Assembly (NCBI GenBank): GCA_028280405.1
Contig: JANQLW010000032.1
Location: 9,816 to 73,815 of the forward strand
Direction of reading: 5' to 3'
Origin: Bacteroidales bacterium
Lineage (GTDB): Bacteria; Bacteroidota; Bacteroidia; Bacteroidales; GCA-2711565
Length of the DNA stretch: 64,000 nt
The translations under genes were made by a program, and so were the position numbers. This document shows positions 1 through 64,000 of the stretch, one piece after another. Every line of letters starts with the position of its first letter. Within the stretch, counting starts at the first letter, position 1. A model generated the notes under the pieces. That model ran no database searches and was not told where the DNA came from. It saw nothing but the letters and a program-made list of their open reading frames with translations.

Positions 1-2
1 TT

Positions 3-500
3 TTTAAGTTAATAGAAATCTATAATAAATATCCCTTAAAGGAGCTGATTGTCCATCCCCGTATAGGGAAGCAACTATATAGCGGAAGTGTTTATTACGA
101 TTATTTTGAGGAGGTCTTAAAACTATCTAAAAACCCTATGGTTTATAATGGTGACATAAAAACCAGAGAAGATTTTCTGAAAATCCGTGAAAGATTTCCA
201 AAAGTAAAAAAGATCATGATAGGTAGAGGAGTCTTAAAGGATCCATTCCTACCGGAAAAAATAAAAGGTATTTATACTGAAACCATTCCGGATTTTTATA
301 GATTCAAAGCTTTTCATGATGAACTGTCCTCTACACTTCAACCTATATTTAGGGAAGAAGATGAATTTGTGGGCAAGATGAAAGAGTACTGGCGCTCATT
401 TGCTTATTTGTTTGAAGATCGAAACGCAACCTTTAAGTATGTTGCAAGAAGCAAGAACCAGAAAGAGTTTGAAAGCAGAGTTGAAGAAGTATTAACCTAA
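3..500 (+). CDS. tRNA-dihydrouridine synthase family protein, C-terminal part (5' end lies outside the window)
   Basis: The frame is open from base 3. The motifs LIVHPRIGKQLYSG and MIGRGVLKDPFLPEKIKG look like the C-terminal half of Dus enzymes. TAA stop at 498-500. Confidence 0.6.
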   Translation, partial: FKLIEIYNKYPLKELIVHPRIGKQLYSGSVYYDYFEEVLKLSKNPMVYNGDIKTREDFLKIRERFPKVKKIMIGRGVLKDPFLPEKIKGIYTETIPDFYRFKAFHDELSSTLQPIFREEDEFVGKMKEYWRSFAYLFEDRNATFKYVARSKNQKEFESRVEEVLT

Positions 501-513
501 TCATAAGATGACC

Positions 514-1296
514 TTAATCTACTTTCCTTTTTATTTCATTCAGTTCATTTTGCATTTTATGAACCATACTTGTTAACTTTCCTAAGTTCATTTCTTCAAC
601 TTCAGGAAGTGAGAAGCAAATATATCCTAACGCTTTCCATACTTCACAGATCATTCCTGTTTCTATAGTGTAAGGATCATAATCAGGATTGTCCGATTTT
701 AAAAGAAGGGTGTCATTATCGTTTGTATATATTCGTTTATAAACAATACCGTCATCTTTTGTAATGATCATATAAGGTTTCCCATTTTTCAGGTCCTTCC
801 AGTTTTGAAGGTACTCACATATAATATAAGCATTTGGAGGTAAGGGTTCCATACTATTTCCTTCTATTTGAAATGCCCTGTAGGTTCTTTCATTCGAAAG
901 TTCCGGAAACGGGAGGTTGAATTTTGGTAGTTCTTCTATAAAGTCAGGATCAGCATAGCCACTTGTATAACCTGCGGCAGCTTTCACCGGAACTAATGTA
1001 ATTAGTTCTTTATTATCACGATCCACCAAAGTGGTCAAAATACGTAAGCCTTTCCCTGTTTTGTCAACTGCAGATTCTTCTTTTTTAACACTTAAATCTA
1101 AATTAACCATGTCATCAATGCTCACATTGAAATAATGTGAAAGAGTACTCAAGGCAGAAATTTTCGGAGTGGCTCTTCCTTCTTCATAGGAACCGATCAT
1201 AGCCCGGTTTACACCGATTTTGTTTGCAAGCTGATCTTGTGTCAGATTACGTGACTTTCGTAAGTATTTAATATTTGAACCTAAAAAGTTATTCAT
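514..1296 (-). CDS. XRE-type HTH / S24 (LexA-like) self-cleaving repressor
   Basis: N-terminal HTH (LRKSRNLTQDQLANKIGVNRAMIGSYEEG). Ala-Gly cleavage site (VKAAAGYT), Ser nucleophile (GNSMEP) and downstream Lys (VYKRIY). Confidence 0.8.
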   Translation of the reverse strand: MNNFLGSNIKYLRKSRNLTQDQLANKIGVNRAMIGSYEEGRATPKISALSTLSHYFNVSIDDMVNLDLSVKKEESAVDKTGKGLRILTTLVDRDNKELITLVPVKAAAGYTSGYADPDFIEELPKFNLPFPELSNERTYRAFQIEGNSMEPLPPNAYIICEYLQNWKDLKNGKPYMIITKDDGIVYKRIYTNDNDTLLLKSDNPDYDPYTIETGMICEVWKALGYICFSLPEVEEMNLGKLTSMVHKMQNELNEIKRKVD

Positions 1297-1315
1297 AAAT
1301 TTTGTTAGCTAAAAA

Positions 1316-1377
1316 TATTAGTATACTAAAAGTATTAGTATATTTGATTGTAAAATTAAACAAAAATTAGTAGTATT
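1316..1377. promoter_or_regulatory. Candidate operator repeats and a Bacteroidota -7 box in the divergent intergenic region
   Basis: TATTAGTATAC at 1316-1326 contains the palindrome TAGTATACTA. Related copies are TATTAGTATAT at 1333-1343 and ATTAGTAGTATT at 1366-1377. TATATTTG at 1339-1346 matches the TAnnTTTG -7 consensus and overlaps copy 2. Confidence 0.3.
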
Positions 1378-1400
1378 CCAAACTGTTGAAAATTGTATTG

Positions 1401-2684
1401 ATGAATGATAAAATATTGAAAAAGCTGGAAATTCTTACTAATTCGGCCAAGTATGATGTTTCCTGTGCATCAAGTGGTACGAACCGAAGTAATTCAGGTA
1501 AAGGCATAGGCAATGCCGCTGCCTGGGGAATTTGCCATAGCTTTACCGATGACGGGCGTTGTGTGTCTCTTTTAAAAATAATGCTCAGCAATCATTGTAT
1601 ATATGATTGTGCTTATTGTATTAATCGTAGAAGTAATGATGTTGAGCGGACAAGCCTTTCGGTTAAAGAACTTACGGAGCTTACCATCGGATTCTACAGG
1701 AGAAATTATATTGAAGGATTATTTCTAAGTTCAGGAGTAATAAAAAATCCGGATTATACGATGATACGTATGGTCTGTGTCGCAAAAGAATTGCGGACGC
1801 TGCATCGTTTCAATGGTTATATTCATTTAAAAAGCATTCCGGGAGCAAGCATGGAACTGATCCGGGAAGCAGGCCTGTATGCAGACCGGCTTAGCGTGAA
1901 TATGGAAATCCCAACGGAAACAAATTTAAAATTGCTGGCACCGGAGAAGAGTTATGCGGATATTCTGGCTCCCATGCGATCCATTCGAACAGGAATATTA
2001 ACTAGTAAAGAAGATCGAAAGAAATTTCGTTCGGCTCCAAAATTTGTTCCAGCCGGACAAAGTACTCAGCTTATCATAGGAGCTAGTTCGGATAGCGATC
2101 AACAAATTCTTAATCTTGCTTCATCTTTATACAAACAACAGGAATTGAAGCGTGTCTATTATTCCGGGTATATTCCTGTAAATACAGGAGATAAAAGACT
2201 TCCGGCTTTGACGAATCCTCCTTTAGTAAGGGAAAATCGGCTTTACCAGTCGGATTGGTTATTACGTTTTTATGGTTTTGGAGTGGATGAAATTGTAAGT
2301 GAAAAGCATCCCGACCTCGATTTGGAACTTGATCCGAAATTGAGTTATGCCCTTCGCAATCCGCATTTATTTCCCATTGATATCAATAAAGCCGATTATG
2401 AGTGGATCTTAAGAGTTCCCGGTATTGGCTTGAAATCTGCCAGGCTCATCATCATGTCCAGAAGATATGGCCGGCTTAACAGCAGGCAACTGCAAAAGAT
2501 GGGAGTGGTTATGAAACGGGCCCGTTACTTCATCACATGCAATGAACTTTCTTCTCTAACGGTGAATGAAATGAAACCGGAATACTCACGTCAACTGTTT
2601 GTCAAAAAAATTCTTTCAAAGAAATCTAAACTTCCTGGACAGTTAAGCTTGTTTGATCATGAAAGAGTAAAAATGTTAAGATAA
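1401..2684 (+). CDS. Putative DNA modification/repair radical SAM protein (TIGR03916-like)
   Basis: CIYDCAYC is a CX3CX2C radical SAM cluster motif. The N-terminus AKYDVSCASSG and a C-terminal helix-hairpin-helix-like segment (ILRVPGIGLKSARLI) fit the family. I prefer the ATG at 1401 over the TTG at 1386. Confidence 0.8.
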   Translation: MNDKILKKLEILTNSAKYDVSCASSGTNRSNSGKGIGNAAAWGICHSFTDDGRCVSLLKIMLSNHCIYDCAYCINRRSNDVERTSLSVKELTELTIGFYRRNYIEGLFLSSGVIKNPDYTMIRMVCVAKELRTLHRFNGYIHLKSIPGASMELIREAGLYADRLSVNMEIPTETNLKLLAPEKSYADILAPMRSIRTGILTSKEDRKKFRSAPKFVPAGQSTQLIIGASSDSDQQILNLASSLYKQQELKRVYYSGYIPVNTGDKRLPALTNPPLVRENRLYQSDWLLRFYGFGVDEIVSEKHPDLDLELDPKLSYALRNPHLFPIDINKADYEWILRVPGIGLKSARLIIMSRRYGRLNSRQLQKMGVVMKRARYFITCNELSSLTVNEMKPEYSRQLFVKKILSKKSKLPGQLSLFDHERVKMLR

Positions 2685-3466
2685 TGAAGACCGGAAATTC
2701 AAATACATGGATATACGATAAAACCTTTGAAGGGCTTCTAAGCCTGGTCTTTGATTGTTATGAGATAAAACAGTTTCCATCTAAAATTTTAGGGAAAACA
2801 GAGCTTCAAACTTCAATGTTTACTGCCGACTATGAAGTGATCAGTGATGAAATAAAAGCAAAAAGGGTATGGAAAGGCCTGAACAAGAAAATCTCAAAGC
2901 TTAGCTGTGAGATGATATATCATGTATTTCTTTCGGAAATGGAAGATATAGAAATTCTATTGTTGAACTATATAAGAAAGATATTTGATTCGCCTGAAAA
3001 TATTGAATATAATTTTAGGAATGAATCTGTTTTGAAAATGCTTAAAATCAATAAAAAGGTGAAGCGTGAGGCACAACGGATAATCATGTTTGTCCGCTTT
3101 CAAAAAACTGCGGATGACATTTACTATGCCTCATTTGAGCCAAAATATAATGTACTTCCTTTAACAACAAAACATTTTAAAGACCGTTTTGCCGATCAAA
3201 AATGGATCATTTACGATATGAAGCGTAATTATGGTTTTTATTATGATTTGGAAAATATGTCGGAAGTTACATTTACAGAAAGTTTGGTAGATACTTCCAG
3301 CGGACAAATAGATAAAAGTATCATGGCTCAGAGTGAAGAATTTTTCCGGGAACTCTGGAAAACCTATTTTGATTCGGCTTGTATTAAAGAAAGAATCAAT
3401 CCGAGATTACATATGCAGTTTATGCCGAAACGTTTTTGGAAGCATCTTACGGAGAAACAGAGGTAA
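2684..3466 (+). CDS. DUF4130 / TIGR03915-like putative DNA metabolism protein, partner of the radical SAM protein
   Basis: Its start overlaps the upstream stop by 1 nt (TAATG), which suggests translational coupling. Size and conserved pairing with the TIGR03916-type gene are recalled, not searched. Confidence 0.6.
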   Translation: MKTGNSNTWIYDKTFEGLLSLVFDCYEIKQFPSKILGKTELQTSMFTADYEVISDEIKAKRVWKGLNKKISKLSCEMIYHVFLSEMEDIEILLLNYIRKIFDSPENIEYNFRNESVLKMLKINKKVKREAQRIIMFVRFQKTADDIYYASFEPKYNVLPLTTKHFKDRFADQKWIIYDMKRNYGFYYDLENMSEVTFTESLVDTSSGQIDKSIMAQSEEFFRELWKTYFDSACIKERINPRLHMQFMPKRFWKHLTEKQR

Positions 3467-3546
3467 TTTTGAAGTCAACCTGTCAGGTTGAAATCAGTTT
3501 TTTATTTAGCTATCTTTAAGAAACCTAATAAATTAACCTTTTACCT

Positions 3547-4125
3547 ATGAAAAAGCATTATATCAAAATTTTAGCTGTATTACTTTTTATTGGCAGTTTA
3601 ATGAATGGGTTTGCTCAACACGAAGAAAATGAGCTCAAAGAGCGAAAGAAACAGGAAAGAATAGAACAACAAAGAGGTGAACGGGAAAAGGAAATTATAA
3701 ATGTTGTAGACCTTATCAATAAATCATTAAGTCTAAAAATTGATCCCATTACCATTAAAAATTTAAAGCCACGGTGGTATTGTCCGTATGTAGTCAATAA
3801 TCAAATGACGAGGACAGAAGTTTGTATTAGTAATTTTAGCATTAAACCTGTTACGATCAGGTTTATTATTTGGGATGAGACCGGAAAGATGGAATCTACC
3901 TTTGACCACATTATTGAAGGCAAAGCACAGCTTTGGTTTATATTAAGTTTTCTGGATCGGCAACATTTTCATTTCAAAGGATCTATGGAGTTACAGGCAG
4001 ATTCTCCAGCAGTTTTCCCTACATCACTTTTTTTTGAAGATAAGATAATATTTAGGTTTAATGATATACTTGAACCTAAGGCGTTTCGCCATTCTTTGAC
4101 CTTGGATTGGTATCGGGTGGATTAA
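3547..4125 (+). CDS. Hypothetical secreted protein
   Basis: Signal peptide MKKHYIKILAVLLFIGSLMNGFAQ, followed by a charged coiled-coil-like stretch. I recognise no family. Confidence 0.45.
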   Translation: MKKHYIKILAVLLFIGSLMNGFAQHEENELKERKKQERIEQQRGEREKEIINVVDLINKSLSLKIDPITIKNLKPRWYCPYVVNNQMTRTEVCISNFSIKPVTIRFIIWDETGKMESTFDHIIEGKAQLWFILSFLDRQHFHFKGSMELQADSPAVFPTSLFFEDKIIFRFNDILEPKAFRHSLTLDWYRVD

Positions 4126-4132
4126 AATTTAA

Positions 4133-4240
4133 TTTAGGAATAAGGATTAACGATTTTTGATTTGCGAACTTCTGAATTCTGCAATCGTTAATCCTTGTTC
4201 CTAAATCAAAAAAACCTGCCACTTCTAAAGATGCCAGGTT
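4133..4240. terminator. Bidirectional terminator region between convergent genes
   Basis: A 23-bp inverted repeat with one mismatch pairs 4133-4155 with 4183-4205. A second hairpin pairs AACCTG at 4213-4218 with CAGGTT at 4235-4240 and is flanked by an A-run and a T-run. Confidence 0.5.
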
Positions 4241-4294
4241 TATGTATATACCATTTAGATTTTAAGACCTCGATTTATATCAGAGAAGTTTTCC

Positions 4295-4792
4295 TTAATT
4301 ATTCGTATTGGAAGTGGAAACCACATCATTGGGATTGCCTTTCTCTATAGAACCATTGCAAACATGAAATACTGTATTCTCTAGATCCAGGTCATCCCCC
4401 ATAAATTTCTTCAAGTCTATGATCAATGTTTCCTCAAATGTTTTACCATCATTCTTGCAATTCTCTGCTGACCGCTTTACAAATAAGGTCGTTTGCATGG
4501 GCCAACTTTCCATAATGGCACCACTCCAGATAACTTCAAATTTATTGTTATCACAACTTCCTTCATAAGAAAGCTTAATCTCTAATTTATTATCCGTTCT
4601 GTTGACAGATACAATTTTAAATGCTTTGCTATACTCAGCTGATCTGTTATTCTCAGCTTCGGAAAATAAATTGGCACTTTTATAAAAAGTATAATTGGCT
4701 TCCTGATAACCAACATCATTCTGTATATCATCTTTACTGCAACTGATCAATACAATAAGCAAGATGGGGAGCAATACTTTTAATATCTTCAT
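4295..4792 (-). CDS. Hypothetical lipoprotein
   Basis: Lipobox LISCSKDD follows the signal peptide. I recognise no family. Confidence 0.5.
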   Translation of the reverse strand: MKILKVLLPILLIVLISCSKDDIQNDVGYQEANYTFYKSANLFSEAENNRSAEYSKAFKIVSVNRTDNKLEIKLSYEGSCDNNKFEVIWSGAIMESWPMQTTLFVKRSAENCKNDGKTFEETLIIDLKKFMGDDLDLENTVFHVCNGSIEKGNPNDVVSTSNTNN

Positions 4793-5006
4793 AATTCTAC
4801 TGTTTAATAAATGATACTCTAAATAGACTCAATCTTTAAACTATAGATGCATATAAGCTGATGAAAGTTGCGTAGGAAAAAATCACTTCAAATACCAATC
4901 GGTACCGTGCATTTCGTATTGCATTTTAGTCCATCTATCAAATTATAGTATATTAGCACAATTAAATGTGAACAACCGGTATAATTCTTTATAGCCTTAT
5001 TATTTT

Positions 5007-5561
5007 ATGAAATTAAGCGATTCACAAATTCTTGAAAAACTTAAGCAAGGCGACCCTTCGGCATATAAGCAGCTATTCGATCGCTATTATATGCCATTAA
5101 GTGTTTACGCGTTAAAATACTGTAACTCCTTTCAATTAGCAGAAGATATCGTTCAGGAATTTTTCATAAAACTATGGGATGAAAAGCTATACCTTAAGTT
5201 GAAAGGCCCAATAACTTCATATCTGTTTAGGGCAATAAGGAATAATACCTTAACGGCGGTAAAAAAGAATTCAAAATACCATTTTGAGGACATCGAAGAT
5301 CAAGTCAATAAACTATTAAATGACGATGTTGATATTGAAATGATCGAACAGGAAAAGAAAAAACTATATAAAGAAATGGAAGCCTTGCCACCAAAAATGA
5401 AGGAAGTCTTCAAAGCAATCGTGCTTGATAATCTTAAATACAAAGAGGCCGCTGAACGGTTTGGCATATCCTTAAACACTGTAAAAACACATTATTCCAG
5501 GGCCTTAAAGCAGCTTCGTAATTCACTGGATATTATCATAATGTACCTTTGCATACATTAA
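5007..5561 (+). CDS. ECF (sigma-70 family) RNA polymerase sigma factor
   Basis: Region 2 DIVQEFFIKLW. Region 4 LKYKEAAERFGISLNTVKTHYSRALKQLR. Confidence 0.85.
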   Translation: MKLSDSQILEKLKQGDPSAYKQLFDRYYMPLSVYALKYCNSFQLAEDIVQEFFIKLWDEKLYLKLKGPITSYLFRAIRNNTLTAVKKNSKYHFEDIEDQVNKLLNDDVDIEMIEQEKKKLYKEMEALPPKMKEVFKAIVLDNLKYKEAAERFGISLNTVKTHYSRALKQLRNSLDIIIMYLCIH

Positions 5562-5767
5562 TTTACTCACAATTTTCGCGGTATTAATGATATTACTCGC
5601 AAAACACGCAAAAAGCGCAGAGCCTTTGCGGACTTTGCGTAAAAAACCTTAGCGCCCTTTGCGTGGAAGATATTTTCATACTATTACACTGGTTTAAAAA
5701 AAAAGTTTAATTTTCTTGTCACCCATTTTTGGTCTTTTGATATATGTATAATACACAAGATCGTTAA

Positions 5768-7015
5768 ATGAGCAGGAACAACACCCATATCGATAAACTT
5801 TTTAGCGCCTATACGGCGCAGGAAATGACTGAAGAGCAATTCAAAACGCTTCGGGAATGGATCAATCAAAGCCCAGAAAACAAACAACAATTTTCAGACT
5901 ATCTGTTATTTTATAAAAAAGCAAGTAGAATAGGATTGGTACAAACGCTTGATAAAAGCAAAGCATGGAATCGTATCATTGCGCAATTAAAGCAGCCACT
6001 CGTGCAATCTGTGAAAAAGAAAAAACCACTAAGAAAACTATATTGGAAATATGCCGCCGCCGCTTCAATCGTCTTAATGGTAGCGCTGACTATATTTTTG
6101 AATAATAGAGAGGATATCCCTCAATTTGAAGAAGCTATTATTATTAATAACCAAATAAAAACCGGTACTGACAAAGCAACCTTAACCCTTGCTGATGGTT
6201 CTAATATCACTTTAGAAAAAGGCCGGGTGTATCAATCAGCGAACGTGAGTAGTAACGGTGAGGAAATTATATATCTGCCCGTGCGGCAGACAGACCTGTC
6301 TGCTGAACAGAAAGACTTGCCTGCCGGACAGGCAGATCAAAAAATAGCAGGCAGGGATACTTCTTACAACTACCTCACCATCCCAAGAGGCGGACAATTC
6401 CTACTAACACTATCTGACGGCAGCCGTGTATGGCTCAACTCTGAAAGCCACTTAAAATATCCCGTAACTTTTACTGAAGGCCAACCCAGGCAAGTAGAAT
6501 TGATTTATGGGGAAGCTTATTTCGACGTATCTCCGGCCACCCAGCACAAGGGTTCGGCATTTAAAGTAATCAATAATGCCCAGGAAGTCCGGGTATTAGG
6601 AACGAAATTTAACATCAAAGCCTATAAAGACGAAACGAACATATATACCACGCTCGTAGAAGGGAAAGTCGCTGTCAATGCATCAGGTTACAAGCAAACA
6701 CTAAGCCCGGGGCAACAGTCAATTTTAGACAGGGAAACCTTAACATTGGCCGTTGCTGTGGTAAATCCGGAAAATGAAACATCCTGGCGGACAGGTATAT
6801 TTAACTTTAAAAGATTGCCGTTAAAAGACATCATGAAGGTATTATCCCGTTGGTACGACATGGAAGTCATATTTGAAAATAAAGCACTCGAATCCCAACG
6901 TTTTATAGGGGCAATAAGCAAACAGCAAAGCATAGAGGAAATTTTAACAGCTATTCGAAATACCGATATTATTAATACATATGAGATCAATAATAAAACA
7001 GTCATTATTAAATAG
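5768..7015 (+). CDS. FecR family anti-sigma factor
   Basis: A central TM segment (AAAASIVLMVALTIFL) precedes the FecR core IPRGGQFLLTLSDGSRVWLNSESHLKYP. The C-terminal part is DUF4974-like. Confidence 0.85.
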   Translation: MSRNNTHIDKLFSAYTAQEMTEEQFKTLREWINQSPENKQQFSDYLLFYKKASRIGLVQTLDKSKAWNRIIAQLKQPLVQSVKKKKPLRKLYWKYAAAASIVLMVALTIFLNNREDIPQFEEAIIINNQIKTGTDKATLTLADGSNITLEKGRVYQSANVSSNGEEIIYLPVRQTDLSAEQKDLPAGQADQKIAGRDTSYNYLTIPRGGQFLLTLSDGSRVWLNSESHLKYPVTFTEGQPRQVELIYGEAYFDVSPATQHKGSAFKVINNAQEVRVLGTKFNIKAYKDETNIYTTLVEGKVAVNASGYKQTLSPGQQSILDRETLTLAVAVVNPENETSWRTGIFNFKRLPLKDIMKVLSRWYDMEVIFENKALESQRFIGAISKQQSIEEILTAIRNTDIINTYEINNKTVIIK

Positions 7016-7178
7016 AAATAAATAACCGAAGTATAACTAAAATCAGAAAATATGGTAAAATAACTACAGTAGAATAAACAAAAGAGGAACGTAACTTTCC
7101 ACCTGAACAGTAAAAGAATACATTCCCCTTAAAGTCGTATTAATTAATTTATGTAACTAACTAATAACACACAAATTT

Positions 7179-10100
7179 ATGGAAATAAAATTAACCAACC
7201 GTTTTTTTTATCTTAGAAAATGGTTCTTAACAATAAATAGTATGAGAACGCTTATTTTCTTGCTTTGCACAGCGCTTTTTAGCGTTACTCCAACCTGCGT
7301 TTTTTCACAAGAAAAAGATGCAGAAGATACAAAAATTGTGATCGATGCTGATAAAACCGTTAGTGTGGATGATGTATTCGATATCATCAAGGCACAAACC
7401 GATTATACTTTTATTTATCACGAAGACTTATTTAAAGATTTTCCGAAAGTGCAGCTTAAAAAGGGAGTCATTTCAATGGATAAACTCCTAAGTAATTGTC
7501 TATCAGGTGTATATCTTAGATTCTCCATCAAAGAAAATAATACCATAGTCATTAGAAAAAAGCCCAAAAAGGAGAAAACACCAGAACAAGAGATTTCCGG
7601 AAAAGTCACTGACTCTGAAGGAAAAGCATTGCCTAATGCTACCGTAATGATAAAAGGAACTTTTAAGGGAATAACCACTAATATTGACGGAGAATATTCT
7701 ATTACAGTTCCTGATTCAAAAACGGTATTGGTATTTTCTTATATAGGTTTTGCCAAACAGGAAATTCTAGTAGGTAACAAGACCACTATTAATGTAACCC
7801 TTGAGCAGTCTGCAACAGAACTGGAAGAAGTTGCTATTAATGCCGGCTATTATACCGTAAAGCCAAGAGAGGCCACCGGGAGTATTTCCAAAGTCAGTGC
7901 CAAAGAAATTGAACAACAACCGGTAACAGACGCTTTACAAGCAATTAAAGGCAGAATGCCGGGGGTGCAAATCGAACAAACTTCAGGAATACCCGGTAGT
8001 GAAATTAGAATTAGAATACGTGGGTTAAATAGTCTAAACGACGGTAATGATGGCCGCCCTAACGCCAACAGACCATTTTTTATTATAGATGGAGTACCTA
8101 TACCATCAACAGCAGGTGACGGATTTTCTCTTTTTAATAACGGAAGTCCATTAACATTTTTAAAGCCTTCCGATATTGAGAGCATTGAAATATTAAAAGA
8201 TGCAGATGCGACCGCTATTTATGGATCGCGCGGGGCTAATGGCGTAGTTTTAATTACGACAAAAAAAGGGGAAATAGGCAAAACCAAGGTAAATTTTGAA
8301 TATTCACATGGTTTTTCAGATATACCTGAAAGACTGGATGTGTTAACAACAGAGCCATACCTGGAAATTAGAAATGAGTATTATGATAACGGAAGTTTTA
8401 TCCAGCCAACAGAAACTAATGCACCCGATTTATTACTTTGGGATCAAAACCGCTATACCGATTGGCAAGAAGTGTTTTTCGGTACTGCAGAGCAAACAAA
8501 TGCCAATGTATCCTTATCCGGAGGAACAGAGGCAACACGCTTTTTATTTAGTAGCAGTTATTTCAAACAGAACAATGTTTTAAACTTTGATGATTCTTCC
8601 TTTGAAAATATTTCAGGAGCACTAAATGTTATTCATCGTTCAAAGGACCAACGCTTCAGGGCGAATATAACGGTAAGATATAGTTCGGTTAATAATAATC
8701 AAAGAGGAGGTGTTTCTTTAACTGATATTCTAAATTTGGCTCCCAACGCACCTGCTTTATTTGATGAAAATGGTAATATTAACTGGGAAAATGAAAGTTT
8801 TACCAATAATCCTTTGGGTCGATTTGCACAAATGGTTGAAGTTAGATCTCATAAGTTAATTGTCAATGCCAATCTTGCTTATACGATTGCGAAAAATTTA
8901 AATTTTGAACTGACTACAGGTTATACATTAGATAGAGAGGATCAAGCCTGGTTAAACCCTTTAAGTTCACGTTCACCCGGAAATCAAGGAAGTGGTGGTA
9001 ACGTAAATTATCTCGATAAAAAAGGCAAGACATGGATTATAGAACCACAATTAAAATATAATACCATGCTGGGCAAAGGTAAATTAAGCGCGCTTTTGGC
9101 TACCTCACTTCAAAGCTCTTCATCAGAGCAGGAGCGTCTGTTCGCCTTTGGTTATGTCTCCGATATTTTTATTAGAGATATTGCTTCAGCTTCCGGCCTA
9201 ACAAGCTCTAATGCATCTTCAGACTATAAATACAACGCTATATTTGCACGTTTAAATTATAATTACAGCGGCAAATATATTTTAAACCTTACAGGACGTC
9301 GCGATGGTTCTTCTCGTTTTGGCCCTGGTAAGCAATGGGGTAATTTTGGTGCAATTGGTGCAGCCTGGATATTTTCAGAAGAAAGCTTTTTTAAGAATAT
9401 GAAATCTTTTTTTAATCATGCAAAACTTCGTACCAGCTATGGTATTACCGGTAATGACCAAATTGGGGATTATGGGTTCCTGGAAACCTATGCTTCCTTA
9501 CGTGAAGGTGTATATAATGAAGATGCCGGTGTTATTATCACCAGGGCGGCCAACCCCAACTATTCCTGGGAAGAAAATAAAAAATTCGATTTAAGCTTGG
9601 ACCTCGGGATGTTTAATAATAGAATAGAATTGAGTTTAACATGGTATCAAAACAGATCAGGCAATCAATTAATCCAGAGGCCATTGGCCACCACAACCGG
9701 TTTTACTCAATTACAGTTTAATTTACCGGCATTAATTGAGAATAAAGGATTGGAATTCGAAATAAGCACCATCAATATTAGATCTAATAGTTTTACCTGG
9801 ACCACAAGTTTTAATATTACACGTGAACGAAATAAATTGTTAAAATTTGATAATATAGAGAATTTTTCTTCTTTTAACAACCGCTATGTAGTCGGTAAAA
9901 GCTTTCAGGGGCAAAAAAGCTATAAATCCCTGGGTTTAGATCCAAATACCGGCCAGTATATAATTGTTGATTTTAATAATGACGGTGTCATATCTGCTTA
10001 TTCACCGGAGGACAAGCAAGATTTTGTAGATACTCAAAGAGATTTTTATGGTGGTTTGAGCAATAGTTTGTCGTATAAAGGTTTTCAATTGGACTTCTTT

Positions 10101-10505
10101 TTTGAGTTTGTAAAGCAGAAAGGATGGAACCCAATAGCAAATTTTATTCCATCGTCAGCTAGAAATTTACCTGCAGCTATGATCAATCGCTGGCAAAATC
10201 CCGGAGATGTAACAGACATTCAACAAGTGAATTCAGATTTTAGCTTTATCCTAAGTCACCAACAGCATTATGCTTCAAATCTATCCAGGGTAGATGCTTC
10301 TTTTATTCGTTTACAAAATGTTGCTTTATCTTATACTATTCCGGAAAAAATCAATAAGCGGTTAGGCTTAAGTAGTGCCATCATTTATTTAAGGGCCCAA
10401 AACCTGTTTACCATCACCGGTTTTGATGGTATAGACCCTGAAACACAACGGGTGAAATTCCCGCCTTTAAGAAATATTACTGCAGGCTTACGATTAACGT
10501 TTTAA
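7179..10505 (+). CDS. SusC/RagA-type TonB-dependent outer-membrane transducer with an N-terminal STN signalling domain
   Basis: STN-like N-terminus, then a CarboxypepD_reg-like segment ([16 protein letters not shown]). Plug motif [29 protein letters not shown] and a C-terminal Phe. Confidence 0.9.
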   Translation: [1108 protein letters not shown]

Positions 10506-10516
10506 AAATTTTAGTT

Positions 10517-11923
10517 ATGAAACATATTAAATATACGCTAATAAATATATTGCTTCTGGGTCTCATGACTTCTTGCGAGGACCTTATTGAGATAGATGTA
10601 CCAAAGAATGAAATAGTAAGTGAAACACTTTTTACTACTGACCAAACAGCAACCTCTGCCCTTATTGGAACCTATGGATTATTATCAAACTACTCCACAG
10701 GAATCACCGCTAACTTGGAGTTGGTTTCAGGTTTGGCTTCAGACGAACTTTTTAACCATACAACGAATACCTCAAGAGTTGAATTGAGTAGTAATAACAT
10801 AGCAGCAGATAATGCAGTTCTTTTTGGTATTTGGAGTGGTTTTTACAGAGTTATCAATAATGCGAACGGTATTCTGGTGGGACTGGAAAATAATGATATG
10901 GTTTCGCAGGAAGCAATTGATCAGTTAACAGGCGAAGCTCTGTTTTTACGTGCTTTGTCGCACTTTTATTTAGTAAACCTTTTTAATGAGGTGCCTTATA
11001 TTACCACTACAAATGTTGAAGCTAATAATATGGTATCAAGAGATGAAGTATCTTTTGTTTATGAGCAGATAACAGCTGATCTTAACAATGCAATCCTGTT
11101 GTTACCCAATGATTATTCTTTTAATAATGGGGAACGTATTCGGGCCAATCAAAGTGCAGCACGAGCCTTGCTGGCACGTCTTTATTTGTATACCGAAAAT
11201 TGGGAGGCGGCTGAAGAGCAGGCTACTTTGGTATTAGATCAAACCACCCTTTATAGACTTGAGGATAATTTATCAGATATATTCCTGGATAACCCTTCGA
11301 ATAATAAAGAGGCTATTTGGCAATTAGCGTCATTAGGCTGGTTAGAAACCCCGGGAAGCACTTTTATTGGTGATATCCTTGTTCCATTGTCTTTTGGCCC
11401 AATAAACAGTGTAGCAGGAGGTACCACCCTTTCCGATGAAGTGATTAAGCTTTTTGAGCTTGAGCCTGATGATGAGCGCTTCAATCAATGGGTGGGTACC
11501 GCTGGAGCTTATAAATTTGTTAATAAATACAAAAATGGGATTTATAACTTTAATCCGGGCCCTCCTGAACATGTGATGATGTTGCGTCTGGCGGAGACTT
11601 ATCTTATTCGTGCAGAGGCCAGGGTCCGCTTAGGAGATATTCCCGGTGCACAAAGCGATTTAAATGCTATCCGTAACCGTGCAGGTTTGTCGAATACTTC
11701 CGCAACTACTTCAGAAGAAATGTTAGATGCTATTGCAAAAGAAAGACAAGTAGAGTTATTTGCAGAAGCACACCGTTGGTTCGATTTAAAGCGTACGGGC
11801 AAAGCATCTGAAGTGCTATCGCTAATTCAAAGGAAAGACTGGCAAGCTACAGATGTTTTATTTCCAATCCCTGCACAAGAAATTTTTAATAATTCTAATT
11901 TAACCCAAAATCCTGGGTACTAA
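10517..11923 (+). CDS. SusD/RagB family lipoprotein
   Basis: Lipobox LMTSCEDL. SusD-like motifs RALSHFYLVNLF and RWFDLKRTG. The C-terminus is NLTQNPGY. Confidence 0.9.
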   Translation: MKHIKYTLINILLLGLMTSCEDLIEIDVPKNEIVSETLFTTDQTATSALIGTYGLLSNYSTGITANLELVSGLASDELFNHTTNTSRVELSSNNIAADNAVLFGIWSGFYRVINNANGILVGLENNDMVSQEAIDQLTGEALFLRALSHFYLVNLFNEVPYITTTNVEANNMVSRDEVSFVYEQITADLNNAILLLPNDYSFNNGERIRANQSAARALLARLYLYTENWEAAEEQATLVLDQTTLYRLEDNLSDIFLDNPSNNKEAIWQLASLGWLETPGSTFIGDILVPLSFGPINSVAGGTTLSDEVIKLFELEPDDERFNQWVGTAGAYKFVNKYKNGIYNFNPGPPEHVMMLRLAETYLIRAEARVRLGDIPGAQSDLNAIRNRAGLSNTSATTSEEMLDAIAKERQVELFAEAHRWFDLKRTGKASEVLSLIQRKDWQATDVLFPIPAQEIFNNSNLTQNPGY

Positions 11924-12051
11924 AACTATCAGTATTATAATCTAACCAACCCACCCTAATTATTATTTAATCAATTAGGGTGGGATTGCTAAAGCCAAGA
12001 TGCCAGGAGTTTAAACTTCTGCTGCTTAGTAATTACAAAAAATATATCAAC

Positions 12052-13656
12052 ATGAACAGGAAATCCCAAATTGCAATAATCACTTTTATTCTATGTGTAA
12101 TCAATTATGGCTTTGCACAAAAAGGAACGTTAAAAATAGGAGATAAAGCACCTGCTTTGGAACCATATGAATGGATAAAAGGAAAACCTATTAAATCCTT
12201 CAAAAAAGGAAAACCTTATGTAATCGAGTTTGGAGCTACCTGGTGCGGTCCTTGTGCCAGGGCTATTCCTAAATTATCTGCCTTATCTAAAAAATATAAA
12301 GGTAAGGTAGAAATCGTTGGCGTTTTTGTTCAGGAATTAAACAATGAACCTCCCGGCACACCCAAACCAAAATATATCGATGATGTTCGCGAATATGTAA
12401 AAAAACTAGGTGATCAATTAAGTTATACGGTTGCAGTTGATGGCCCTGAAAAAACCATTGAAAAACAATGGATAGACGGTATGGGTAAAAGCAGAGGGGT
12501 TCCTCAAACTTTTATAATAGATAAACAAGGTAGAATCGCAGCACATTTTGTAGGAGTACAAATGGATATTATAGATAAACTACTCACAGCTATTTTAGAT
12601 GATTCTTTTGATATTGAAGCTCAAAAAGAAAATGACGCTGCAATAGCTGCAAATCAAGTTGTTTATGATTACTTAAAACCCTTATATATTGATGGTAATG
12701 GAGGAAACCGTACAGATTTCGAATTTAGATCTATTCTAAAAAAATCTACTGGAAAAATTTCACATAATAGCCCAAGCCTTTTCTTGTTTAGTTTTAGATT
12801 CCTTAACGATCCCGAATTTATGGAGTGGCTAGCAGAAAGTGTTGGAAAAACTGAAGTAGAAGCCTACAGAGAGAAGCATCTGGGAGGTCTGGACAGAGTT
12901 CAGGAAGTAAATATACCGTTGGCTTATTTATATAACCTGGCATATACTGATACCTTGGCTAACTCGCCTATGGAAAGACTACAGGCTACTGGTTTATATC
13001 CCGACACTATCAGGTTTCCCAAATATAAAAAAGCCTATGGTAAGTACTGGCCGGCACCAGTAATAGAGTTATCAGGTGAATCTCCTTACAACTTATTCGA
13101 GAAATACGATTATGTACGTAAGGTTCCTAAAGGTAGAGGTACTATGAAATTTTTACAGGAATGTATGCGACGTGACCTGATGAGTTACTTTGGGTTTGAG
13201 GCATATGTTGAAGTAAGAGAAATGCCATGTTGGTTTTTAAAAGCCCGGCCAGGTGCAAAAGAAAAATTGAAGACTAAAACTCCCGGTGAAAAATACAAAA
13301 CATTTATCAAATCTACTTCTGCTGATGGTAAGAAAATTTATGGCAGAAGCAATGCAGATATGAGAGATGTTATAAGAATGATAAGTATGGTTCATAGAAA
13401 GGCGAGGTTGAATAAATATAATGGAAAAGATGATTATTTTGAATTCATTTTTAATAACCCTCTTCCGCCTACTATAAATCAAACGGGTTTAACAAATGAA
13501 ATAGATTTTTTCTTCCACGAGAAAATTGTGGAGGCGGTAGTAAAAACCGGAGACATAAGTGTTATTTCAAGTACTCTGGAACCATTAGGCCTTTATATAG
13601 AAAAGGGTACTAAACCTATGAAAGTAGTTGTAATTCGAGATACTAAAAACCAATAA
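12052..13656 (+). CDS. TlpA-like thioredoxin-fold protein (Cys form, WCGPC) fused to a DUF3738/TIGR03435-like C-terminal domain
   Basis: Signal peptide, then GATWCGPCARAIP. The C-terminus LEPLGLYIEKGTKPMKVVVIRD resembles TIGR03435 ends (recalled). I prefer the ATG at 12052 because the GTG at 11980 lies inside the SusD terminator hairpin. Confidence 0.75.
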   Translation: MNRKSQIAIITFILCVINYGFAQKGTLKIGDKAPALEPYEWIKGKPIKSFKKGKPYVIEFGATWCGPCARAIPKLSALSKKYKGKVEIVGVFVQELNNEPPGTPKPKYIDDVREYVKKLGDQLSYTVAVDGPEKTIEKQWIDGMGKSRGVPQTFIIDKQGRIAAHFVGVQMDIIDKLLTAILDDSFDIEAQKENDAAIAANQVVYDYLKPLYIDGNGGNRTDFEFRSILKKSTGKISHNSPSLFLFSFRFLNDPEFMEWLAESVGKTEVEAYREKHLGGLDRVQEVNIPLAYLYNLAYTDTLANSPMERLQATGLYPDTIRFPKYKKAYGKYWPAPVIELSGESPYNLFEKYDYVRKVPKGRGTMKFLQECMRRDLMSYFGFEAYVEVREMPCWFLKARPGAKEKLKTKTPGEKYKTFIKSTSADGKKIYGRSNADMRDVIRMISMVHRKARLNKYNGKDDYFEFIFNNPLPPTINQTGLTNEIDFFFHEKIVEAVVKTGDISVISSTLEPLGLYIEKGTKPMKVVVIRDTKNQ

Positions 13657-13831
13657 ACTTTAAGTTATAAATAAAGAGGCTAACAATTGTTGTTTTTATA
13701 AGGGTGTAATGGCCTGCCTTATGAGGTAAAATATAACTATGTCTTACGTTATAAAAATAAACCTGGGGCCGGTTTGTGATAGGTGAAAAGACTTTATAAT
13801 AAAATTAAAACTAATTAAAATATTATTCAAA

Positions 13832-15961
13832 ATGAGTTTTTTTATGAGGAATTCAAATAAAACAATGACATTGTTCTTCGTGCTATTTTGTTTATTCTAT
13901 ACAGATATTACCATAGCGCAAAGCAAATTAAAAAACATGCCTGGTTATATACAGTATAAAGAAGCATGGCCTAAACTGGTAAAAGTTTTTCCCAGGGTAC
14001 CAGCATTTATTTGGGCAAAAGATGGTAAATCTTTTACATATGAAGAAAACGATACTTTATATACATACGATGTAAGAAAAAAAAGAGTAGTAAATGCGAT
14101 AAAAAAAGCATCGCCCCCACATCCTGTAGCTCAACTTTTTAAAACAAGTCCGGGAGTAGCGGATTTGGAAGAAAGGATAGCCAAGATGACTATAATAAGG
14201 CAAGACACCTTTTCCTTGTCTCCTGATAAAAAGTTAAAAGCATTTACGAAAAATAGAAACATGTACTTTAGCAATGCAGATGGATCCAATACCATTGCAA
14301 TTACTACCGATGGAAATGATGAAAATAAAGTAAAATATGGTGCTGCAACCTGGGTTTATGGTGAGGAATTACGTCAACGCACAGCGATGTGGTGGTCGCC
14401 CGATAATAAAAAAATTGCCTTCTATCGTTTTGATGAAAAGGATGCCGTAAACTATTATTTAATTTATGACCAAACGAAAATACAAAATACCGTACGAGCT
14501 GAACCCTATACAAAAGTGGGTGCTAAAAACTTGCCGGTAGATCTATTAGTCTACGATTTGGAAACTAAAAAAACAATAACCCTCGATACCAGGGATGGAC
14601 GCCCATTTAGTGATGGACCCCTGGGAACCTATCTATACGGTATTGAGTGGTCACCGGACGGTACAGAATTGCTTTTTCATAGTACAAACCGTAAGCAAGA
14701 TATTATGGAGTATAAAGCAGCAGATCCGAATACAGGAAAAACCAGAGTTATAGCTAGAGAAGAGTGGCCGGCAAGCTTCACAAAAAATTCTCCCCCAATT
14801 TACAAGTTAAAAGATAAAAAGCATTTCATTTGGGCCTCAGAGCGAACAGGTTTTAAGAATTATTACCTCTATAATTATAATGGTACATTAGTAAGTACAT
14901 TAACAAATCATGACTTTGAAGTTTATAGTATTATAAAAGTTGATGAAGAAAAAAAATTACTTTATTATATGGCACGTAGTGGAGATAACCATATGAAACT
15001 CCAGTTGCACCGTGTAAAATTAGATGGAACAGGCGATGTTCGTTTAACGGACCCTTCTTACAATCATTATGTTAGATTATCTCCCACACAAAAATATTTT
15101 ATAGATGTTGCACAGACACACAATATAGCACCATTTGTAAACCTTGTAAATGAAAAAGGAAAAATAGTAGCAGAGATTACTAAAGCAGATATGACAAAAC
15201 TTAAAGAAATAGGATATAAACCTGCTGAGGCTTTTACATTTACATCTGCAGATGGTGAAACAGAGCTTCATGGTATAATTCATTTTCCATCAAATTTCGA
15301 TCCTTCTAAGAAGTACCCGGTATTGTTAGATAATTATGGCGGGCCAGCCACTAATGCTTTTAAAGAAACCTTTGCACATCCAAGCGCATATGCCGAATTC
15401 GGATTTTTAGTAGTTAATATTGATGGAAGAAATGTTAAGGGTAGAGGAAAACGACTATTGGACAAAATTTATGGTAAATTATGTATCGCAGAGATAGATG
15501 ATTTTGCGGCTGGGATTAAATCCTTGTATAATCGCCCTTATGTGTATAAAGACCGGGTAGGTGCGTATGGTAATTCTTATGGAGGTACAACGGCTGCAGC
15601 AAGCTTATTAAGATATCCTGATGTGTACCACGCCGCCGTGTCTAACTCGCCTGTGACAAACTGGAGAAACTACGATAATATATATACAGAGCGTTACATG
15701 AATTTGTTAGAGAATAATGAAGAAGGGTACGAGCTTTCCAATTTATCGAAATATGCCAAAGACCTAAAAGGAGAATTGATGCTCTTTTATGGTACCGTAG
15801 ATAATAACGTACATCCATCAAACTCATTGCAATTAATAAAGGCTTTGCAACAAGCAGGAAAAAGCTTTGAAGTTCAGGTAGGTCCGGATAAAGGTCATAC
15901 CGGTGTACATGCGGGTAGAATGATGGAATTTCTTATTCAGCACTTAATTTTAAAAGACTAA
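13832..15961 (+). CDS. Dipeptidyl-peptidase IV family serine peptidase (S9B)
   Basis: N-terminal DPP-IV beta-propeller region. Catalytic GNSYGG and the later motifs VDNNVH and GHTG. Confidence 0.85.
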   Translation: MSFFMRNSNKTMTLFFVLFCLFYTDITIAQSKLKNMPGYIQYKEAWPKLVKVFPRVPAFIWAKDGKSFTYEENDTLYTYDVRKKRVVNAIKKASPPHPVAQLFKTSPGVADLEERIAKMTIIRQDTFSLSPDKKLKAFTKNRNMYFSNADGSNTIAITTDGNDENKVKYGAATWVYGEELRQRTAMWWSPDNKKIAFYRFDEKDAVNYYLIYDQTKIQNTVRAEPYTKVGAKNLPVDLLVYDLETKKTITLDTRDGRPFSDGPLGTYLYGIEWSPDGTELLFHSTNRKQDIMEYKAADPNTGKTRVIAREEWPASFTKNSPPIYKLKDKKHFIWASERTGFKNYYLYNYNGTLVSTLTNHDFEVYSIIKVDEEKKLLYYMARSGDNHMKLQLHRVKLDGTGDVRLTDPSYNHYVRLSPTQKYFIDVAQTHNIAPFVNLVNEKGKIVAEITKADMTKLKEIGYKPAEAFTFTSADGETELHGIIHFPSNFDPSKKYPVLLDNYGGPATNAFKETFAHPSAYAEFGFLVVNIDGRNVKGRGKRLLDKIYGKLCIAEIDDFAAGIKSLYNRPYVYKDRVGAYGNSYGGTTAAASLLRYPDVYHAAVSNSPVTNWRNYDNIYTERYMNLLENNEEGYELSNLSKYAKDLKGELMLFYGTVDNNVHPSNSLQLIKALQQAGKSFEVQVGPDKGHTGVHAGRMMEFLIQHLILKD

Positions 15962-15966
15962 TTATC

Positions 15967-16113
15967 CCGTTCGGCTAAGGCTCTGCCTTAGTCGAATCTA
16001 TCTTAACAGGCTTTGCCTGTTATTCTGCAATATTCTTTATTAGTTTTATATAAATTCTTATGCAGGCAGAGCCTGCCCGGATATGTTCGACTAAGGCAGA
16101 GCCTTAGCCGAAC
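15967..16113. repeat. REP hairpin cluster (BIME-like) on one side of the RAYT gene
   Basis: The unit TTCGGCTAAGGC-TCT-GCCTTAGTCGAA lies within 15967-15996, and its exact inverted copy is at 16086-16113. Between them are the small hairpins AACAGGC-TTT-GCCTGTT and GCAGGC-AGA-GCCTGC. Confidence 0.75.
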
Positions 16114-16115
16114 TA

Positions 16116-16676
16116 CTAATAAGTTTTCCAATTTCTGTCCAACAATATAACTTCTAACATAGAATCTAAACCCGCATAGTTTCTGGCACTTGAATATAAA
16201 TAGTCCTCGGGATTAGCTACTAAACCATTTCGAACGGGATTTTGGTGAATATAATTTAACTTTTGTTCAATGAATTTTTGACTGTAAATAACTTCGGCAT
16301 GGTTGTCATGTGCCCAGATTTTATAGGTTTGCTTTTCTTTATATTTCCCATAATATAGAAATACCATTTCCATCCAATCTCTTCTGCTTTCTACATTAGT
16401 AAACATAACTTCCCTGAATTTTTTGGAAGTATAACTTTTGAAATCCCTGATGCATCCACTCAAATCGCTATGCTCACTTTGAACTAATAAATGAATATGA
16501 TTGGACATAATTACATAGCCAAAAATGTTTAAGCCTTTATGTTTTTGACAGTATGATAATCCGTCAATTGCTATATCACGATAAATTTGTCTGGTGAAAA
16601 TATCTACCCATCCAACAATCCTGAATGTTACAAAGTAAAGACTATCATCTCTTTCTATTTTATAACCAGTTGACAT
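16116..16676 (-). mobile_element. REP-associated tyrosine transposase (RAYT, IS200/IS605 Y1 superfamily)
   Basis: HUH motif in VIMSNHIHLLV. C-terminal catalytic Tyr region YIHQNPVRNGLV. REP clusters flank both sides. Confidence 0.85.
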
Positions 16677-16736
16677 CTTTTTATTTTAGTATGTATTAGT
16701 TAATACCATAAAATAAAAAATGTCCCTGTTTCGAAA

Positions 16737-16829
16737 GTTCGGCTGAGGCTTTGCCTCAGTCAAATATATCTTTTCAGGCTCAGCCTGAATTAATAATTAC
16801 GACTAAGGCAGAGCCTTAGCCGAACGGGG
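16737..16829. repeat. REP hairpin cluster on the other side of the RAYT gene
   Basis: TTCGGCTGAGGC-TTT-GCCTCAGTCAAA, then TTCAGGC-TCA-GCCTGAA, then ACGACTAAGGCAGAGCCTTAGCCGAACGGGG. The last unit matches the one at 16086-16113. Confidence 0.75.
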
Positions 16830-18983
16830 TTATTTACGTGATTCGATAAGAATTTCTAATAGTTTAATTCCGGCTTCGGTTACAACGGAACCAGGACCAA
16901 AGATTGCTGCTGCACCGGCTTTGTACAGATAATCATAGTCTTGTGGAGGAATTACACCACCAACGATTACGATGATATCTTCTCGACCTAATTTCTTTAA
17001 TTCTTCAATTACCTGAGGAACCAAGGTTTTGTGGCCTGCTGCCAATGAAGAAACTCCTAAAATATGAACATCATTCTCAACGGCTTGTCTTGCTGATTCA
17101 GCAGGCGTTTGGAATAATGGCCCCATATCTACGTCAAATCCGATATCGGCATATCCGGTAGCAACTACTTTACCACCACGATCGTGACCATCTTGTCCCA
17201 TTTTAGCAATCATAATACGTGGACGACGGCCTTCCATTTCTGCGAAGTCGTCTGCCATTTTACAAGCTAATGCAAAACGGTCGTCATCTGCAGATTCTGC
17301 TGAGTATACTCCTGATATAGATCTGATCACGGCTTTATATCTCCCGAATACTTTTTCACATGCGTCGGAAATTTCACCTAAGGAAGCACGTTTTTGTGCA
17401 GCATCAACTGCCAGTGCCAATAGGTTACCTTCTCCGGTTTCACATGCTTTGGTTATTTTTTCTAAAGCAATTTGTACTTCTTTATTATTTCTGTTAGCAC
17501 GTAATTCAGCTAAACGCTCAATTTGTGCTTTTCTTACAGCTGTATTGTCAACCTCCAACGTTTCGATCGGATCTTCCTTCTCCAAACGATATTTGTTCAC
17601 ACCCACAATGGTATCTTTCTTCGCATCGATACGCGCTTGCTTACGGGCAGCTGCTTCTTCTATACGCATTTTTGGCAATCCGGTTTCAATCGCTTTGGCC
17701 ATTCCGCCAAGTTCTTCAACCTCTTCAATTAATTTCCAGGCTTTATGTGCAATTTCGTGTGTAAGTTTTTCTACATAATAACTTCCTGCCCATGGGTCAA
17801 CCGAACGACAAACATTGGTTTCTTCCTGGATATAGATCTGCGTATTACGTGCAATACGTGCAGAGAAATCAGTAGGAAGTGCAATTGCTTCATCCAATGC
17901 ATTGGTGTGAAGAGACTGCGTATGACCTAAAGCTGCTCCCATTGCTTCAACACATGTACGAGCTACATTATTGAACGGATCTTGCTCCGTTAAACTCCAC
18001 CCTGAAGTCTGGCTGTGCGTACGTAAAGCTAATGACTTAGGATTCTTCGGATTGAATTTCTTCACGATCTTCGCCCAAAGCATACGTGCTGCTCTCATCT
18101 TAGCAATTTCCATGAAGTGATTCATGCCAATTGCCCAGAAGAATGAAAGCCTTGGCGCGAAGCTATCGATATCCATACCTGCATTCACACCTGCTTTAAG
18201 GTATTCCATACCATCAGCCAATGTATAAGCTAATTCAATATCAGCGGTTGCACCGGCTTCCTGCATGTGGTATCCTGAAATAGAAATTGAATTGAACTTC
18301 GGCATATTTTGAGAAGTGTACTCAAAAATATCCGCGATGATCTTCATCGATGGAAGCGGTGGATAAATATAAGTATTACGTACCATGAATTCTTTTAGAA
18401 TGTCATTTTGGATGGTACCGCTTAATTGCTCTAATTTCACACCTTGTTCCAAACCGGCAACAATGTAAAATGCCAATACCGGAAGTACGGCGCCGTTCAT
18501 GGTCATGGATACAGACATCTTATCCAGTGGAATCTGATCGAATAAGATTTTCATGTCAAGGATAGAGTCGATGGCTACACCGGCTTTTCCAACATCACCT
18601 TCTACACGTTCGTGATCGGAATCATAACCACGGTGAGTCGCAAGGTCGAATGCTACGGATAAACCTTTTTGTCCGGCTGCTAAGTTTCTTCTGTAAAATG
18701 CATTTGATTCTTCAGCAGTAGAGAATCCTGCATACTGGCGAATCGTCCATGGGCGCATTACATACATGGTAGAATAAGGCCCACGTAAGTTAGGTGCTTT
18801 CCCTGCTGCATAGTTAAGGTGTTCCATGCCTTCCAAATCATCTTTGGTAAAGCTTGGCTTAATTTCAATGCGTTCCGGAGTCATCCAGTCGGCAGAAATA
18901 TGATTTTCGCTTTCCCATTCTTTGGCAGATTTTTCTGCGTTTTGGGTAGCTTTGATGTTTATATCTTTAAATTTTGGTTTCAT
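16830..18983 (-). CDS. mutB: Methylmalonyl-CoA mutase large (catalytic, B12-binding) subunit
   Basis: [47 protein letters not shown]. The C-terminal B12 motif DGHDRGG fits DxHxxG. Confidence 0.93.
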
Positions 18984-19017
18984 TGTTCTTTATTAACGAT
19001 TAACCTTTGTTTTGGTT

Positions 19018-19109
19018 GTCATCCTGATCCCGATTGAATCGGGAGAAGAATCTCCTAAATAAACTTCTATCGTAAATAGAAAGAGGTCCTTCGCTGCGCT
19101 CAGGATGAC
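19018..19109. repeat. GTCATCCTGA...TCAGGATGAC palindromic intergenic element (family copy 1)
   Basis: Inverted termini GTCATCCTGA and TCAGGATGAC, plus the internal palindrome TCCCGAT-TGA-ATCGGGA. It sits between the mutA stop and the mutB start. Confidence 0.7.
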
Positions 19110-19121
19110 AAGCCATATAAA

Positions 19122-20984
19122 TTAATTTATTCCTAATTCAGTTTGAAATCCATTTAATGTTTCCAAAACATTGCTCTTAACATGAATGAAATGCTGTATC
19201 CCTTTTGCTTTTAAGTCTTCCATAATTTCTTTTGGATAACCTGCTACAACGATAATAGCATCTTCAGCTAACTCTTTAACTTGTGGAGCCAAGTTAGCAT
19301 ACTCATCATCCGAAGAACAGATCACGATGATATCTGCTTTTGCTTCTTTCGCAGCATTTACGCCTTCTTCCGCAGATTTGAAACCATTGTTATCCTGTAC
19401 TTCAAAGCCTGCACAAGCGAAGAAGTTAGAAGCAAAAGTTGCTCTTGCTTTACGCATTGCTAAGTTTCCGTAAGTCAACATGAAAGCTAATGGACGTTTG
19501 TTGTTTTTCGCAAAAGTATCTGTTCTGTAACGAAGCGCTTCAAAAGCCTGAGCACCACGATATGGTTTTAATGTTTCAATTTCTGCACCTTCAACGGAGC
19601 AATCTACAGCTTCGAATTGATAATCTTCGAAGTCTTTTTCTGCTTTTTCGGTGAAGTTAGGGAACTGGTTAGTTCCTAAAAGAATCTCTTTGCGGTTTGC
19701 AATGTCCATATTACGCTTGTTAGCCATTTCGTTAACCTGTTCCTGAATGTAACCGGCTTTCAAAGCAGCAACAAATCCGCCTTGTTCTTCTACAGCAAGG
19801 AAAATTTTCCATGCTTCAGCAGCGATAGAGTTGGTTAGGTTTTCGATATAGTAAGAACCAGCAGATGGGTCTACTACTTTATCAAGATAAGATTCTTCTT
19901 TTAATAATAATTGTTGGTTACGTGCGATACGTTCACCAAATTCGGAAGGAGTTTCGAATGACTCATCAAAAGCATTTACGGTTAATGAATCGGTTCCTCC
20001 GATTACTGAAGACATAGCCTCAGTAGTTGTTCTCAACATATTTACATATGGATCATAAACTGTTTTGTTCCAGTTTGAAGTGGTTGAGTGTACAAACATT
20101 CGTGCGATCGATTTGCAACAAGGATTGTAAGCATCGATCATCTTAGCCCAAAGTAATCTGGCTGCTCTGATCTTTGCAATCTCCATGAAGTAATTGCTAC
20201 CCACTGCGAAATCAAATCTCATTTTCGGAGCAATCTCTTCAATTTTAATTCCTGCTTCAGTCAACTGATCCAGATATTCAGCAGCCGTTGCCAAAGCGAA
20301 GCCTAATTCCTGAACAATGCTTGAGCCTGAATTATGGAAAATGCTTCCGTGTACAGCTACCACTTTGAATTGAAGATCTTTGGTGATCTCCAATAATTGT
20401 TTTGCTTCTAAAACAGAAGAAGATTTACCTGCTAATGCAAGCTCGGTTAACGGATTGAAAGTAATAGATCCGAAAACTTTAGATAAATCATAATTCTTTT
20501 CTTTTAGGAAGCTTATGTACGACTTAAGCATAGCTTTGAAATTATCTTCAATGATGAAGTTGATCTCAATCGCATCTGCAACGATGCCTTTAAGAAGCAC
20601 ATTTAGTTGCTCAACGCTTAAGCTTTCAGGAAGGATAAATCCTAAAGATTCAATTCCTCTGTCAAGCACGAATAAAGCCTTTTTGTTGGCTTCTTCCAGG
20701 TCTTCAACAATAATATCCTGACGAATGAACCAGTTATTGTTGTTCTTTTTGTTTCCTCTTACGAATGGAAAATCTCCCGGGAAAGTTTCCAGATGTTCAA
20801 GCCCTTGTAAATCTTCAGCACGGTAATAAGGTTTTACCTCAAACCCTTCATTGGTTCTCCAAATTAATTTTCTGGCATAGTCAGCACCTTTTAAGTCTTT
20901 GGTGATCACTTCTTCCCATTCTTCAGTGGAGATGGGAGGAAACTCAGAAAATAATTTTTCGAAGCCTTTTTCTTTTGATTCCAT
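19122..20984 (-). CDS. mutA: Methylmalonyl-CoA mutase small subunit
   Basis: Mutase-fold similarity to the large subunit (FMEIAKIRAARLLWAKM) but no DxHxxG B12 motif. It lies directly upstream of mutB. Confidence 0.85.
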   Translation of the reverse strand: MESKEKGFEKLFSEFPPISTEEWEEVITKDLKGADYARKLIWRTNEGFEVKPYYRAEDLQGLEHLETFPGDFPFVRGNKKNNNNWFIRQDIIVEDLEEANKKALFVLDRGIESLGFILPESLSVEQLNVLLKGIVADAIEINFIIEDNFKAMLKSYISFLKEKNYDLSKVFGSITFNPLTELALAGKSSSVLEAKQLLEITKDLQFKVVAVHGSIFHNSGSSIVQELGFALATAAEYLDQLTEAGIKIEEIAPKMRFDFAVGSNYFMEIAKIRAARLLWAKMIDAYNPCCKSIARMFVHSTTSNWNKTVYDPYVNMLRTTTEAMSSVIGGTDSLTVNAFDESFETPSEFGERIARNQQLLLKEESYLDKVVDPSAGSYYIENLTNSIAAEAWKIFLAVEEQGGFVAALKAGYIQEQVNEMANKRNMDIANRKEILLGTNQFPNFTEKAEKDFEDYQFEAVDCSVEGAEIETLKPYRGAQAFEALRYRTDTFAKNNKRPLAFMLTYGNLAMRKARATFASNFFACAGFEVQDNNGFKSAEEGVNAAKEAKADIIVICSSDDEYANLAPQVKELAEDAIIVVAGYPKEIMEDLKAKGIQHFIHVKSNVLETLNGFQTELGIN

Positions 20985-21236
20985 AGTTTTATATAATGTC
21001 GATTTATTTTTTTAATAAAAAAATGCGGCTGCAAAGTTAATACAAAAAAGTGTTGATAGTCAAACTTTCAGACACTTATTGTTATCTTTTTCACAATGAT
21101 TTTTATCAATAATATAAAAGTTGTTACGCAAAGAACGCAAAGGTGTCGCAGAGATGCGCAAAGAATAAAATAAAGAAAGGATATTTCTTTATTGGGCTCT
21201 GTCTTTTTTCATGACGACAGTAATTGTCTGTCATTA

Positions 21237-21382
21237 GCCCCGGGCTTTAGCCGGGGGGGGAAATGTCCATAAATAATTGAGGGGCTTTAGCCCCTGTGTT
21301 CGGCTTCCAACCTTAGTCGTTTTATGATTATAGGCTGAGCCTATTTGGATATATTCGACTGAGGTAGAACCTCAGCCGAACG
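21237..21382. repeat. Third REP-type hairpin cluster
   Basis: GGGGC-TTTA-GCCCC, TAGGC-TGA-GCCTA and TTCGACTGAGG-TAGAA-CCTCAGCCGAA. The last belongs to the same family as the RAYT-flanking REPs. Confidence 0.6.
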
Positions 21383-21389
21383 CCAGCCA

Positions 21390-22082
21390 TTAAAGGCTTG
21401 CCAAGAGTTTCTCTTTGTAAGATGCTCCAATCGGAATCGTTTCCTCATTCACATGAATCATATTCCCTTCAATGGATTTAATATGTTTTAAAGATGCGAT
21501 ATAGGATTTATGAACCCTGATAAACTGATCGGAAGGAATTTCATCTTCTATGCTTTTCATGGTACGATGGATGGTGATATTTCCTTCATTGGTAACCACT
21601 TTTACATAATCGCCATAAGCTTGGAAGTAATAGATGTGTTGGTATTCTACTTTAAAGGTTTTCTTGTCGGATTTTAGCAGGATGTAATCATTCCCAATCA
21701 GGTTATTCCCATTCGATAATTGCGCAATTACTTTATTAACTGCCTTTACAAATCTTTCAAAGCGGATTGGCTTTAACAGATAATCCACTGCTTCCAACTC
21801 AAAACCTTCCACGGCATATTCAGGGTAAGCAGTTGTAAAAATTACCAGAGGTGGATTTGAAAGTGTTTTCAGCATTTCAATCCCACTCAGTTTTGGCATA
21901 TTGATATCCAAAAATATCAAATCGATAGATTGTGATTTTAAAACCTCTATAGCTTGAATGGCATTGGAACAACTATCCACTAACTGAAGATCAGGAAGCT
22001 CATTTATATACTCAATAATATTGTCACGGGCTAATGGTTCATCATCGACAACCAGGCAATTTATCTTTTTAATGTTATTCAT
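21390..22082 (-). CDS. LytTR-family response regulator
   Basis: Receiver domain (VVDDEPLARD, DLIFLDINMP) and a LytTR DNA-binding domain (FIRVHKSYI). Confidence 0.9.
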   Translation of the reverse strand: MNNIKKINCLVVDDEPLARDNIIEYINELPDLQLVDSCSNAIQAIEVLKSQSIDLIFLDINMPKLSGIEMLKTLSNPPLVIFTTAYPEYAVEGFELEAVDYLLKPIRFERFVKAVNKVIAQLSNGNNLIGNDYILLKSDKKTFKVEYQHIYYFQAYGDYVKVVTNEGNITIHRTMKSIEDEIPSDQFIRVHKSYIASLKHIKSIEGNMIHVNEETIPIGASYKEKLLASL

Positions 22083-23109
22083 GAATATCTTTTAAAATTA
22101 ATGCTACTTTAAAATCGGTATTAGATTCAGTGTTGTTAAATTCAAATTTATCAGGATAAAGAAGTTCCAGTCTCCTTTGCACATTTTTAAGCCCAATACC
22201 GGATTTATTCTCATTCAAATCTTTTCCTTCCCCTCTGTTATTCTCAATTAAAACTGAAATTTGATCAGAAATGTCAATTTCTATTTTTACAAAAGTATTT
22301 TCTATATCACCTTTTAATCCATGCTTAAATGCATTTTCAATTAGCGGTAGCAAAAGCAAAGGTGCTATCTTCTTTTGTTTAACATTGCCTGATATTTCGA
22401 ATTGCACAACATTTTCATCCTCCAGCCGTATTTTTTGAAGTTCGATATAATCTTTTATGAAATTCAACTCCTCTTCAAGGGAAACAAAATTATCTTTGGT
22501 TTCATACAACATATACCTCAGCATATCCGATAAATTCAATACCAGCTCTTTGGTTTTCTTCGCCGATTTGGAAGCCATGGTATGAATATTATTCAATGAG
22601 TTAAATAAAAAGTGAGGATTAATCTGTGCTTTCAGGGCATCTAATTCAGAGGCAGCTTTTTCTTTTTCGAGGCTCATCATTTTTTCCCGGGTAACTACTA
22701 GTTCTTTTATTACGGTGAATAAACCTGTAATAATAAGATAGGCCAAATGAAATTGCATAATTTCATCAAACTCATAGTAGGAAATAAAATAATAGCCTGG
22801 AAAAACCAATATTTTATCAAAAAGCCAGATATTTAGTTGGGTAAATACAAGTAAGCTTCCACCGCTTAAGACTACATTTAGAATCGTGTATTTGCGATTT
22901 AAAATGTTAGGGGCAAATACTTTCAGATTCAAATAAACATAAGCAATAATTGTTGAATGAAAGAATAGGGTATAGATGACATCAATAACTTGAATCTGAT
23001 CTTCTCCTTTAAATACGTTAAGTAAAATGAAGTAGGAGATTAGCCAGAACCCGATGTGTTGGACCCATCGAGTTCTGAGTAGTTTATCTATAATGTAATT
23101 GCCTCTCAT
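22075..23109 (-). CDS. LytS-type sensor histidine kinase (membrane)
   Basis: Multi-TM N-terminus. His_kinase motif NPHFLFNSLNNI and a C-terminal ATPase region. It overlaps the response-regulator gene by 8 nt. Confidence 0.85.
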   Translation of the reverse strand: MRGNYIIDKLLRTRWVQHIGFWLISYFILLNVFKGEDQIQVIDVIYTLFFHSTIIAYVYLNLKVFAPNILNRKYTILNVVLSGGSLLVFTQLNIWLFDKILVFPGYYFISYYEFDEIMQFHLAYLIITGLFTVIKELVVTREKMMSLEKEKAASELDALKAQINPHFLFNSLNNIHTMASKSAKKTKELVLNLSDMLRYMLYETKDNFVSLEEELNFIKDYIELQKIRLEDENVVQFEISGNVKQKKIAPLLLLPLIENAFKHGLKGDIENTFVKIEIDISDQISVLIENNRGEGKDLNENKSGIGLKNVQRRLELLYPDKFEFNNTESNTDFKVALILKDIHE

Positions 23110-23714
23110 TATTCTTGTATCGGACTTAAAATATCAGGTTTTTTAAAGGCTTTTTCTTCATTGGCATATTTGGTCATGAACTTTTGTAATTCTTTTGTAG
23201 ATGCAGTTAACACAATGCCATCATCTGATTGCAGTCTTTCGTGTTTAATCCGGATTCTTTTGCTCTTGATCATTTTTTCCAGCCATTCGTCATCCATTTC
23301 CTGAATCTGAGGTTTTCCATCTACAATAAGTATTTTATAAAATGAATGAATCCCAACTAAATGAAAGGCTAAAGTTGTTTGCAGCTTATCCATTTGTTCA
23401 TTATCACCCGGGAATAAGTCCATAAATATCTGGCCTCCAAGTTTAAGAAAATGAGCATCCATATAGGCAGTGTCATTTACAGGGGCCATCTTGCCTACAT
23501 TTTTCTTATTAATGTGAATAAATGAATAACTTTTTCCTTTTTCCTTTTTAATAAAGATATATTCATCTCCATCTTTATTTAACCATTTTCCTACTATTTC
23601 AGGAACTAGGATTAAATCTTTTTCAGTATAAAGTGGATGTATTGACCTTACCAAACATCCAGAAAGAAAAATAGCTATGATAGCTAAAATCAAAAATAAT
23701 TTTCTTGTTTTCAT
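23109..23714 (-). CDS. Hypothetical lipoprotein, first gene of the kinase/regulator operon
   Basis: Lipobox FLSGCLV. Its stop overlaps the kinase start. Confidence 0.5.
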   Translation of the reverse strand: MKTRKLFLILAIIAIFLSGCLVRSIHPLYTEKDLILVPEIVGKWLNKDGDEYIFIKKEKGKSYSFIHINKKNVGKMAPVNDTAYMDAHFLKLGGQIFMDLFPGDNEQMDKLQTTLAFHLVGIHSFYKILIVDGKPQIQEMDDEWLEKMIKSKRIRIKHERLQSDDGIVLTASTKELQKFMTKYANEEKAFKKPDILSPIQE

Positions 23715-23847
23715 AATACAGCAATTTAAAGTTAAAAAATTTACACAGACAAAGGAAGGATGCTTTGGGCTTTGCTCAAATTAATTTCGTTGAACAGGTT
23801 TTTACTGTCGGTGAAATAGGAACGAAAAGAGTTATTTAATTAAGCCT

Positions 23848-23929
23848 GTCATCCTGAGCGAAGCGAAGGATCTCATTCTGTTTAGGCAGGTCGTTTATTT
23901 AGGAGGTCCTTCGCTTCGCTCAGGATGAC
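23848..23929. repeat. GTCATCCTGAGCGAAGCGAAGGA palindromic element (copy 2)
   Basis: GTCATCCTGAGCGAAGCGAAGGATCTC ... GGTCCTTCGCTTCGCTCAGGATGAC. Confidence 0.7.
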
Positions 23930-23984
23930 ACGTCCTTTGTAGTTTACTTTTTTCTTATCTTGCTATATCCAAATTAAAACCAAT

Positions 23985-25652
23985 ATGAAAAGAATCATAA
24001 TCCCCGTCTTTATTGCCCTTGTTGTGGGAACAATCTGTTTTTATGCAGGAATGAATTTTAATAATTCTAAGGCTGAAAAACTGAACAAAACTGATTTAGT
24101 TGCTGCCAGCAAAATAATAGGTATTGAATTTTCTGAAGCAGAGATAGACAGTGCCTTTAATGAAGTATCTTCTTTTAAAGAAAGCTATGAATATATCCGT
24201 GAGATGAAAATTCCAAACCATGTTTGGCCGGCACAATTATTTAACCCCATCCCCATTGGAGCAAAATTTGAAACTAAACAAGAACATATCAAATTTACCA
24301 GTTATAAAAAAGCTAAGCTTCCAGGAAATATAAATGATTTAGCTTTTTATCCTATTGGAAAACTGGCAGCTTTGATTAAATCAAAACAAATTAGTTCAAC
24401 TGAGCTCACTAAATTCTTTTTGGAAAGATTAAAAAAATATGATCCACAATTGCATTGTGTAGTTACCCTTACAGAAGACCTTGCTCTAAAACAAGCACAA
24501 AGAGCTGATAAAGAAATCAGAGCTGGTAAATATAGAGGGCTATTACATGGAATTCCATATGGAGCTAAAGATCTGTTAAATACGAAGAAATATAAAACTA
24601 CCTATGGAGCCATGACTTATAAAGATCAACTTATTGATGAAGATGCAGTGGTAGTTAAGAAGCTGGAAGAGGCAGGTGCAGTATTAGTGGCCAAACTCAC
24701 TTTAGGAGCTTTAGCTATGGGTGATGTTTGGTATGATGAAAAAACGCGAAATCCTTGGAATCTGGAACAAGGATCAAGTGGTTCATCAGCCGGACCGGCA
24801 TCTGCAGTTAGTGCAGGATTAGTTCCTTTTGCCATAGGAAGTGAAACCTGGGGAAGTATTGTTTCTCCATCTACAAGGTGTGGTGTTACCGGATTAAGAC
24901 CAACTTATGGTAGAGTAAGCAGAACCGGAGCAATGGCCTTGTCCTGGTCAATGGATAAGTTAGGCCCCATTTGTAATTATGCCGAAGATTGCGCTATTGT
25001 TTTAGATGCTATTAGAGGGCCTGATGGTAAGGATCATACACTTTATAATTACGCTTTTAATTATAAAAATAAAAAGAATTTGAAAGGAATGAAGATAGGC
25101 TATTTAAAATCTTCATTTGATAGAGATTCTGCAAGAATGGAATACAATAATCATTGCTTAAGCATTTTAAAAGAATTAGGTGCTGAATTAATTCCATTCG
25201 AACTTCCTGAAATGAATGTTTACAACTTATCTTTTATTTTATCAGCCGAGGCTGCAACTGCTTTTGATGAATTAACTTTATCTGATAAAGATGACTTATT
25301 GGTACAACAACATCAAAATGCCTGGCCGAATATTTTCAGAACTTCACGTTTTATAACAGCTGTCGAATTCATTCAGGCAAGTCGTGCACGCCAAATGTTA
25401 ATTCAGGAAATGGATAAAAGAATGAAAGATATTGATCTTTATGTAACTCCTAGTTTTGGCAAAAATTTATTATTAACCAACCTGACAGGTCACCCTTGTG
25501 TTGTCATTCCAAATGGATTTCCTGAAAAAAACAGTCCTATTAGTATATCATTTGTAGGAAAATTATTTGGTGAAGCTGATATTATTGCTGTGGCAAAAGC
25601 CTATCAGGATCTGAATAATTTTCATGCACGGATCCCTTTGGGGATAAAATAG
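23985..25652 (+). CDS. Amidase-signature family amidase with an N-terminal membrane anchor or signal
   Basis: GSSGSSAGPASAVSAGLVPFAIGSETWGSI is a Gly/Ser-rich amidase signature. Confidence 0.85.
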   Translation: MKRIIIPVFIALVVGTICFYAGMNFNNSKAEKLNKTDLVAASKIIGIEFSEAEIDSAFNEVSSFKESYEYIREMKIPNHVWPAQLFNPIPIGAKFETKQEHIKFTSYKKAKLPGNINDLAFYPIGKLAALIKSKQISSTELTKFFLERLKKYDPQLHCVVTLTEDLALKQAQRADKEIRAGKYRGLLHGIPYGAKDLLNTKKYKTTYGAMTYKDQLIDEDAVVVKKLEEAGAVLVAKLTLGALAMGDVWYDEKTRNPWNLEQGSSGSSAGPASAVSAGLVPFAIGSETWGSIVSPSTRCGVTGLRPTYGRVSRTGAMALSWSMDKLGPICNYAEDCAIVLDAIRGPDGKDHTLYNYAFNYKNKKNLKGMKIGYLKSSFDRDSARMEYNNHCLSILKELGAELIPFELPEMNVYNLSFILSAEAATAFDELTLSDKDDLLVQQHQNAWPNIFRTSRFITAVEFIQASRARQMLIQEMDKRMKDIDLYVTPSFGKNLLLTNLTGHPCVVIPNGFPEKNSPISISFVGKLFGEADIIAVAKAYQDLNNFHARIPLGIK

Positions 25653-25860
25653 ATTATCCTGTCAGTACTTATCCTAATTTGAGAAATTACTGCAAAGCAG
25701 TAAAAAAATAACTCGTGTATAAACCTGTAATACTGCGTCTTACATTGATGAAGTATACAGACTTAGCTATTTTAAAAAATAAACCTGCACTTGCTATTTA
25801 AATAAAAAAAAATATTTTTGTTTCTATATTACATGAATTTTGTAATATCTTTTGCACATA

Positions 25861-26150
25861 GTGAACTTTCGTTTTAGTAGATCAAAAGCGCTTAACAGTG
25901 AACAATTCAAAGAGATATTTGAAGAATATTATCCCTCTTTATATCATTATGCTCTCAGATTAATTACTGATGAAGAAGCTGCCGATGATATTGTGTAGGA
26001 TGCTTTTTTACATCTATGGAAGGTTCGGAATAAAAGCAATCTTCATTTTATAAAAGGATATTTGTACACTAGTGTGCGCAATAATTGTATGAACTATTTG
26101 CGACACGAGAAGGTAAAGGCCCACTATGCTGGGAATAGCAGCAGTTCATC
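25861..26150 (+). pseudogene. ECF sigma factor remnant (region 2) with an in-frame TAG
   Basis: The translation ...EEAADDIV*DAFLHLWKVRN... has TAG at 25996-25998 where ECF sigmas carry a conserved Gln (DIVQ-). The reading frame then loses similarity near 26140. Confidence 0.7.
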
Positions 26151-26326
26151 CGAACTCTACATTCTACATTCTACATTTTCCATTCTGGCATCTCCAATTT
26201 ACCCTTTTGAGTTTTATACCGTTTCTTAATTGATATTACCGCAATGAAAATTGTGGTAATCAATTATAGAACGGCATAAACCATTCTAAAGTTGAAAAGG
26301 TATTTTCAACTAAGAATTGGTATTAG

Positions 26327-27568
26327 TTAAAGCCTAACTATATCTATAGTGTTTTCAAGATTTACTTCTTTGCTTACAAGGTTTAGGGGGAATCCAGAGT
26401 ATGCCTTCATAAACTTTTTATATTTTGATAGTTTAAAAGTAAGATCATTGTATTTTACTTCGTAGGCAAATCCTTTCCGGAAGCTTTTCTCCGCGATAAA
26501 GTCAACCTCATTGCCATCGGCTGTACGCCAATAGTAAAGTGCATCCTGTCCGTACAAGCCTCGAAGACGCGTATATACATAATTTTCTAACAGCATCCCT
26601 TTGTCAGCCCTATTGGATGGGAGGGTATAATTGTTAACAAGGGCATTACGCAAACCGTTATCGTTAAAAAATACTTTAGGCATTTTAGTAAGCTCCTTTC
26701 TTATATTGCCAAATAAGGGAGGCATCAGATGAATAATAAAACTTTTTTTTAACAAGTAAAGATAGTTTTCAACAGTCTTGCCTGACATTTGCAGGGTATT
26801 GCCCAATTCATGTTGATTTACTAACTGACCTGCCTGATCAGCAAGTATCCGGGCCAATTGAAAAAATTTCAGTTCTTCACGGATTCCCGCTTCCAAGGCA
26901 TCCTTTTTCATGAAACTGTTTACCAATTCACCGAGTAATGCCTGCTTTTCTTTTTCTGTATTAGCCAATACCACGGCCGGATATCCTCCATATACCAAAT
27001 ACTCTCCGAACATTTTATTGATCTTATGTTTCTGAGGACTTTGGTAAAGTTTTCGGCTTTGCATTTCCTCCCATTCGTCTAATAATCTGTCCTCTTTTTT
27101 AAAATGAAGAAACTCTCCAAAATCCAGGGGGTAAAGTTCAAATACCTGTTTCCGGCCTGCTAGGCTATCTTTAAAATTTTTATCGATATAAAAAGCACTG
27201 CTTCCTGTAGCAATTATTTTGATTTTTGCAGCGTATTTGTCGTAAAGTAACTTTAAAAAATTACTTGGATTCTCAGCGTATTGAACTTCGTCAATGATAA
27301 GAAATAAGCGTTTATTATCTGGAAGGTCAGCCGGAAGGCGTGTGTAATTAAAAATGTTTTCAGGATGTTTATTAATGGATTTTAGGATTGTAGGGTCTTC
27401 AAAAGTTAAAAAATGAAACTGTTCTCCTTCTTTTTCCAAAAGGTTTCCCAATTGCTTTACCAGGGTAGTTTTTCCTACCTGCCGTGCTCCTACAAGAATC
27501 GTATGCTGTGGATGTGACAGGTGTTGTTTTATAGCTTCCAGGCTTTTTTTTCTTTCCATATTATACAC
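26327..27568 (-). CDS. AAA+ ATPase with a DUF4143-type C-terminal domain
   Basis: Walker A GARQVGKTT and Walker B LFLIIDEVQY. The family assignment is recalled. It sits between the two halves of a broken sigma gene. Confidence 0.8.
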   Translation of the reverse strand: MYNMERKKSLEAIKQHLSHPQHTILVGARQVGKTTLVKQLGNLLEKEGEQFHFLTFEDPTILKSINKHPENIFNYTRLPADLPDNKRLFLIIDEVQYAENPSNFLKLLYDKYAAKIKIIATGSSAFYIDKNFKDSLAGRKQVFELYPLDFGEFLHFKKEDRLLDEWEEMQSRKLYQSPQKHKINKMFGEYLVYGGYPAVVLANTEKEKQALLGELVNSFMKKDALEAGIREELKFFQLARILADQAGQLVNQHELGNTLQMSGKTVENYLYLLKKSFIIHLMPPLFGNIRKELTKMPKVFFNDNGLRNALVNNYTLPSNRADKGMLLENYVYTRLRGLYGQDALYYWRTADGNEVDFIAEKSFRKGFAYEVKYNDLTFKLSKYKKFMKAYSGFPLNLVSKEVNLENTIDIVRL

Positions 27569-27652
27569 TTATTTTCGATAATATTGCTATAAAAGTATGA
27601 AATTATCCGATAATTTTGAATTGTTATTACGAAAATATCGATTTTTAAATTA

Positions 27653-27750
27653 AAAAATTGCCTTCAAAAACTTGGTATTTCTGTAAATACCGTAAAAACA
27701 CAAAACTCCCTTTACGCAAGTTTCTATGCGATGAATTTAAAATGAGTTAA
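27653..27750 (+). pseudogene. ECF sigma factor remnant (region 4.2)
   Basis: Translates to ...QKLGISVNTVKTQ..., the typical sigma region 4 HTH. The tail looks frameshifted. Confidence 0.5.
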
Positions 27751-27910
27751 TTTGAAAATATAGTAATTCGTTGATTAGCAAATGAAATAAACGACTTAAA
27801 CATAGAATAATTTTCCCCATATCTTTAGCCCTTTAATTGGCGAATTTTCAAATTAACCTGTCACCCCAAAAGCTTTCTGAAAACATGTATAAGTATATAA
27901 GTATTCTTAA

Positions 27911-28490
27911 ATGGATAAACAAATTAAAAACGATTTTCATTTAGCTTCCCGTATGGCAGACGAGCGGTCTAATCAACCATTGAATATAAATTGGCGAAGA
28001 TCCTTTTTGCGTGTTGCTTTCGTGCTGCTACCATATATTTATTGTGGCTACTTTATATTATTGGTATTATGATAAGCCTTCAGAAGATATTCAGAAAATA
28101 ACCATTAATCAATCTCTTATTGTGCCCGGCAGTAATAAAGCTATGTTGACTTTAGGTAATGGTTCACGTATCGTACTGGATAATGTTCAAATCGGTACCC
28201 TGGCAAAAGAAGGCAATACCCATATCATAAAATCAGATGATGGGAAATTGGTGTATAATGATTCTATTTCCGAAATAGGAGATGAAAATCCCCCTAGCCC
28301 CCTTAAGAAGGGGAAATTAGTGAGACCGCAGTTTAATACTTTGACGACACCTCGTGGTGGTCAACATCAAATTATACTGTCTGATGGTACCCGTGTGTGG
28401 CTTAATGCAGCCTCGTCCATCCGTTTTCCTTCGTCATTTTACAGTACAATTGGTATAACTTCCCATTTTTCAAATTTCGATAAATTTTAA
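27911..28490 (+). pseudogene. FecR anti-sigma remnant, frameshifted and truncated at the 3' end
   Basis: A short N-terminal ORF (MDKQIKNDF...) stops, and the TM and FecR core continue in another frame (TTPRGGQHQIILSDGTRVWLNAASSIRFP). The C-terminal half is missing. Confidence 0.65.
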
Positions 28491-28497
28491 AGGCATA

Positions 28498-29568
28498 TTA
28501 ATACAAATAAACCTTTCTTAGTTTTGCTTTAACTTTCTTAGTAACTCCCAATTCGCTTTCCAGGAATGCATCCAGGCTGCCATATTGTTTTTCAATAGTT
28601 TCAAAGATTTCTTTCATATAAAAACCCTTTACACCCATTAGGACCATCCCTATTCCCGGATCTATTCCATATTGTGTGAACATCTTGGTATATTCCTTAT
28701 TTGCTTCTTTTCTGTAGTAATTTGAAAGTTCATATTCCTTCATAATCAAATCCATATCCACACCTAAAGTGTATAAGAATAATGCAGAAGCAATACCAGT
28801 ACGATCTTTTCCGGCAGTACAGTGAAATACTAAAGGAGGGGATTTCTTATTTGCAAATTCTTTAAAAAGGCTTTTATAATTTGATGTCCATTTTAATGGA
28901 ATTTGCTTATAAAACCCGATCATAAATTCATCCAATTGATCTCTTTTAACTTTACGCAAAGAGTCAAGCCAGGCCATCGCAACCATGTTTTCTTCACCGG
29001 TTGGTAAATGGACATATTTGATTTTCTGGTTCTGAGGTAGATTATCCGGTTCTTCTTTCGTTTCTCGATTTGTTCTAAAATCCACAACGGTTTGAATATT
29101 TAGTTCTTTAAACTTTGCATGATCCTTATCAGATAGTTCAGATAATTTATCGGCACGGTAAATCAATCCCCATTTTACCTGTTTCCCCTCTTTGGTTTTC
29201 AGTCCGCCAACATCTCTGAAATTCACCGGACCATCCATTTCAATATGTCTTTCGGTAAGTATGCTTTTATCACCTGCAACATTCATAATTCCAAAAAACA
29301 TTCTGTCTGCATGTTTCCCTTTGATCAGGATTTCAGTATCTTTTACATTTTTGTATAATGGTTTTGACCAATCGATGGATTTTGCATCTTTTCCGGCATA
29401 TATGGTTAATACATCCCCACGATTATTCAGTATCTTATATTCTCCACCCATACTTCTGGTAACTTCAACAGCTTCTACCAGGCTTTTTTCTGTTTCATCT
29501 CCATTATTTGCCTGAATAGCAGAAGTGGAAACGAGTATCAATATTAATAATTGAATGATATATTTCAT
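28498..29568 (-). CDS. Secreted tyrosine-phosphatase-fold protein (Y_phosphatase3-like)
   Basis: Signal peptide and the CX5R active site HCTAGKDRTG. Confidence 0.8.
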   Translation of the reverse strand: MKYIIQLLILILVSTSAIQANNGDETEKSLVEAVEVTRSMGGEYKILNNRGDVLTIYAGKDAKSIDWSKPLYKNVKDTEILIKGKHADRMFFGIMNVAGDKSILTERHIEMDGPVNFRDVGGLKTKEGKQVKWGLIYRADKLSELSDKDHAKFKELNIQTVVDFRTNRETKEEPDNLPQNQKIKYVHLPTGEENMVAMAWLDSLRKVKRDQLDEFMIGFYKQIPLKWTSNYKSLFKEFANKKSPPLVFHCTAGKDRTGIASALFLYTLGVDMDLIMKEYELSNYYRKEANKEYTKMFTQYGIDPGIGMVLMGVKGFYMKEIFETIEKQYGSLDAFLESELGVTKKVKAKLRKVYLY

Positions 29569-29593
29569 ATTCTTTTATTTAAAAAATTATTGA

Positions 29594-32455
29594 TTAAAAC
29601 AAACTTACATTGAGACCTAACATCCCTCTTAATGAATAGTATTCAGTTTGTTCAGGACGTTCTGAACTCCCTTGATAATATCGTAATGGTTCGTTAGTAA
29701 GATTATTGATCTCAATATAAAGTTTGATCTTATTGGTAATATTATAAGACGCAGTCAAATCAAGCGTAAAGTTTTTATCATACCATCTGTAGTTTTCAGG
29801 ATTTCCCTGAACAACAGCTAAAGCAGCTCCTTTGTAATTTCCTGCAACTCTAACAGAAAGTTTGTTCTTTTCATAAAATAATCCAACATTGAAAATATTT
29901 TTGGATTGGTTTGGTAATGCTTCTTTAGTAGTCGTTTTAGTAACATTTCCAAGATCATCTATGCTATATTTCGGAACATCCATTTCTGACTTCGTATACG
30001 TATAGTTAAACTCTACACCGAAACCACTTAAAAATCCGGGAAGCTTTGTTAAACGACGCGAAATTCCGATTTCGAAACCTGCTAACATACCATTTTCCGA
30101 ATTTTCCGGCTGGTACAATTCGTAGCGTTCTCCGTTGTAATCTACGATGCTCCGTGTATTGTAAATTACGTTACTAAGGCTTTTATAGAATACACTAAAG
30201 GAAACGAGTCCCAGGTTTTGAAAAAAGTACTCTCCCATTAAATCAAAGTTATTTGAGAAAGTAGGTTTTAGATTGATATTGCCCTGGTTAATCATTTTAA
30301 AAATATCGTTTCTGCTAACCGTTGGGTTTAAGTCAGAAAAATTTGCACGTGCATAAGTTCTTGTATAGGCAAAACGGAAATTTACATTTTCCATTGGTGA
30401 ATATTTTAAGTGCGCCATTGGTAAAAATGCTCCAAAATCACTGGAGTTATTTACTTTAACAATGGTCTTAACACTTTTACCTTCTGCATCTTTTGTTGTT
30501 ATTACAGAATGTCCGTCATATTCAATACCTGTGTGCTCATAACGTGCACCGACAATTAATGTAAACTGATCGTTCAGGTTTACCTGGGTCATCCCGTAAG
30601 CTGCGTTTACTGTTTCGTAACCATCAAAAAAACCAGGAGCCGATGAAGGATTATCTACGTCGTTCGTTATTTCATAAAAAGGATTTTTCTGGAAATCATC
30701 ACCAAATAACTTGTCTAATTCTTCAAAAGTTATTGGGTCCTGTAATAAATCGTTATATGGTTCATTAATTTCGGTTAAATAACCCCCATTGTGAGGAAAG
30801 CCGGTTGAGTTTAATTCAGCCATGTTCAAATGAACGCCCAAACCATAAGCAGGAATATTAACATCGATAAATGCAGGAGCTCCACGCTCCAGATACTTTT
30901 TTTTAAACTTATAACCAGCTTTTAATTTTACATTTTCATTTAAGTCATACATCAAATCTAATTGGGCATTTAAATCTTCCTCCAAGCTGGCAATCTGGAA
31001 TCCATAAAGCATATCAAGCGCAAGTGTACTAGGATCTAAAGAACCTGTGGGATTTGGTTGAATATTATTGAAGTGGTCGCCAGTGTATGAAGCAGGTGCG
31101 TCAATATCCAGGTATTTTTTACCGTTAGAAGCCAATCCTGAATAGGTCATTGGTTTTGTCCACATCACCATTTGATAAACAGGCTCTGAAGTACGTGTTG
31201 TGTTTGGTAAATGACGGGCTCCAAATTCAACGGTGTTATCAGATAATTTCCAATCAATGTTTAATTTATTTTCAAGCAAAGCAAAATGCCCCCCAAGTTC
31301 AAAACCTTTTAAAGTAATTCCAAGGATACCACGTCTTTGGCGGAATGTAAATTCTTCATCTGCAATGCCAAAAATATGTTCTACGGCAGTTTCGTCATCC
31401 TGAAAATCGGTATAAATACCACGGGCAAAAATCTTATTGTTATCATTTAAATTGTACTCTAGCCCTATATTGATACCGTAAGTAGTTCTTTTTCCCAGAT
31501 AGTCGCGTAACTCTATTTTCTGAATGGCAAAATCTTCTTCGGCATACTCTACTTCGTAGTTATCAGTACCCCAGTTACGATTCCAATACGAACCGGATAC
31601 AAGGAATCCGAACTTATCATTGAATAAACGATCACCATATAATAACGAAACACCCTCAATAGGTTTTTCAGCCTGTGCATTATGTCCATATCCAACATTC
31701 AATTTTAAGGTGCGTTTTACTGGTGCCGTTTTTGTAACAAAGTTTACAGAACCACCAATAGCATCCCCCTCCATATCAGGAGTAATGGCTTTAGACACAA
31801 ATACATATTCGATCATTTCCGAAGGGAAAATATCCAATGGAGAAGTTCTACCTCCTGCATCGTTAGAAGTTCCTTCAGAAGAAGGCATTCTGTTGCCATT
31901 CAACAAAGTTGAGTTCCATGCAAGTGGTGTGCCACGAACAATAACATAACGGCCTTCACCATGGTCACGCTCAATAGAAACACCAGAAATACGCTGTACT
32001 GCTTCCGCAGCATTTCTGTCCGGTAATTTACCGATTGCATCAGCAGCAAGAACATCCATAATACCGGGAGCAGTCTTCTTAATATTTAAAGCTCTTGCCT
32101 GTGAAGGGAAAAATGTACCATTTATAACAACTTCATCCAATACAATACTGGATTCAACCATATCAATAACGCCAAGGTCAACATTTCTAGCTTCTTTAAC
32201 TTCTACTTCTATCTCTTTCGATTCGTATCCAATAAAGCTTAAAGTAAGTGTTTGTTTACCAACCGGAACATTACTTAACTGAAATTTCCCGGAAGCATCT
32301 GTAGTACTACCATTTAAGGTATTTTTTACAACAAGGGTAACACCTGGTAGCTTTCCGTGTGTATCTTTAATGATACCGCTTACGGAACCTGTTTTTTGTG
32401 CATAAATAAAACTTATAGTAAATAAAAATATTACTACAAGCAAAATAGTTTTCAT
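29594..32455 (-). CDS. TonB-dependent receptor (not SusC type) with a carboxypeptidase-regulatory-like N-domain
   Basis: The signal peptide MKTILLVVIFLFTISFIYAQ sets the preferred start at 32455. Also present are GIIKDTHGKLPGVTLVV, a plug domain and a C-terminal Phe. Confidence 0.85.
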   Translation of the reverse strand: MKTILLVVIFLFTISFIYAQKTGSVSGIIKDTHGKLPGVTLVVKNTLNGSTTDASGKFQLSNVPVGKQTLTLSFIGYESKEIEVEVKEARNVDLGVIDMVESSIVLDEVVINGTFFPSQARALNIKKTAPGIMDVLAADAIGKLPDRNAAEAVQRISGVSIERDHGEGRYVIVRGTPLAWNSTLLNGNRMPSSEGTSNDAGGRTSPLDIFPSEMIEYVFVSKAITPDMEGDAIGGSVNFVTKTAPVKRTLKLNVGYGHNAQAEKPIEGVSLLYGDRLFNDKFGFLVSGSYWNRNWGTDNYEVEYAEEDFAIQKIELRDYLGKRTTYGINIGLEYNLNDNNKIFARGIYTDFQDDETAVEHIFGIADEEFTFRQRRGILGITLKGFELGGHFALLENKLNIDWKLSDNTVEFGARHLPNTTRTSEPVYQMVMWTKPMTYSGLASNGKKYLDIDAPASYTGDHFNNIQPNPTGSLDPSTLALDMLYGFQIASLEEDLNAQLDLMYDLNENVKLKAGYKFKKKYLERGAPAFIDVNIPAYGLGVHLNMAELNSTGFPHNGGYLTEINEPYNDLLQDPITFEELDKLFGDDFQKNPFYEITNDVDNPSSAPGFFDGYETVNAAYGMTQVNLNDQFTLIVGARYEHTGIEYDGHSVITTKDAEGKSVKTIVKVNNSSDFGAFLPMAHLKYSPMENVNFRFAYTRTYARANFSDLNPTVSRNDIFKMINQGNINLKPTFSNNFDLMGEYFFQNLGLVSFSVFYKSLSNVIYNTRSIVDYNGERYELYQPENSENGMLAGFEIGISRRLTKLPGFLSGFGVEFNYTYTKSEMDVPKYSIDDLGNVTKTTTKEALPNQSKNIFNVGLFYEKNKLSVRVAGNYKGAALAVVQGNPENYRWYDKNFTLDLTASYNITNKIKLYIEINNLTNEPLRYYQGSSERPEQTEYYSLRGMLGLNVSLF

Positions 32456-32693
32456 TTCTAGAAATACCATCTTTTTCATAAGATTTTTGTTTTTTGTTTT
32501 TAAGAAAATTTGATTTTGCATTTTCACTGCAAAAGTCTCTCTAAGTTTAATTTTATGCGACCTAGTTAAAAAGGAAGAACGTAAAACACGTTCTCGTCAA
32601 AAAACAAGCACGAAAATAAAATGCAAAGAACTATATTCCAGTTCTTTATAAAGGTTACATTCGTATTAACTCTTTATTAGATTTCTGTTAAAC

Positions 32694-33773
32694 CTATTTT
32701 TCAGCGTCTTTGGACAAGGATAAATTTTGACGGTATTCTGTTGGAGTAAAACCTGTAAGGGTTTTAAAATAGTTGTTAAAAGAAGATTTGGTATTAAACC
32801 CACAAGCAAAAGCGATATCGAGGATACTTGTTTCATGATCGACTTTGAGTTTTTGCTTTACAGTATTCACTCTCAGGGAATTAATATATTGGTAAAAATT
32901 TTTTTCAAAATGTTCGTTCAATAACTGGGTTAAATGATGTTTCGGAATTTCCATTTCCTCAGCCAGAATTTCCAGTGTAAGTTCTGCATTCAGGTATAGT
33001 TTCTTTTTAGACATGAGCTTTTCCAGTTTAACGGCATACTTATCTATGGCTTCTGGTTTTAGTCTGTATTTTTCATACTTAAGCTTATTTTTACCGGATT
33101 CCTCCTCTTCCCTTTTCTCCAAATGAATTGTATGAAAATAGTGCTGTACAATAAACACTACCGATAAAATGATCAATATATAGATTATAGAGCGAACAAT
33201 TAGCACAATATCTATAAAGCTAAAAACCAAAGGAGCAAAGCTAAATAGCAGCGAGAAAAGCATCATGATTACGATAAAACGGATATTTTTTAAAGAATCA
33301 TACTTATTTCTTTGTTCCTTTTTAGCGCGATTCAATAAAACAAGGCTTGCGATATAATATCCCGTAAATGGGAAAAATAGAACATAAGAAGTAAGCTTTC
33401 TATACATGATGATCAATTCCTTATCGTATTGAATAAATGCACTAATAAAAACAACGATGTATAAGGTTATAGCAATGGTAAAAGCAATTGCATGAATCAG
33501 ATAGGATGACTTTTTCTTAGATTTCTGCAAATATTTTTTGATATATAGGTAGATCAGGAGACTGTATGCGTATGCGAACCCAGTAATTAGGTTTTCAAAC
33601 AGAAACTCATCTTTAATTACGGCATACAAAACAAGTTTAATGGAAAAATGTAGAATTGCAATGATCACATATAGATACAGAAAGAGTTTAGCTTTATGCC
33701 TGGATTTACTCGAAAGCAATAAATATAATGCTATTAATACCTGAGATACAGCTATTCCTAGAACAAATTCCAT
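32694..33773 (-). CDS. Membrane-anchored AraC-family transcriptional regulator
   Basis: Multi-TM N-terminal half. The C-terminal HTH is IAFACGFNTKSSFNNYFKTLTGFTPTEYR. Confidence 0.8.
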   Translation of the reverse strand: MEFVLGIAVSQVLIALYLLLSSKSRHKAKLFLYLYVIIAILHFSIKLVLYAVIKDEFLFENLITGFAYAYSLLIYLYIKKYLQKSKKKSSYLIHAIAFTIAITLYIVVFISAFIQYDKELIIMYRKLTSYVLFFPFTGYYIASLVLLNRAKKEQRNKYDSLKNIRFIVIMMLFSLLFSFAPLVFSFIDIVLIVRSIIYILIILSVVFIVQHYFHTIHLEKREEEESGKNKLKYEKYRLKPEAIDKYAVKLEKLMSKKKLYLNAELTLEILAEEMEIPKHHLTQLLNEHFEKNFYQYINSLRVNTVKQKLKVDHETSILDIAFACGFNTKSSFNNYFKTLTGFTPTEYRQNLSLSKDAEK

Positions 33774-33900
33774 TTTACCTCTAACTAATTCAGCAAAAAT
33801 ATATATTTAAGTCTACATTTTTTTACAATTGATAATTAAGTAATAATTAAGTAACTCCATTATAAATGACCGAAGAGGTGACACCTTAAGGTGTCACCTC

Positions 33901-35907
33901 TTATTGCCCAAAGCTTTCAAGCCAGAAATCTTTTTGAAGTTTATTATAATGCAATCTTTGCTTTCCACCCCATCCATGTCGTGCGTTCGGGTAAAGCATA
34001 AGGTTAAAATCTTTTTCTGCATTTTGAAGGTTTTCAATAAACTGAATTACATGTTGCATATGCACATTATCATCCATGGTACCATGAGTGATCCATAATT
34101 TCCCTTTCAGCTTATCTACAAAAAGATTTGCATTGCCCTGATCATACCCTTCTTTATTATCTACATAGCGATCCATATATCTTTCGGTATATACATTATC
34201 GTATAATCTCCAATCGATCACGGAGTATGCTGCCCAGCCATGAGTAAAATAATCGGCTCCTTTGGTAACAGCCAATGCTGACATATATCCCCCATAACTT
34301 CCACCGGTCATACCCATTTTGTTAGGATCCACAAATTTGTGTTTTCTCAACCATTTTACCGCTTCAATATAGTCACCGATATCATGTTTGCCTAATACGC
34401 GATAAATCTGATTTAAACCCTTTTTCCCAAAATGACCGCTTCCACGATGATCTACTTTAAAAATAATGATGCCATTCTCTGTCATATAATTTCCTTGAGT
34501 ATTGACATATCTATTTCTGATGTTTTTACTGTCTGGTCCACCATAGATCTGGAATACAACACCATATCTTTTATTCGGATCGAAATTTACAGGAAGAATC
34601 CAGTAAGCCGGCATATCAAATCCATCCGGATGAGGAATTTTAAACACTTCTAATTTTCCTGCCGGTTTTGTAGGATCAATTCCTTTTGCTTTTTTCAGGT
34701 TTCTAATTAGTTTCCCTTTTGCAGATATAAGGTCGGTAGTTCTTGGAGTTGTAAAATTGCTCCAGCTATCAATAAAATATGAAAACTCAGGAGACAGTTT
34801 TACAGAATGAGTTCCGGGTTCAATCGTTAACTTTGTCAATTTCTTACCATCTAACCTTACACTATACAAATGATTATCAGCTGAATTTTCTCCGGTACCC
34901 ATAAAGTAAAGGGTATTCTTTTTCTCATTATATTTAAGAATAGCATTTACTCTCCATTCATTATTCGTGATCTGATTTAAAAGTTTTCCATCCAAATCAT
35001 AGTGATATAGATTTCTCCATCCACTTTTGTCACTTCTTAAAATAAATTCTGCACCCCCCTTAATAAAAAAGATATCGTCATAGAACTCAACCCAGGTTGG
35101 TTGTTTTTCATTATAAATTTGTTTCTTTTCACCAGATTTTGCATCAGCAACATAAATATTTAAATCATTCTGATCACGATTTAATGTTTGATATAATAAT
35201 TTTTTAGAATCAGGAGTCCAGAATGGAAAAGCAACATATTTATCTTCGGTATCATTATTATCTAACCAAATAATGTCTTTAGAATCCAGATGAACTACTC
35301 CTAATTTTACGCCAGGGTTAGTATCTCCAACTTTAGGATATCTGGTTAATTCCAGTTCTCCATGCAGGCCATTTGCACGATACAATGGAAATTCAGGAAC
35401 ATTGGTATCATCAAATCTTAAGAAGGCTATTTTTTTACTGTCATGCGACCACCAATAAGCCTTATGGCGGGTAGAACGGCCCAGGATTTCTTCCATATAC
35501 ACCCATGAAGACCAACCATTATAAATCAAGTTAGTCCCATCATGTGTTAAACGGGTTTCTTTTCCCGTTGTGACTTCAACAACATATAAATCTCTGTTTT
35601 TTGTATATGCTATCAGGCTTTTATCTGGAGAATATTCAGGATTATTCCCTTTAATTGAAAAAGCTTTTAATTGATCCCAGGAGTTCATAGATGTTTTAAC
35701 TTCCTTTTCAGAAACATATACTTCAGATTTCCCGGTTTTTACATTTACCTTATATGTATGAGGTTTCCCTTCAACATATTTTGTTTCAAGATAGTGAGTG
35801 TCATCCAACCATTTATAAGGGCTGGGTATTCTGAATCTTTGTCCGAAAGATGACGAAGAAATAAGAATAGCAAAAAGTAAGATTGAGCTAAATAGTATTT
35901 TTTTCAT
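33901..35907 (-). CDS. Dipeptidyl-peptidase IV family serine peptidase (S9B), second copy
   Basis: Signal peptide, propeller region, catalytic GGSYGGY, and the motifs MDDNVH and ARHGW. Confidence 0.85.
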   Translation of the reverse strand: MKKILFSSILLFAILISSSSFGQRFRIPSPYKWLDDTHYLETKYVEGKPHTYKVNVKTGKSEVYVSEKEVKTSMNSWDQLKAFSIKGNNPEYSPDKSLIAYTKNRDLYVVEVTTGKETRLTHDGTNLIYNGWSSWVYMEEILGRSTRHKAYWWSHDSKKIAFLRFDDTNVPEFPLYRANGLHGELELTRYPKVGDTNPGVKLGVVHLDSKDIIWLDNNDTEDKYVAFPFWTPDSKKLLYQTLNRDQNDLNIYVADAKSGEKKQIYNEKQPTWVEFYDDIFFIKGGAEFILRSDKSGWRNLYHYDLDGKLLNQITNNEWRVNAILKYNEKKNTLYFMGTGENSADNHLYSVRLDGKKLTKLTIEPGTHSVKLSPEFSYFIDSWSNFTTPRTTDLISAKGKLIRNLKKAKGIDPTKPAGKLEVFKIPHPDGFDMPAYWILPVNFDPNKRYGVVFQIYGGPDSKNIRNRYVNTQGNYMTENGIIIFKVDHRGSGHFGKKGLNQIYRVLGKHDIGDYIEAVKWLRKHKFVDPNKMGMTGGSYGGYMSALAVTKGADYFTHGWAAYSVIDWRLYDNVYTERYMDRYVDNKEGYDQGNANLFVDKLKGKLWITHGTMDDNVHMQHVIQFIENLQNAEKDFNLMLYPNARHGWGGKQRLHYNKLQKDFWLESFGQ

Positions 35908-35919
35908 ATTTGTATATTT

Positions 35920-37539
35920 TTAAAATCCGTTAAGGTCCATAACAACTGTTGGGATTAATAATAGCAAACCTAAAACGATAAGGATAATCATTAAAGGAGT
36001 GATCCATTTCACCCATTTTTCATATGGTATTTTTGCAATTCCTAATACTGCTATTAATATACCAGAGGTAGGCGTAATCATATTAGTAAATCCGTCGCCA
36101 AACTGATAAGCCATAATTGTAGCTTGTCTGGAAACTCCAATCAGATCAGAGAATGGAGCCATAATTGGCATCGTTAATGCAGCTTTAGCAGATCCTGAAG
36201 GAATAATAATATTGATTAAGTTTTGCATAACATACATAATGCTAATTGAACCATATTTCCCAACATCATTCATTGTTTGAGATAATGAGTTAAGCATTGT
36301 ATCAATTATTTTTCCTTCCTGAAGTATAATAATAATACCTCCTGCTAAACCAACAACCATGGCTGCGCCCATAATATCCGTAACACCTTCCATAAATAGT
36401 TTGGTGATTTTATTAGGAGAATAATTCATGGCTATTCCACTGGATAGGCCCATTACAAAAAAGAGTGTTGCAATTTCCATGATAAACCATTTATGTCCCA
36501 TTACACCAACAATCAAGAAAAATATTGTAAACATTAAGATTTGTAATATAAACGATTGTGCTGATTTTCTAAGCGACAAGAATCCTGTTATCGCAAACAT
36601 GCCGGTTAATATTGGGATAATAGGTAAAATTTTTGAACTTCCTCCTATTTCAAATTTAGTTTGACGAATGGAATTCATTTCAAAATCATAACAGAACAAG
36701 ATCATCACAACAAGTAAGATTGCCCAGCAAATCCACGCACTAATAGGCGTTTTAACTGCTTCAGCTTGCTGACTTTCTGATGATTTATCTCTCCAATACT
36801 TATCTTCATTAAACACTAAAGATTTGGTTGGATCTTTCTTAATTTTAGCAGCATATCTTAAAACAAATGCAATACCTACTATATTAATTATAACCCAACA
36901 GAAAAATCTATATTCTATTCCCGTAAATAAAGGAACATCCGAAAGACCTTGTGCAATTCCAATCGTGAAAGGGTTTAACATTGCGCCTGCAAATCCAAGT
37001 CCAGCAGCAACAAAACATAAGCAAACACCCATTATAGAGTCATATCCCATGCTAACTGCCAAAGGAACAAAAATGATCACAAATGCTATTGTTTCTTCAC
37101 TCATCCCAAAAACGGCTCCGAATATACTGAACAACAACATTATCAGTGTAATGATAATATTATTTACACCAATTGCCCTAATTAATTTAGCTTTTTCTAA
37201 TTTTTTAGTGAACCTGAGAAAAGAAAATATAGCTACATCTATAGATTTACTCGCATTCATAATCCAGAATGCACCTCCAATTAGAAGAATGAATATTATA
37301 ATATCAGCTTTGTCTATAAATCCATGGTACAAAGCAGAAAAGACTTCCCAGGTTTGGGGAGAGTTGTCTACATAATTGAAAGATCCAGGGACTATGATCG
37401 TTTTGCTTGATCCATCAGGAAGTAATTTAGTTTGTCTTTCAAATTCTCCACCCGGAACAACCCAGGTACAAATAGCGGCGATCACAATTATGTAAAAGAT
37501 GATTACATAAGTGTGTGGCATTTTTAAGTTTTTTAACAT
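35920..37539 (-). CDS. YfcC / DcuC-like (C4-dicarboxylate anaerobic carrier family) membrane transporter
   Basis: Polytopic membrane protein of about 540 aa. The family call is recalled from overall sequence character. It is adjacent to DPP-IV. Confidence 0.7.
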   Translation of the reverse strand: MLKNLKMPHTYVIIFYIIVIAAICTWVVPGGEFERQTKLLPDGSSKTIIVPGSFNYVDNSPQTWEVFSALYHGFIDKADIIIFILLIGGAFWIMNASKSIDVAIFSFLRFTKKLEKAKLIRAIGVNNIIITLIMLLFSIFGAVFGMSEETIAFVIIFVPLAVSMGYDSIMGVCLCFVAAGLGFAGAMLNPFTIGIAQGLSDVPLFTGIEYRFFCWVIINIVGIAFVLRYAAKIKKDPTKSLVFNEDKYWRDKSSESQQAEAVKTPISAWICWAILLVVMILFCYDFEMNSIRQTKFEIGGSSKILPIIPILTGMFAITGFLSLRKSAQSFILQILMFTIFFLIVGVMGHKWFIMEIATLFFVMGLSSGIAMNYSPNKITKLFMEGVTDIMGAAMVVGLAGGIIIILQEGKIIDTMLNSLSQTMNDVGKYGSISIMYVMQNLINIIIPSGSAKAALTMPIMAPFSDLIGVSRQATIMAYQFGDGFTNMITPTSGILIAVLGIAKIPYEKWVKWITPLMIILIVLGLLLLIPTVVMDLNGF

Positions 37540-37652
37540 AGGATTCTAAATTTTATGAGGGGCTAAAATATGAATTTTTGGGTAGAAGTTTATGGAGTAA
37601 GAAGCAGAATCTTTTACCAAATATACAATGCGTGGAAATTTTTATACGAATT

Positions 37653-37735
37653 GTCATTCTGAGCGTAGCGAAGAATCTCCTAAATGTTGCGAATGTCTTT
37701 TATTTTAGGAGATTCTTCGCTACGCTCAGAATGAC
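37653..37735. repeat. GTCATTCTGAGCGTAGCGAAGAATCTCCTAAA palindromic element (copy 3, perfect arms)
   Basis: A perfect 32-bp inverted repeat separated by about 19 nt. Confidence 0.8.
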
Positions 37736-37759
37736 AGCATTATTTAATATCTTTGTGCC

Positions 37760-37990
37760 ATGTTTGTTATATTTGGCTTCGGAGATCAAAAGGGAGAGGA
37801 AAAACAAGGTTCAAGAGTTGAACATTGTTTTCATTGTAATAATGACAGAGTATGGATTGCTTCAAAAGTAACGGAGAATTTTTCTTTATTTTTTCTTCCG
37901 GTTTTTCCTTATAAAACAACATATACCTATCGTTGTCCGATATGTAATCATGGACATCAGATAAGTAAAGAAGATTTTGAGAGAATGTAG
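37760..37990 (+). CDS. Small zinc-ribbon protein
   Basis: Two CxxC pairs (CFHC ... CPIC) with a hydrophobic segment between them. Confidence 0.5.
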   Translation: MFVIFGFGDQKGEEKQGSRVEHCFHCNNDRVWIASKVTENFSLFFLPVFPYKTTYTYRCPICNHGHQISKEDFERM

Positions 37991-37992
37991 TT

Positions 37993-39465
37993 TTAAAATC
38001 TGCTGCTAATTCTTAACTCAACGCCTTTAAAGTCAAGAACCTCATAACAAATTCCTGAATTACATGCCGGGCCTCCTCTTCGGTTTCCGGCAAATAACTG
38101 AATTTGATGCTTCGAATTTATCTTATAGTTGAAGTTTGTCCCTAACCAGGTCCGGTTTGATTCATTATCATTTAACAGAAACGGATCATTAGACCTTTCT
38201 AAAATTAGATTACAACTAAATTTTGATTTTATGGTCATGCCAACTGATAATAACTGATTAGTCACATTACTTCCGAAGCGCTTAAAATTTTGATATTCAT
38301 AATCTAAGTTTATGCCGCTTGTTTTTGTAAGCATCCACTGTGAATTCATGCCAGTGGTAATCCGTTTTTCTTCCTGTTTAAAAGGATCTTTTGCATAATC
38401 GATAAATAATTTTAAGTCATGTTTATCGGCAAGGCCGGTTGAATACTCCAAAAAATATTCCTCAAAAACATATTTTTGTTCAAAATTATTTTCAGCCCTG
38501 GTTATGTTAAAAGTTAAAATGGAAGATTCCGACAAACTGTAAAATAATTCCAGTTGATACCCTTTTTCATTAGTGGGTTGCAATACATGGGTACTCCTGT
38601 TTAGTAATCTGTAAGCATGTTCTTTTACAAGGGCCGGAGGTTCATTTATTCCTGAGCCTATGAGAAAATTATTATATTCCTTAAGTTCTAAACTCATTCC
38701 CAGATTCCCAAAAGAAGAGCTTAAGCTTAAATAAAATCCATAAGCCCCATCATCGTTCAAATTCAAAAAGTTGCCTTTATTTATATTATGAGCTAATTCG
38801 GCATAATAGGACACAGAAGAGAATAGTAATCCCGAAAGATTTAAAGAATTATAATACATGGTTTCAGGGGAGTCATTCTTCAATTGCATTACAGAAACTC
38901 CCAAGGTTTGATTTAAAAAACCATATTCAGTAGTAATAGCAGCCACTTCATCCGGACGCCTTAAGTCATCATCAAAGGTAGGTGGAAACAAGTAATTGAG
39001 CGGGTTTCCATAAAGTACTTTTAGAGAGAAAGATTTATAACGGTATTTTGCACTTACTCCTCGAATATCCTTATGAAAATAATGCCGGGAACGATAGCTT
39101 AAATCTTCAAGAATGGCACCCGGTATTTCAAAAGACCGTAATAATAATCCCCGGCCGATTGTTTCGTAAAAATGACCTGCTTTAATGTCAAACGATTTCG
39201 TTTTATACTGAAGTTTAAACTGACTTAAGCGGGTATAATTTCGATCTTCAATGGGCGAATAAAAATTTTCCAGGGTTATTCCAGCTTTAAATTTCTGAAG
39301 AGAATAATTTAACATAAACCTGTCATAGATCGAAGAAAATGAATCTTCATTATTATCAGGCAGTTTGCCATATTGATATTCCATTAAATTATAAGCACTA
39401 AATTGTGCTTTTACAGATCCAATTATTAGTAATAAACAAATTAGGTATACGTATTTCTTTTTCAT
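37993..39465 (-). CDS. Predicted outer-membrane beta-barrel protein (DUF6029-like), last gene of the thioredoxin operon
   Basis: Signal peptide MKKKYVYLICLLLIIGSVKAQ, alternating beta-strand pattern and a terminal Phe (ELRISSRF). The family name is recalled. Confidence 0.55.
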   Translation of the reverse strand: MKKKYVYLICLLLIIGSVKAQFSAYNLMEYQYGKLPDNNEDSFSSIYDRFMLNYSLQKFKAGITLENFYSPIEDRNYTRLSQFKLQYKTKSFDIKAGHFYETIGRGLLLRSFEIPGAILEDLSYRSRHYFHKDIRGVSAKYRYKSFSLKVLYGNPLNYLFPPTFDDDLRRPDEVAAITTEYGFLNQTLGVSVMQLKNDSPETMYYNSLNLSGLLFSSVSYYAELAHNINKGNFLNLNDDGAYGFYLSLSSSFGNLGMSLELKEYNNFLIGSGINEPPALVKEHAYRLLNRSTHVLQPTNEKGYQLELFYSLSESSILTFNITRAENNFEQKYVFEEYFLEYSTGLADKHDLKLFIDYAKDPFKQEEKRITTGMNSQWMLTKTSGINLDYEYQNFKRFGSNVTNQLLSVGMTIKSKFSCNLILERSNDPFLLNDNESNRTWLGTNFNYKINSKHQIQLFAGNRRGGPACNSGICYEVLDFKGVELRISSRF

Positions 39466-39501
39466 AGGTAATAATTATAAAATCAGCTAAGCAATTAATG
39501 A

Positions 39502-39990
39502 TTAAAGTGAGAGGAGTTTGTCAATTTTATTTTTAATAACTACTTCATCACCAGACTGGAAACCTTCATGAATCCACAAGATTTTACCTGTATCATTTAC
39601 GATAATTAAACTGGGGAAGGCCGAAAGGTTTAATTCTTTCATCAGTTCAGAATCTAAATCAAGCAGGATTGGATACTTTATCTTTAAGACTTTAGTTAAA
39701 GGCTTTACTTTTGCAACAGAGCGAGGGCCATCGCAATTTATTCCGATGACCTTTACTCCTTTTTCCTGATAATCAACACTGATCTTGTTCAGTTCTTTGA
39801 TCGCCTTTTTACATGGTTTACACCAACTTGCCCAGAAATCGATGAGTGTTAATTTTTCTCCTTTTAATTCTTCAAATGATTGATATGAATTATTCAAATC
39901 TTTATAAGAAAAATTACTTATTTGTTGAGCATATAATCCATGGGCAATCAACAATAAGAAAGTAATAAAGAACACTTTTCTTATTCTCAT
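39502..39990 (-). CDS. TlpA-family periplasmic thiol:disulfide oxidoreductase (Cys form)
   Basis: Signal peptide and DFWASWCKPCKKAIKEL. Confidence 0.85.
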   Translation of the reverse strand: MRIRKVFFITFLLLIAHGLYAQQISNFSYKDLNNSYQSFEELKGEKLTLIDFWASWCKPCKKAIKELNKISVDYQEKGVKVIGINCDGPRSVAKVKPLTKVLKIKYPILLDLDSELMKELNLSAFPSLIIVNDTGKILWIHEGFQSGDEVVIKNKIDKLLSL

Positions 39991-40012
39991 AACATTTTAA
40001 ATTAGATGATGA

Positions 40013-40612
40013 TTATTCAATATTATCAAGTAAATTTTTAACCTTGGTTACCACTCCATCAAGGTCACTACTTACATTCTTAGAACCTTTATGATGAATT
40101 TTCCCAGCGGTATCAATTACAATCAGGCGATCATATGTTGTTCCATAATCGGATGCCACTGAAGAAGCATTCTTAAGAAGCGGGAATGTAACATTGGTAG
40201 CATCTTTAAATCCTTGTACCGCAGAATTATTGCCATTCCATTGATCAAGGCCTAAAATTGCAAAATTGCTATCGGATTTATATTCATCGTTCAATTTACT
40301 TTCTACACTCGGAGCAACTGCTCTGCATGAAGATCATCCATTGCCGAAAAAGAATAAGACTACAACTTTATCTTTATAATCAGATAATGAAATGGTACTA
40401 CCTGATAAGGCTGTTAAACTAAAACTTGGTGCTGTAGTTGCACTTCCTCCATCACCATTGCCGTTTCCATTGCCGTTTCCGTTCCCATTTCCATTGTCAG
40501 GATTCATTCCATCCATTTCGTCTCCACTACAAGAAAACATTAACCCTGCAGAGACTAAAATGAAGACAGATTGAAGAAAATACTTGTAAATATCTTTTGT
40601 TAGATTTTTCAT
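40013..40612 (-). CDS. Candidate selenoprotein: thioredoxin-fold lipoprotein with UxxC (in-frame TGA at 40334-40336, residue 93 of 199)
   Basis: Two same-frame ORFs are joined by one TGA, reading ...KVVVLFFFGNG-U-SSC-RAVAP... The lipobox is LMFSC and a (GN)7 linker follows. A hairpin GAGC-AGUU-GCUC starts 10 nt after the UGA (plus-strand coordinates 40312-40323). Confidence 0.6.
40453..40497. repeat. Hexanucleotide tandem repeat encoding the (Gly-Asn)n linker
   Basis: The repeat ccattgccgtttcc encodes NGNGNGNGNGNGNGD just after the lipobox Cys. Confidence 0.7.
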
Positions 40613-40735
40613 GTTTATATGTTTTTTAATTATTTTAATTGTTTTTATTTAGAATGATTCTAAATATACAACAATAATTATTATGGTTTAAACTCAGATT
40701 ATTAAAATCAGCTTATTTAACAAAAAATTAACCAT

Positions 40736-40895
40736 TTCGATTGCTCTATTGTTCTATTGTTAAACTGTTCAATTGTTGAAAGTCCATAAAAACTGATAGC
40801 CTTTTGGCAAGCAATATAACCACCCTTTGCTAAAGCTGCGGGTGGAGATGCAATTTAAACAAGCAATGTAACAATAGAACAATAGAGCAATCGAA
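40736..40895. repeat. MITE-like element with perfect 27-bp terminal inverted repeats
   Basis: TTCGATTGCTCTATTGTTCTATTGTTA at 40736-40762 has its exact reverse complement at 40869-40895. An internal hairpin pairs CCACCC with GGGTGG. Confidence 0.7.
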
Positions 40896-40970
40896 CATGA
40901 AATAATAATTTTTCACCCTTTTTCACCATGCGTTTGTCAACATATTGTAAAAGCGCTTAAAAAAACATTT

Positions 40971-42134
40971 ATGAAAATTACGAGCCAAATATGGAACTTA
41001 TTAGCCCTCATCCTTTCAGGTGAAGCCTCTGAAAAAGACAGGCATGACTTTGAAAGCTGGCTGGCAGAAGCGCCTGAAAATCCTTACTTATTTGAAGAGC
41101 TAAAAGCCATTAGTGAGCAATCCCGTCCCACTGCTAAGTTTCAGACTAAAGATATTGAAGAGGCCTGGGCTCAGGTGAAAGCCCAGACACTTGGCCGAAA
41201 AAAGAAGATTGTTCCATTCCGGAAGTTTGTAAAATATGCTGCAGCTGCTTTTTTGATATTGGGAATCTCAGCTGTTATACTGATGCAACAGAAAAAGATT
41301 ACTCCTACTGTTGAGTTTTCAGAATCAACAGTCAAGCCAGGTAAAAGCAAAGCCATTCTCATATTGGATGATGGAAAAGAAATTGGGCTGACTGATGAAA
41401 AAATCAATTTATCCACTAAAGGCGTTCAGATACAAAACAATGCTAGTGGGCTCAGATACATTGCCGACAATAAAATAACTGAATCCGTAATAAACAAACT
41501 TATTGTTCCTAAAGGTGGGGAGTATCCCCTCACTCTTTCCGACGGCACAAAAATATGGTTAAACTCAGAATCGGAAATTACATATCCTGCTCCTTTTAGT
41601 GGAGAAATACGCAAGGTAAATATTATTAGTGGTGAAGTATATTTTGAAGTAGCTAAAGATACTGCCAAGCCTTTTATCGTCAGTATTAATAATAAAGCTG
41701 AAGTAGAAGTTCTGGGTACCCATTTCAATGTAAATGCATACCATGATGAAGCCGCAATCAAAACTACACTCGTTGAAGGTTCGGTTAAAGTCTCATCACT
41801 AATTACGAATGACAGATCACTGATCACACCCGGCCAACAAGCAGGTATCAATGAAGGCGGATATATTGAGGTAAAAGAAGTGGATACAAAATTATATACT
41901 TCATGGAAAGACGGGCAATTTTACTTCAACGATTGTACATTGGAAGCTTTGATGCATTCTTTATCCCGTTGGTACGATTTTGAGGTAGATTATGAGGATG
42001 AGAGTCTGAAAGGCCTCCGTTTTACCGGACTGATAGAAAAACACAACCCTATCGAATACGGATTAAAATTGATAAGCTATACCACTGTGGTATCGTTTAA
42101 GATCGTAGGGAATGCTATTATAGTGAAAAAGTAA
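40971..42134 (+). CDS. FecR family anti-sigma factor
   Basis: TM segment AAAAFLILGISAVILM and FecR core VPKGGEYPLTLSDGTKIWLNSESEITYP. Confidence 0.85.
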   Translation: MKITSQIWNLLALILSGEASEKDRHDFESWLAEAPENPYLFEELKAISEQSRPTAKFQTKDIEEAWAQVKAQTLGRKKKIVPFRKFVKYAAAAFLILGISAVILMQQKKITPTVEFSESTVKPGKSKAILILDDGKEIGLTDEKINLSTKGVQIQNNASGLRYIADNKITESVINKLIVPKGGEYPLTLSDGTKIWLNSESEITYPAPFSGEIRKVNIISGEVYFEVAKDTAKPFIVSINNKAEVEVLGTHFNVNAYHDEAAIKTTLVEGSVKVSSLITNDRSLITPGQQAGINEGGYIEVKEVDTKLYTSWKDGQFYFNDCTLEALMHSLSRWYDFEVDYEDESLKGLRFTGLIEKHNPIEYGLKLISYTTVVSFKIVGNAIIVKK

Positions 42135-42351
42135 TTTGAAAAGGAGACAACTTGACAATGAACGTAATTTTAGAAATAAGACAGCAGATATTGACTTTAG
42201 AAATCCAACATCCAAAAAAGAAAGGAGGAATATCGATTAACTAACAATAAAGCTTAAAACAAAAAAAGGGAGATGCTCCAACATCCCCCTAAATAAACAA
42301 TTCACAAACCGAATAACTAAAACAATTTATGAACTTGTAAACTACAAAAGT

Positions 42352-45300
42352 ATGAAAAAAAACGTACTATTGAATTTTGGGGTTTTTCCCAATAATTGGA
42401 AAAAAATCCTATTGATTATGAAGCTAAGTTTGATCTTTATTTTTTCTGCGATGCTGGCTACAGCTGCCAACAGCTATGGGCAGGAAGGGAAAATTAGTTT
42501 GTCGCTAAAAAACACAAATATTGAGCAGGTACTTAAAAACATTACTGCTCAAACCGGCTATGAATTTATTTACAATAATGATGCCTTTGATGCCGAACTT
42601 AAGGTGGATATTGATGTAAAACAGGCTGACATCCAAAATGTGCTTACACAACTGCTGGATGAGCAATATAGTTATAAGATAGAGGATAAATTTATTGTAA
42701 TCTTTCCGGCATCCTCCACTTCAGAATTAGCATCCATTACCGTAACCGGTAAAGTAACGGACTCAGATGGAAAACCCCTGCCCGGTGCTACTGTATTAAT
42801 AAAAGGCACCTTTAAGGGTATAATCACGGATCAGGAAGGAAAATATAAAATCTCTGAGGTAACCCCTGAGACAATATTGGTATTTTCTTATATCGGTTTT
42901 GCAAAGCAGGAAATTACGGTAGGCAACAAGACCACCATCAATGTTACCTTGGAGCAATCTGCTACCGAATTGGAAGAAGTGACGATTAACGCCGGCTATT
43001 ATACCGTAAAACAAAAAGAAGCAACAGGAAATATCACTAAGGTAGCTGCCAAAGCAATAGAACAGCAGCCGGTAACCAACCCCTTACAAGCCCTGCAAGG
43101 CAGAACCCCGGGTGTTTTTATTTCTCAAAGAACCGGGCTCCCCGGAAGCGGCTTTGATATAGAAATAAGGGGTCGAAACAGCATTAGAAATTGGTCAAAT
43201 AATGATGGAAATCTTCCTTTATACATCATAGATGGAGTCCCTTATGTTTCCGAGTCACTTTCTACAAATCAGTTTGGTTCTATGATTTCTCGTTCAAGTC
43301 CTTTGAACAATATTAATCCCTCTGATATTGAAAGTATTGAAATTCTGAAGGATGCGGATGCAACGGCCATTTATGGTTCGAGGGGAGCCAACGGGGTGGT
43401 ATTGATCACAACGAAAAAGGCCAGGGCCAGCCAGACAAGCCTAGAAATAAACCATTGGATGGGAATTGAACAGGTGCCGCGCAAAATGGAGCTGTTAAAT
43501 ACCGAGCAATACCTGGAAATGCGCCTGGAGGCCTTTAAAAATGACGGGCAAACACCCGATCCAAATAATCCACAGCACTTGGATGTGTTGGAATGGGGGA
43601 GCCGCTATACAGATTGGCAGGAAGAGTTCATAGGAGGAACCGCGAACCTCTCCAACACAAATATCGTCATATCCGGTGGTAATGAAAATACAAGGTTTTC
43701 GCTTGGAGGAACCCTGTACCGCACAACCACCGTTTTCCCGGGAGATTTTTCCTATTTGCGTGGATCAGGCCGCTTTAACCTGAATCATACGAGCCATAAT
43801 AAGAAGTTCAATATAGACTTTACAAGCTTTTACAATACAGGCAGAAATGAGCTTCCTAATGGTGATCTTACTCGTGCTGCTTTAACCCGAGTACCTAATG
43901 CTCCCTCCCTTTTGAACGAAGATGGGAGCCTTAAGTGGGATGATCCTATTGGAGGAAATCCGTTAGCAACACTAAGGAGACAATATCTTGTAAAAACAAG
44001 TAATTTTAATACTAATCTAAGGCTATCCTGGCAATTTACCCCAAAGCTGAAATTAAGCACAAGTTTAGGCTATAACCGGTTACAGCAAAGCGAATTAAGG
44101 ACTAGACCTATCTCAGCTAACAATCCTGCATGGGGTAATACTACCGGAGAGGCTGACTTTACGGAGGGATTGAATTATTTATGGATTATCGAACCCCAAC
44201 TTAAATATACTACTCAATTAGGACCCGGAAGGCTTGGAGTCATTATAGGGGGGACTTTTCAGGAAAATATCAATGAACTTGAAACCACAAGGGCAAGAGG
44301 TTTTCAGGACGATAATTCATTAGAAAACATTGCTGCGGCCGGCGAAACATCCATTCTGGAATATCGCTATACTCAGTATCGATACAGCGCTATTTACGGA
44401 CGTATCAATTACAAGCTGGATGATAAGTACATCCTTAACCTAACTGGCCGTAGAGATGGTTCCAGTAAATTCGGGTCCGACAAAAAATTTGGGAATTTCG
44501 GAGCTATAGGAGCGGCTTGGATCTTTTCAAAGGAAGAATTTTTCAAAGAAAATTCGATATTAAGTTTTGGAAAACTAAGAAGTAGTTACGGTATTATCGG
44601 GAGCGATCAGATCCCGGATTATCAGTACCTGAGCTCCTATCGTTATACAGGTGATTCATACCAGGGAACCCCTTCGCTCTTACCGAACAGAATTGCCAAT
44701 CCTGAATTTAGCTGGGAATCAACCAGGCAATTGGAAGTGGGACTGGAACTGGGTTTCTTTGACGACAGGATCAATACATCTGCAAGCTATTTCAGAAAAC
44801 GGACATCCAATCAACTGGTAGGTTTTGACCTACCCGATATTACCGGCTTCTCCTCCTTTCAATTCAATATGCCGGCTACGGTTGAAAACAAAGGCTGGGA
44901 ATTTTTACTCTCGACCACAAACATCCGTACCAAAGATTTCAGGTGGACTTCCAGCTTAAATCTAAGTGCCTTACGTAATAAACTCATTGAATACCCGAAT
45001 ATTGAAAGTTCCCCTTATGCTAATCGATATCGTATTGGTAAGTCTCTTTACATAAGAGGCTTTTATGACACCTCTGTGGATCCCGAAATTGGTATGTATA
45101 CCTTTGAAGATCTCAATGGAGATGGAAGGGTTACTTATGCAGATGACCGGAGATTTTATGACTTCAGGAAAGATTACTTCGGTGGTTTTCGAAATAATCT
45201 CAGATACAAAAATATTGAGCTGGATTTTCTTTTCCGCTTTGTCAAACAAAAAGGACAAAGTTACTTTACATACTTTGGGCCTCAGGGTTTTCCCGGAAAC

Positions 45301-45645
45301 CAGCCAACAGCAGTTTTAGATCGTTGGCAACAAGCCGGAGATGTAAGCGATATCCAACAATTCACCCAAGGTTTTACATCAGCCCTATGGAAGTGGTTTG
45401 ATGCATTCTATAATTCGGATGAAATAATTATAAATGCTTCCTTTATAAGGCTGGAAAATGTTTCCTTAGCCTACAACTTCCCAGCTCAGCTTCTTAAACA
45501 AATAAATGTAAAACAATTAAGGATTTATTTGCAGGTCCAGAATCTTTTTACCATTACGAATTTTAAAGGCTTGGATCCTGAAACTTGGTATATGTCCTTG
45601 CCACGCCTAAGGAGTATTACAGCAGGTATTCAGTTAAAATTTTAA
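42352..45645 (+). CDS. SusC/RagA-type TonB-dependent transducer with an STN domain (paralog of 7179-10505)
   Basis: STN segment (LKNTNIEQVLKNITAQTGYEFIY). It shares blocks with the first SusC (FSYIGFAKQEI.VGNKTTINVTLEQSATELEEV, IEILKDADATAIYGSRGANGVVLITTKK) and ends in Phe. Confidence 0.9.
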   Translation: MKKNVLLNFGVFPNNWKKILLIMKLSLIFIFSAMLATAANSYGQEGKISLSLKNTNIEQVLKNITAQTGYEFIYNNDAFDAELKVDIDVKQADIQNVLTQLLDEQYSYKIEDKFIVIFPASSTSELASITVTGKVTDSDGKPLPGATVLIKGTFKGIITDQEGKYKISEVTPETILVFSYIGFAKQEITVGNKTTINVTLEQSATELEEVTINAGYYTVKQKEATGNITKVAAKAIEQQPVTNPLQALQGRTPGVFISQRTGLPGSGFDIEIRGRNSIRNWSNNDGNLPLYIIDGVPYVSESLSTNQFGSMISRSSPLNNINPSDIESIEILKDADATAIYGSRGANGVVLITTKKARASQTSLEINHWMGIEQVPRKMELLNTEQYLEMRLEAFKNDGQTPDPNNPQHLDVLEWGSRYTDWQEEFIGGTANLSNTNIVISGGNENTRFSLGGTLYRTTTVFPGDFSYLRGSGRFNLNHTSHNKKFNIDFTSFYNTGRNELPNGDLTRAALTRVPNAPSLLNEDGSLKWDDPIGGNPLATLRRQYLVKTSNFNTNLRLSWQFTPKLKLSTSLGYNRLQQSELRTRPISANNPAWGNTTGEADFTEGLNYLWIIEPQLKYTTQLGPGRLGVIIGGTFQENINELETTRARGFQDDNSLENIAAAGETSILEYRYTQYRYSAIYGRINYKLDDKYILNLTGRRDGSSKFGSDKKFGNFGAIGAAWIFSKEEFFKENSILSFGKLRSSYGIIGSDQIPDYQYLSSYRYTGDSYQGTPSLLPNRIANPEFSWESTRQLEVGLELGFFDDRINTSASYFRKRTSNQLVGFDLPDITGFSSFQFNMPATVENKGWEFLLSTTNIRTKDFRWTSSLNLSALRNKLIEYPNIESSPYANRYRIGKSLYIRGFYDTSVDPEIGMYTFEDLNGDGRVTYADDRRFYDFRKDYFGGFRNNLRYKNIELDFLFRFVKQKGQSYFTYFGPQGFPGNQPTAVLDRWQQAGDVSDIQQFTQGFTSALWKWFDAFYNSDEIIINASFIRLENVSLAYNFPAQLLKQINVKQLRIYLQVQNLFTITNFKGLDPETWYMSLPRLRSITAGIQLKF

Positions 45646-45656
45646 ACAAAGTCATT

Positions 45657-47069
45657 ATGAAAAATACAATCTATACAACTAAGCTGACATATAAAAAGCC
45701 ATTGAGCTTTCTAACGATCATTTTTTGTCTATGCCTAATCTTTTCATGCGAAAAATTCGTAGACATTGACTCCCCCATTACGGAAGTCATTACCGAAGAT
45801 GTTTTTTCCAGTGATGCTACCGCAAATGCTGCTATCATAGGGATGTACTCCAATATGTTTGATAATTCCAGTATTTCAACCCAGTTAACGCGGGAAACAA
45901 GTCTAGCCTCAGATGAGTTGATCGATGTTTCAACGCAATTACCTTTGGGACAATTTTTCAATAACGGCTTAACCTCTGATAATTCTCATGTCTCCCGATT
46001 TTGGACTCAACTATACAAACTCATTTTCTCTGCCAATGATGCGATTGAAGGATTGAAAATTTCAAATCGGGTATCGAAAAACTTAAAAAATCAACTCATG
46101 GGCGAAGCTTATTTTATGAGGGCTTTTTGTCATTTCTATCTAGTTTCTTTATGGAGTGACGTTCCTTTGGTAACTTCTACGGATTATAGAGTGAATAGAC
46201 TAGCCTCAAGAAGCCCGGAAGTTGATGTATTTCAACAGATCATTGATGATTTGACGGAGTCTAAAAGCCTTTTATCGGAAGATTATTCTTTTTCTGGTGG
46301 AGAACGGTTCCGTCCGAATAAATTTACAGCTTCTGCTTTGTTGGCAAGGGTTTACCTGTATACAGAGGCCTGGGAAAATGCAGAAACGGAATCGACCATG
46401 GTCATCAATCATTCAGCCTATGAACTCTTATCCGATTTAAATGCGATTTTTCTTGAAAACAGCCGGGAGGCCATTTGGCAATTGCAATCATTTAATAATG
46501 AAGGTACCAATACCCATGATGGAAACATATATATCATTCTGCAAACACCTCCAACAATTGTAACATTGAGAGATGAACTTGCTGATTCGTTTGAATCCAA
46601 TGATGACAGAAAAAATCATTGGATTGACAGTATCTCTGATGATTCTCAAACCTATTATTTTGCTTATAAATATAAAATCCGGGGTGCTAATACGACGCTT
46701 CCTATCACAGAAGCTATGGTATTCTTCCGCTTGGCTGAGCAATACCTGATCCGGGCTGAAGCACGTGCAAATACCGGAAATATTTCCGGAGCCCAGGCCG
46801 ATATTAATATGATCCGTAACCGGGCCGGCCTTCCGAACACAACAGCAACTGATCAGGCATCCTTGCTGCTGGCCATTGAAAAGGAGAGAAAGCATGAACT
46901 CTTTACAGAAGGCAGCCACCGATGGATGGATTTAAAACGAACAGGCCGGATAGATGAGGTCTTAGGTTTAGTCAAACCGGGTTGGGACCCGCATGACAAA
47001 CTATTTCCCATCCCGAAAGATGAACTTACGGATAATCCGAATTTGACTCAAAATCCGGGATATAATTAA
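45657..47069 (+). CDS. SusD/RagB family lipoprotein
   Basis: The preferred ATG at 45657 gives MKNTIYTT... with the lipobox LIFSCEKF. Motifs RAFCHFYLVSLW and RWMDLKRTG. The C-terminus is NLTQNPGYN. Confidence 0.9.
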   Translation: MKNTIYTTKLTYKKPLSFLTIIFCLCLIFSCEKFVDIDSPITEVITEDVFSSDATANAAIIGMYSNMFDNSSISTQLTRETSLASDELIDVSTQLPLGQFFNNGLTSDNSHVSRFWTQLYKLIFSANDAIEGLKISNRVSKNLKNQLMGEAYFMRAFCHFYLVSLWSDVPLVTSTDYRVNRLASRSPEVDVFQQIIDDLTESKSLLSEDYSFSGGERFRPNKFTASALLARVYLYTEAWENAETESTMVINHSAYELLSDLNAIFLENSREAIWQLQSFNNEGTNTHDGNIYIILQTPPTIVTLRDELADSFESNDDRKNHWIDSISDDSQTYYFAYKYKIRGANTTLPITEAMVFFRLAEQYLIRAEARANTGNISGAQADINMIRNRAGLPNTTATDQASLLLAIEKERKHELFTEGSHRWMDLKRTGRIDEVLGLVKPGWDPHDKLFPIPKDELTDNPNLTQNPGYN

Positions 47070-47168
47070 AGGCTCTTCGGCGAAGGCACGTTTGGCGAAG
47101 GCTTCGGCCTTCGTCAATAACCACACAACCACTAAATAGATCATTAAAAATTAAATAAATAGAAAAAA

Positions 47169-48446
47169 ATGAGAAGAAAAACATTATTCCTCACTTTTGC
47201 CTTATTTACCAGCACATTATTTGCTCAAAACAATGCCGGGCAATCAACAATTTCCATTGGAGATGAGGTACCCAATCTGAAATTTTCAAAAATGGTTAAC
47301 TATCCTGCAAAAGAGATAGCCTTGCATGAGCTGAAAGACAAACTAATTATTCTTGATTTTTGGGCCAAATGGTGATGGGGTTGTATCAAAGACTTTCCAA
47401 GGTTGGATAAGCTACAACGACAATTTGACGGGGAAATTCAAATTTTGCCCTATGCGGAAGAAAAGCTGGAAAAAGTTGAAGATATTTTTGCCAGGATAAA
47501 AAAACAAATGGATCTTATTTTGCCCAGTGCTTCGGAGACAAGCATTCCCAAAGTAATTAACTCGAATAAGAAAATATGGATATACAAAGGTAAATTAATT
47601 GCTAAAACCGGAACACTTGAAGTAAATGCTGAAAATATTGAAGCCGTATTGAACGGTGGTGAGATTAAGTATAAAGGACTCAGAAATAAAAAAAAGAAAG
47701 AGTTTGAACATTTAAATGATTTTAACGGACTGCAATTAAATCATTCCGTATTGAGGAAAAATATTGGGGAAAAATTCCAATCAGCATTATCCAAAGGAAT
47801 GAAAGGGTATGATGTTGACTCGAAATATAAAATGCCCAAAGAAGATGATAAGGTTTACGGAAGAAGATACATTAATTTTACTATTTCTCTACTATATATT
47901 AGAGCTTATGATCTTCCTTCCATATCAGAATGGGTTATTGAAGTCGCGGATAAAAAACATTTTTATCCCGGGTATGGAATGGAAAATGCATCCAATACCT
48001 ATTGCTATGAAATAATGGCTTCGAATGATGAAAACATGGGTTTTAGAGATATCCATAAAGAGGCTAATAAAATAATGCAGAAAGACCTGGAAAAGGTATT
48101 TAACATTACAGTAAAAAAAGAGAAAAGAAATATTAAGGTATACGTACTTAGGAAAATGAAGGGTTATGAGAAATTGATTAGCAAAGGCGGTGAAAAAAAA
48201 ATGGAAGCAACAGCCTTTTTTATCAATTATCAAAACATGCCTTTTTCTGCTTTGGTAAAAAAAATTGAATACTGTTTGGAAACAGGTTTTTTAATTGATG
48301 AAACCGGGCTTGATATAAATGTTGACCTTGACATTAATGTACGAACCTATGATTATAAAGAAATGAAACAAGCCCTAAAAGAATATGGCCTTGAATTAAC
48401 AATAGAAGAAAGAGAACGGGAAGTGTTTGTGATAAAAGAAATTTAA
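47169..48446 (+). CDS. Candidate selenoprotein: TlpA-like thioredoxin domain with UxxC (TGA at 47373-47375, residue 69 of 425) fused to a DUF3738/TIGR03435-like domain
   Basis: Same-frame ORFs 47169-47375 and 47403-48446 read ...LIILDFWAKW-U-WGC-IKDFPRLDKLQ... This aligns with the WCGPC and WCKPC motifs of the Cys paralogs at 12052-13656 and 39502-39990. A signal peptide is present and a candidate hairpin lies at 47380-47418. Confidence 0.6.
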
Positions 48447-48474
48447 GACGTTTGAAGTTTATGTTTATGTCTAC

Positions 48475-48590
48475 GTCATCCTGTCTGCCAGAGGTCGAAG
48501 CTAGCTCTTACCCTAATCGATTGCAACCACGCCTCGACAAGCTCGGCGGCCTGGGTCATTGAGCGAAGCGTAGCGTAGTCGAAATGCGAC
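48475..48590. repeat. Degenerate member of the GTCATCCTG / GAGCGAAGCG repeat family
   Basis: GTCATCCTG..., CCTCGACAAGCTCG and GTCATTGAGCGAAGCGTAGCG lie between the two candidate selenoprotein genes. Confidence 0.4.
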
Positions 48591-48648
48591 CAATACCAAC
48601 AAGGCCGAACGAAATAGAGATAAAAAAACAAAAATTAATTTATAAATA

Positions 48649-50526
48649 ATGAAAACTAAATACTTATCATTTTTACTGGGAATAGTACTTTCATCAACAC
48701 TATTTGCCCAGCATTCAAAAACAGACAAACAAAGATCAACCAACTTTCCAATATTCCCTGAAATTCTAAATACTAATATTCCGGGAGCACCTTTATTAGG
48801 GAAGCCGGTACTGATAAATGGCAAGAAACAGGAGATCCGGGTTGAAAAGCACGGGCTGGCTTACCCGGCCCTTTTTGACTGGGACAGGGATGGAAAAAAA
48901 GATCTTTTGATTGGCGAATTTGAAACCGGCCAAACAGGTTCAAATATCAAAGTATACCTTAACCGGGGATCCAACAAAAAGCCCAAATATTCCGGTGAAT
49001 ACTTTTATGCCCTGAATACTAAAGGCGATACGATTACGACTCACCAGTGGTGATGTATTGGCACACATCCTCAGTTTGTGGATTTAAATAATGACGGCTA
49101 TATGGATATGTTAAGCGGCCAGTACAATCCCGGAAAAATTTCGTGGTGGAGAGGATCGGAAAATGGTTTTCTTCCAAGGGTTTTTGTTGAACAAAAGGGC
49201 TATGTTGAAGGTGCCCAACCGAATTATGATATGGCTCCCTGGGATCCTAAATCAACTAACTATTGGGAATTTACCTCTGCCGGATTTGCAGATTTTAATG
49301 GTGATGGTTTACAGGATTTATTTGTAGGAGGGTTTAGGGAGTTCCGTGTAGCTTTAAATAAAGGGACAAAAACGGATCCGAAATTTGGATTACGTAAATA
49401 TTTGTTAGGGCTTGACGGAGAACCTCTATCTATAAAAAGGTCCGGTAAAAAAGAAATTGAAGAAAGCCGTAAAAAAGGACAGTATCTCAACCTTTCAGGG
49501 GTATCTAAAAGTTTTATAAACCCTGTTGATTGGGATGGTGATGGAGTACTGGACTTACTAATTACCCATTCTTATTCAAAAAAAGGGGGGAATCCCGTTG
49601 AATTTTTTCGTGGTGTTCAAACAGATAAAGGTCTGCGATTTGAGCCCCCTAAGCCTTTATTTACAGCTAAAAAAGGGCAAAAGACTTTCCCGGGCTGTTG
49701 CCCCAATATTAAGGTGGCGGATTATAATAATGATGGGGTGCTGGATTTGATCTTTGGCCTTTCTATTCCAACGATTAATGGGTTTGAAATTGATTCATCA
49801 GTTGCATGGAATTATAATGATAATCTGAAGCTTAATACACCTGGAAAAGATGTAGGCCGACAAATTAAAATTTATAGCAATAAACAAATTGCTGAAATAA
49901 AGAAAAGGCTTGATGGTAACCCTTCTCCGGATTTAAGACGATCGTATATAGGAGATTTGGAAGATAGTAAGTATATCACATTACGTCACCGGGGGTATAT
50001 ATATGTGATGCTGGGGAGAAAGAATCCTGTAAAAGCCGTAGCTGAAAAACTAAAAGCTAAGGCAGAGGTTAAACGAAAGGTCATAAAAAATGAGACCATC
50101 AAAACAGGTGGAGGCAATAGCCCCCTACAATTTGAGGTAAAAGCTCCCCAGCGTATAAAATACAATAAAGAATACCTGGTAGAAGTTGTTATGAATTTTG
50201 ATCAAGGATGGTATGGCTACGCCAATACAAAAGGGAATATTTCCCTTGGTTTAATTCCAACAAAAATTGAGTATAAATTCCCCGAAGGCTTTGAATTGGT
50301 TGGAAAAGCCGTAGAACCTAAACCTCTGCAAAAAAGGGGGACTGATGTGTATCAAAACATGAACCAGGTCTTCTTTCAGAAATTCAAAGTACCCTATATC
50401 CAGGGAAAAGAAGGAACAGGTGAATACACCATTGCAGTCATTGTTCATTACCAGGTTTGTGATGAGAACGGATGTTTGCCGCCAACAAAGGAAAATATAA
50501 AAATGAAAGCTTGGTTATTCTGGTAA
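48649..50526 (+). CDS. Candidate selenoprotein: secreted FG-GAP/VCBS-repeat protein (TGA at 49051-49053, residue 135 of 625) with a DsbD-alpha-like C-terminal domain
   Basis: The same-frame ORFs read ...TITTHQW-U-CIGTHPQFVDLNNDGYMDM... There are five DxDxDG repeats (FDWDRDGKKDLL, VDLNNDGYMDML, ADFNGDGLQDLF, VDWDGDGVLDLL, ADYNNDGVLDLI). The split cuts one repeat. The C-terminus HYQVCDENGCLPP resembles the DsbD N-terminal domain motif. Confidence 0.55.
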
Positions 50527-50736
50527 ATGATAATAAAATAAATAAAAATGATAGCTATGTAAAAAGGTGTGGGCTTCCTTGATAGGATTCCAGGAGCTCC
50601 CCAGGGGGCTCGGAGAACTTCTCTGAGATTCCCCTCTTCCTTATTGAAGACTGAAAGACTAAAGGACGAAAAAATGTTTGTAGTAATAGACCTGATTGCC
50701 TCAGGTAAGTTTGTCAATAGAAGGTATCACATGCAA

Positions 50737-51273
50737 TTATAAAAATGAGCCTAATTCCTTTCTCATAATCTTATAAGCAATGCCAATCTGCGTTTTGACT
50801 GTATTGATGGAAATATTCAGTACTTGTGCAATTTCGGCATATTTGAGTCCGGCTACATTACTCATGATAAATATCTTTCGGCATTTTTTGGGCAGTTTAA
50901 GTAATGCCTTCCTTAGCCTTTTATGTGTGTCTTCTATTAAGCTTTCATCTTCCGAATGAGTTTCTGCTTCTTGTGTTTGACGATATTGTGTAAATACTCT
51001 TTCCACAAAAGAATCATGGTTTATATAATTAATGCAGCTATTTCTCACAGCCTGGCGTGCATAGGATTGGAATGAACCTTTAATAGTTAGTTTGTCCCTT
51101 TTTTCCCAGAACTTGATAAAAAATTCCTGAACAATATCATCTGCCGTTTGATTGTCTCTGATAAAGATAAAAGCATGCTCGCATAGCATTTCATAATGTA
51201 AACGGAACAATGACTCGAATATAGTTTCAGTGATTCCCTGATCGGGATCGATATGTTCATGATTCTTTGTCAA
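50737..51273 (-). CDS. ECF sigma factor, convergent with the end of the SusC/SusD/selenoprotein locus
   Basis: Region 2 DIVQEFFIKFW. Region 4 LKYAEIAQVLNISINTVKTQIGIAYKIMR. Confidence 0.85.
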   Translation of the reverse strand: MTKNHEHIDPDQGITETIFESLFRLHYEMLCEHAFIFIRDNQTADDIVQEFFIKFWEKRDKLTIKGSFQSYARQAVRNSCINYINHDSFVERVFTQYRQTQEAETHSEDESLIEDTHKRLRKALLKLPKKCRKIFIMSNVAGLKYAEIAQVLNISINTVKTQIGIAYKIMRKELGSFL

Positions 51274-51464
51274 AATGGGTTATTAGTAAGTAGTTCGTAT
51301 GTCAAAAATAGTAGATATTAACAGATAAACAAAGTTATTATATAAGTATCTGAATTGATTGGTAAGCATTGAGTAGCTCAACAATGTAACAATTGAGTAA
51401 TGTAACAATTGAACAATGAAACCGTAAATCTTTTTACATCCAACTTACGTTATTTAATTCAGGT

Positions 51465-52514
51465 TTAAGACTCTTGTTTTTTAGGAAAAACCAGTGATGC
51501 AATCATACTTGAACCTAATATTCCCAGCACCACATATAGTGAATGTATGGTTTCAAAGCCTATGTCTTTCAGCCAATGGTGAATAATAAGCTTAACTCCT
51601 ATAAAAGTTAACAGAACAGCCAGCCCCACTTTTAAATAATGGAAATAAGTTATTGCATTCATTAATAAGAAGAATAGTGCCCTTAAACCAATAATGGCGA
51701 AAACATTTGAGAAGAAAACAATGTACGGATCTTTAGTAATAGAAAATATTGCAGGAACTGAATCAACGGCGAAAATCACATCTGTAAATTCAATGACTAA
51801 TAAAACAATAAATAAAGGGGTGATAAATCTTTTTCCATTTTTTTTAATAAAAAATTTTCGTCCTTTATAATTCGGATCAACAGAAAAATATTTAGAAGCA
51901 AAACGGACAACCGGATGATTAGCAGTATCTATTTTGTCTTCTTGATTTCTTCCAATAAACATTTTAATACCGGTATAAATCAATAAACCGCCAAATAAAT
52001 ATAAAGTCCATACAAACTCCTGAATTAAAGCAGAAGCCGTAAAAATGAATAAGAATCTCATTACTACAGCGCCTAATATACCCCAGAATAATACACGATG
52101 ATAATACTGTTTTTCAATTCCAAAAGCCATGAAGATCATCATTATTACAAAAACATTATCTATAGAAAGCGCTTTTTCAATTAAGTAACCTGTAATATAT
52201 TCAAGGCTGAGATTATTTTTATAAAGACGAAGAGCTTCTTCAAAATTTAATCCGGAATAATCTATTGGATGGCCGAACTTATCAATGATCATTTTCAACT
52301 GATCAAATTCTGTAATACCGTGAATGAGTTGACCATTTGTTTTGACTAATACATAAAATCCCAATGCAAATAAGACCCATATAATGGTCCAGATTAAAGA
52401 TTCCTTAGAGGAAATAACATGAGTTTTCTTATTAAACACTCCAAGGTCAATTAATAGAATGGCTAAGATAAAAACTAAAAATAATCCAAAAAATAAAAGT
52501 TCATTCACGTTCAT
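51465..52514 (-). CDS. TerC family integral membrane protein
   Basis: Polytopic protein. The TerC-like start MNVNELLFFGLFLVFILAILLIDLGVF sets the preferred start at 52514. The family call is recalled. Confidence 0.75.
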   Translation of the reverse strand: MNVNELLFFGLFLVFILAILLIDLGVFNKKTHVISSKESLIWTIIWVLFALGFYVLVKTNGQLIHGITEFDQLKMIIDKFGHPIDYSGLNFEEALRLYKNNLSLEYITGYLIEKALSIDNVFVIMMIFMAFGIEKQYYHRVLFWGILGAVVMRFLFIFTASALIQEFVWTLYLFGGLLIYTGIKMFIGRNQEDKIDTANHPVVRFASKYFSVDPNYKGRKFFIKKNGKRFITPLFIVLLVIEFTDVIFAVDSVPAIFSITKDPYIVFFSNVFAIIGLRALFFLLMNAITYFHYLKVGLAVLLTFIGVKLIIHHWLKDIGFETIHSLYVVLGILGSSMIASLVFPKKQES

Positions 52515-52772
52515 TACACAAATATCAAAAATCGATTTACAAAAGTAGCTAAAGATATTTATACTCAATAAAAATATTTCTCAGTTCTTTGATGTTTTGG
52601 GAATTATCTCATAAAGTTTTAGTAAGTTTGGCATCCGGTAGAAATTGTGTGTAAAAACACATTAAAAAACCGGGAATTGCAATTTTTGAATAAAATTAGC
52701 TGCATTTTAGTAGGTAAATTTTCAAAAAAAGCATTTTTGTTAGACTTTTTGTGAATTTTTAGAAAAAAAGAA

Positions 52773-54275
52773 ATGAGTAGAACTATTGAAATGAACCCTA
52801 ATCCGCTGGTTCAATATCTGAACAAATATCCACATGAATTTACAAAGGCTGATTTGATCAAATACATTGAAGATAACGACATTCAGATGGTGAATTTCCG
52901 ATATGTAGGATGGGATTTAAGATTAAAAACATTAAACTTTGTAATAAATGATCGTAGTCATCTGGATGCTATTCTTACTGCCGGAGAACGTGTAGATGGT
53001 TCCAGTTTATTTTCATTTATGGAAGCAGGGTCAAGTGACCTGTATATTATACCAAGATATAAAACGGCATTTTTAAATCCATTTTCAGATATCCCTGCGG
53101 TTGATATATTATGTTCCTATTATACCAAAGATGGAGTTCCTTTTGAAAGCTCTCCGGAATTTATATTAAGAAAATCTCATGAAGCCTTAAAAGAAACAAC
53201 CGGATATTCCTTTGAGGTTATGGGCGAATTGGAATATTATGTAATCAGTGAAAAAGATGATTTGTTCCTTGCACAAGATCAAAAAGGTTATCATGAAAGT
53301 TCGCCTTTCTGCAAATGGGGAGAGATTCGTGAAAGAGCCATGCAATATATTTCATTATGCGGAGGATATATAAAATATTCTCATGCTGAGGTTGGAAACT
53401 TTACAAAGGATAACTTCATCTATGAGCAAAATGAAATTGAATTTTTGCCCACGAATCTCGAAGATGCTGCCGATCAGTTAATCATTGCTAAATGGATATT
53501 ACGTACATTGGCTTATGAATATGGGGTTACAGTGACTTTTGCTCCTAAAATCACTGTTGGAAAGGCGGGAAGTGGATTACACATTCATACTAAATTGATT
53601 AAAGATGGAAAAACTGCTATGATATCAGGAGATTCTTTAAGTGATACTGCTAAAAAAGCAATCGCAGGATATCTTGACCTTGCACCTTCATTGACAGCCT
53701 TCGGAAATACAAATCCGACATCTTACTTCAGGTTAGTTCCTCATCAGGAAGCTCCTACTAATATTTGTTGGGGCGACAGAAACCGCTCTGTATTGGTTCG
53801 TGTTCCTTTAGGATGGTCAGGAAAAAATAATATGATTAAACATGCTAACCCTCAGGAACCGGATATTGACTTCAATTTTCATGATAAACAAACCGTGGAG
53901 TTCCGTTGTCCTGATGGCTCTGCAGATGTGCATCTGTTATTAGCTGGATTAACAGTAGCGGCTCGTCATGGACTTGAAATGAAAAATGCACTTCAGTATG
54001 CAGAGGAAAGATATGTCGATGTAAACATCTTTGAAGATGAAAACAAAGAGACATTAAATAAATTAGATCAATTGCCAACCTCTTGTTATGAATCCGGATT
54101 ACGTCTGGAAGCACAAAAAGATATTTATATGAAATATGGTGTATTCACCGAAAACATACTGGATTGGTTCATAAACTATTTAAAAGATTTTGATGATCAG
54201 AATTTGCGCGCTGAATTAAATGATGATGGCGACAAGATCATGCATATGGTAAATACTTATTTCCATTGCGGATAA
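52773..54275 (+). CDS. glnA: Glutamine synthetase family protein (about 500 aa, type I-like)
   Basis: Beta-grasp N-domain followed by a catalytic domain (HAEVG...QNEIEF, GSGLHIH). Confidence 0.75.
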   Translation: MSRTIEMNPNPLVQYLNKYPHEFTKADLIKYIEDNDIQMVNFRYVGWDLRLKTLNFVINDRSHLDAILTAGERVDGSSLFSFMEAGSSDLYIIPRYKTAFLNPFSDIPAVDILCSYYTKDGVPFESSPEFILRKSHEALKETTGYSFEVMGELEYYVISEKDDLFLAQDQKGYHESSPFCKWGEIRERAMQYISLCGGYIKYSHAEVGNFTKDNFIYEQNEIEFLPTNLEDAADQLIIAKWILRTLAYEYGVTVTFAPKITVGKAGSGLHIHTKLIKDGKTAMISGDSLSDTAKKAIAGYLDLAPSLTAFGNTNPTSYFRLVPHQEAPTNICWGDRNRSVLVRVPLGWSGKNNMIKHANPQEPDIDFNFHDKQTVEFRCPDGSADVHLLLAGLTVAARHGLEMKNALQYAEERYVDVNIFEDENKETLNKLDQLPTSCYESGLRLEAQKDIYMKYGVFTENILDWFINYLKDFDDQNLRAELNDDGDKIMHMVNTYFHCG

Positions 54276-54297
54276 TAAGTAAGTTTTGAAGTTTTCT

Positions 54298-54331
54298 AAA
54301 AGGTGGAGTTAATAAGCTTCACCTTTTTTTT
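54298..54331 (+). terminator. Rho-independent terminator after the glutamine synthetase gene
   Basis: The AAGGTG ... CACCTT stem is followed by a T-run. Confidence 0.6.
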
Positions 54332-54455
54332 ATTTCATTTTGCTACTAGATAATATTTCTTTTGATAATAGGATTGAATAAGTATAACTTTTGTAAAGTT
54401 GAGATACTTCCTTTAATAAATCTAATTTATTTAAAGAAAAAGAAATGGTTGAAAA

Positions 54456-54486
54456 AGTGGTTGTCCGGAATTCCCGGACAACCACT
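54456..54486 (-). terminator. Strong GC-rich hairpin terminator downstream of the murF-alr operon
   Basis: AGTGGTTGTCCGG-AATTC-CCGGACAACCACT is a 13-bp perfect stem. TTTTT follows it on the minus strand. Confidence 0.6.
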
Positions 54487-54635
54487 AAACATGTTGCTAT
54501 TACTGATAAGACGCAAAGTAGACATATTAATCTCTATAATTTGGATGACATGGAAAATCCTTAGCTCCAGTGATTAGGATGATTAAAGGCTTTGATTTCT
54601 ATAGAACAATAAAAGTCAATGATATAACAGAATTT

Positions 54636-57131
54636 TTATTCCTGGTAGTAAACACGTTTTACTCTTTTCCCAATTCCGGTTAGAATTTCATAAGGAATGG
54701 TTTCCATATCTTTTGCAATTTCTGTAATAGGATATTCCTTCCCGAATATGATGACTTCATCACCCTCTTTTGCAGGAATATCACTGATGTCAATCATGCA
54801 CATATCCATACAAATGTTTCCGACAATTGGTGCAAATTTTCCATTCACAAATAGCTTGCCCTGTCCATTGCTTAATTTTCTGCTAATACCATCTGCATAA
54901 CCAACCGGGACAATGGCAATGATCATATCCTTATCTGTAATAAAGTTCCTGCTATAACCGATAGAACCTTTTTCAGGTACTTTTTTAATTTGTGATATAC
55001 TGGATTTTAAAGTAATTGCATTCTCCAAAGCAGGAGTATCATCAGGATTTACTCCAATGCCATACATACTGATACCTAAGCGTACCATGTCAAACTGTGC
55101 ATCAGTAAATTTATTGATGCCTGCAGAATTTAGAATATGAAAAAGTATAGGATGATCAGCAATTTCTTTAAATTTTTCACTCATTGATTTAAACCTTCTG
55201 ATCTGCAATTGTGTAAATTCATCTTGTGAAGGATCATCGCTGGCAGCTAAATGTGAAAAAACAGATTGAACATAAATAGAAGGATTTGATTTTAAGCGTT
55301 CAATGAGTTCATCCAGCTCAGTATCGTCAAATCCAAGTCGGTGCATGCCTGTATCCAGTTTTATGTGGATCTTAACAGGCTTATTATCCGGTATGATATT
55401 TTTTCGAATGGATCTTTCCAGTAGATTCAATATTCTGAAACTGTAAATTTCCGGTTCCAGGTTATGCTTGATCATGGCATCAAAGCCCTGAGCATCCGGA
55501 TTCATTACCATTAAAGGTGTTTTGATTCCTGCTTTCCTTAATTCTACACCTTCGTCAATATAAGCAACTGTTAAATAATCAATCTGATGATATTGAAGCA
55601 GGTTGGCTATTTCAAAACTTCCACTTCCATAGGAAGAAGCTTTAACCATAGCCATAATCTTAGTATCCGGGTTTTTTAATTTTGATCTGAAATAATTAAC
55701 ATTATTTACAACCGAACTCAGATTGATTTCCAGCACTGTTTCGTGAGCCTTTTGTTGTAATGCTTTACTAATATGTTCAAACTCAAATTTACGTGCTCCT
55801 TTGAGCAATATACATTCATTACTGAAACTTCCAAATGGATGTTTACTTAGAAATTCATCAGTTGAAGCATAAAAATATTTTTCAATATTGAAACGATCGG
55901 CTTGCTCAGTAATGGATTGGCCTATACCAATAATTTTCTGAACATCTTTAGCTTCCAGCAAACTATTGATATGATCATATAGGTTTACTTCGTTTCTTCC
56001 ACTTTGAAGTACATCCGAAAGGATCAGGGTTTTCTTTTTGTCCTGCTTTTGCTGAGCCAGAAAATCCAAAGCAATTCGAATGGAATTAATATCAGAATTA
56101 TAGCTGTCGTTGATAATAGAACAATTATTAATTCCTTCCTTCAGCTCGAGCCGCATGGCAATTTGATTCAGTTTGGGAATGCGTTTGGCAACATCATCCA
56201 TGCGATAACCCAAATGCAGCAATGTAGCCCAACAATGAATAGCATTCTCAATAGAGGCATCATCTGAAAAAGGTAAGAGAACATCTTTCTGTTCATTCTT
56301 ATATATTCCGGTTAACTTGCATCCATTAGTGCCTTTTTCTTTATTGGAAATAAAAAGATTGCAATCTTTAGACTTCGTACTCCAGGTAAATGGCTTTATA
56401 TTCTCCAGAATTCCGGAACGAATTACAACTCCTTGGATCTCGGAATGATCAATGCAATAAATTAAAGTGTCTACTTTAGTAAACAATTTTAATTTTTCGC
56501 CGGCCTTTTGTTGCATATTGATAAAACCCTCGTCATGTGCATGGCCGATATTGGTAAATATCCCAATATTGGGTTGAATAATGGCCTGAAGCTTTTCCAT
56601 TTCTTCGGGTTCTGAGATACCTGCTTCAAATATACCCAGTTCATGTTTTGCATTAATTTGCCATACAGATAGAGGAACGCCTATCTGAGAATTATAACTC
56701 TTTGGGCTTCTAATAATATTTTTGTCTTCATTCATTAACTGGTATAACCATTCTTTTACAATGGTTTTCCCATTACTTCCTGTAATCCCAATTACTGGGA
56801 TGTCAAATTTTTTTCGATGACTGGCACCTAATTTCTGAAGTGCTTTGAGTGTATTATCGACTTGAATAAAATTGGCTTTGCTAAATTTATCCGTATCCGG
56901 TAATTGTGATACTACAAAATGCCTGATCCCTCTTTTGTAGAGTTCCTCAATATATTTATGACCGTTATTTTTTTTAGTAATTAATGCAAAGAAAACACAC
57001 TGGCTTGCAGCTATTAAACGGCGACTGTCAATCAAGATATCACTGATCTTTGATTGTGTAGTGCTTCCTTTATGTAGTTGGCCATCAATTATTTCAGTAA
57101 ACTCGGAAATCGCATACTCAAAATTTAACAT
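54636..57131 (-). CDS. Bifunctional UDP-MurNAc-pentapeptide synthetase (MurF) / alanine racemase (Alr) fusion
   Basis: The N-terminal Mur ligase part has the P-loop GITGSNGKT. The C-terminal alanine racemase part has the PLP-Lys region MVKASSYGSG. Confidence 0.85.
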   Translation of the reverse strand: MLNFEYAISEFTEIIDGQLHKGSTTQSKISDILIDSRRLIAASQCVFFALITKKNNGHKYIEELYKRGIRHFVVSQLPDTDKFSKANFIQVDNTLKALQKLGASHRKKFDIPVIGITGSNGKTIVKEWLYQLMNEDKNIIRSPKSYNSQIGVPLSVWQINAKHELGIFEAGISEPEEMEKLQAIIQPNIGIFTNIGHAHDEGFINMQQKAGEKLKLFTKVDTLIYCIDHSEIQGVVIRSGILENIKPFTWSTKSKDCNLFISNKEKGTNGCKLTGIYKNEQKDVLLPFSDDASIENAIHCWATLLHLGYRMDDVAKRIPKLNQIAMRLELKEGINNCSIINDSYNSDINSIRIALDFLAQQKQDKKKTLILSDVLQSGRNEVNLYDHINSLLEAKDVQKIIGIGQSITEQADRFNIEKYFYASTDEFLSKHPFGSFSNECILLKGARKFEFEHISKALQQKAHETVLEINLSSVVNNVNYFRSKLKNPDTKIMAMVKASSYGSGSFEIANLLQYHQIDYLTVAYIDEGVELRKAGIKTPLMVMNPDAQGFDAMIKHNLEPEIYSFRILNLLERSIRKNIIPDNKPVKIHIKLDTGMHRLGFDDTELDELIERLKSNPSIYVQSVFSHLAASDDPSQDEFTQLQIRRFKSMSEKFKEIADHPILFHILNSAGINKFTDAQFDMVRLGISMYGIGVNPDDTPALENAITLKSSISQIKKVPEKGSIGYSRNFITDKDMIIAIVPVGYADGISRKLSNGQGKLFVNGKFAPIVGNICMDMCMIDISDIPAKEGDEVIIFGKEYPITEIAKDMETIPYEILTGIGKRVKRVYYQE

Positions 57132-57139
57132 AAGCGGTA

Positions 57140-58243
57140 TTATTCTTCAGTATCAACTAATGTTTCATCTTCACCATTTCCATTTTCAATCTCAGCTTTT
57201 TGTAATGGATTTTTGGTGATCTGCTCATGCATTTTGCGATTGTTATAAATGTCAATCCCTAAATAAATAGCTTTATGGAACGATTCTGTGGAAGCAATAT
57301 TTTTTCCTGCTAAATCGTAAGCAGTTCCATGAGCAGGAGAAGTTCTGATAATTGGCAAACCTGCTGTGAAATTGACTCCGGAATCAAATGCTAAGGATTT
57401 AAAAGCAATCATTCCCTGATCATGATACATGGCTAATACTCCGTCAAAATTTTTATATGACCTGGATCCGACAAAACCGTCAGCAGGATAAGGCCCAAAA
57501 GCAATGATATCTTCTTCGGCAGCTTGTTTGATAGCCGGAATGATGATTTCACTTTCTTCCTTTCCAAGAAGTCCGTCATCACCAGCATGCGGATTCAGTG
57601 CCAGTAATGCAATTTTGGGTTTACGAATTCCAAAGTCTTTTATCAGGCTATCATGCATAATGCGAACTTTACGCATGATTAACTCAGTAGTTAACCTGGA
57701 AGAAACTTCCTGTAAGGGCATATGCCCTGTAATTACACCTAAACGTAAGTTTTCACAAACCATTAACATTAGATAATCTTCGGTATCAAATTTTTTCGCT
57801 AAATATTCAGTATGGCCTGGAAAATCAAATTGATCTGATTGGATGTTTTTTTTGTTAATAGGTGCCGTAACCATCACATCATATTGCTGGTTCTTTATTC
57901 CTTCAACAGCTTTTTCTAATGATTTAAAAGCGAGTTCACCGGCAATTTGGGTTGATTTGCCCGGTTCAACTTTTTCTTCTTTATCATGAATGCTGATAAG
58001 GTTTGTTCTCTTATGCTGAAGTTTTTCACCATTTTTAATGATGTTTAAATTCAGTTCTTTAGCATTCAACATTTTTTTGAAGTAGCCTGCAATTTTTGCC
58101 GAACCATAAATAACCGGAGTAAACATCTCCAGCATACGGTTATCCGACAAAGATTTAATGATTAATTCATAACTTACTCCATTAAAATCACCATGAGTAA
58201 TTCCAATTCTGACTTTCTTATTTTTATCCTGAGGTTTGTGCAT
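57140..58243 (-). CDS. pdxA: 4-hydroxythreonine-4-phosphate dehydrogenase
   Basis: PdxA-like length and motifs (GITHGD.NG, FPGHTEYL, SPAHGTAYD). Confidence 0.8.
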   Translation of the reverse strand: MHKPQDKNKKVRIGITHGDFNGVSYELIIKSLSDNRMLEMFTPVIYGSAKIAGYFKKMLNAKELNLNIIKNGEKLQHKRTNLISIHDKEEKVEPGKSTQIAGELAFKSLEKAVEGIKNQQYDVMVTAPINKKNIQSDQFDFPGHTEYLAKKFDTEDYLMLMVCENLRLGVITGHMPLQEVSSRLTTELIMRKVRIMHDSLIKDFGIRKPKIALLALNPHAGDDGLLGKEESEIIIPAIKQAAEEDIIAFGPYPADGFVGSRSYKNFDGVLAMYHDQGMIAFKSLAFDSGVNFTAGLPIIRTSPAHGTAYDLAGKNIASTESFHKAIYLGIDIYNNRKMHEQITKNPLQKAEIENGNGEDETLVDTEE

Positions 58244-58306
58244 CTTAACTCATTTTTTGTGTTGCAAATATATGATTTTAAAGGGAATCATATTTGTTAA
58301 AAATGT

Positions 58307-59749
58307 TTAGCTCTTCACTTTTTGTTTGATAAAGTTGAATAGAAGCCTAACTCCAATGCCTGTCCCTCCTTGTGGCCTGTAATGACTTTTCTTATTAAGA
58401 AATGCAGGGCCGGCAATATCCAGATGGATAAATGGATAATCCGTAAAGTGAGCCAGGAATTTTCCAGCTGTAATAGCTCCTCCTAATGAACTTCCGAGGT
58501 TTTTAATATCGGCAACAGGTGACTTGATTTCTTCTCCGTATTCATCCCAGAAGGGGAATACGGCTAAACGTTCATAACTTTTTTCTCCGGCTTCTTTAAG
58601 AAGGCTGAATTCTTTAATGTCATCATCACCCATAGCAACTATACCATAAGTTCCGATTGCTCTATGGGCTGCACCGGTCAATGTTGCAAGATCAATTACC
58701 AGTTCAGGGTCGTATTGCTTTGCATAGACAAGGGCATCAGCTAAAATCAAACGGCCTTCGGCATCCGTATTTTTTATTTCAACCGTTGTTCCGTCATACA
58801 TTGTAATGATATCATCCGGTACATGAGCATTTCCATCAGGGCGATTATCCGTTGCCGGAATTAATCCAATAACGTAAACAGGTAACTCAGCTTTTGCTAT
58901 AGAATATAAAGCTCCGGCTACTGCTGCACCACCTGCCATATCACTCTTCATATCATTCATGAATTCACCGGTTTTTAAGTTTAAGCCCCCGGTATCAAAT
59001 ACTACACCTTTGCCAACAAAAATATATGGCTTTTCATTGATTGCGTTTTCCGGCTTCCATTCTATGATTGAAAAAGTTGGCGGATCAATGCTCCCTTTGT
59101 TTACTGCAAGTAAACCACCCATTTTTAAGCTCTGTATTTGTTTTTTGTTCAGGATTTCAACTTTTGCTTTAGTTTCTGAAAATAATGAGGTAATCTCTTC
59201 AGATAATTTTTCAGCATTTAAATAGACTACAGGTTCATTAACAAAGCTGCGTGCAGCATTGGTTCCTTTAATTAATGCATTTAAAGCATCAATTTCTGTA
59301 TCAGCTATATCATTACTCAATAAAGAAATTTCCTTAATGCTGAATTTTTTCTTGTCCAGATCCTTTGTAAAGTACTTGTCAAATTGGTAATTGGCCAGTC
59401 CCATACCTTCAGTAATTGCTAATGTAATATCTTTTTGTTCCGTATTGTCAATTACAACTAACTGTTTTAGTTTTTGTTCATTAGCCAGCTCAATCACTTT
59501 TGTTCCACTTTGACGGGCTTTCTCCAATTTTTTGCTTTCAGTTTTTTCTTCATTCAGATGAATAATAAATATCCACTTCGGATAATGATTTAAAGCAATA
59601 ACTTCTTTTTTTTCTTCAATTTGTTTTTTGATAAAGCCAAGTTCATTTTTGGGGACAAAAGTTTCCGGAATGTCCTTTATATTATTAATGATAAGTACAA
59701 GATTGTCACTTTCCTTATGCAAATCTATTTTAGTGATGAATGTATTCAT
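58307..59749 (-). CDS. pepA: Leucyl aminopeptidase (M17)
   Basis: M17 signature NTDAEGRLILADAL and the metal-ligand region VGKGVVFDTGG. Confidence 0.85.
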   Translation of the reverse strand: MNTFITKIDLHKESDNLVLIINNIKDIPETFVPKNELGFIKKQIEEKKEVIALNHYPKWIFIIHLNEEKTESKKLEKARQSGTKVIELANEQKLKQLVVIDNTEQKDITLAITEGMGLANYQFDKYFTKDLDKKKFSIKEISLLSNDIADTEIDALNALIKGTNAARSFVNEPVVYLNAEKLSEEITSLFSETKAKVEILNKKQIQSLKMGGLLAVNKGSIDPPTFSIIEWKPENAINEKPYIFVGKGVVFDTGGLNLKTGEFMNDMKSDMAGGAAVAGALYSIAKAELPVYVIGLIPATDNRPDGNAHVPDDIITMYDGTTVEIKNTDAEGRLILADALVYAKQYDPELVIDLATLTGAAHRAIGTYGIVAMGDDDIKEFSLLKEAGEKSYERLAVFPFWDEYGEEIKSPVADIKNLGSSLGGAITAGKFLAHFTDYPFIHLDIAGPAFLNKKSHYRPQGGTGIGVRLLFNFIKQKVKS

Positions 59750-59953
59750 GATTTATCTGTTTATAAACGGTTCAATAAAATATAATGTTCAGACACAAAT
59801 GTGAACATTATTATAATCTTTGCAAATATCTGATATTTTTTTCTTGAAAATTGAAAACCTGGTTTTGTTTTTAACCGGATGAATAAAAATTGTTCAATAA
59901 TAATGGTTTTATCTTAATGCATTTTATAAATTTACTGACCCAAAACTTAGGAT

Positions 59954-60973
59954 ATGAAAATATTGGTTACAGGTGGTGTAGGGTATATTGGATCTCACAC
60001 CGTTGTTGAATTACAACAAAAAGGGTATGAAGTTATTATCGTTGATAATCTTTCAAATTCAAATATTGGTGTGCTTGATGCTATTGCTGAAATTACAGAT
60101 ATTAAACCAGCATTTGAAGAATTCGATTTAGTTGATAAAAACCTGACTGAAGATTTCTTTAAACGCCATTCAGATATCAAAGGTATTATTCATTTTGCTG
60201 CTTATAAAGCCGTGGGTGAATCGGTTGCTGAGCCGCTTATGTACTACAGGAATAATCTTTATTCTTTAGTAAATATTTTACAGGGAATGAAGGACAATAA
60301 TATAGAAAACCTGGTGTTTTCATCCAGTTGTACGGTTTATGGACAGCCTGAAGAATTACCGGTGACTGAAAATGCACCTGTTCAAAAAGCAGAGTCTCCT
60401 TATGGAAATACCAAGCAAATTTCTGAAGAAGTGATTTTGGATACCGTGAAATCTACAGATATAAAAGGGATTGCCCTTAGGTATTTTAATCCGATAGGAG
60501 CACATGAAAGCGCTATTATTGGTGAACTGCCTTTAGGTATTCCGAATAATTTAATGCCATTTATTACACAAACTGCGATAGGAATACGTGAACAATTAAG
60601 TGTATTTGGTGATGATTATAATACACCTGATGGGACTGCTATACGCGATTATATCCATGTAGTTGATTTAGCTAAAGCTCATGTTATTGCCGTAGAGCGC
60701 ATGGTTAACAAGAAAATGAAAAAGAGTTTTGAATACTTTAATTTGGGTACCGGAAACGGGTATTCAGTATTGGAAGTAATTAAATCGTTTGAAAGAGTAA
60801 CAGAACAGAAACTTAACTATAAAATCGTTGGCAGAAGGGCAGGCGATGTTGAACAAGTTTGGGCAGATACCAATTTTGCTAATGATGAGTTAGGCTGGAA
60901 AGCAGAACAATCTTTAGATAAAATGACTTTATCTGCATGGAAATGGGAACAAAAATTAGCGAGTAATAAATAA
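59954..60973 (+). CDS. galE: UDP-glucose 4-epimerase
   Basis: Rossmann motif GGVGYIGSH and the SDR catalytic motif YGNTK. Confidence 0.9.
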   Translation: MKILVTGGVGYIGSHTVVELQQKGYEVIIVDNLSNSNIGVLDAIAEITDIKPAFEEFDLVDKNLTEDFFKRHSDIKGIIHFAAYKAVGESVAEPLMYYRNNLYSLVNILQGMKDNNIENLVFSSSCTVYGQPEELPVTENAPVQKAESPYGNTKQISEEVILDTVKSTDIKGIALRYFNPIGAHESAIIGELPLGIPNNLMPFITQTAIGIREQLSVFGDDYNTPDGTAIRDYIHVVDLAKAHVIAVERMVNKKMKKSFEYFNLGTGNGYSVLEVIKSFERVTEQKLNYKIVGRRAGDVEQVWADTNFANDELGWKAEQSLDKMTLSAWKWEQKLASNK

Positions 60974-60987
60974 ACAGAAGTTGTAAT

Positions 60988-62040
60988 ATGAAAACAATCT
61001 TGATTACCGGTGGAGCAGGATTTATTGGTTCACACGTTGTACGTCTATTTGTAAATAAATATCCTGATTATAATATTATAAATCTTGATAAGCTTACCTA
61101 TGCAGGAAATTTAGCAAATTTAAAAGATGTGGAGTCTGCCTCTAATTATGAGTTTGTTAAGGGTGATATCGTGGATGGCGATTTTATTCAAAAATTATTT
61201 GAGGAAAAACAATTTGACGGAATAATTCACTTAGCTGCTGAATCTCATGTAGATCGTTCCATTAGCAATCCTATGGAGTTTATTCATACCAATATAGTCG
61301 GTACTGTAAACTTATTAAATGCAGCCCGCCATATTTGGGGTGATCAAATGGAAGGTAAGAGATTTTACCATATTTCCACAGATGAAGTTTATGGTTCATT
61401 AGGTGAAGAAGGATTCTTTACGGAAACTACTGCTTATGATCCTCACAGTCCTTATTCAGCTTCGAAAGCAAGTTCGGATCATCTTGTAAGAGCTTATCAT
61501 GATACTTTCGGTTTACCTACGGTAATTTCAAATTGTTCGAATAATTACGGAGGATATCAGTTTCCTGAAAAATTAATTCCTCTTTTCATTCATAATATCA
61601 GAAACAATAAACCGCTTCCGGTTTATGGTAAAGGTGAAAATGTACGTGACTGGCTATATGTAGAAGATCATGCCAATGCTATTGATTTGATTTACCATAA
61701 AGGAGTTATTGGAGAGACTTATAATATTGGTGGAAATAACGAATGGAAAAACATTGACCTGATCAAGGTGCTTTGTGAGAAAATGGATGTAAAACTGGGA
61801 CGTGAAAAAGGAACTTCTGAAAAATTGATCACTTATGTGAAGGATAGAGCCGGACATGATTTACGTTATGCTATTGATTCGTCCAAAATTCAAAAAGAAT
61901 TAGGATGGGAACCATCCCTTCAATTTGAAGAAGGTATTGAAATAACCATCAACTGGTATGTGGAGAACCAGGATTGGCTGGATAATGTTACCTCTGGAGA
62001 TTATCTTAAATATTACGAAAAACAATACATAGATCGTTAG
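60988..62040 (+). CDS. rfbB: dTDP-glucose 4,6-dehydratase
   Basis: GGAGFIGSH, STDEVYG and YSASK. Confidence 0.9.
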   Translation: MKTILITGGAGFIGSHVVRLFVNKYPDYNIINLDKLTYAGNLANLKDVESASNYEFVKGDIVDGDFIQKLFEEKQFDGIIHLAAESHVDRSISNPMEFIHTNIVGTVNLLNAARHIWGDQMEGKRFYHISTDEVYGSLGEEGFFTETTAYDPHSPYSASKASSDHLVRAYHDTFGLPTVISNCSNNYGGYQFPEKLIPLFIHNIRNNKPLPVYGKGENVRDWLYVEDHANAIDLIYHKGVIGETYNIGGNNEWKNIDLIKVLCEKMDVKLGREKGTSEKLITYVKDRAGHDLRYAIDSSKIQKELGWEPSLQFEEGIEITINWYVENQDWLDNVTSGDYLKYYEKQYIDR

Positions 62041-62145
62041 TTTCCTGAAAAATCAGATTACACTGGTTTAACTGATATTCGCAGATAATTGGAGTGATCA
62101 GTTTTATTATGCTATTACTTTTTTATAAATTGATATAGCTAGAAA

Positions 62146-63399
62146 TTATCGTCTTCCATTATTTGCATTGCTACCATGAAAGCGCGGGGATCCGGCATTA
62201 TGTAACAGCCCTCCCGCATCCGTTGGAAACCCGAATACATAGCCTTTTTCATCTTCACCAGGCATGCATCCTACATAAACTACACCGCTTGCGGAAATGG
62301 CCGGGGAACTCCATGTTATGTCCGAGGCCAATTGTTTTGACCAGATAATATCTCCCGTAGCCATATCGATGGCATGAAAACGTTTTCCATCAATATATTC
62401 CGATCCAATATAAAGAACCCTATTATTTCCCAGGGCAGGTGAACAATATAGATCAGCACCCATAGGATTGCTCCAAAGTAAGCCTGTACCGTCTGATTTA
62501 ATAGCATATAAAACACTCTTCTCATTGGCTTTAGTGCCGATATAAACATTTCCCAAATCATCAATTGCCGGAGTTGCACGAAATCCTCCCTGAGCTCCCT
62601 GAGGCGTATAATTCCAAATTTCGTTGCCAGTAGCAGTTTCAAAACAATGAATACTTAGCCCTCGGGGTGCATACACCTTAGAATAATCATATGAGAAAGC
62701 ACAACTTCCACTTGATTCATTCCAGTCTTCTTTACTCCAACGTTCGGTGCCATCCGGAGCCAAGGAAACAACCGAGCTAAGATTCCCGAAATAAATATTT
62801 CCATTATCATCAATAATAGGAGCATTCATACAATTCATTTTTGAACTGCCAGCAGCAGGATATTCCCACTGAAGATTGCCATCACTGTCAAATGCATATA
62901 ATTTATCACCTCCAACGTAAATCTTATTGTCGACCGAAATTGCAGGTGTTAGCATTCCAATATCAGGTACATCTCCAACACCCATAACTTTTTGCTTCCA
63001 GCGTAAACTAAGCCCGTCTCCTGTAATGGAATATAAATAAAGTTCTGAATTACTCATGTCATTTGCAGCGCGGTTTTCCTGAACAACAAAATAAATATTG
63101 CCTTGTGAATCAAGGGCAGCAGACCCCCTTACTTCTTTTGTCCCAAGAGCGTACTCCCAAACTTTATTTAAATCAGCATCCAATTTGAACATAAAATTAG
63201 CATTGCGGGGTGCTTCAAATAGTTTGTGAGAAGTTCCGATGAAAAGGGCATTATTAACTATAGTAGGCGGATTATAATAGTATCCGCATAAATCCTGGCT
63301 GAAAGTTTTGTCGTTATTTCCAAGATCATTATTCTCTTTACTACAAGAAATTAGTAGAACGAATAATACGATAATAAAAGAACTCAGTGGTTTTTTCAT
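62146..63399 (-). CDS. PQQ-like beta-propeller repeat lipoprotein
   Basis: Lipobox LLISCSKE. Repeated blades of the type G..Y.....G.L.A....G...W. Confidence 0.6.
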   Translation of the reverse strand: MKKPLSSFIIVLFVLLISCSKENNDLGNNDKTFSQDLCGYYYNPPTIVNNALFIGTSHKLFEAPRNANFMFKLDADLNKVWEYALGTKEVRGSAALDSQGNIYFVVQENRAANDMSNSELYLYSITGDGLSLRWKQKVMGVGDVPDIGMLTPAISVDNKIYVGGDKLYAFDSDGNLQWEYPAAGSSKMNCMNAPIIDDNGNIYFGNLSSVVSLAPDGTERWSKEDWNESSGSCAFSYDYSKVYAPRGLSIHCFETATGNEIWNYTPQGAQGGFRATPAIDDLGNVYIGTKANEKSVLYAIKSDGTGLLWSNPMGADLYCSPALGNNRVLYIGSEYIDGKRFHAIDMATGDIIWSKQLASDITWSSPAISASGVVYVGCMPGEDEKGYVFGFPTDAGGLLHNAGSPRFHGSNANNGRR

Positions 63400-63589
63400 A
63401 GCTTATCGTTTTAAAATTAGGTTATCTAAATATAAGCTTAATTTCTTTTATATTAGTTGTTTAGTATAAAAGAATGAAAATTGGCCTCAATAATCAGTCT
63501 TAATCAGTTACATCTGTGTTATCAGTGTTCCATAAAAAGTAAATAGAATACTGATATCACTGATTTCCCCCAATAATTAAATAAAAATC

Positions 63590-64000
63590 TTATAAATTCA
63601 AAATAATCAATTTCCCGGCATTCTTAAAAATTTCCAAAATTCGTTTATCATTCCTTTTATCGGATATGCTTTGATTTTCTAATAGTCCAGGATAACCCAG
63701 TTTTACATACAACTCATTTTTGATCTTTAGCGATAACGGATCTGCGGTTATCCAATCACAACTCAAAGATGAATAAAGCGGCCAGAAATAGGCGCTGTAA
63801 ATAATTTCATTATTAGCTACAACTGCAAAAGCTACTCCAAAAACTGAGTGCTGTAAATTTTGAATTGCTGTACTGCCTTTTTCAGATAATTTAAAGGTAT
63901 AAGTGCTGGGTGTATAAGAAAGAATATCTTCGAATTCTACTAAGGGTGTATTTTTAAGTACAATGCCCGATTCCTTAATCTGAAGTGTATTCTCGACTTT
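63590..64000 (-). CDS. Hypothetical protein, C-terminal part (5' end lies outside the window)
   Basis: My own translation of the minus strand is open from 64000 to the TAA at 63590-63592 (...NNEIIYSAYFWPLYSSLSCDWITADP...). It is not in the ORF track because it runs off the window edge. Confidence 0.4.
   Translation of the reverse strand, partial: KVENTLQIKESGIVLKNTPLVEFEDILSYTPSTYTFKLSEKGSTAIQNLQHSVFGVAFAVVANNEIIYSAYFWPLYSSLSCDWITADPLSLKIKNELYVKLGYPGLLENQSISDKRNDKRILEIFKNAGKLIILNL

What the first reader, a model, noticed from the sequence alone, without database searches (positions are those of the whole stretch)
37993..51273. An ECF-sigma/FecR-controlled SusC/SusD import locus whose cargo is an extracytoplasmic selenol/thiol redox module
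Within 13 kb, two divergent operons share one promoter region. The minus-strand operon encodes a UxxC thioredoxin-fold lipoprotein, a TlpA (CxxC) protein and an outer-membrane barrel. The plus-strand operon encodes FecR, an STN-bearing SusC, SusD, a UxxC TlpA fused to a DUF3738-like domain, and a TGA-containing FG-GAP protein with a DsbD-alpha-like end. An ECF sigma gene closes the locus. There are no glycoside hydrolases, so the usual polysaccharide-utilisation logic does not apply. Every cargo protein has a signal peptide or lipobox and a redox motif. Three of them carry an in-frame TGA, two at the redox position of a CxxC motif. This points to an envelope redox relay coupled to TonB-dependent uptake and trans-envelope signalling. 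Possible substrates are disulfide-rich peptides or oxidised sulfur/selenium compounds, but that is speculation. I know of no functional description of such a module.
Basis: partly seen in the sequence, partly recalled or inferred. Interest (0 to 1): 0.9.

Follow-up and report, generated by a model that had tools for sequence, protein, structure and literature searches.

The report
Selenoprotein-bearing SusCD envelope redox locus
A Bacteroidota genome fragment carries three secreted thiol-redox genes whose catalytic cysteine codon is replaced by an in-frame TGA, most likely read as selenocysteine; two of them sit in a widespread but uncharacterised nutrient-importer locus, and one appears to be an undescribed selenoprotein family.

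Summary
All the genes and domains exist at the stated coordinates. The three in-frame TGAs are the only credible read-through candidates in the 64 kb window.

Each TGA aligns with an invariant redox cysteine in Cys-type homologues: FFFGNxCxxC, WCGPC and QWCCIG. The reading frames are conserved on both sides of the TGA. Seven other FG-GAP genes from at least three lineages have TGA at the same position. Each is followed by a nearly invariant hairpin (CCACA-GUU-UGUGG) at SECIS distance. Selenocysteine is therefore the best reading, but no Sec machinery could be checked.

The "one locus" reading is only partly right. The plus-strand operon belongs to a widespread Bacteroidota locus class: sigma-FecR-SusC-SusD-TlpA-like-FG-GAP/DsbD-alpha, often with DUF4843 and PKD-like lipoproteins. 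Its accessory genes are overwhelmingly thiol-redox proteins and not CAZymes. The minus-strand lipoprotein/TlpA/DUF6029 cassette is an independent module found elsewhere without SusCD.

The mechanism, a periplasmic reductive relay acting on imported substrate, is inferred. UxxC Trx/Prx-like selenoproteins are already known. The FG-GAP "W-U-C" selenoprotein and Sec use in a Bacteroidota SusCD locus appear to be new.

The parts
37993..39465 (-). DUF6029 outer-membrane beta-barrel with a signal peptide. Last gene of the minus-strand cassette.
   Evidence: Pfam PF19494, E = 4e-24. The same gene follows the lipoprotein and TlpA genes in L043-L046.
39502..39990 (-). Periplasmic TlpA/ResA-like thiol-disulfide oxidoreductase, Cys form (WCKPC).
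   Evidence: Pfam AhpC-TSA/Redoxin/Thioredoxin_8. Best PDB sequence matches are ResA and StoA.
40013..40612 (-). Thioredoxin-fold lipoprotein with in-frame TGA at 40334-40336 (GNG-U-SSC). Lipobox is LMFSC followed by an acidic stretch and an NG-repeat linker.
   Evidence: Translation. Pfam AhpC-TSA, E = 8e-16. Cys homologues have invariant FFFGNxCPSC and an invariant lipobox Cys.
40310..40325 (-). SECIS-like stem-loop CAGAGC-AGUU-GCUCCG, starting 11 nt after the U of UGA.
   Evidence: RNAfold -9.4 kcal/mol, z = -1.5. Matches the shared descriptor, which only 0.77% of all TGA trinucleotides in the window match.
40736..40895 (.). 32-nt inverted repeat (94% complementary) around a 96-nt spacer, inside the intergenic region between the divergent operons. 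Could be a regulatory hairpin or an invertible element.
   Evidence: the repeat finder pair I1. Unique in the window, with 0 matches expected by chance. Absent from the other 52 loci.
40971..42134 (+). FecR-type anti-sigma factor.
   Evidence: Pfam FecR, FecR_C and DUF4880.
42352..45645 (+). SusC/RagA TonB-dependent transporter with an N-terminal STN signalling domain.
   Evidence: Pfam STN, CarbopepD_reg_2, Plug and barrel. NCBIfam TIGR04056, 739 bits.
45654..47069 (+). SusD/RagB lipoprotein.
   Evidence: Pfam SusD-like_3 and SusD_RagB.
47169..48446 (+). TlpA/ResA-fold domain fused to a DUF3738 (TIGR03435)-like domain, with in-frame TGA at 47373-47375 (WAKW-U-WGC). Type-I signal peptide.
   Evidence: Translation. 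Pfam and NCBIfam. Cys homologues have an invariant WC..C pair, e.g. DFWxxWCxPC (C73 and C76 in alignment A5). P0122 and P0123 are truncated at the same point. AF2 model of Cys homologue P0124 has a ResA-like N-domain, TM 0.74.
47394..47409 (+). SECIS-like stem-loop UUUCCA-AGGU-UGGAUA, with an extended lower stem.
   Evidence: Present in the MFE structure, but its energy is not better than shuffles, z = -0.4. Matches the shared descriptor.
48649..50526 (+). FG-GAP beta-propeller fused to a C-terminal DsbD-alpha-like domain (YQVCDENGCLPP), with in-frame TGA at 49051-49053 (HQW-U-CIG). Type-I signal peptide.
   Evidence: Translation. Pfam FG-GAP_3 and DsbD_N. W-C-C-x-G and the two DsbD_N cysteines are invariant in 100 homologues. 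AF2 model of P0002 has pLDDT 93, with Foldseek hits to the PVL FG-GAP propeller and to DsbD-alpha 1l6p/1jpe.
49067..49083 (+). SECIS-like stem-loop AUCCuC-AGUUU-GUGGAU. One U.U mismatch compared with the homologues.
   Evidence: The same hairpin sits at the same offset in L002, L003 (two genes), L026, L047 and L039 (two genes). Synonymous-codon identity is 52/56 inside the hairpin versus 142/298 outside, Fisher p = 3e-11. The window copy is not in the MFE structure.
50737..51273 (-). ECF sigma factor, convergent with the FG-GAP gene. Presumed partner of FecR.
   Evidence: Pfam Sigma70_r2, r4_2 and ECF. In related loci the sigma gene lies directly upstream of FecR.

Best explanation
The region holds two adjacent but separable Bacteroidota envelope thiol-redox modules, and three of their redox proteins are selenoproteins.

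Module A is 40971-51273. It is one member of a widespread, functionally uncharacterised locus class: ECF sigma, FecR anti-sigma, STN-SusC, SusD, a TlpA-like reductase and an FG-GAP propeller with a C-terminal DsbD-alpha-like domain.

Module B is 37993-40612. It is a conserved three-gene cassette: a thioredoxin-fold lipoprotein, a periplasmic TlpA and a DUF6029 outer-membrane barrel.

Shown:
- In this organism the attacking cysteine of both CxxC motifs, and the first cysteine of the invariant vicinal CC of the propeller, are encoded by UGA.
- The frames are conserved on both sides of each UGA.
- Each UGA is followed by a stem-loop with an A-G-K-U apical loop at SECIS distance.
- The propeller's hairpin is conserved across phyla.

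Inferred mechanism:
- A ligand bound by SusCD is imported with TonB energy.
- Through STN and FecR it releases the ECF sigma factor and induces the operon.
- In the periplasm, electrons come from a CcdA/DsbD-type membrane transporter encoded elsewhere.
- They pass to the UxxC TlpA-DUF3738 protein, then to the DsbD-alpha-like domain, then to the vicinal Sec-Cys site on the propeller.
- That site reduces the imported oxidised substrate. A disulfide-containing peptide or small disulfide/peroxide-type compound is the leading guess.
- Sec raises nucleophilicity and resistance to over-oxidation.

My sub-confidences are: Sec decoding about 0.85, conserved locus class about 0.9, relay as drawn about 0.4, peptide substrate about 0.25.
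For: Sec/Cys pairing at invariant catalytic positions holds in all three families. These are the only in-frame TGAs in 64 kb.

The N-terminal part is 63-74% identical and the C-terminal part 46-64% identical among Sec-type FG-GAP orthologues, with no other stops.

TGA occurs at the same codon in L002, L003 (two genes), L026, L047 and L039 (two genes). The CCACA-G(U/G)U-UGUGG hairpin is conserved in genomes from 34% to 59% GC. Synonymous sites are frozen only inside the hairpin.

All three window TGAs fit one stem-loop descriptor that only 19 of 2477 TGA trinucleotides fit.

L026 carries a second Sec-type Trx protein (W-U-GPC) in the same locus type.

Neighbourhood conservation is shown. Cargo families are PKD_2, DUF4843, DUF4369, Thioredoxin, Thioredoxin_7/DsbH and AhpC-TSA, with DsbD_TM in 2 loci.

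The DsbD-alpha assignment rests on Pfam and fold. The TlpA fold rests.

Peptidases occur in sister loci: DPP-IV at window 13832-15961 and an S8 peptidase in L052.
Against: - No selA, selB, selC or selD, and no tRNA of any kind, is in the window or in the related loci scanned, so the machinery is unverified. An early survey found no Sec-decoding trait in Bacteroidetes (PMC1794560).
- The window's own FG-GAP hairpin has a U.U mismatch and is not in the MFE structure.
- The TlpA hairpin is not more stable than shuffles.
- The L026 Trx UGA has no clear hairpin.
- The hairpin descriptor was designed after seeing the data.
- No membrane electron donor is encoded in the locus.
- The sigma gene is at the far end and convergent, unlike in related loci.
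- Peptidases are not among the common cargo families, so the substrate guess is weak.
- Modules A and B are not co-conserved.
Confidence: 0.6

Rival explanations
1. The redox proteins do not process imported cargo. SusCD imports an unrelated nutrient such as peptides or glycans. The TlpA-like and FG-GAP/DsbD-alpha proteins are envelope maintenance or defence factors, for peroxide or disulfide stress or for keeping the locus's own cysteine-rich lipoproteins reduced. They are co-regulated only because uptake exposes the envelope to oxidants.
For: Locus partners such as the DUF4369-propeller lipoproteins themselves carry conserved CC motifs. TlpA/ResA-type proteins classically reduce specific endogenous proteins, such as apocytochromes, ScoI and CoxB (titles of the PDB matches; established knowledge). 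No substrate-specific enzyme is conserved in these loci.
Against: Tight, order-conserved linkage to SusC/SusD across many families is unusual for housekeeping redox proteins. The propeller's invariant WCC site and the fused DsbD-alpha domain look like a dedicated catalytic unit.
Confidence: 0.28
2. The whole 13 kb is a single regulon in which both divergent operons share one promoter region and answer to the ECF sigma factor at 50737-51273.
For: The operons are divergent, with a 358-bp gap that holds a striking 32-nt inverted repeat. Both operons have acquired Sec forms in this organism.
Against: The minus-strand cassette occurs without any SusCD/FecR/sigma neighbour in other genomes. None of 34 related FG-GAP loci showed a DUF6029 neighbour in the phmmer map. 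No promoter evidence was obtained.
Confidence: 0.15
3. UGA is recoded here but not as selenocysteine. It could be read as cysteine through a SelB/SECIS-like route, or through a lineage-specific change in UGA use.
For: None of the 42 long ORFs in the window ends with TGA: 37 end in TAA and 5 in TAG. Sec machinery is unverified. UGA-to-Cys recoding tRNAs have been proposed in other bacteria (my recollection of the literature, not checked here).
Against: Relatives also use TGA stops rarely, about 5-10%, so 0 of 42 is only mildly unusual. Of 123 Cys-type codons (80 TGT, 40 TGC, 3 TGA), the 3 TGAs all fall on catalytic redox positions, as expected for Sec. TGA never replaces Trp or Gly here.
Confidence: 0.06
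4. The three TGA-containing genes are pseudogenes inactivated by TGY-to-TGA nonsense mutations.
For: TGT or TGC to TGA is a single-base change. A real nonsense TGA exists in this family at an invariant Trp codon in Prevotella locus L035. Gene callers split all three genes.
Against: Three of three hits fall on the catalytic residue and nowhere else. The downstream frames of 106, 356 and 490 codons are intact and conserved. The identical TGA is present in eight genes from several lineages. An RNA hairpin is conserved downstream.
Confidence: 0.03

Closest known systems
Prx-like / Trx-like UxxC bacterial selenoproteins (Zhang and Gladyshev families: 'Prx-like thiol:disulfide oxidoreductase', 'thiol:disulfide interchange protein')
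   Same: A thioredoxin fold with Sec replacing the N-terminal Cys of CxxC. Cys homologues vastly outnumber Sec forms. Function is inferred only from the fold (PMC2398784 table 2; PMC13188914 table).
   Different: Here they are a lipoprotein and a TlpA-DUF3738 fusion, encoded in Bacteroidota envelope loci. No NCBIfam selenoprotein model reaches its cutoff on them. The phylum was once reported to lack the Sec trait (PMC1794560).
DsbD / ScsB - TlpA / CcmG / periplasmic peroxiredoxin reductive pathways
   Same: A DsbD-alpha-like Ig domain with two conserved cysteines, alongside secreted TlpA/ResA-fold CxxC proteins. The logic is thiol-disulfide exchange relays in the envelope (Pfam and Foldseek; pathway logic from established knowledge).
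   Different: The DsbD-alpha domain is fused to an FG-GAP propeller rather than to the DsbD membrane domain. No membrane domain is present in the locus; DsbD_TM appears in only 2 related loci. The terminal acceptor is an uncharacterised vicinal Cys-Cys/Sec-Cys site.
ECF-sigma/anti-sigma-regulated SusC/SusD polysaccharide utilisation loci (and FecIRA-type trans-envelope signalling)
   Same: An STN-bearing SusC, SusD, a FecR-like anti-sigma factor and an ECF sigma factor.
   Different: There are no glycoside hydrolases or other CAZymes in the window locus, and none among the 25 commonest cargo families of 112 neighbouring ORFs. The cargo is thiol-redox proteins. Peptide-importing RagAB-type SusCD systems are a closer functional analogy, but this is untested.
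Vicinal Cys-Sec redox centre of mammalian thioredoxin reductase (GCUG)
   Same: Sec and Cys are adjacent, so they could form a selenenylsulfide and receive electrons from another redox centre in the same protein. This is an analogy from established knowledge.
   Different: The order is U-C, not C-U. The site is internal to a beta-propeller rather than on a flexible C-terminal tail. There is no flavin domain and no sequence relationship.
Multi-selenoprotein operons (SAO and Tso systems; grdAB, prdBC)
   Same: Several selenoprotein genes are clustered, presumably serving one redox pathway (PMC13188914, section 'Selenoprotein operon').
   Different: The protein families differ and the location is the envelope. 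The genes are linked to a TonB-dependent importer and spread over two separable modules.

Membership tests
Bacterial selenoprotein gene (UGA/SECIS/SelB decoding) | In-frame UGA aligned with Cys in homologues | tested here: met
   The U aligns with invariant C93 of FFFGNxCxxC, with the first Cys of WCGPC and with C135 of QWCCIG.
Bacterial selenoprotein gene (UGA/SECIS/SelB decoding) | Coding sequence conserved on both sides of the UGA, and the same UGA present in independent orthologues | tested here: met
   For the FG-GAP gene, eight genes with TGA at the same codon were verified at DNA level, with both parts conserved. For TlpA-DUF3738 there is only indirect evidence, from truncated proteins P0122 and P0123. 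No Sec-type orthologue of the lipoprotein was found.
Bacterial selenoprotein gene (UGA/SECIS/SelB decoding) | Stem-loop with G(U) in the apical loop a short distance downstream of the UGA | tested here: met
   Strong comparative support for the FG-GAP gene. A plausible hairpin for the lipoprotein, z = -1.5. A weak one for TlpA, z = -0.4. The shared descriptor is rare among all TGA trinucleotides (post hoc). No Rfam family matches.
Bacterial selenoprotein gene (UGA/SECIS/SelB decoding) | selA, selB, selC (tRNA-Sec) and selD present in the same genome | not testable with these tools
   There is no tRNA in the window or in L001-L003 and L026 other than one tRNA-Thr. Only one contig of the organism is available, and its species is absent from the genome collection.
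Polysaccharide utilisation locus (PUL) | Adjacent susC/susD pair | tested here: met
   TIGR04056 at 739 bits, plus SusD_RagB.
Polysaccharide utilisation locus (PUL) | Carbohydrate-active enzymes encoded in the locus | tested here: not met
   No CAZyme domain appears in any locus protein, and none among the top 25 families of 112 neighbouring ORFs in related loci.
ECF sigma / FecR / STN-transducer trans-envelope signalling | STN domain on the transporter, FecR-type anti-sigma factor and an ECF sigma gene in the locus | tested here: met
   Pfam STN E = 1.6e-11, FecR/FecR_C, and Sigma70_r2/r4_2. That this sigma is the cognate partner, and that it is inducible, was not tested.
TlpA/ResA/CcmG secreted thiol-disulfide oxidoreductases | Thioredoxin fold, a CxxC (here UxxC) active site and an export signal | tested here: met
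   Pfam and PDB matches to ResA, StoA and TlpA. Signal peptides or a lipobox were read from the sequence.
Peroxiredoxin (AhpC/TSA sensu stricto) | Peroxidatic Cys in a PxxxT/SxxC motif | tested here: not met
   The lipoprotein has FFFGNG-U-SSC, which is a CxxC-type site with no T/S at position -3. It is therefore a TlpA/ResA-like oxidoreductase and not a true peroxiredoxin.
DsbD electron-transfer system | DsbD-alpha domain with two catalytic cysteines | tested here: met
   Pfam DsbD_N E = 5.5e-6. C604 and C609 are invariant. Foldseek hits 1l6p and 1jpe with target-normalised TM 0.46-0.53.
DsbD electron-transfer system | DsbD-beta/CcdA membrane domain and a Trx-like gamma domain in the same protein or locus | tested here: not met
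   None is present in the window locus. DsbD_TM was seen in only 2 of about 33 related loci.

The most novel reading that the evidence does not exclude
FG-GAP/DsbD-alpha 'W-U-C' proteins are an unrecognised selenoprotein family that spans several phyla. The family has its own conserved SECIS and is systematically mis-annotated as N-terminally truncated 'MDLDxDG...' proteins. Bacteroidota SusCD loci whose cargo is thiol/selenol oxidoreductases form a distinct class of TonB-dependent 'redox utilisation loci'. These import an oxidised sulfur- or selenium-containing or disulfide-rich substrate, reduce it in the periplasm, and switch on through trans-envelope signalling.
Probability: 0.3. Interest if true: 0.8.

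Novelty: new variant of a known kind. Interest (0 to 1): 0.6.

Why it matters
If the TGAs are decoded as Sec, four things follow.

- It documents selenoprotein use in Bacteroidota envelope systems. An early survey found no Sec-decoding trait in this phylum (PMC1794560).
- It adds a selenoprotein family: a beta-propeller with a vicinal Sec-Cys site fed by a DsbD-alpha domain. This family is absent from the 2026 catalogue of prokaryotic selenoproteins, and no curated NCBIfam model covers it.
- Sec marks catalytic redox residues. It therefore identifies the invariant WCC motif as the active site of a large, uncharacterised protein family.
- It points to a redox function for a very common class of non-glycan SusCD loci that occurs in gut Prevotella, Butyricimonas, Muribaculaceae and Rikenellaceae as well as in marine and soil Bacteroidota. 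That gives experimentalists a concrete entry point.

It also exposes a routine annotation error, because these genes are split or truncated in public databases.

Tried and rejected
- tRNA and Rfam scans found no tRNA-Sec and no RNA family at gathering or E <= 10 thresholds.
- Exact-sequence contig look-ups for SusC, TlpA, P0122 and P0123 returned nothing. Cluster look-up gave no names.
It was rerun with the exact post-TGA fragment.
- The organism was not found in the species-representative genomes, so Sec machinery and taxonomy below phylum are untested.
- The metagenome pattern scan for Sec-type FG-GAP genes returned a single hit.
- The sigma-70 promoter and terminator scan was at chance level. 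No TAnnTTTG motif occurs in the divergent intergenic region.
- The Sec-type Trx gene in L026 shows no convincing hairpin.
- A genetic-code change (TGA = Trp or Gly) was considered and rejected. There are 220 TGG codons against 3 TGA, and all 3 TGAs fall at Cys positions.
- The lack of TGA stop codons was judged not significant against relatives.
- The true-peroxiredoxin reading of the lipoprotein was rejected on motif grounds.
- Literature searches for SusC/SusD + TlpA, for DUF4843, and for FG-GAP + selenocysteine found no functional study. The BT2261-64/MAFF papers proved unrelated to redox cargo.
- Foldseek gave only generic FG-GAP propeller, neuraminidase-like and DsbD-alpha matches, with no functional analogue.

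Full report
**1.

On the minus strand:
- a DUF6029 barrel (37993-39465);
- a CxxC TlpA/ResA-like protein (39502-39990);
- an AhpC/TSA-fold lipoprotein (40013-40612).

On the plus strand:
- FecR (40971-42134);
- an STN-bearing SusC (42352-45645);
- SusD (45654-47069);
- a TlpA domain fused to DUF3738 (47169-48446);
- an FG-GAP protein ending in a DsbD_N domain (48649-50526).

An ECF sigma gene (50737-51273, minus strand) closes the region.

Read-through translations show one TGA in each of three genes, in the contexts FFFGNG-U-SSC, FWAKW-U-WGC and THQW-U-CIG. I scanned all six frames of the 64-kb window for TGA flanked by long open frames. Apart from antisense noise inside other genes, only these three appear. 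The N-termini are type-I signal peptides or, for the first protein, a lipobox. No CAZyme domain is present.

**2. The TGAs behave as selenocysteine codons**

Each TGA aligns with an invariant redox cysteine in the Cys-type relatives.
- The lipoprotein family has invariant FFFGNxC(P)SC and an invariant lipobox cysteine.
- The TlpA-DUF3738 family has DFWxxWCxPC, with only five invariant columns, two of which are these cysteines.
- The FG-GAP/DsbD_N family has W-C-C-x-G invariant in 20 and in 100 aligned sequences. The two cysteines of the DsbD-alpha-like YQxCxxxxCLPP motif are also invariant.

For the FG-GAP gene I verified TGA at exactly this codon in seven further genes:
- L002;
- two paralogues in L003, which comes from the same sequencing sample as the window;
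- a Rikenellaceae MAG (L026);
- a high-GC metagenome contig (L047);
- two tandem genes in a 59%-GC MAG (L039).

Sequence on both sides of the TGA is conserved: 63-74% identity before it and 46-64% after it, with no other stops.

All these genes share a hairpin, AUCCACA-GUU-UGUGGAU or close variants such as CCACA-GGU-UGUGG, starting 13-16 nt after the UGA. Among the five Bacteroidota Sec-type genes, synonymous codon pairs are identical in 52 of 56 cases inside the hairpin codons. Elsewhere the figure is 142 of 298, giving Fisher p = 3e-11 (the pairs are not independent). This is the signature of an RNA-level constraint exactly where a bacterial SECIS belongs.

The other two window genes also have stem-loops with A-G-K-U apical loops. 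A descriptor covering all three is met by only 19 of 2,477 TGA trinucleotides in the window. That descriptor was defined after seeing the data.

Many database homologues begin 'MDLDxDG...'. That is the gene call expected when translation is started at the GTG inside the hairpin. It suggests Sec forms are common and mis-annotated.

A contrasting true nonsense mutation exists in Prevotella locus L035, where TGA replaces an invariant Trp.

**3. Caveats on Sec**

- No tRNA of any kind is in the window or in the related loci scanned other than one tRNA-Thr, and no Rfam family matches. The window holds no sel gene among the proteins examined.
- The organism's species is not in the genome collection, so the machinery cannot be checked.
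- The window's own FG-GAP hairpin carries a synonymous CCA-to-CCT change that creates a U.U mismatch, and it drops out of the MFE structure.
- The TlpA hairpin is no more stable than shuffles.
- The second Sec-type gene in L026 (Trx_7-TPR, W-U-GPC) has no clear hairpin.
- None of 42 long ORFs in the window ends in TGA. Relatives use TGA stops at only about 5-10%. In addition, TGA never replaces Trp or Gly here, with 220 TGG against 3 TGA. I therefore treat a general code change as unlikely.

**4. Genomic context: two modules, not one**

*Module A.* I annotated 34 Bacteroidota loci containing FG-GAP/DsbD_N homologues with phmmer, using the window's proteins as queries. The recurrent order is sigma - FecR - SusC - SusD - (TlpA-like) - FG-GAP/DsbD_N - (TlpA-like).

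Of 22 loci with at least 8 kb of upstream sequence, 18 have SusC, 19 have SusD, 15 have a TlpA-like gene within 2.5 kb, 12 have FecR and 10 have sigma. The last two counts are limited by flank length.

Carriers include Marinifilum, Carboxylicivirga, Maribacter, Flagellimonas, Seonamhaeicola, Lacibacter, Puia, Muribaculaceae, Rikenellaceae, Butyricimonas and many Prevotella MAGs.

The 112 remaining same-strand ORFs in these loci are dominated by the following families:
- PKD_2 (13 ORFs);
- DUF4843 (12);
- DUF4369 (12);
- Thioredoxin (11);
- Thioredoxin_7/DsbH (9);
- AhpC-TSA (8);
- DsbD_TM (2).

No CAZymes are among the top 25 families.

The closest Cys-type FG-GAP homologue (64% identity) sits in SusC-SusD-DUF4843-PKD_2-DUF4369/AhpC-AhpC-Peptidase_S8-FG-GAP. 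The closest Cys-type TlpA-DUF3738 sits in sigma-FecR-SusC-SusD-TlpA without an FG-GAP gene.

The window itself contains a second locus of this kind at 5007-15961. Its order is sigma, FecR, SusC, SusD, a Cys-type TlpA-DUF3738 (WCGPC) and a DPP-IV family peptidase.

*Module B.* The minus-strand trio of lipoprotein, TlpA and DUF6029 barrel is found as an intact cassette in Carboxylicivirga and Jiulongibacter. There it lies next to unrelated genes. It was not seen beside any of the related FG-GAP loci.

Both have been converted to Sec forms in this lineage.

**5. Structure and mechanism**

An AlphaFold2 model of the 64%-identical Cys homologue P0002 is confident, with pLDDT 93. Its PDB neighbours are the seven-bladed FG-GAP lectin PVL and, for the C-terminal domain, E. 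coli DsbD-alpha (1l6p, 1jpe).

The model of the Cys-type TlpA-DUF3738 homologue P0124 has pLDDT 89. Its N-terminal domain is complete and ResA/TlpA-like, with target-normalised TM 0.74. The C-terminal half has no solved analogue among the top hits.

From these folds, and from the established logic of DsbD/ScsB-TlpA/CcmG relays, I infer a periplasmic electron path: membrane CcdA/DsbD encoded elsewhere, then the TlpA-like UxxC protein, then the DsbD-alpha-like domain, then the vicinal Sec-Cys site on the propeller, then the substrate. Induction would run through STN-FecR-sigma on ligand binding. None of these steps is demonstrated.

The peptidases in sister loci hint at disulfide-containing peptides as substrate. 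However, peptidases are not common cargo.

A serious rival is that these reductases maintain endogenous envelope proteins, or defend against oxidants, and do not process cargo at all.

**6. Comparison with what is known**

UxxC Prx-like and Trx-like selenoproteins are long established (PMC2398784, table 2; PMC13188914, table). Multi-selenoprotein operons are a recognised theme (PMC13188914, 'Selenoprotein operon' section). Two of the three selenoproteins are therefore new members of known kinds.

The lipoprotein is not a true peroxiredoxin, because it lacks a PxxxT/SxxC motif.

The FG-GAP 'W-U-C' protein is not mentioned in the 2026 review: it contains neither 'FG-GAP' nor 'Bacteroid'. No curated NCBIfam model covers it.

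Zhang et al. 2006 detected no Sec-decoding trait in the Bacteroidetes genomes then available (PMC1794560).

I found no functional study of SusCD + TlpA/DUF4843/PKD-like loci.

**7. Verdict**

The three genes are most probably genuine selenoprotein genes, at about 0.85. The SusCD-redox association is real and widespread. The mechanism is a reasoned inference.

In novelty this is a new variant of known kinds: Sec forms of Trx-fold oxidoreductases, and a non-glycan SusCD locus. It has one probably undescribed selenoprotein family. I score interest at 0.6.

Noticed in passing
window 40736-40895: A 32-nt inverted repeat (94% complementary; TTCGATTGCTCTATTGTTCTATTGTTA...) flanks a 96-nt segment in the gap between the divergent operons. 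It is unique in the window and absent from all other fetched loci. It could be an invertible promoter segment, an operator or a structured leader. The two available assemblies have the same orientation.
   Followed up: partly
window 5007-15961: A second ECF sigma - FecR - SusC - SusD locus in the same window. Its cargo is a Cys-type TlpA-DUF3738 protein (WCGPC, 558 aa) and a DPP-IV/S9 peptidase. This is a paralogous, all-cysteine counterpart of the locus under study.
   Followed up: partly
whole window (42 long ORFs): No gene ends in TGA: 37 end in TAA and 5 in TAG. Related Bacteroidota loci use TGA for roughly 5-10% of stops, so this is only mildly unusual. It would be worth checking genome-wide.
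   Followed up: partly
L026 2213-8327 and 3964 (Rikenellaceae MAG CAYJHM010000074): The same locus type carries a Thioredoxin_7/TPR protein with in-frame TGA (YTTW-U-GPC). It also has three paralogous DUF4369-propeller lipoproteins with conserved vicinal-cysteine motifs (PCCGILDFD, HGCCNPVS). Vicinal CC on beta-propellers seems to be a recurring theme in these loci.
   Followed up: partly
L039 6727 and 10005; L047 1485: FG-GAP genes from non-Bacteroidota, high-GC contigs also have TGA-TGC-(A/G)TC-GG followed by the CCACAG(G/T)T(T/C)GTGG hairpin. In L039 there are two such genes in tandem. The Sec form of this motif therefore crosses phylum boundaries.
   Followed up: partly
proteins P0362, P0369, P0371, P0382, P0392, P0393, P0401, P0408, P0418, P0434, P0445: Many cluster representatives of the family start 'MD[LI][DN]xDG', about 9 residues after the Sec position. 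That is what a gene caller produces when it starts at the GTG inside the hairpin. This points to systematic truncation of Sec-type genes in public protein sets. Their DNA was not retrievable here.
   Followed up: partly
L035 7030-7032 (Prevotella MAG): A TGA replaces the invariant Trp of the DWN motif in an otherwise Cys-type FG-GAP/DsbD_N gene. It is probably a genuine nonsense mutation or a sequencing error, and it is a useful contrast to the Sec-position TGAs.
   Followed up: no
window 51465-52568 (-): A TerC-family membrane protein gene lies directly upstream of the ECF sigma gene on the same strand, 191 bp away. The sigma factor may therefore be co-transcribed with it and not with the SusCD operon.
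   Followed up: no
window 42267-42290: A 10-bp GC-rich hairpin followed by a T-run on the minus strand lies in the FecR-SusC intergenic gap. Its role on either strand is unknown.
   Followed up: no
L003 (same sample as the window) 62-8000: Two further Sec-type FG-GAP/DsbD_N paralogues flank an ABC transporter (ABC_tran + ABC_transp_aux). They are followed by another sigma-FecR-SusC set. If this contig is from the same organism, its selenoproteome includes several copies of this family.
   Followed up: partly

What the first reader, a model, noticed from the sequence alone, without database searches (positions are those of the whole stretch)
40013..40612. Third TGA-split thioredoxin-fold gene: a lipoprotein with GNG-U-SSC in place of CxxC
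Minus-strand ORFs 40334-40612 and 40013-40294 share a frame and are bridged by 13 sense codons. The junction reads VVVLFFFGNG-U-SSC-RAVAP, which is the strand-loop-helix position where redoxin/TlpA proteins carry CxxC. A small hairpin GAGC-AGUU-GCUC starts 10 nt after the UGA (plus-strand coordinates 40312-40323), and its loop contains GU. That spacing is similar to the E. coli fdhF SECIS upper stem, but the stem here is only 4 bp. The gene heads an operon with a Cys-type TlpA and an outer-membrane barrel.
Basis: partly seen in the sequence, partly recalled or inferred. Interest (0 to 1): 0.8.

Follow-up and report, generated by a model that had tools for sequence, protein, structure and literature searches.

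The report
Selenocysteine redoxin lipoprotein gene, Bacteroidota
The "split" gene is almost certainly one intact gene for an exported thioredoxin-fold enzyme in which a UGA codon encodes selenocysteine in place of the first active-site cysteine. This kind of bacterial selenoprotein is already known, but here it occurs in an unusual group (Bacteroidota) and probably sits at the cell surface.

Summary
Minus-strand 40612-40013 is one 199-residue frame with a single in-frame TGA (40334-40336).

- **Sec/Cys pair.** The TGA lies exactly on the first Cys of the family's conserved CxxC, giving U-S-S-C. Pfam AhpC-TSA/Redoxin matches and an AlphaFold model (ResA/TlpA-like) span both halves.
- **Independent TGA forms.** Thirteen other environmental loci, in about seven sequence groups, carry TGA at the same codon with the downstream frame intact. 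Some come from organisms that use TGA stops freely.
- **Hairpin.** All six members of the window's clade keep GAGC-NGUY-GCUC 10 nt after the UGA. Cys and Ser forms lack it. The other Sec clades have a GGUC-type loop with G23/U24.
- **Context.** Real pseudogenes of this family carry deletions, frameshifts or a stop elsewhere. The gene sits in a conserved module: redoxin lipoprotein, Cys-TlpA and a DUF6029 outer-membrane barrel.

Not shown: sel genes (none in the window) and actual selenium incorporation. The hairpin is minimal (4 bp, -4.8 kcal/mol).

Verdict: a new member of the known UxxC thioredoxin-fold selenoproteins. Side observation: none of the window's 41 genes ends in TGA.

The parts
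40013..40612 (-). Complete selenoprotein gene candidate: 199 residues plus a TAA stop, with one in-frame TGA.
   Evidence: Translation. Pfam AhpC-TSA and Redoxin matches cover residues 59-181 on both sides of the TGA.
40334..40336 (-). In-frame TGA, codon 93, read as selenocysteine (U93). It takes the place of the first Cys of CxxC.
   Evidence: It aligns with the first-Cys column, which is Cys in all 22 aligned homologues. It also aligns with the first Cys of CGVC and CPPC in solved structures 2ls5 and 3kcm. The same codon is TGA in 13 other loci.
40325..40327 (-). Cys96, the resolving Cys of the U-S-S-C motif.
   Evidence: This column is conserved in at least 90% of homologues.
40312..40323 (-). 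Minimal SECIS-like hairpin GAGC-AGUU-GCUC at +14 to +25 from the U of UGA, with loop G19 and U20.
   Evidence: With the first 12 nt masked it is the dominant fold (pair probability 0.92, -4.8 kcal/mol). The stem is invariant in all six Sec forms of this clade. It is absent from Cys and Ser forms. It is one of only 10 AGKU-loop hairpins in the whole window.
40302..40333 (-). Extended imperfect helix (+4 to +35) around the mini-hairpin.
   Evidence: The minimum-free-energy structure is -9.4 kcal/mol with z = -0.59. The lower stem is only partly kept in the closest relative L092, so it is probably not essential.
40529..40612 (-). Signal peptide ending in the lipobox Cys28 (LMFS-C).
   Evidence: Cys28 is conserved in at least 90% of homologues at the end of a hydrophobic segment. 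The model shows helix 8-25.
40445..40528 (-). Acidic stretch after the lipid-anchor Cys (S-G-D-E-M-D) followed by a (Asn-Gly)n tether.
   Evidence: Read from the sequence. It resembles the Bacteroidetes lipoprotein export signals SDDDD and SDDFE (PMC5080379). The model has low pLDDT over residues 30-51.
40016..40444 (-). Thioredoxin-fold (TlpA/ResA-like, 'Prx-like') catalytic domain, residues 57-199.
   Evidence: Ten-residue block means of pLDDT are 89-98 from residue 61. Foldseek target-normalised TM-scores are 0.77-0.84 to 2ls5 and ResA. All family-conserved residues after the TGA are retained.
39502..39990 (-). Partner gene: Cys-type TlpA-like redoxin (WCKPC) with a cleavable signal peptide and no lipobox.
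   Evidence: Pfam AhpC-TSA 73 bits, Redoxin 65 bits. It is adjacent to the redoxin lipoprotein in Cys and Sec loci.
37993..39465 (-). Partner gene: DUF6029 outer-membrane beta-barrel with an invariant Cys pair (C468 and C473, + coordinates 38047-38064).
   Evidence: Pfam DUF6029 85.6 bits. The Cys pair is invariant in 23 sequences. The AlphaFold model has ~24 strands. Foldseek matches usher and TonB-dependent transporter barrels. Co-located in 15 or more loci.
47169..48446 (+). Second TGA-containing redoxin in the window (FWAKW-U-WGC; TGA at 47373-47375; hairpin UCCA-AGGU-UGGA at 47396-47407). Supporting context, not part of this gene.
   Evidence: The TGA aligns with the first Cys of WCGPC in the in-window paralogue at 11980-13656.
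48649..50526 (+). Third TGA-containing gene in the window (FG-GAP plus DsbD_N; THQW-U-CIG; TGA at 49051-49053; hairpin with AGUUU loop at 49067-49083). Supporting context.

Best explanation
Window 40612-40013 (minus strand) is one functional gene for an exported lipoprotein with a thioredoxin fold. It belongs to the TlpA/ResA-like, 'Prx-like' thiol:disulfide oxidoreductases.

**Decoding.** Codon 93 (UGA) is decoded as selenocysteine, so the active site is U-S-S-C instead of C-P-S-C. Recoding most likely works as in other bacteria. SelB carrying Sec-tRNA(Sec) binds a small hairpin in the mRNA just downstream, GAGC-AGUU-GCUC, with G19 and U20 in the loop. It then delivers Sec to the ribosome in competition with termination.

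**Function.** The mature protein is lipid-anchored at Cys28. It probably acts outside the cytoplasm, possibly on the cell surface, as a selenol/thiol redox enzyme. Its likely partners are the two co-transcribed gene products, a periplasmic Cys-type TlpA and a DUF6029 outer-membrane barrel that carries an invariant Cys pair.

**Shown here:**
- an intact reading frame with one TGA;
- the Sec/Cys alignment;
- recurrence of the TGA in independent lineages;
- a conserved hairpin specific to the Sec forms;
- the thioredoxin fold;
- the conserved three-gene module.

**Inferred, not shown:**
- that Sec, rather than another residue, is inserted;
- SelB dependence;
- cellular location;
- the redox partners and the substrate.
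For: 1. **Single in-frame TGA.** It is the only interruption in a 199-residue frame, and the domain spans both sides.
2. **Sec/Cys pair.** The TGA falls on the first Cys of CxxC in 22 of 22 homologues and in solved structures.
3. **No decay downstream.** Every invariant or nearly invariant family residue after the TGA is retained.
4. **TGA recurs in other loci.** A DNA pattern that required the TGA returned 15 metagenome loci. Twelve are true homologues with the frame conserved past the TGA, falling into six sequence groups. A seventh, L092, is 73% identical to the window protein. Several of these loci come from organisms that use TGA as a stop: L078 3/6, L081 4/8, L084 5/7, L085 8/12.
5. **Sec-specific RNA signal.**
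   - All six Sec forms of the window's clade keep GAGC-NGUY-GCUC, held in place by synonymous choices (Arg NGA, Ala GCU).
   - The Cys and Ser forms L001-L005, L013, L102 and L104 have Lys-Ala codons and no hairpin.
   - Three of the four other Sec groups form a stem-loop with G23 and U24 in a GGUC-type loop; two of them (four loci) use a 5-bp stem, and compensatory changes GGCUG/CAGCC versus GCUUG/CAAGC are seen between them. Over the whole alignment only 2 of 500 shuffles reach the observed covariation score.
   - Overall 11 of 12 metagenome Sec forms have such a hairpin, against a 2-5% background.
6. **Other TGAs in the same window.** Two more redox genes have an in-frame TGA at or next to an active-site Cys, each followed by a hairpin with an AGKU loop. 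Only 10 such strict hairpins exist in 128 kb of both strands, and two of them sit after these TGAs.
7. **Real pseudogenes look different.** In this family they show a deletion, a frameshift, or a stop in the linker.
8. **Precedent.** UxxC thioredoxin-fold proteins are established bacterial selenoprotein families (PMC1794560, PMC13188914).
Against: - **No Sec machinery seen.** There is no selA, selB, selD or tRNA-Sec in the 64-kb window, and the rest of the genome could not be examined.
- **Borderline hairpin.** Measured against the published bSECIS model (PMC13188914), the stem is 4 bp, which is the minimum. Fourteen nt separate the UGA from the loop, whereas the model asks for 16-37. The conserved part is only -4.8 kcal/mol, whereas the model asks for -7.5 or lower. 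The fold z-score is not significant.
- **No covariation in this clade.** The stem is invariant in the window's own clade.
- **No Rfam match**, even at E = 10.
- **One Sec group lacks the hairpin.** L084/L086 has no GU-loop hairpin.
- **Standard termination at UGA is not demonstrated here.** No gene in the window ends in TGA.
- **Rarity in the phylum.** Sec use was reported as absent or rare in Bacteroidetes (PMC1794560; Table S2 of PMC5029168).
Confidence: 0.85

Rival explanations
1. Dead gene or sequencing error. A single-base change (TGC or TGT to TGA) hit the first active-site Cys codon. The gene is a recent pseudogene, or the assembly is wrong, and only a 92-residue fragment is made.
For: TGY to TGA needs one substitution. 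No Sec machinery is visible in the window. The hairpin is small and not significant by energy.
Against: - The same TGA occurs in 13 other loci from about seven divergent groups, all with the downstream frame intact.
- All conserved residues after the TGA are kept.
- A hairpin specific to the Sec forms is maintained through synonymous codon choice.
- Two further in-frame TGAs at redox-motif positions lie in the same 64 kb.
- Genuine pseudogenes of the family look different.
Confidence: 0.03
2. UGA is decoded, but not as Sec. Either UGA is read as Cys by a tRNA(Sec)-like tRNA(Cys)/SelB-type system, or UGA has been reassigned or freed from termination in this lineage and is read by another tRNA.
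For: - None of the window's 41 genes ends in TGA, against 8/42 in the closest Cys-form relatives of similar G+C (Fisher p = 0.005).
- Out-of-frame TGA is abundant in the window's genes, so the lack is specific to termination.
- Nothing in the sequence distinguishes Sec from Cys insertion.
Against: - There are only three in-frame TGAs against 218 TGG, 118 TGY and far more Gly codons, and all three lie at redox-motif positions. A general Trp, Gly or Cys reassignment would scatter TGA widely.
- Trp or Gly would destroy the CxxC site.
- Homologous TGA forms exist in organisms that clearly terminate at TGA.
- The abstract of PMC13462651 lists UGA-to-Trp reassignment in only four bacterial phyla, and Bacteroidota is not among them.
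Confidence: 0.07
3. UGA terminates most of the time. The locus mainly yields a short 92-residue lipopeptide, and the downstream part is rarely translated or is made separately from the internal TTG at 40294.
For: Sec insertion in bacteria is generally inefficient (general knowledge). The hairpin is weak.
Against: - A thioredoxin fold cut between strand 1 and helix 1 cannot fold.
- The TTG-initiated fragment would lack both the signal peptide and the active site.
- Conservation of the whole domain in all Sec forms shows selection on the full-length product.
Confidence: 0.03

Closest known systems
'Prx-like thiol:disulfide oxidoreductase' selenoprotein family (PF00578, UxxC). Related entries in the 2026 catalogue (PMC13188914) are 'Redoxin family protein' (PF08534, UxxC) and 'thiol-disulfide isomerase-like / TlpA-family' (cd02966, UxxC or UGC).
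   Same: - Same Pfam domains, above their cut-offs.
- The same UxxC motif at the start of helix 1.
- The same logic of a Sec/Cys pair with Cys homologues.
- A peroxiredoxin-like Arg after the loop where TlpA proteins have a cis-Pro (D161-R162).
   Different: - Direct sequence comparison with the catalogued representatives was not possible, because their accessions could not be fetched.
- No curated NCBIfam model, including the selenoprotein redoxin models TUGYCR and WAxxUGC, reaches its cut-off.
- The host is Bacteroidota.
- The protein is a lipoprotein with a surface-export-like signal, or a T9SS cargo in the distant clade.
- It sits in a fixed module with a DUF6029 barrel.
ResA (Bacillus subtilis) and TlpA/DsbE-type extracytoplasmic thiol-disulfide reductases; B. 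thetaiotaomicron PDI-like protein 2ls5.
   Same: - Same fold: Foldseek probability 1.0, target-normalised TM-score 0.77-0.84.
- Sequence hits with E = 1e-11 to 1e-5.
- Membrane-anchored and extracytoplasmic, with CxxC at the same place.
   Different: - These are Cys proteins, and ResA and TlpA have a cis-Pro opposite the active site. Here Sec replaces the first Cys and the cis-Pro position is Asp-Arg. 2ls5 also lacks the Pro.
- The substrates of ResA and TlpA (apocytochrome c, Cu chaperones) are not indicated by this gene neighbourhood.
E. coli fdhF SECIS (upper stem-loop with a GGUC loop, G23/U24, starting 11 nt after the UGA; recalled from established knowledge).
   Same: - A hairpin that starts 10 nt after the UGA, with G-U in a 4-nt loop.
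- The distant Sec clades of this family have a GGUC(C) loop with G23 and U24 at exactly the fdhF positions.
   Different: - In the window's clade the stem is only 4 bp with no bulged U. G-U therefore sits at +19/+20 instead of +23/+24, and the stability is about -4.8 kcal/mol.
- SelB binding was not tested.

Membership tests
Bacterial selenoprotein gene (Sec-UGA recoding) | A single in-frame UGA in an otherwise intact ORF, with protein homology on both sides. | tested here: met
Bacterial selenoprotein gene (Sec-UGA recoding) | The UGA aligns with Cys in homologues (a Sec/Cys pair) at a redox-active position. | tested here: met
   First Cys of CxxC in 22 of 22 homologues and in solved structures.
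Bacterial selenoprotein gene (Sec-UGA recoding) | The UGA is conserved at the same codon in orthologues from independent genomes. | tested here: met
   Thirteen loci in about seven groups.
Bacterial selenoprotein gene (Sec-UGA recoding) | A bSECIS as defined in PMC13188914: loop of 3-9 nt, upper stem of 4-16 bp, G in the first two loop positions, spacing of 16-37 nt, and MFE of -7.5 kcal/mol or lower. | tested here: inconclusive
   - Loop AGUU: meets the rule.
- G at loop position 2, followed by U: meets the rule.
- Stem of 4 bp: the minimum allowed.
- Spacing: 14 nt between the UGA and the loop (17 if counted from the U), so borderline.
- Energy: -9.4 kcal/mol for the window's extended helix, but only -4.8 for the part conserved across the clade.
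- Conservation and Sec-specificity support function.
Bacterial selenoprotein gene (Sec-UGA recoding) | selA, selB, selC (tRNA-Sec) and selD are present in the genome. | not testable with these tools
   None lies in the window. The source contig could not be retrieved, and the source genome is not among the genome-contig hits.
Bacterial selenoprotein gene (Sec-UGA recoding) | Selenium is actually incorporated at the UGA position. | not testable with these tools
   Needs 75Se labelling or mass spectrometry.
Thioredoxin-fold TlpA/ResA-like redoxin (PF00578 / PF08534) | The Pfam family model scores above its gathering threshold. | tested here: met
   AhpC-TSA 58.5 bits against a cut-off of 26; Redoxin 53.5 bits against 26.6.
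Thioredoxin-fold TlpA/ResA-like redoxin (PF00578 / PF08534) | Thioredoxin fold with the CxxC at the strand 1 - loop - helix 1 junction. | tested here: met
   Model: strand 83-89, U93, helix 95-111. Foldseek matches ResA, 2ls5 and 3kcm.
Thioredoxin-fold TlpA/ResA-like redoxin (PF00578 / PF08534) | A cis-Pro loop opposite the active site. | tested here: not met
   In the alignment to 3kcm, invariant Asp161-Arg162 occupies the place of the Pro-Glu of that loop. 2ls5 has Thr-Arg there. This is the 'Prx-like' trait of the subfamily.
Peroxiredoxin proper (PxxxTxxC/U) | Thr or Ser three residues before the peroxidatic Cys/Sec, and Pro seven residues before it. | tested here: not met
   The sequence is F-F-F-G-N-G-U. 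Position -3 is Gly and position -7 is Leu86, not Pro.
NCBIfam selenoprotein redoxin models (NF053656 TUGYCR; NF041054 WAxxUGC) | The score reaches the curated cut-off. | tested here: not met
   TUGYCR scores 28.7 bits against a cut-off of 100. WAxxUGC gives no hit for this protein.
Bacteroidota surface-exposed lipoprotein (lipoprotein export signal) | A lipobox Cys followed by a polar residue and then two or more acidic residues within positions +2 to +6. | tested here: inconclusive
   - The window has C-S-G-D-E-M-D. Homologues have C-S-D-S-D-D-E, C-T-D-D-D-K and C-S-S-E-M-E-M-D.
- Published consensus signals are SDDDD, SDDFE and K-(D/E)2 (PMC5080379).
- The resemblance is good, but L080 lacks it and localisation is untested.

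The most novel reading that the evidence does not exclude
In this Bacteroidota lineage UGA may have largely stopped serving as a stop codon: 0 of 41 genes end in it, against about 16-19% in relatives. It may instead be reserved for selenocysteine at the active sites of exported redox proteins, read with only a minimal 4-bp hairpin that has an AGKU loop.

The Sec-lipoprotein would then be displayed on the cell surface. Its distant Sec homologues are T9SS cargo. It would be kept reduced across the outer membrane by a relay made of the periplasmic Cys-TlpA and the DUF6029 barrel with its invariant Cys pair.
Probability: 0.08. Interest if true: 0.85.

Novelty: new member of a known kind. Interest (0 to 1): 0.5.

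Why it matters
- **Annotation.** Standard pipelines split this gene into two hypothetical fragments or call it a pseudogene. No curated NCBIfam model covers it. Recognising it as a selenoprotein corrects the annotation for a whole clade of environmental Bacteroidota.
- **Sec use in Bacteroidota.** Sec use was reported as absent in this phylum in 2006. In 2016 it was limited to six genomes with 0-1 known selenoproteins each. Three candidates in 64 kb suggest a much richer envelope selenoproteome.
- **A handle on an uncharacterised module.** The Sec form marks the redoxin of a conserved, unstudied three-gene module (redoxin, TlpA, DUF6029 barrel) as the catalytic, high-reactivity component.
- **Location.** Export signals in both clades, LES-like lipoprotein and T9SS sorting domain, point to a selenoenzyme working at or beyond the outer membrane, which would be unusual.
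- **SECIS detection.** The minimal hairpin tests how small a bacterial SECIS can be, which matters for programs that find SECIS elements.

Tried and rejected
- **Rfam.** Scans at gathering threshold (whole window) and at E up to 10 (40240-40350) gave no SECIS or other relevant family.
- **tRNA.** ARAGORN found no tRNA in the window and no tRNA-Sec in the related loci.
- **Source contig.** Exact-match look-ups of the window's own proteins found nothing. The 75.9-kb source contig and its genome stayed out of reach.
- **Genome scan.** The genome-contig scan was dominated by unrelated redoxins sharing the peptide DYKDKVVV. Only L001-L005 and L013 were family members, and none had a TGA.
- **C-terminal half as query.** Searching the protein database this way to fish out split genes gave one new Sec form (L092). 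The other short hits were pseudogenes (a deletion in L093-96, a frameshift in L097-99, a linker stop in L100) or a contig-edge fragment (L101).
- **Fold energies.** Energies of the region after the TGA are not better than shuffles for any of the three window candidates, so energy alone was dropped as evidence.
- **Covariation.** None in the 14-17/22-25 register, because the stem is invariant. The alternative 18-22/26-30 register pairs partly in the window too, but its loop (CUC) has no G, so it was not adopted for this clade.
- **Peroxiredoxin reading.** JGI names the homologues 'peroxiredoxin', but the PxxxTxxC signature is missing.
- **Code 4 or 25.** Considered because TGA stops are absent. 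Rejected as the main reading because in-frame TGA is confined to three redox-motif positions.
Full report
**1. The observation**

The minus strand from 40612 to 40013 reads as 200 codons with one internal stop. That stop is a TGA at codon 93 (+ coordinates 40334-40336), and the frame ends in TAA. The junction is VVVLFFFGNG-TGA-SSCRAVAP. The hairpin GAGC-AGUU-GCUC lies at 40312-40323, which is +14 to +25 counted from the U of UGA. All stated coordinates are correct.

**2. What the protein is**

With the TGA replaced by Cys, Pfam AhpC-TSA (58.5 bits) and Redoxin (53.5 bits) match residues ~60-180, on both sides of the TGA. A database search found 212 relatives. In an alignment of 22 of them, the TGA column is the first Cys of a conserved C-P-S-C. 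Every invariant or nearly invariant residue downstream is present in the window protein: C96, P101, GLD-W-G 121-127, T158, T159, D161, R162, G170, G176 and others.

- **Solved structures.** The nearest by sequence are a Bacteroides thetaiotaomicron PDI-like protein (2ls5), a Geobacter thioredoxin-family protein (3kcm) and ResA. U93 aligns with the first Cys of their CxxC.
- **Model.** An AlphaFold model has ten-residue block means of pLDDT of 89-98 from residue 61. It places U93 between strand 83-89 and helix 95-111. Foldseek returns 2ls5, ResA, DsbE and TlpA-type proteins with target-normalised TM-scores of 0.77-0.84.
- **Subfamily trait.** The family lacks the cis-Pro of TlpA and ResA and has an invariant Asp-Arg there. 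It also lacks the PxxxTxxC signature of true peroxiredoxins. It is therefore best described as a 'Prx-like' thiol:disulfide oxidoreductase.
- **N-terminus.** There is a signal peptide ending in a conserved Cys28. An acidic stretch (S-G-D-E-M-D) and an Asn-Gly tether follow.

**3. Is the TGA a lesion or a codon?**

TGY to TGA is a single substitution, so the Sec/Cys alignment alone cannot exclude a fresh nonsense mutation. I therefore scanned metagenome contigs with a degenerate DNA pattern that required the TGA (FF[FL]G-xx-TGA-xx-C-x-A-xx-P). Of 15 matches, 12 are true homologues in which the frame continues through a conserved domain to a normal stop.

- **Sequence groups.** The 12 homologues fall into six groups with these junctions: GNG-U-PSC, GSG-U-TFC/PFC, GHN-U-SSC/SRC, GHG-U-TSC/PSC, GHN-U-SVC and GWN-U-GTC.
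- **A seventh Sec form.** L092 is 73% identical to the window protein (FFLGST-U-SSC-RAVAP). It came from a search with the C-terminal half.
- **TGA stops in the same organisms.** Several of these loci belong to organisms that plainly terminate genes at TGA: L078 3/6, L081 4/8, L084 5/7 and L085 8/12.
- **What real pseudogenes look like.** Family members that really are broken carry a deletion of the active-site segment (L093-96), a frameshift in an A-run (L097-99) or a stop in the linker (L100).
- **Phylogeny.** A neighbour-joining tree places the window plus L092, and L080 plus L088, among Cys forms of Bacteroidota. The remaining Sec forms make a distant clade.

**4. The RNA element**

By energy the hairpin is unremarkable. 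The extended helix is -9.4 kcal/mol with z = -0.59, and the 4-bp core is -4.8 kcal/mol. About 3% of codon positions in the window's genes are followed by some hairpin of 4 bp or more with a GU-containing loop. The comparative evidence is much stronger.

- **Conserved in the window's clade.** All six Sec forms (window, L092, L080, L087, L088, L089) have G14-A-G-C17 / N-G-U-Y / G22-C-U-C25. The stem is built from Arg NGA, Ala GCN, Val GUY, Ala GCU and Pro CCN codons. With the first 12 nt masked, to mimic the ribosome, it is the dominant structure (pair probability 0.79-0.99).
- **Absent from Cys and Ser forms.** L001-L005, L013, L102 and L104 have Lys-Ala-Ala/Thr codons there and no hairpin. All 14 Sec forms have Arg after the second Cys, although the search pattern also allowed Lys.
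- **The other Sec clades.** Three of the four other Sec groups place G23 and U24 in a GGUC-type loop. Two of them (L078/L081 and L090/L091) use a 5-bp stem at +18-22/+26-30, with compensatory changes between them (GGCUG/CAGCC versus GCUUG/CAAGC). L079/L085 uses a 6-bp stem at +14-19/+25-30. These are the loop sequence and positions known for E. coli fdhF (recalled from established knowledge).
- **Counts.** Eleven of 12 metagenome Sec forms have a GU-loop hairpin, against a 2-5% background. L084/L086 does not.
- **The other two in-frame TGAs in the window.** Those at 47373 and 49051 are also followed by hairpins with AGGU and AGUUU loops. Only 10 strict AGKU-loop hairpins exist on both strands of the 64-kb window, and two of them lie 14-28 nt after two of the three in-frame TGAs. 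The motif was defined after seeing the data, so these numbers are indicative only.

Against the published bSECIS model (PMC13188914) the element passes on loop size and on the G in the loop. It is at the minimum on stem length. It is borderline or failing on spacing (14 nt between UGA and loop) and on energy. Rfam has no match.

**5. Rivals**

- **Pseudogene or sequencing error.** Effectively excluded by section 3.
- **General reassignment of UGA.** This needs a closer look, because none of the window's 41 genes ends in TGA (36 TAA, 5 TAG). The only ORFs that end in TGA are the three upstream halves of the candidates. Relatives of similar G+C use TGA for 8 of 42 stops (L102, L104, L093), giving Fisher p = 0.005. 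Out-of-frame TGA is common in the window's genes.
  - Even so, there are only three in-frame TGAs against 218 TGG and 118 TGY codons, and all three are at redox-motif positions.
  - Trp or Gly would abolish the active site.
  - I therefore keep 'non-Sec decoding' (for example Cys insertion) as a minor rival, and record the stop-codon bias as an unexplained side observation.

**6. Surroundings and likely function**

The gene is followed after 22 nt by a Cys-type TlpA (WCKPC, cleavable signal peptide) and after a further 36 nt by a DUF6029 protein.

- **The module is conserved.** The trio occurs in Cys loci (L001-L003, L102-L105, L094, L097, L101) and in Sec loci (L078, L079, L080, L081, L085, L090, L091). 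In several Sec loci the gene order is permuted.
- **DUF6029.** It has 684 detected homologues and an invariant Cys pair in GGPAC-xxG-x-CYE near the C-terminus. The AlphaFold model is a ~24-strand beta-barrel that matches usher and TonB-dependent transporter barrels.
- **Export signals.** The window clade has an acidic stretch after the lipid-anchor Cys that resembles the Bacteroidetes lipoprotein export signal (PMC5080379). Two Sec forms scanned from the distant clade (L081, L091) have no lipobox but carry a T9SS type A sorting domain above its cut-off (TIGR04183 at 32.5 and 37.4 bits against 23), and L078, L079 and L085 share the same NYPNPFNP-type tail. Two different export devices therefore both point to the cell surface.
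- **Working model (inferred).** A surface or envelope selenol/thiol oxidoreductase is kept reduced through the periplasmic TlpA and perhaps the barrel's Cys pair. The substrate is unknown.
- **Wider context.** The window is from a Bacteroidota genome. It holds two ECF-sigma/FecR/SusC/SusD loci, and each is followed by a redoxin gene.

**7. Comparison with what is known**

UxxC thioredoxin-fold selenoproteins are established. Examples are 'Prx-like thiol:disulfide oxidoreductase' (PF00578), 'thiol:disulfide interchange protein', 'Redoxin family protein' (PF08534) and TlpA-family UGC proteins (PMC1794560, PMC13188914). This gene fits that kind. The differences are these:

- no curated model covers it;
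- the host phylum was reported to lack Sec decoding in 2006, and in 2016 had six Sec-trait genomes with 0-1 known selenoproteins each;
- it has a lipoprotein or T9SS export context;
- it sits in a fixed module with DUF6029;
- its SECIS is very small.

**8. Limits**

No sel genes or tRNA-Sec lie in the window, and the source genome could not be reached. Sec incorporation, SelB binding, localisation and substrate are all inferred.

**Verdict**

The gene is a genuine selenoprotein gene with about 0.85 confidence. It is a new member of a known kind and of moderate interest.

Noticed in passing
whole window (41 genes): No gene ends in TGA (36 TAA, 5 TAG). The only TGA-terminated ORFs of 60 aa or more are the upstream halves of the three Sec candidates. 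Relatives of similar G+C use TGA for 8 of 42 stops (Fisher p = 0.005). Out-of-frame TGA is abundant in the window's genes. This may be avoidance of UGA termination in a Sec-rich lineage, or chance.
   Followed up: partly
window 47169-48446 (+), TGA at 47373-47375: A second UxxC candidate: a TlpA-like N-terminal domain plus DUF3738, with FWAKW-U-WGC. The TGA aligns with the first Cys of WCGPC in the in-window paralogue at 11980-13656. A hairpin UCCA-AGGU-UGGA lies at 47396-47407.
   Followed up: partly
window 48649-50526 (+), TGA at 49051-49053: A third in-frame TGA (THQW-U-CIGTHP) in a secreted FG-GAP repeat protein with a C-terminal DsbD_N domain. A hairpin with an AGUUU loop lies at 49067-49083. 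Its homologues were not examined.
   Followed up: partly
window 37993-39465 (-): The DUF6029 barrel has an invariant Cys pair (C468, C473) in GGPAC-xxG-x-CYE. It also has three highly conserved segments (111-132, 271-295, 465-476) that AlphaFold models with low confidence. These could be plug or lumen loops, and the Cys pair a redox site.
   Followed up: partly
L078, L079, L081, L085, L091: Sec forms of the distant clade end in a T9SS type A sorting domain (NYPNPFNP...). L081 and L091 were scanned and score above the TIGR04183 cut-off. These would be selenoproteins secreted by the type IX system.
   Followed up: partly
window 37652-37736: A perfect 33-nt inverted repeat (TGTCATTCTGAGCGTAGCGAAGAATCTCCTAAA) with a 19-nt spacer. 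It lies between the end of the operon and the next gene. It could be a terminator or a repeat element.
   Followed up: no
window 40736-40767 and 40864-40895: A 32-nt inverted repeat (94% complementary, arms 96 nt apart) that contains a tandem CTATTGTT. It lies in the 358-nt divergent region between the Sec operon and the FecR gene. It could be a regulatory site or a small mobile element.
   Followed up: no
window 37760-37990 (+): A 76-aa ORF with two CxxC pairs (HCFHC...RCPIC), zinc-ribbon-like, convergent with the end of the operon. Not checked against databases.
   Followed up: no
homologues P0001-P0082; L004, L005, L013: Many relatives are tandem fusions of two copies of this redoxin domain (~327 aa), each with CxxC. 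Paludibacter homologues have S-P-E-C, so the first Cys has been lost.
   Followed up: no
window 5007-13656 and 40971-51273: Two ECF-sigma / FecR / SusC / SusD loci each end with an AhpC-TSA/TlpA-like plus DUF3738 protein (Cys form at 11980-13656, Sec form at 47169-48446). This is a recurring pairing of transport genes with a redoxin, of unknown function.
   Followed up: no
L093-L100: Degraded copies of the same gene in other metagenomes: the active-site segment deleted (L093-96), a frameshift in an A-run (L097-99) and a stop in the linker (L100). The partner TlpA and DUF6029 genes next to them remain intact.
   Followed up: yes
L089 2096-7423: The contig carrying one Sec form also encodes a 1264-aa ORF that looks like Cas12a, followed by ORFs that look like Cas4 and Cas1. 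These names are judged from the ORF translations only and were not checked against any database. Unrelated to the finding.
   Followed up: no

What the first reader, a model, noticed from the sequence alone, without database searches (positions are those of the whole stretch)
47169..48446. In-frame TGA exactly at the first Cys of a TlpA-type WCxxC motif (FWAKW-U-WGC)
ORFs 47169-47375 and 47403-48446 share a frame and are separated by a single TGA with no other stop. Read through, the protein is a signal peptide, a thioredoxin fold and a DUF3738-like domain. That matches the architecture of the Cys paralog at 12052-13656, whose motif is ATWCGPC. The TGA aligns with the catalytic Cys. TGA aligned to Cys in a homolog is the classic selenoprotein criterion. 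Downstream there is a composite hairpin. The lower stem pairs 47380-47385 with 47413-47418. The upper stem pairs 47393-47399 with 47404-47411 and has a bulged U at 47408. The apical loop is AGGU at 47400-47403, about 25 nt after the UGA. This is compatible with bacterial SECIS geometry but does not prove it.
Basis: partly seen in the sequence, partly recalled or inferred. Interest (0 to 1): 0.85.

Follow-up and report, generated by a model that had tools for sequence, protein, structure and literature searches.

The report
Likely selenocysteine codon in TlpA-like gene
An in-frame TGA in a secreted thiol-disulfide oxidoreductase gene of a Bacteroidota bacterium most likely encodes selenocysteine rather than stop, and it lies in a 10-kb cluster with two more such genes, in a phylum that older genome surveys reported as lacking selenoproteins.

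Summary
A single TGA (47373-47375) splits an otherwise intact 425-codon gene for a signal peptide, a TlpA/ResA-like thioredoxin domain and a DUF3738-like domain.

- **Cys alignment:** the TGA sits on the first Cys of a CxxC motif that is invariant in 96 full-length homologs.
- **Ortholog:** a metagenomic ortholog (46% amino-acid identity upstream) has TGA at the same codon.
- **Truncated homologs:** the two closest database homologs are cut at the same point.
- **Hairpin:** it meets the published bacterial SECIS consensus, but 7.6% of random in-frame positions do too.
- **Neighbouring genes:** two more in-frame TGAs lie on redox cysteines. One (49051) is in an FG-GAP/DsbD_N protein, at the first Cys of an invariant QWCCIG motif; three other loci keep that TGA plus a hairpin that the closest Cys form lacks. 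The other (40336, minus strand) is in a thioredoxin-like lipoprotein.

Verdict: a genuine Sec-UGA candidate (about 0.8) and a new member of the known TlpA-like UxxC selenoproteins. The Sec machinery could not be checked, because only the window is available. No gene here ends in TGA, which is unexplained.

The parts
47169..48446 (+). Complete read-through gene of 425 codons: signal peptide, TlpA/ResA-like thioredoxin domain with a UxxC motif, and a DUF3738-like C-terminal domain.
   Evidence: Full-length homologs of 420-460 aa are listed and aligned.
47169..47228 (+). Predicted N-terminal signal peptide (MRRKTLFLTFALFTSTLFAQ), which implies export to the periplasm or cell envelope.
   Evidence: Read directly from the sequence. 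Homologs have equivalent hydrophobic N-termini. No signal-peptide predictor was run.
47373..47375 (+). In-frame TGA, the proposed Sec codon (residue 69). It is the first position of the U-W-G-C redox motif at 47373-47384.
   Evidence: Cys invariant in homologs. Searches show TGA at the same codon in the ortholog on L007/L008/L009.
47380..47418 (+). Candidate bacterial SECIS stem-loop. The lower stem pairs 47380-47384 with 47414-47418. The upper stem pairs 47390-47399 with 47404-47413 and has bulges. The apical loop is AGGU at 47400-47403, 24 nt after the UGA.
   Evidence: Searches show it meets the four criteria of the consensus quoted. The single-sequence z-score is not significant.
47391..47417 (+). 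A 27-nt block, GACTTTCCAAGGTTGGATAAGCTACAA, that is identical in the TGA-containing ortholog and covers the upper stem and loop.
   Evidence: The chance of the same nine codons by the window's codon usage is about 1e-5. TTG at 47403 is also implied in P0002 and P0003, whose called ORFs start there.
48003..48443 (+). DUF3738-like C-terminal domain (residues 279-425).
   Evidence: PF12543, 35.2 bits against a cutoff of 22. (TIGR03435, 26.3 bits, below its cutoff of 40).
48649..50526 (+). Adjacent FG-GAP/VCBS beta-propeller plus DsbD_N protein with a second in-frame TGA at 49051-49053 (HQW-U-CIGTHPQ). A hairpin follows at 49067-49083.
   Evidence: Searches show the TGA lies on the first Cys of the near-invariant QWCCIG motif. 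Searches show the same TGA in L005 and twice in L006. Searches show the hairpin is invariant in Sec forms and absent in the closest Cys form, L010.
40013..40612 (-). Thioredoxin-like lipoprotein with a third in-frame TGA at 40336-40334 (FFFGNG-U-SSC-R). A hairpin follows at 40333-40302 with loop AGUU.
   Evidence: One search aligns the U with the first Cys of WCKPC in the neighbouring gene 39502-39990. Searches also apply. No ortholog data were obtained.
40971..47069 (+). Upstream context: FecR-like anti-sigma factor (40971-42134), SusC-like TonB-dependent transporter (42352-45645) and SusD-like lipoprotein (45657-47069). An ECF sigma factor lies at 50737-51273 on the minus strand.
   Evidence: The same order, sigma/FecR/SusC/SusD/TlpA-DUF3738, is seen around the Cys homolog P0004 and in the window's paralogous locus 5007-13656.

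Best explanation
TGA 47373-47375 is a selenocysteine codon.

**Decoding (inferred).** During translation, a SelB-type elongation factor carrying Sec-tRNA(Sec) is recruited by the stem-loop that starts a few nucleotides downstream. Its apical loop AGGU lies 24 nt after the UGA. Sec is inserted in place of termination.

**Product (shown from sequence and homology).** The product is one 425-residue exported protein. Its N-terminal TlpA/ResA-like thioredoxin domain carries a U-W-G-C motif in place of the family's invariant C-x-x-C. It is followed by a DUF3738-like domain.

**Function (inferred from the family).** The selenolate acts as the attacking nucleophile in thiol-disulfide exchange in the cell envelope. 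C72 is the resolving residue, forming a selenylsulfide.

**Context.** The gene belongs to an ECF-sigma/FecR/SusC/SusD locus of a Bacteroidota genome. It is one of three envelope thiol-redox genes within 10.5 kb that carry a Cys-aligned UGA. The adjacent FG-GAP protein with a DsbD N-terminal-like domain is a plausible redox partner, but that link is inferred only.
For: 1. The ORF is intact on both sides of a single TGA.
2. The TGA column is Cys in every full-length homolog. C73 and C76 of P0004 are invariant in 96 sequences.
3. An ortholog assembled identically in three independent ENA metagenome assemblies has TGG TGA TTT GGC TGT at the same codon. Its upstream ORF is conserved (46% amino-acid, 57% nucleotide identity).
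4. The two closest database homologs, P0002 (55%) and P0003 (47%), are called from the same TTG (MDKLQ...) just after this site. That implies a stop in the same place.
5. Downstream of the TGA, 27 nt covering the upper stem and loop are identical between the window and the ortholog. All synonymous positions match, including the rare codons AGG, TTG and CTA. The joint probability by codon usage is about 1e-5.
6. The hairpin satisfies all four criteria of the published bSECIS consensus.
7. Two further in-frame TGAs in the same 10.5 kb also fall on the first Cys of redox motifs. For the FG-GAP gene, the TGA recurs in three other loci with an invariant hairpin that the closest Cys form lacks.
8. 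The same truncated product is recorded from both NCBI and Logan assemblies, which argues against an assembly error.
9. The AF2 model of the Cys homolog P0004 (pLDDT 88) has a complete ResA/TlpA-type fold, with TM 0.74-0.77 to ResA and related chains.
Against: - No selA, selB, selD or tRNA-Sec is in the window, and the rest of the genome could not be reached.
- Published surveys of genomes available in 2006 and 2015 found no Sec-decoding trait in Bacteroidetes (PMC1794560; PMC5322559).
- The hairpin is not distinguishable from shuffled sequence by energy (z = -0.53).
- The consensus SECIS model is met by 7.6% of random in-frame positions.
- No compensatory base changes were seen; the support is conservation only.
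- The Cys homolog P0004 also keeps TTT CCA AGG TTG GAT. Part of the nucleotide conservation may therefore not be specific to Sec forms.
- DNA for P0002 and P0003 could not be obtained.
- No Rfam family matches.
Confidence: 0.8

Rival explanations
1. The gene is a pseudogene. A nonsense mutation (TGT/TGC to TGA) inactivated one of many TlpA-DUF3738 paralogs.
For: The family is highly paralogous. An intact Cys paralog lies at 11980-13656. TGY to TGA needs a single substitution. Sec machinery is unverified.
Against: The same TGA at the same codon occurs in an ortholog only 46-57% identical, with both flanks still open and conserved. The 357 codons after the TGA contain no further stop or frameshift. 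Two neighbouring genes show the same Cys-to-TGA pattern, and one of them is conserved in three other loci. Three independent nonsense hits landing exactly on the nucleophilic Cys of redox motifs are very unlikely.
Confidence: 0.06
2. UGA is reassigned in this lineage, to Cys, Trp or Gly, or is unassigned because release factor 2 was lost. The three TGAs would then be decoded by an ordinary tRNA without Sec.
For: None of the 42 ORFs of at least 150 aa in the window ends in TGA (37 TAA, 5 TAG). In related loci, 9 of 44 do.
Against: Only three in-frame TGAs occur in about 17,000 codons. All three are on the attacking Cys of UxxC or UC motifs, while the other 108 Cys codons are TGT or TGC. Each TGA is followed by a hairpin with an AG(G/U)U loop. 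A related Sec-type locus, L005, uses TGA as an ordinary stop in 3 of 9 ORFs. A general reassignment would scatter TGA over Trp, Gly or Cys positions.
Confidence: 0.05
3. The TGA is a sequencing or assembly error in this contig.
For: The source is probably a metagenome-assembled contig. A single-base error could turn TGT or TGC into TGA.
Against: The truncated product P0001 is recorded from two sources, NCBI and Logan. Three such errors would all have to fall on redox cysteines within 10 kb. The ortholog TGA is identical in three separate ENA assemblies.
Confidence: 0.02
4. Translation truly terminates at the TGA, giving a 68-residue secreted peptide. The downstream part is expressed separately from TTG 47403, as the gene callers assumed.
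For: Gene callers produce exactly this model in three genomes (P0001-P0003).
Against: The split would separate the signal peptide and beta1 strand from the rest of a single thioredoxin fold. It would leave the C-terminal part without an export signal and without the first redox residue. The TTG lies inside the conserved hairpin. Full-length homologs are single chains.
Confidence: 0.02

Closest known systems
TlpA-like (cd02966) 'thiol-disulfide isomerase-like' UxxC selenoproteins, and the related Prx-like and Redoxin-family UxxC selenoproteins. They are known from Sargasso Sea and GOS metagenomes and are catalogued in the 2026 review PMC13188914.
   Same: Thioredoxin fold of the TlpA/ResA type. 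Sec replaces the N-terminal Cys of CxxC. There are many more Cys homologs than Sec forms. A stem-loop follows the UGA immediately. The protein is exported.
   Different: Here the domain is fused to a C-terminal region of about 230 residues that includes a DUF3738-like domain. The gene sits behind SusC/SusD and FecR in a Bacteroidota locus. The motif is W-U-[WF]-G-C. The subclade lacks the otherwise near-invariant Pro of the cis-Pro loop region. It does not reach any NCBIfam selenoprotein model.
[quoted passage not shown]
   Same: ResA/TlpA-like, with a W-A-x-x-U context (here W-A-K-W-U).
   Different: That family's motif is U-G-C. Here it is U-x-G-C, a classical UxxC spacing. The finding's protein gives no hit to NF041054 at E <= 0.001.
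ResA (Bacillus subtilis) and TlpA (Bradyrhizobium), Cys-containing extracytoplasmic reductases.
   Same: The fold of the N-terminal domain. The model of homolog P0004 superposes on ResA chains with TM 0.73-0.76 and on TlpA with TM 0.53-0.57. CxxC sits at the N-terminus of helix 1, and the protein is exported.
   Different: Sec replaces Cys. There is an extra C-terminal domain. The substrate is unknown, and there is no link to cytochrome c or ScoI maturation genes in the window.
E. coli fdhF-type bacterial SECIS and the consensus bSECIS model (PMC13188914, Fig. 2 legend).
   Same: The hairpin starts just after the UGA. The apical loop is small, with G followed by G/U in its first positions. There is a bulged U in the upper stem, a 24-nt spacing, and an MFE of -10.2 kcal/mol.
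   Different: There is no sequence similarity beyond the loop. No Rfam match was found. SelB binding is untested.

Membership tests
Bacterial selenoprotein gene (Sec-UGA plus bSECIS) | In-frame UGA inside an otherwise intact, conserved ORF | tested here: met
   There is a single TGA, with 68 codons upstream and 357 downstream, both homologous to one protein family.
Bacterial selenoprotein gene (Sec-UGA plus bSECIS) | Cys at the aligned position in homologs (Sec/Cys pair) | tested here: met
   Both CxxC cysteines are invariant in 96 full-length homologs.
Bacterial selenoprotein gene (Sec-UGA plus bSECIS) | UGA conserved at the same codon in orthologs | tested here: met
   L007/L008/L009 carry TGG TGA TTT GGC TGT. 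P0002 and P0003 are truncated at the same point, but this is protein-level evidence only.
Bacterial selenoprotein gene (Sec-UGA plus bSECIS) | [quoted passage not shown] | tested here: met
   One search gives loop AGGU, a 4-bp contiguous top stem plus extensions, spacing 24 nt and MFE -10.2 kcal/mol. The background rate is 7.6%, so this is weak on its own. It is supported by a 27-nt identity with the ortholog. No covariation was available.
Bacterial selenoprotein gene (Sec-UGA plus bSECIS) | selA, selB, selC (tRNA-Sec) and selD present in the same genome | not testable with these tools
   None is in the 64-kb window. The source contig and genome are not retrievable.
Bacterial selenoprotein gene (Sec-UGA plus bSECIS) | Selenium actually incorporated (75Se labelling or a Sec peptide by mass spectrometry) | not testable with these tools
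   This needs an experiment.
TlpA/ResA-like thiol-disulfide oxidoreductase (cd02966) | Thioredoxin-like fold with the redox motif at the N-terminus of helix 1 | tested here: met
   Pfam AhpC-TSA, Thioredoxin and Redoxin hits at residues 30-93. The AF2 model of the 37%-identical homolog P0004 matches ResA/DsbE/TlpA with TMt up to 0.77. The window protein itself could not be modelled.
TlpA/ResA-like thiol-disulfide oxidoreductase (cd02966) | Extracytoplasmic location (signal peptide or membrane anchor) | tested here: inconclusive
   A hydrophobic N-terminus ending in FAQ is visible. No dedicated signal-peptide predictor was available.
TlpA/ResA-like thiol-disulfide oxidoreductase (cd02966) | Conserved cis-Pro loop opposite the active site | tested here: inconclusive
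   A Pro is near-invariant in the wider family (P142 of P0004 numbering). In alignment A4, the window protein and P0003 have no Pro in the block where most shown homologs have FPH..PH. The position was not inspected in a structure.
NCBIfam NF041054 WAxxUGC_long selenoprotein | Score above the family cutoff (300 bits) and a U-G-C motif | tested here: not met
   No hit for the finding's protein at E <= 0.001. The motif is U-W-G-C.
DUF3738 (PF12543) / TIGR03435 | Score above the curated cutoff | tested here: met
   PF12543 scores 35.2 bits against a cutoff of 22. TIGR03435 scores 26.3 bits against a cutoff of 40, so that narrower family is not met.

The most novel reading that the evidence does not exclude
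In this Bacteroidota lineage UGA may no longer act as a stop codon at all. None of 42 genes in 64 kb ends in TGA, against about 20% in related loci. Under this reading, UGA is reserved for selenocysteine in a set of cell-envelope redox proteins. That would mean loss or restriction of release factor 2 and a dedicated Sec codon, which has not been described for bacteria.

A less radical part of the same reading is that the FG-GAP/DsbD_N protein with a vicinal U-C motif is a previously uncatalogued selenoprotein family.
Probability: 0.05. Interest if true: 0.9.

Novelty: new member of a known kind. Interest (0 to 1): 0.55.

Why it matters
If confirmed, the gene is misannotated in public records, as a 347-residue fragment or a pseudogene, in at least three or four genomes. 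This is a typical blind spot of gene callers.

It would document Sec decoding in Bacteroidota, a phylum that the comparative surveys available to me (2006, 2015) reported as lacking the trait. It would place three selenoproteins in the cell envelope next to a SusC/SusD transporter under ECF-sigma/anti-sigma control. That points to a selenium-dependent branch of envelope thiol-redox chemistry in a lineage known mainly for polysaccharide uptake.

The neighbouring FG-GAP/DsbD_N U-C protein appears in neither the 2026 selenoprotein catalogue nor NCBIfam. It would be a new selenoprotein family with a clean contrast between Sec and Cys forms in the SECIS.

Tried and rejected
**Searches that returned nothing**
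- Rfam found nothing for SECIS or any other family, at gathering threshold on the whole window and at E <= 10 around the site.
- Both genome-contig scans found nothing: the protein alignment and a DNA pattern around the TGA.
- Both metagenome-contig scans found nothing. In the first, the pattern that started with M could not match the real TTG codon, so sensitivity was low.
- The literature searches found no paper on Bacteroidota selenoproteins.

**Look-ups that failed**
- The look-up of encoding contigs has no record for P0001, P0002 or P0003, or for an edge gene of the window.
- The SusD neighbour search, meant to reach the contigs of P0002 and P0003, returned no protein from contigs of 130,852 or 18,394 bp among the top 120.

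**Analyses that gave no support**
- Single-sequence folding energies are no better than shuffles for any of the hairpins.
- RNAalifold on the four FG-GAP Sec forms gave conservation but no compensatory changes.
- Upstream of the L007 ortholog there is a GC-rich palindromic element rather than a SusD end, so synteny for that ortholog is unknown.

**Hypotheses rejected**
- Genetic code 4 or 25: in-frame TGAs occur only at three redox Cys positions.
- Membership of the WAxxUGC and TUGYCR NCBIfam selenoprotein families.
Full report
**Observation.** The window (35.7% GC) carries ORF 47169-47375 and ORF 47403-48446 in one frame. The only stop between ATG 47169 and TAA 48444 is TGA 47373-47375, in the context TTT TGG GCC AAA TGG TGA TGG GGT TGT, which reads FWAKW*WGC. 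With that codon read through, the 425-residue product starts with a hydrophobic signal-like N-terminus. It hits AhpC-TSA, Thioredoxin and Redoxin at residues 30-93 and DUF3738 at residues 279-425. The paralog at 11980-13656 has the same architecture with ATWCGPC, and BLASTP aligns the TGA with its first Cys. Its energy of -10.2 kcal/mol is ordinary for this composition (z = -0.53).

**Homologs of the gene.** A search of 5.8 billion proteins found 149 homologs at E <= 0.001. Nearly all of the 120 listed are full-length Bacteroidota 'TlpA family protein disulfide reductases' of 400-600 aa. The two closest, P0002 (55% identity) and P0003 (47%), are 349 and 340 aa and begin MDKLQ.... This is exactly where the window's own called fragment P0001 begins, at TTG 47403. 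In an alignment of 96 full-length homologs, both cysteines of CxxC are invariant. The nearest Cys forms are P0004 (FWTTWCGPC, a TARA ocean metagenome) and P0005. Both sit directly behind SusD, and P0004 sits behind an ECF sigma/FecR/SusC/SusD series like the window's.

**DNA of a TGA-containing ortholog.** An exhaustive HMMER search with only the 68 residues upstream of the TGA returned a 75-residue protein, P0364. It ends ...SWAYW, aligned to the window's ...FWAKW. Its three carrier contigs come from three different ENA assemblies and are identical where they overlap. They read AGC TGG GCA TAT TGG TGA TTT GGC TGT ATC GCA GAC TTT CCA AGG TTG GAT AAG CTA CAA AAA GAA, which is S W A Y W U F G C I A D F P R L D K L Q K E. 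The stop is therefore TGA at the identical codon, and the frame continues into the same protein. The continuation (KEFKD) differs from P0002 and P0003, so this is a further member of the TGA clade.

**Nucleotide conservation after the TGA.** Upstream of the TGA the two genes are 46% identical in protein and 57% in DNA. Only 18 of 31 identical residues share the third codon base. From codon +6 to +14 after the TGA, 27 nt are identical (GACTTTCCAAGGTTGGATAAGCTACAA). This block covers the upper stem and loop of the hairpin and includes the rare codons AGG, TTG and CTA. By the window's own codon usage, the chance of the same nine codons is about 1e-5. The lower stem is only partly kept. There is one caveat. 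The Cys homolog P0004 also has TTT CCA AGG TTG GAT (p about 0.0035). This is either a fossil of a former Sec state or a hairpin that predates the Sec codon.

**SECIS criteria.** The 2026 review PMC13188914 gives the consensus bacterial SECIS:
- an upper stem of 4-16 bp;
- 16-37 nt between the UGA and the loop;
- an MFE of -7.5 kcal/mol or lower.

The 47373 hairpin meets all four, with loop AGGU, spacing 24 nt and MFE -10.2 kcal/mol. However, 7.6% of 4000 random in-frame positions of the window's genes meet them too. A narrower description was made after seeing the data, so it is indicative only. It requires a loop of the form A?G[GU]U of 5 nt or less, a stem of 4 bp or more, and a spacing of 12-30 nt. 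Its background is 0.3%. It is met by 47373, by 40336 and by three FG-GAP Sec loci elsewhere.

**Two more Cys-aligned TGAs nearby.** A six-frame scan that treats TGA as sense finds only three in-frame TGAs inside real coding sequence in 64 kb.

The first is the finding itself.

The second is TGA 49051-49053, in the next gene downstream (48649-50526). This gene encodes an FG-GAP/VCBS repeat protein with a C-terminal DsbD_N domain. In 18 N-terminally complete homologs in the alignment, the motif is QWCCIG(T/I/V)H(P/S)R, and the TGA falls on the first of the two adjacent cysteines. Two homologs that begin just after the motif led to three more genes with TGA at that codon: L005:9974, L006:464 and L006:6504. 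All four Sec forms share CAT CC(A/T) CAG TTT GTG GAT TTA. This is invariant apart from one synonymous position in the window. It folds as AUCCAC-AGUUU-GUGGAU, and the window copy has one U-U mismatch. The closest Cys form (L010, 64% identity) has CAT TCA CGA TTT GTT GAC CTT, with no hairpin. Its protein motif is HSR, against HPQ in all four Sec forms and mostly HPR in the other Cys forms. That is the expected signature of a SECIS embedded in coding sequence.

The third is TGA 40336-40334 on the minus strand, in a 199-residue thioredoxin-like lipoprotein (FFFGNG-U-SSC-R). The TGA aligns with the first Cys of WCKPC in the adjacent redoxin gene, and a hairpin with loop AGUU follows. I had no searches left to find its orthologs.

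**Why this points to Sec.** All three independent TGAs fall on the attacking Cys of a redox motif, and each leaves the partner Cys in place. Two of them recur at the same codon in other genomes, with nucleotide-level constraint just downstream. A pseudogene, an assembly error or a general codon reassignment does not explain this pattern. P0001 is also recorded from both NCBI and Logan assemblies. The related locus L005 uses TGA as an ordinary stop in 3 of 9 ORFs while carrying a Sec-type gene. UGA is therefore dual-use there, as in known Sec-decoding bacteria.

**What the protein probably does.** The AF2 model of P0004 (pLDDT 88.4, pTM 0.81) has two parts. The N-terminal domain of about 150 residues superposes on ResA, DsbE, TlpA and Bacteroides thiol-disulfide oxidoreductases, with TM up to 0.77. 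A C-terminal alpha/beta region of about 230 residues corresponds to the DUF3738-like part. By homology, the window protein is an exported TlpA/ResA-type thiol-disulfide oxidoreductase. U69 would attack substrate disulfides, or oxidised cysteines, and C72 would resolve the intermediate. The substrate is unknown. The conserved position behind SusC/SusD under FecR/ECF-sigma control suggests envelope proteins or imported substrates of that transporter. The adjacent DsbD_N-containing protein suggests a possible electron donor or partner. These last steps are inference.

**What could not be shown.** The window contains no tRNA and no Sec machinery gene. It is ordinary chromosomal DNA. It encodes methylmalonyl-CoA mutase, glutamine synthetase, PdxA, a Mur ligase/alanine racemase fusion and two SusC/D loci. 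The phylum assignment rests on the SusC/SusD pairs and on named hits to Cytophagales, Chitinophaga, Mucilaginibacter and Marinifilum. The surveys of 2006 and 2015 stated that Bacteroidetes lacked the Sec-decoding trait. The 2026 review does not mention the phylum. I cannot exclude later reports.

**Comparison with known families.** TlpA-like (cd02966), Prx-like and Redoxin-family UxxC selenoproteins are established kinds. The finding fits that kind in fold, motif, Sec/Cys pairing and SECIS position. It differs by the C-terminal DUF3738-like extension, the Bacteroidota SusCD context and the W-U-[WF]-G-C motif. It is not a member of the curated WAxxUGC (NF041054) or TUGYCR (NF053656) families. 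The FG-GAP/DsbD_N U-C protein is in neither the review's catalogue (no occurrence of 'FG-GAP' or 'VCBS') nor NCBIfam.

**An unexplained point.** None of the 42 ORFs of at least 150 aa in the window ends in TGA (37 TAA, 5 TAG). In the related loci fetched here, 9 of 44 do. This may be a lineage habit. It also leaves open a small chance that UGA is not a stop in this organism.

**Verdict.** This is most likely a real selenocysteine codon (confidence about 0.8). It is a new member of a known kind of selenoprotein, embedded in a three-gene cluster of envelope selenoproteins in a Bacteroidota genome.

Noticed in passing
window 48649-50526 (+), TGA at 49051-49053; also L005:9974, L006:464, L006:6504: The gene next to the finding encodes an FG-GAP/VCBS repeat protein with a DsbD_N domain. 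It has an in-frame TGA on the first Cys of the near-invariant QWCCIG motif, giving a vicinal U-C. Three other loci keep the TGA and an invariant downstream hairpin, AUCCAC-AGUUU-GUGGAU. The closest Cys form (L010) lacks the hairpin. Sec forms read HPQ, whereas L010 reads HSR and most other Cys forms read HPR. The family is in neither the 2026 selenoprotein catalogue nor NCBIfam.
   Followed up: yes
window 40013-40612 (-), TGA at 40336-40334: A 199-residue thioredoxin-like lipoprotein (lipobox LMFSC, poly-GN linker) has an in-frame TGA in FFFGNG-U-SSC-R. The TGA aligns with the first Cys of WCKPC in the adjacent redoxin gene 39502-39990. A hairpin with loop AGUU starts 14 nt after the UGA. No ortholog data were obtained.
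   Followed up: partly
whole window: None of the 42 ORFs of at least 150 aa ends in TGA (37 TAA, 5 TAG). In related Bacteroidota loci fetched here, 9 of 44 do. The cause is unknown.
   Followed up: partly
L001:10001-11287 (Cys homolog P0004, TARA metagenome): This Cys-containing homolog (37% identity) keeps TTT CCA AGG TTG GAT, the top of the window's hairpin, at the nucleotide level (p about 0.0035 by codon usage). It may be a fossil SECIS after a Sec-to-Cys change, or a hairpin that predates the Sec codon.
   Followed up: partly
L006:62-1942 and L006:6099-8000: One Logan contig carries two paralogous FG-GAP/DsbD_N genes, each with the TGA at the same codon. An ABC transporter separates them, and an ECF sigma/FecR/SusC series follows. 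The Sec form has therefore duplicated within a genome.
   Followed up: partly
window 48450-48600 and 47070-47125: GC-rich intergenic segments (50-55% GC in a 36% GC genome) flank the finding's gene. The longer one contains TTGAGCGAAGCGTAGCGTAGTCGAAATG. It is single-copy in the window, has no Rfam match, and its fold is no better than shuffles (z = 0.68). A comparable GC-rich palindromic element lies upstream of the ortholog on L007.
   Followed up: partly
window 47169-48446; alignment A4 columns about 210-235: In alignment A4, the window protein and P0003 have no Pro in the block where most shown TlpA-DUF3738 homologs have FPH..PH. This is the region of the thioredoxin-fold cis-Pro loop. The active-site geometry of this subclade may differ.
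   Followed up: no
window 5007-13656: There is a second, paralogous ECF sigma/FecR/SusC/SusD/TlpA-DUF3738 locus whose oxidoreductase has Cys (ATWCGPC). This gives a Sec/Cys paralog pair within one genome.
   Followed up: partly
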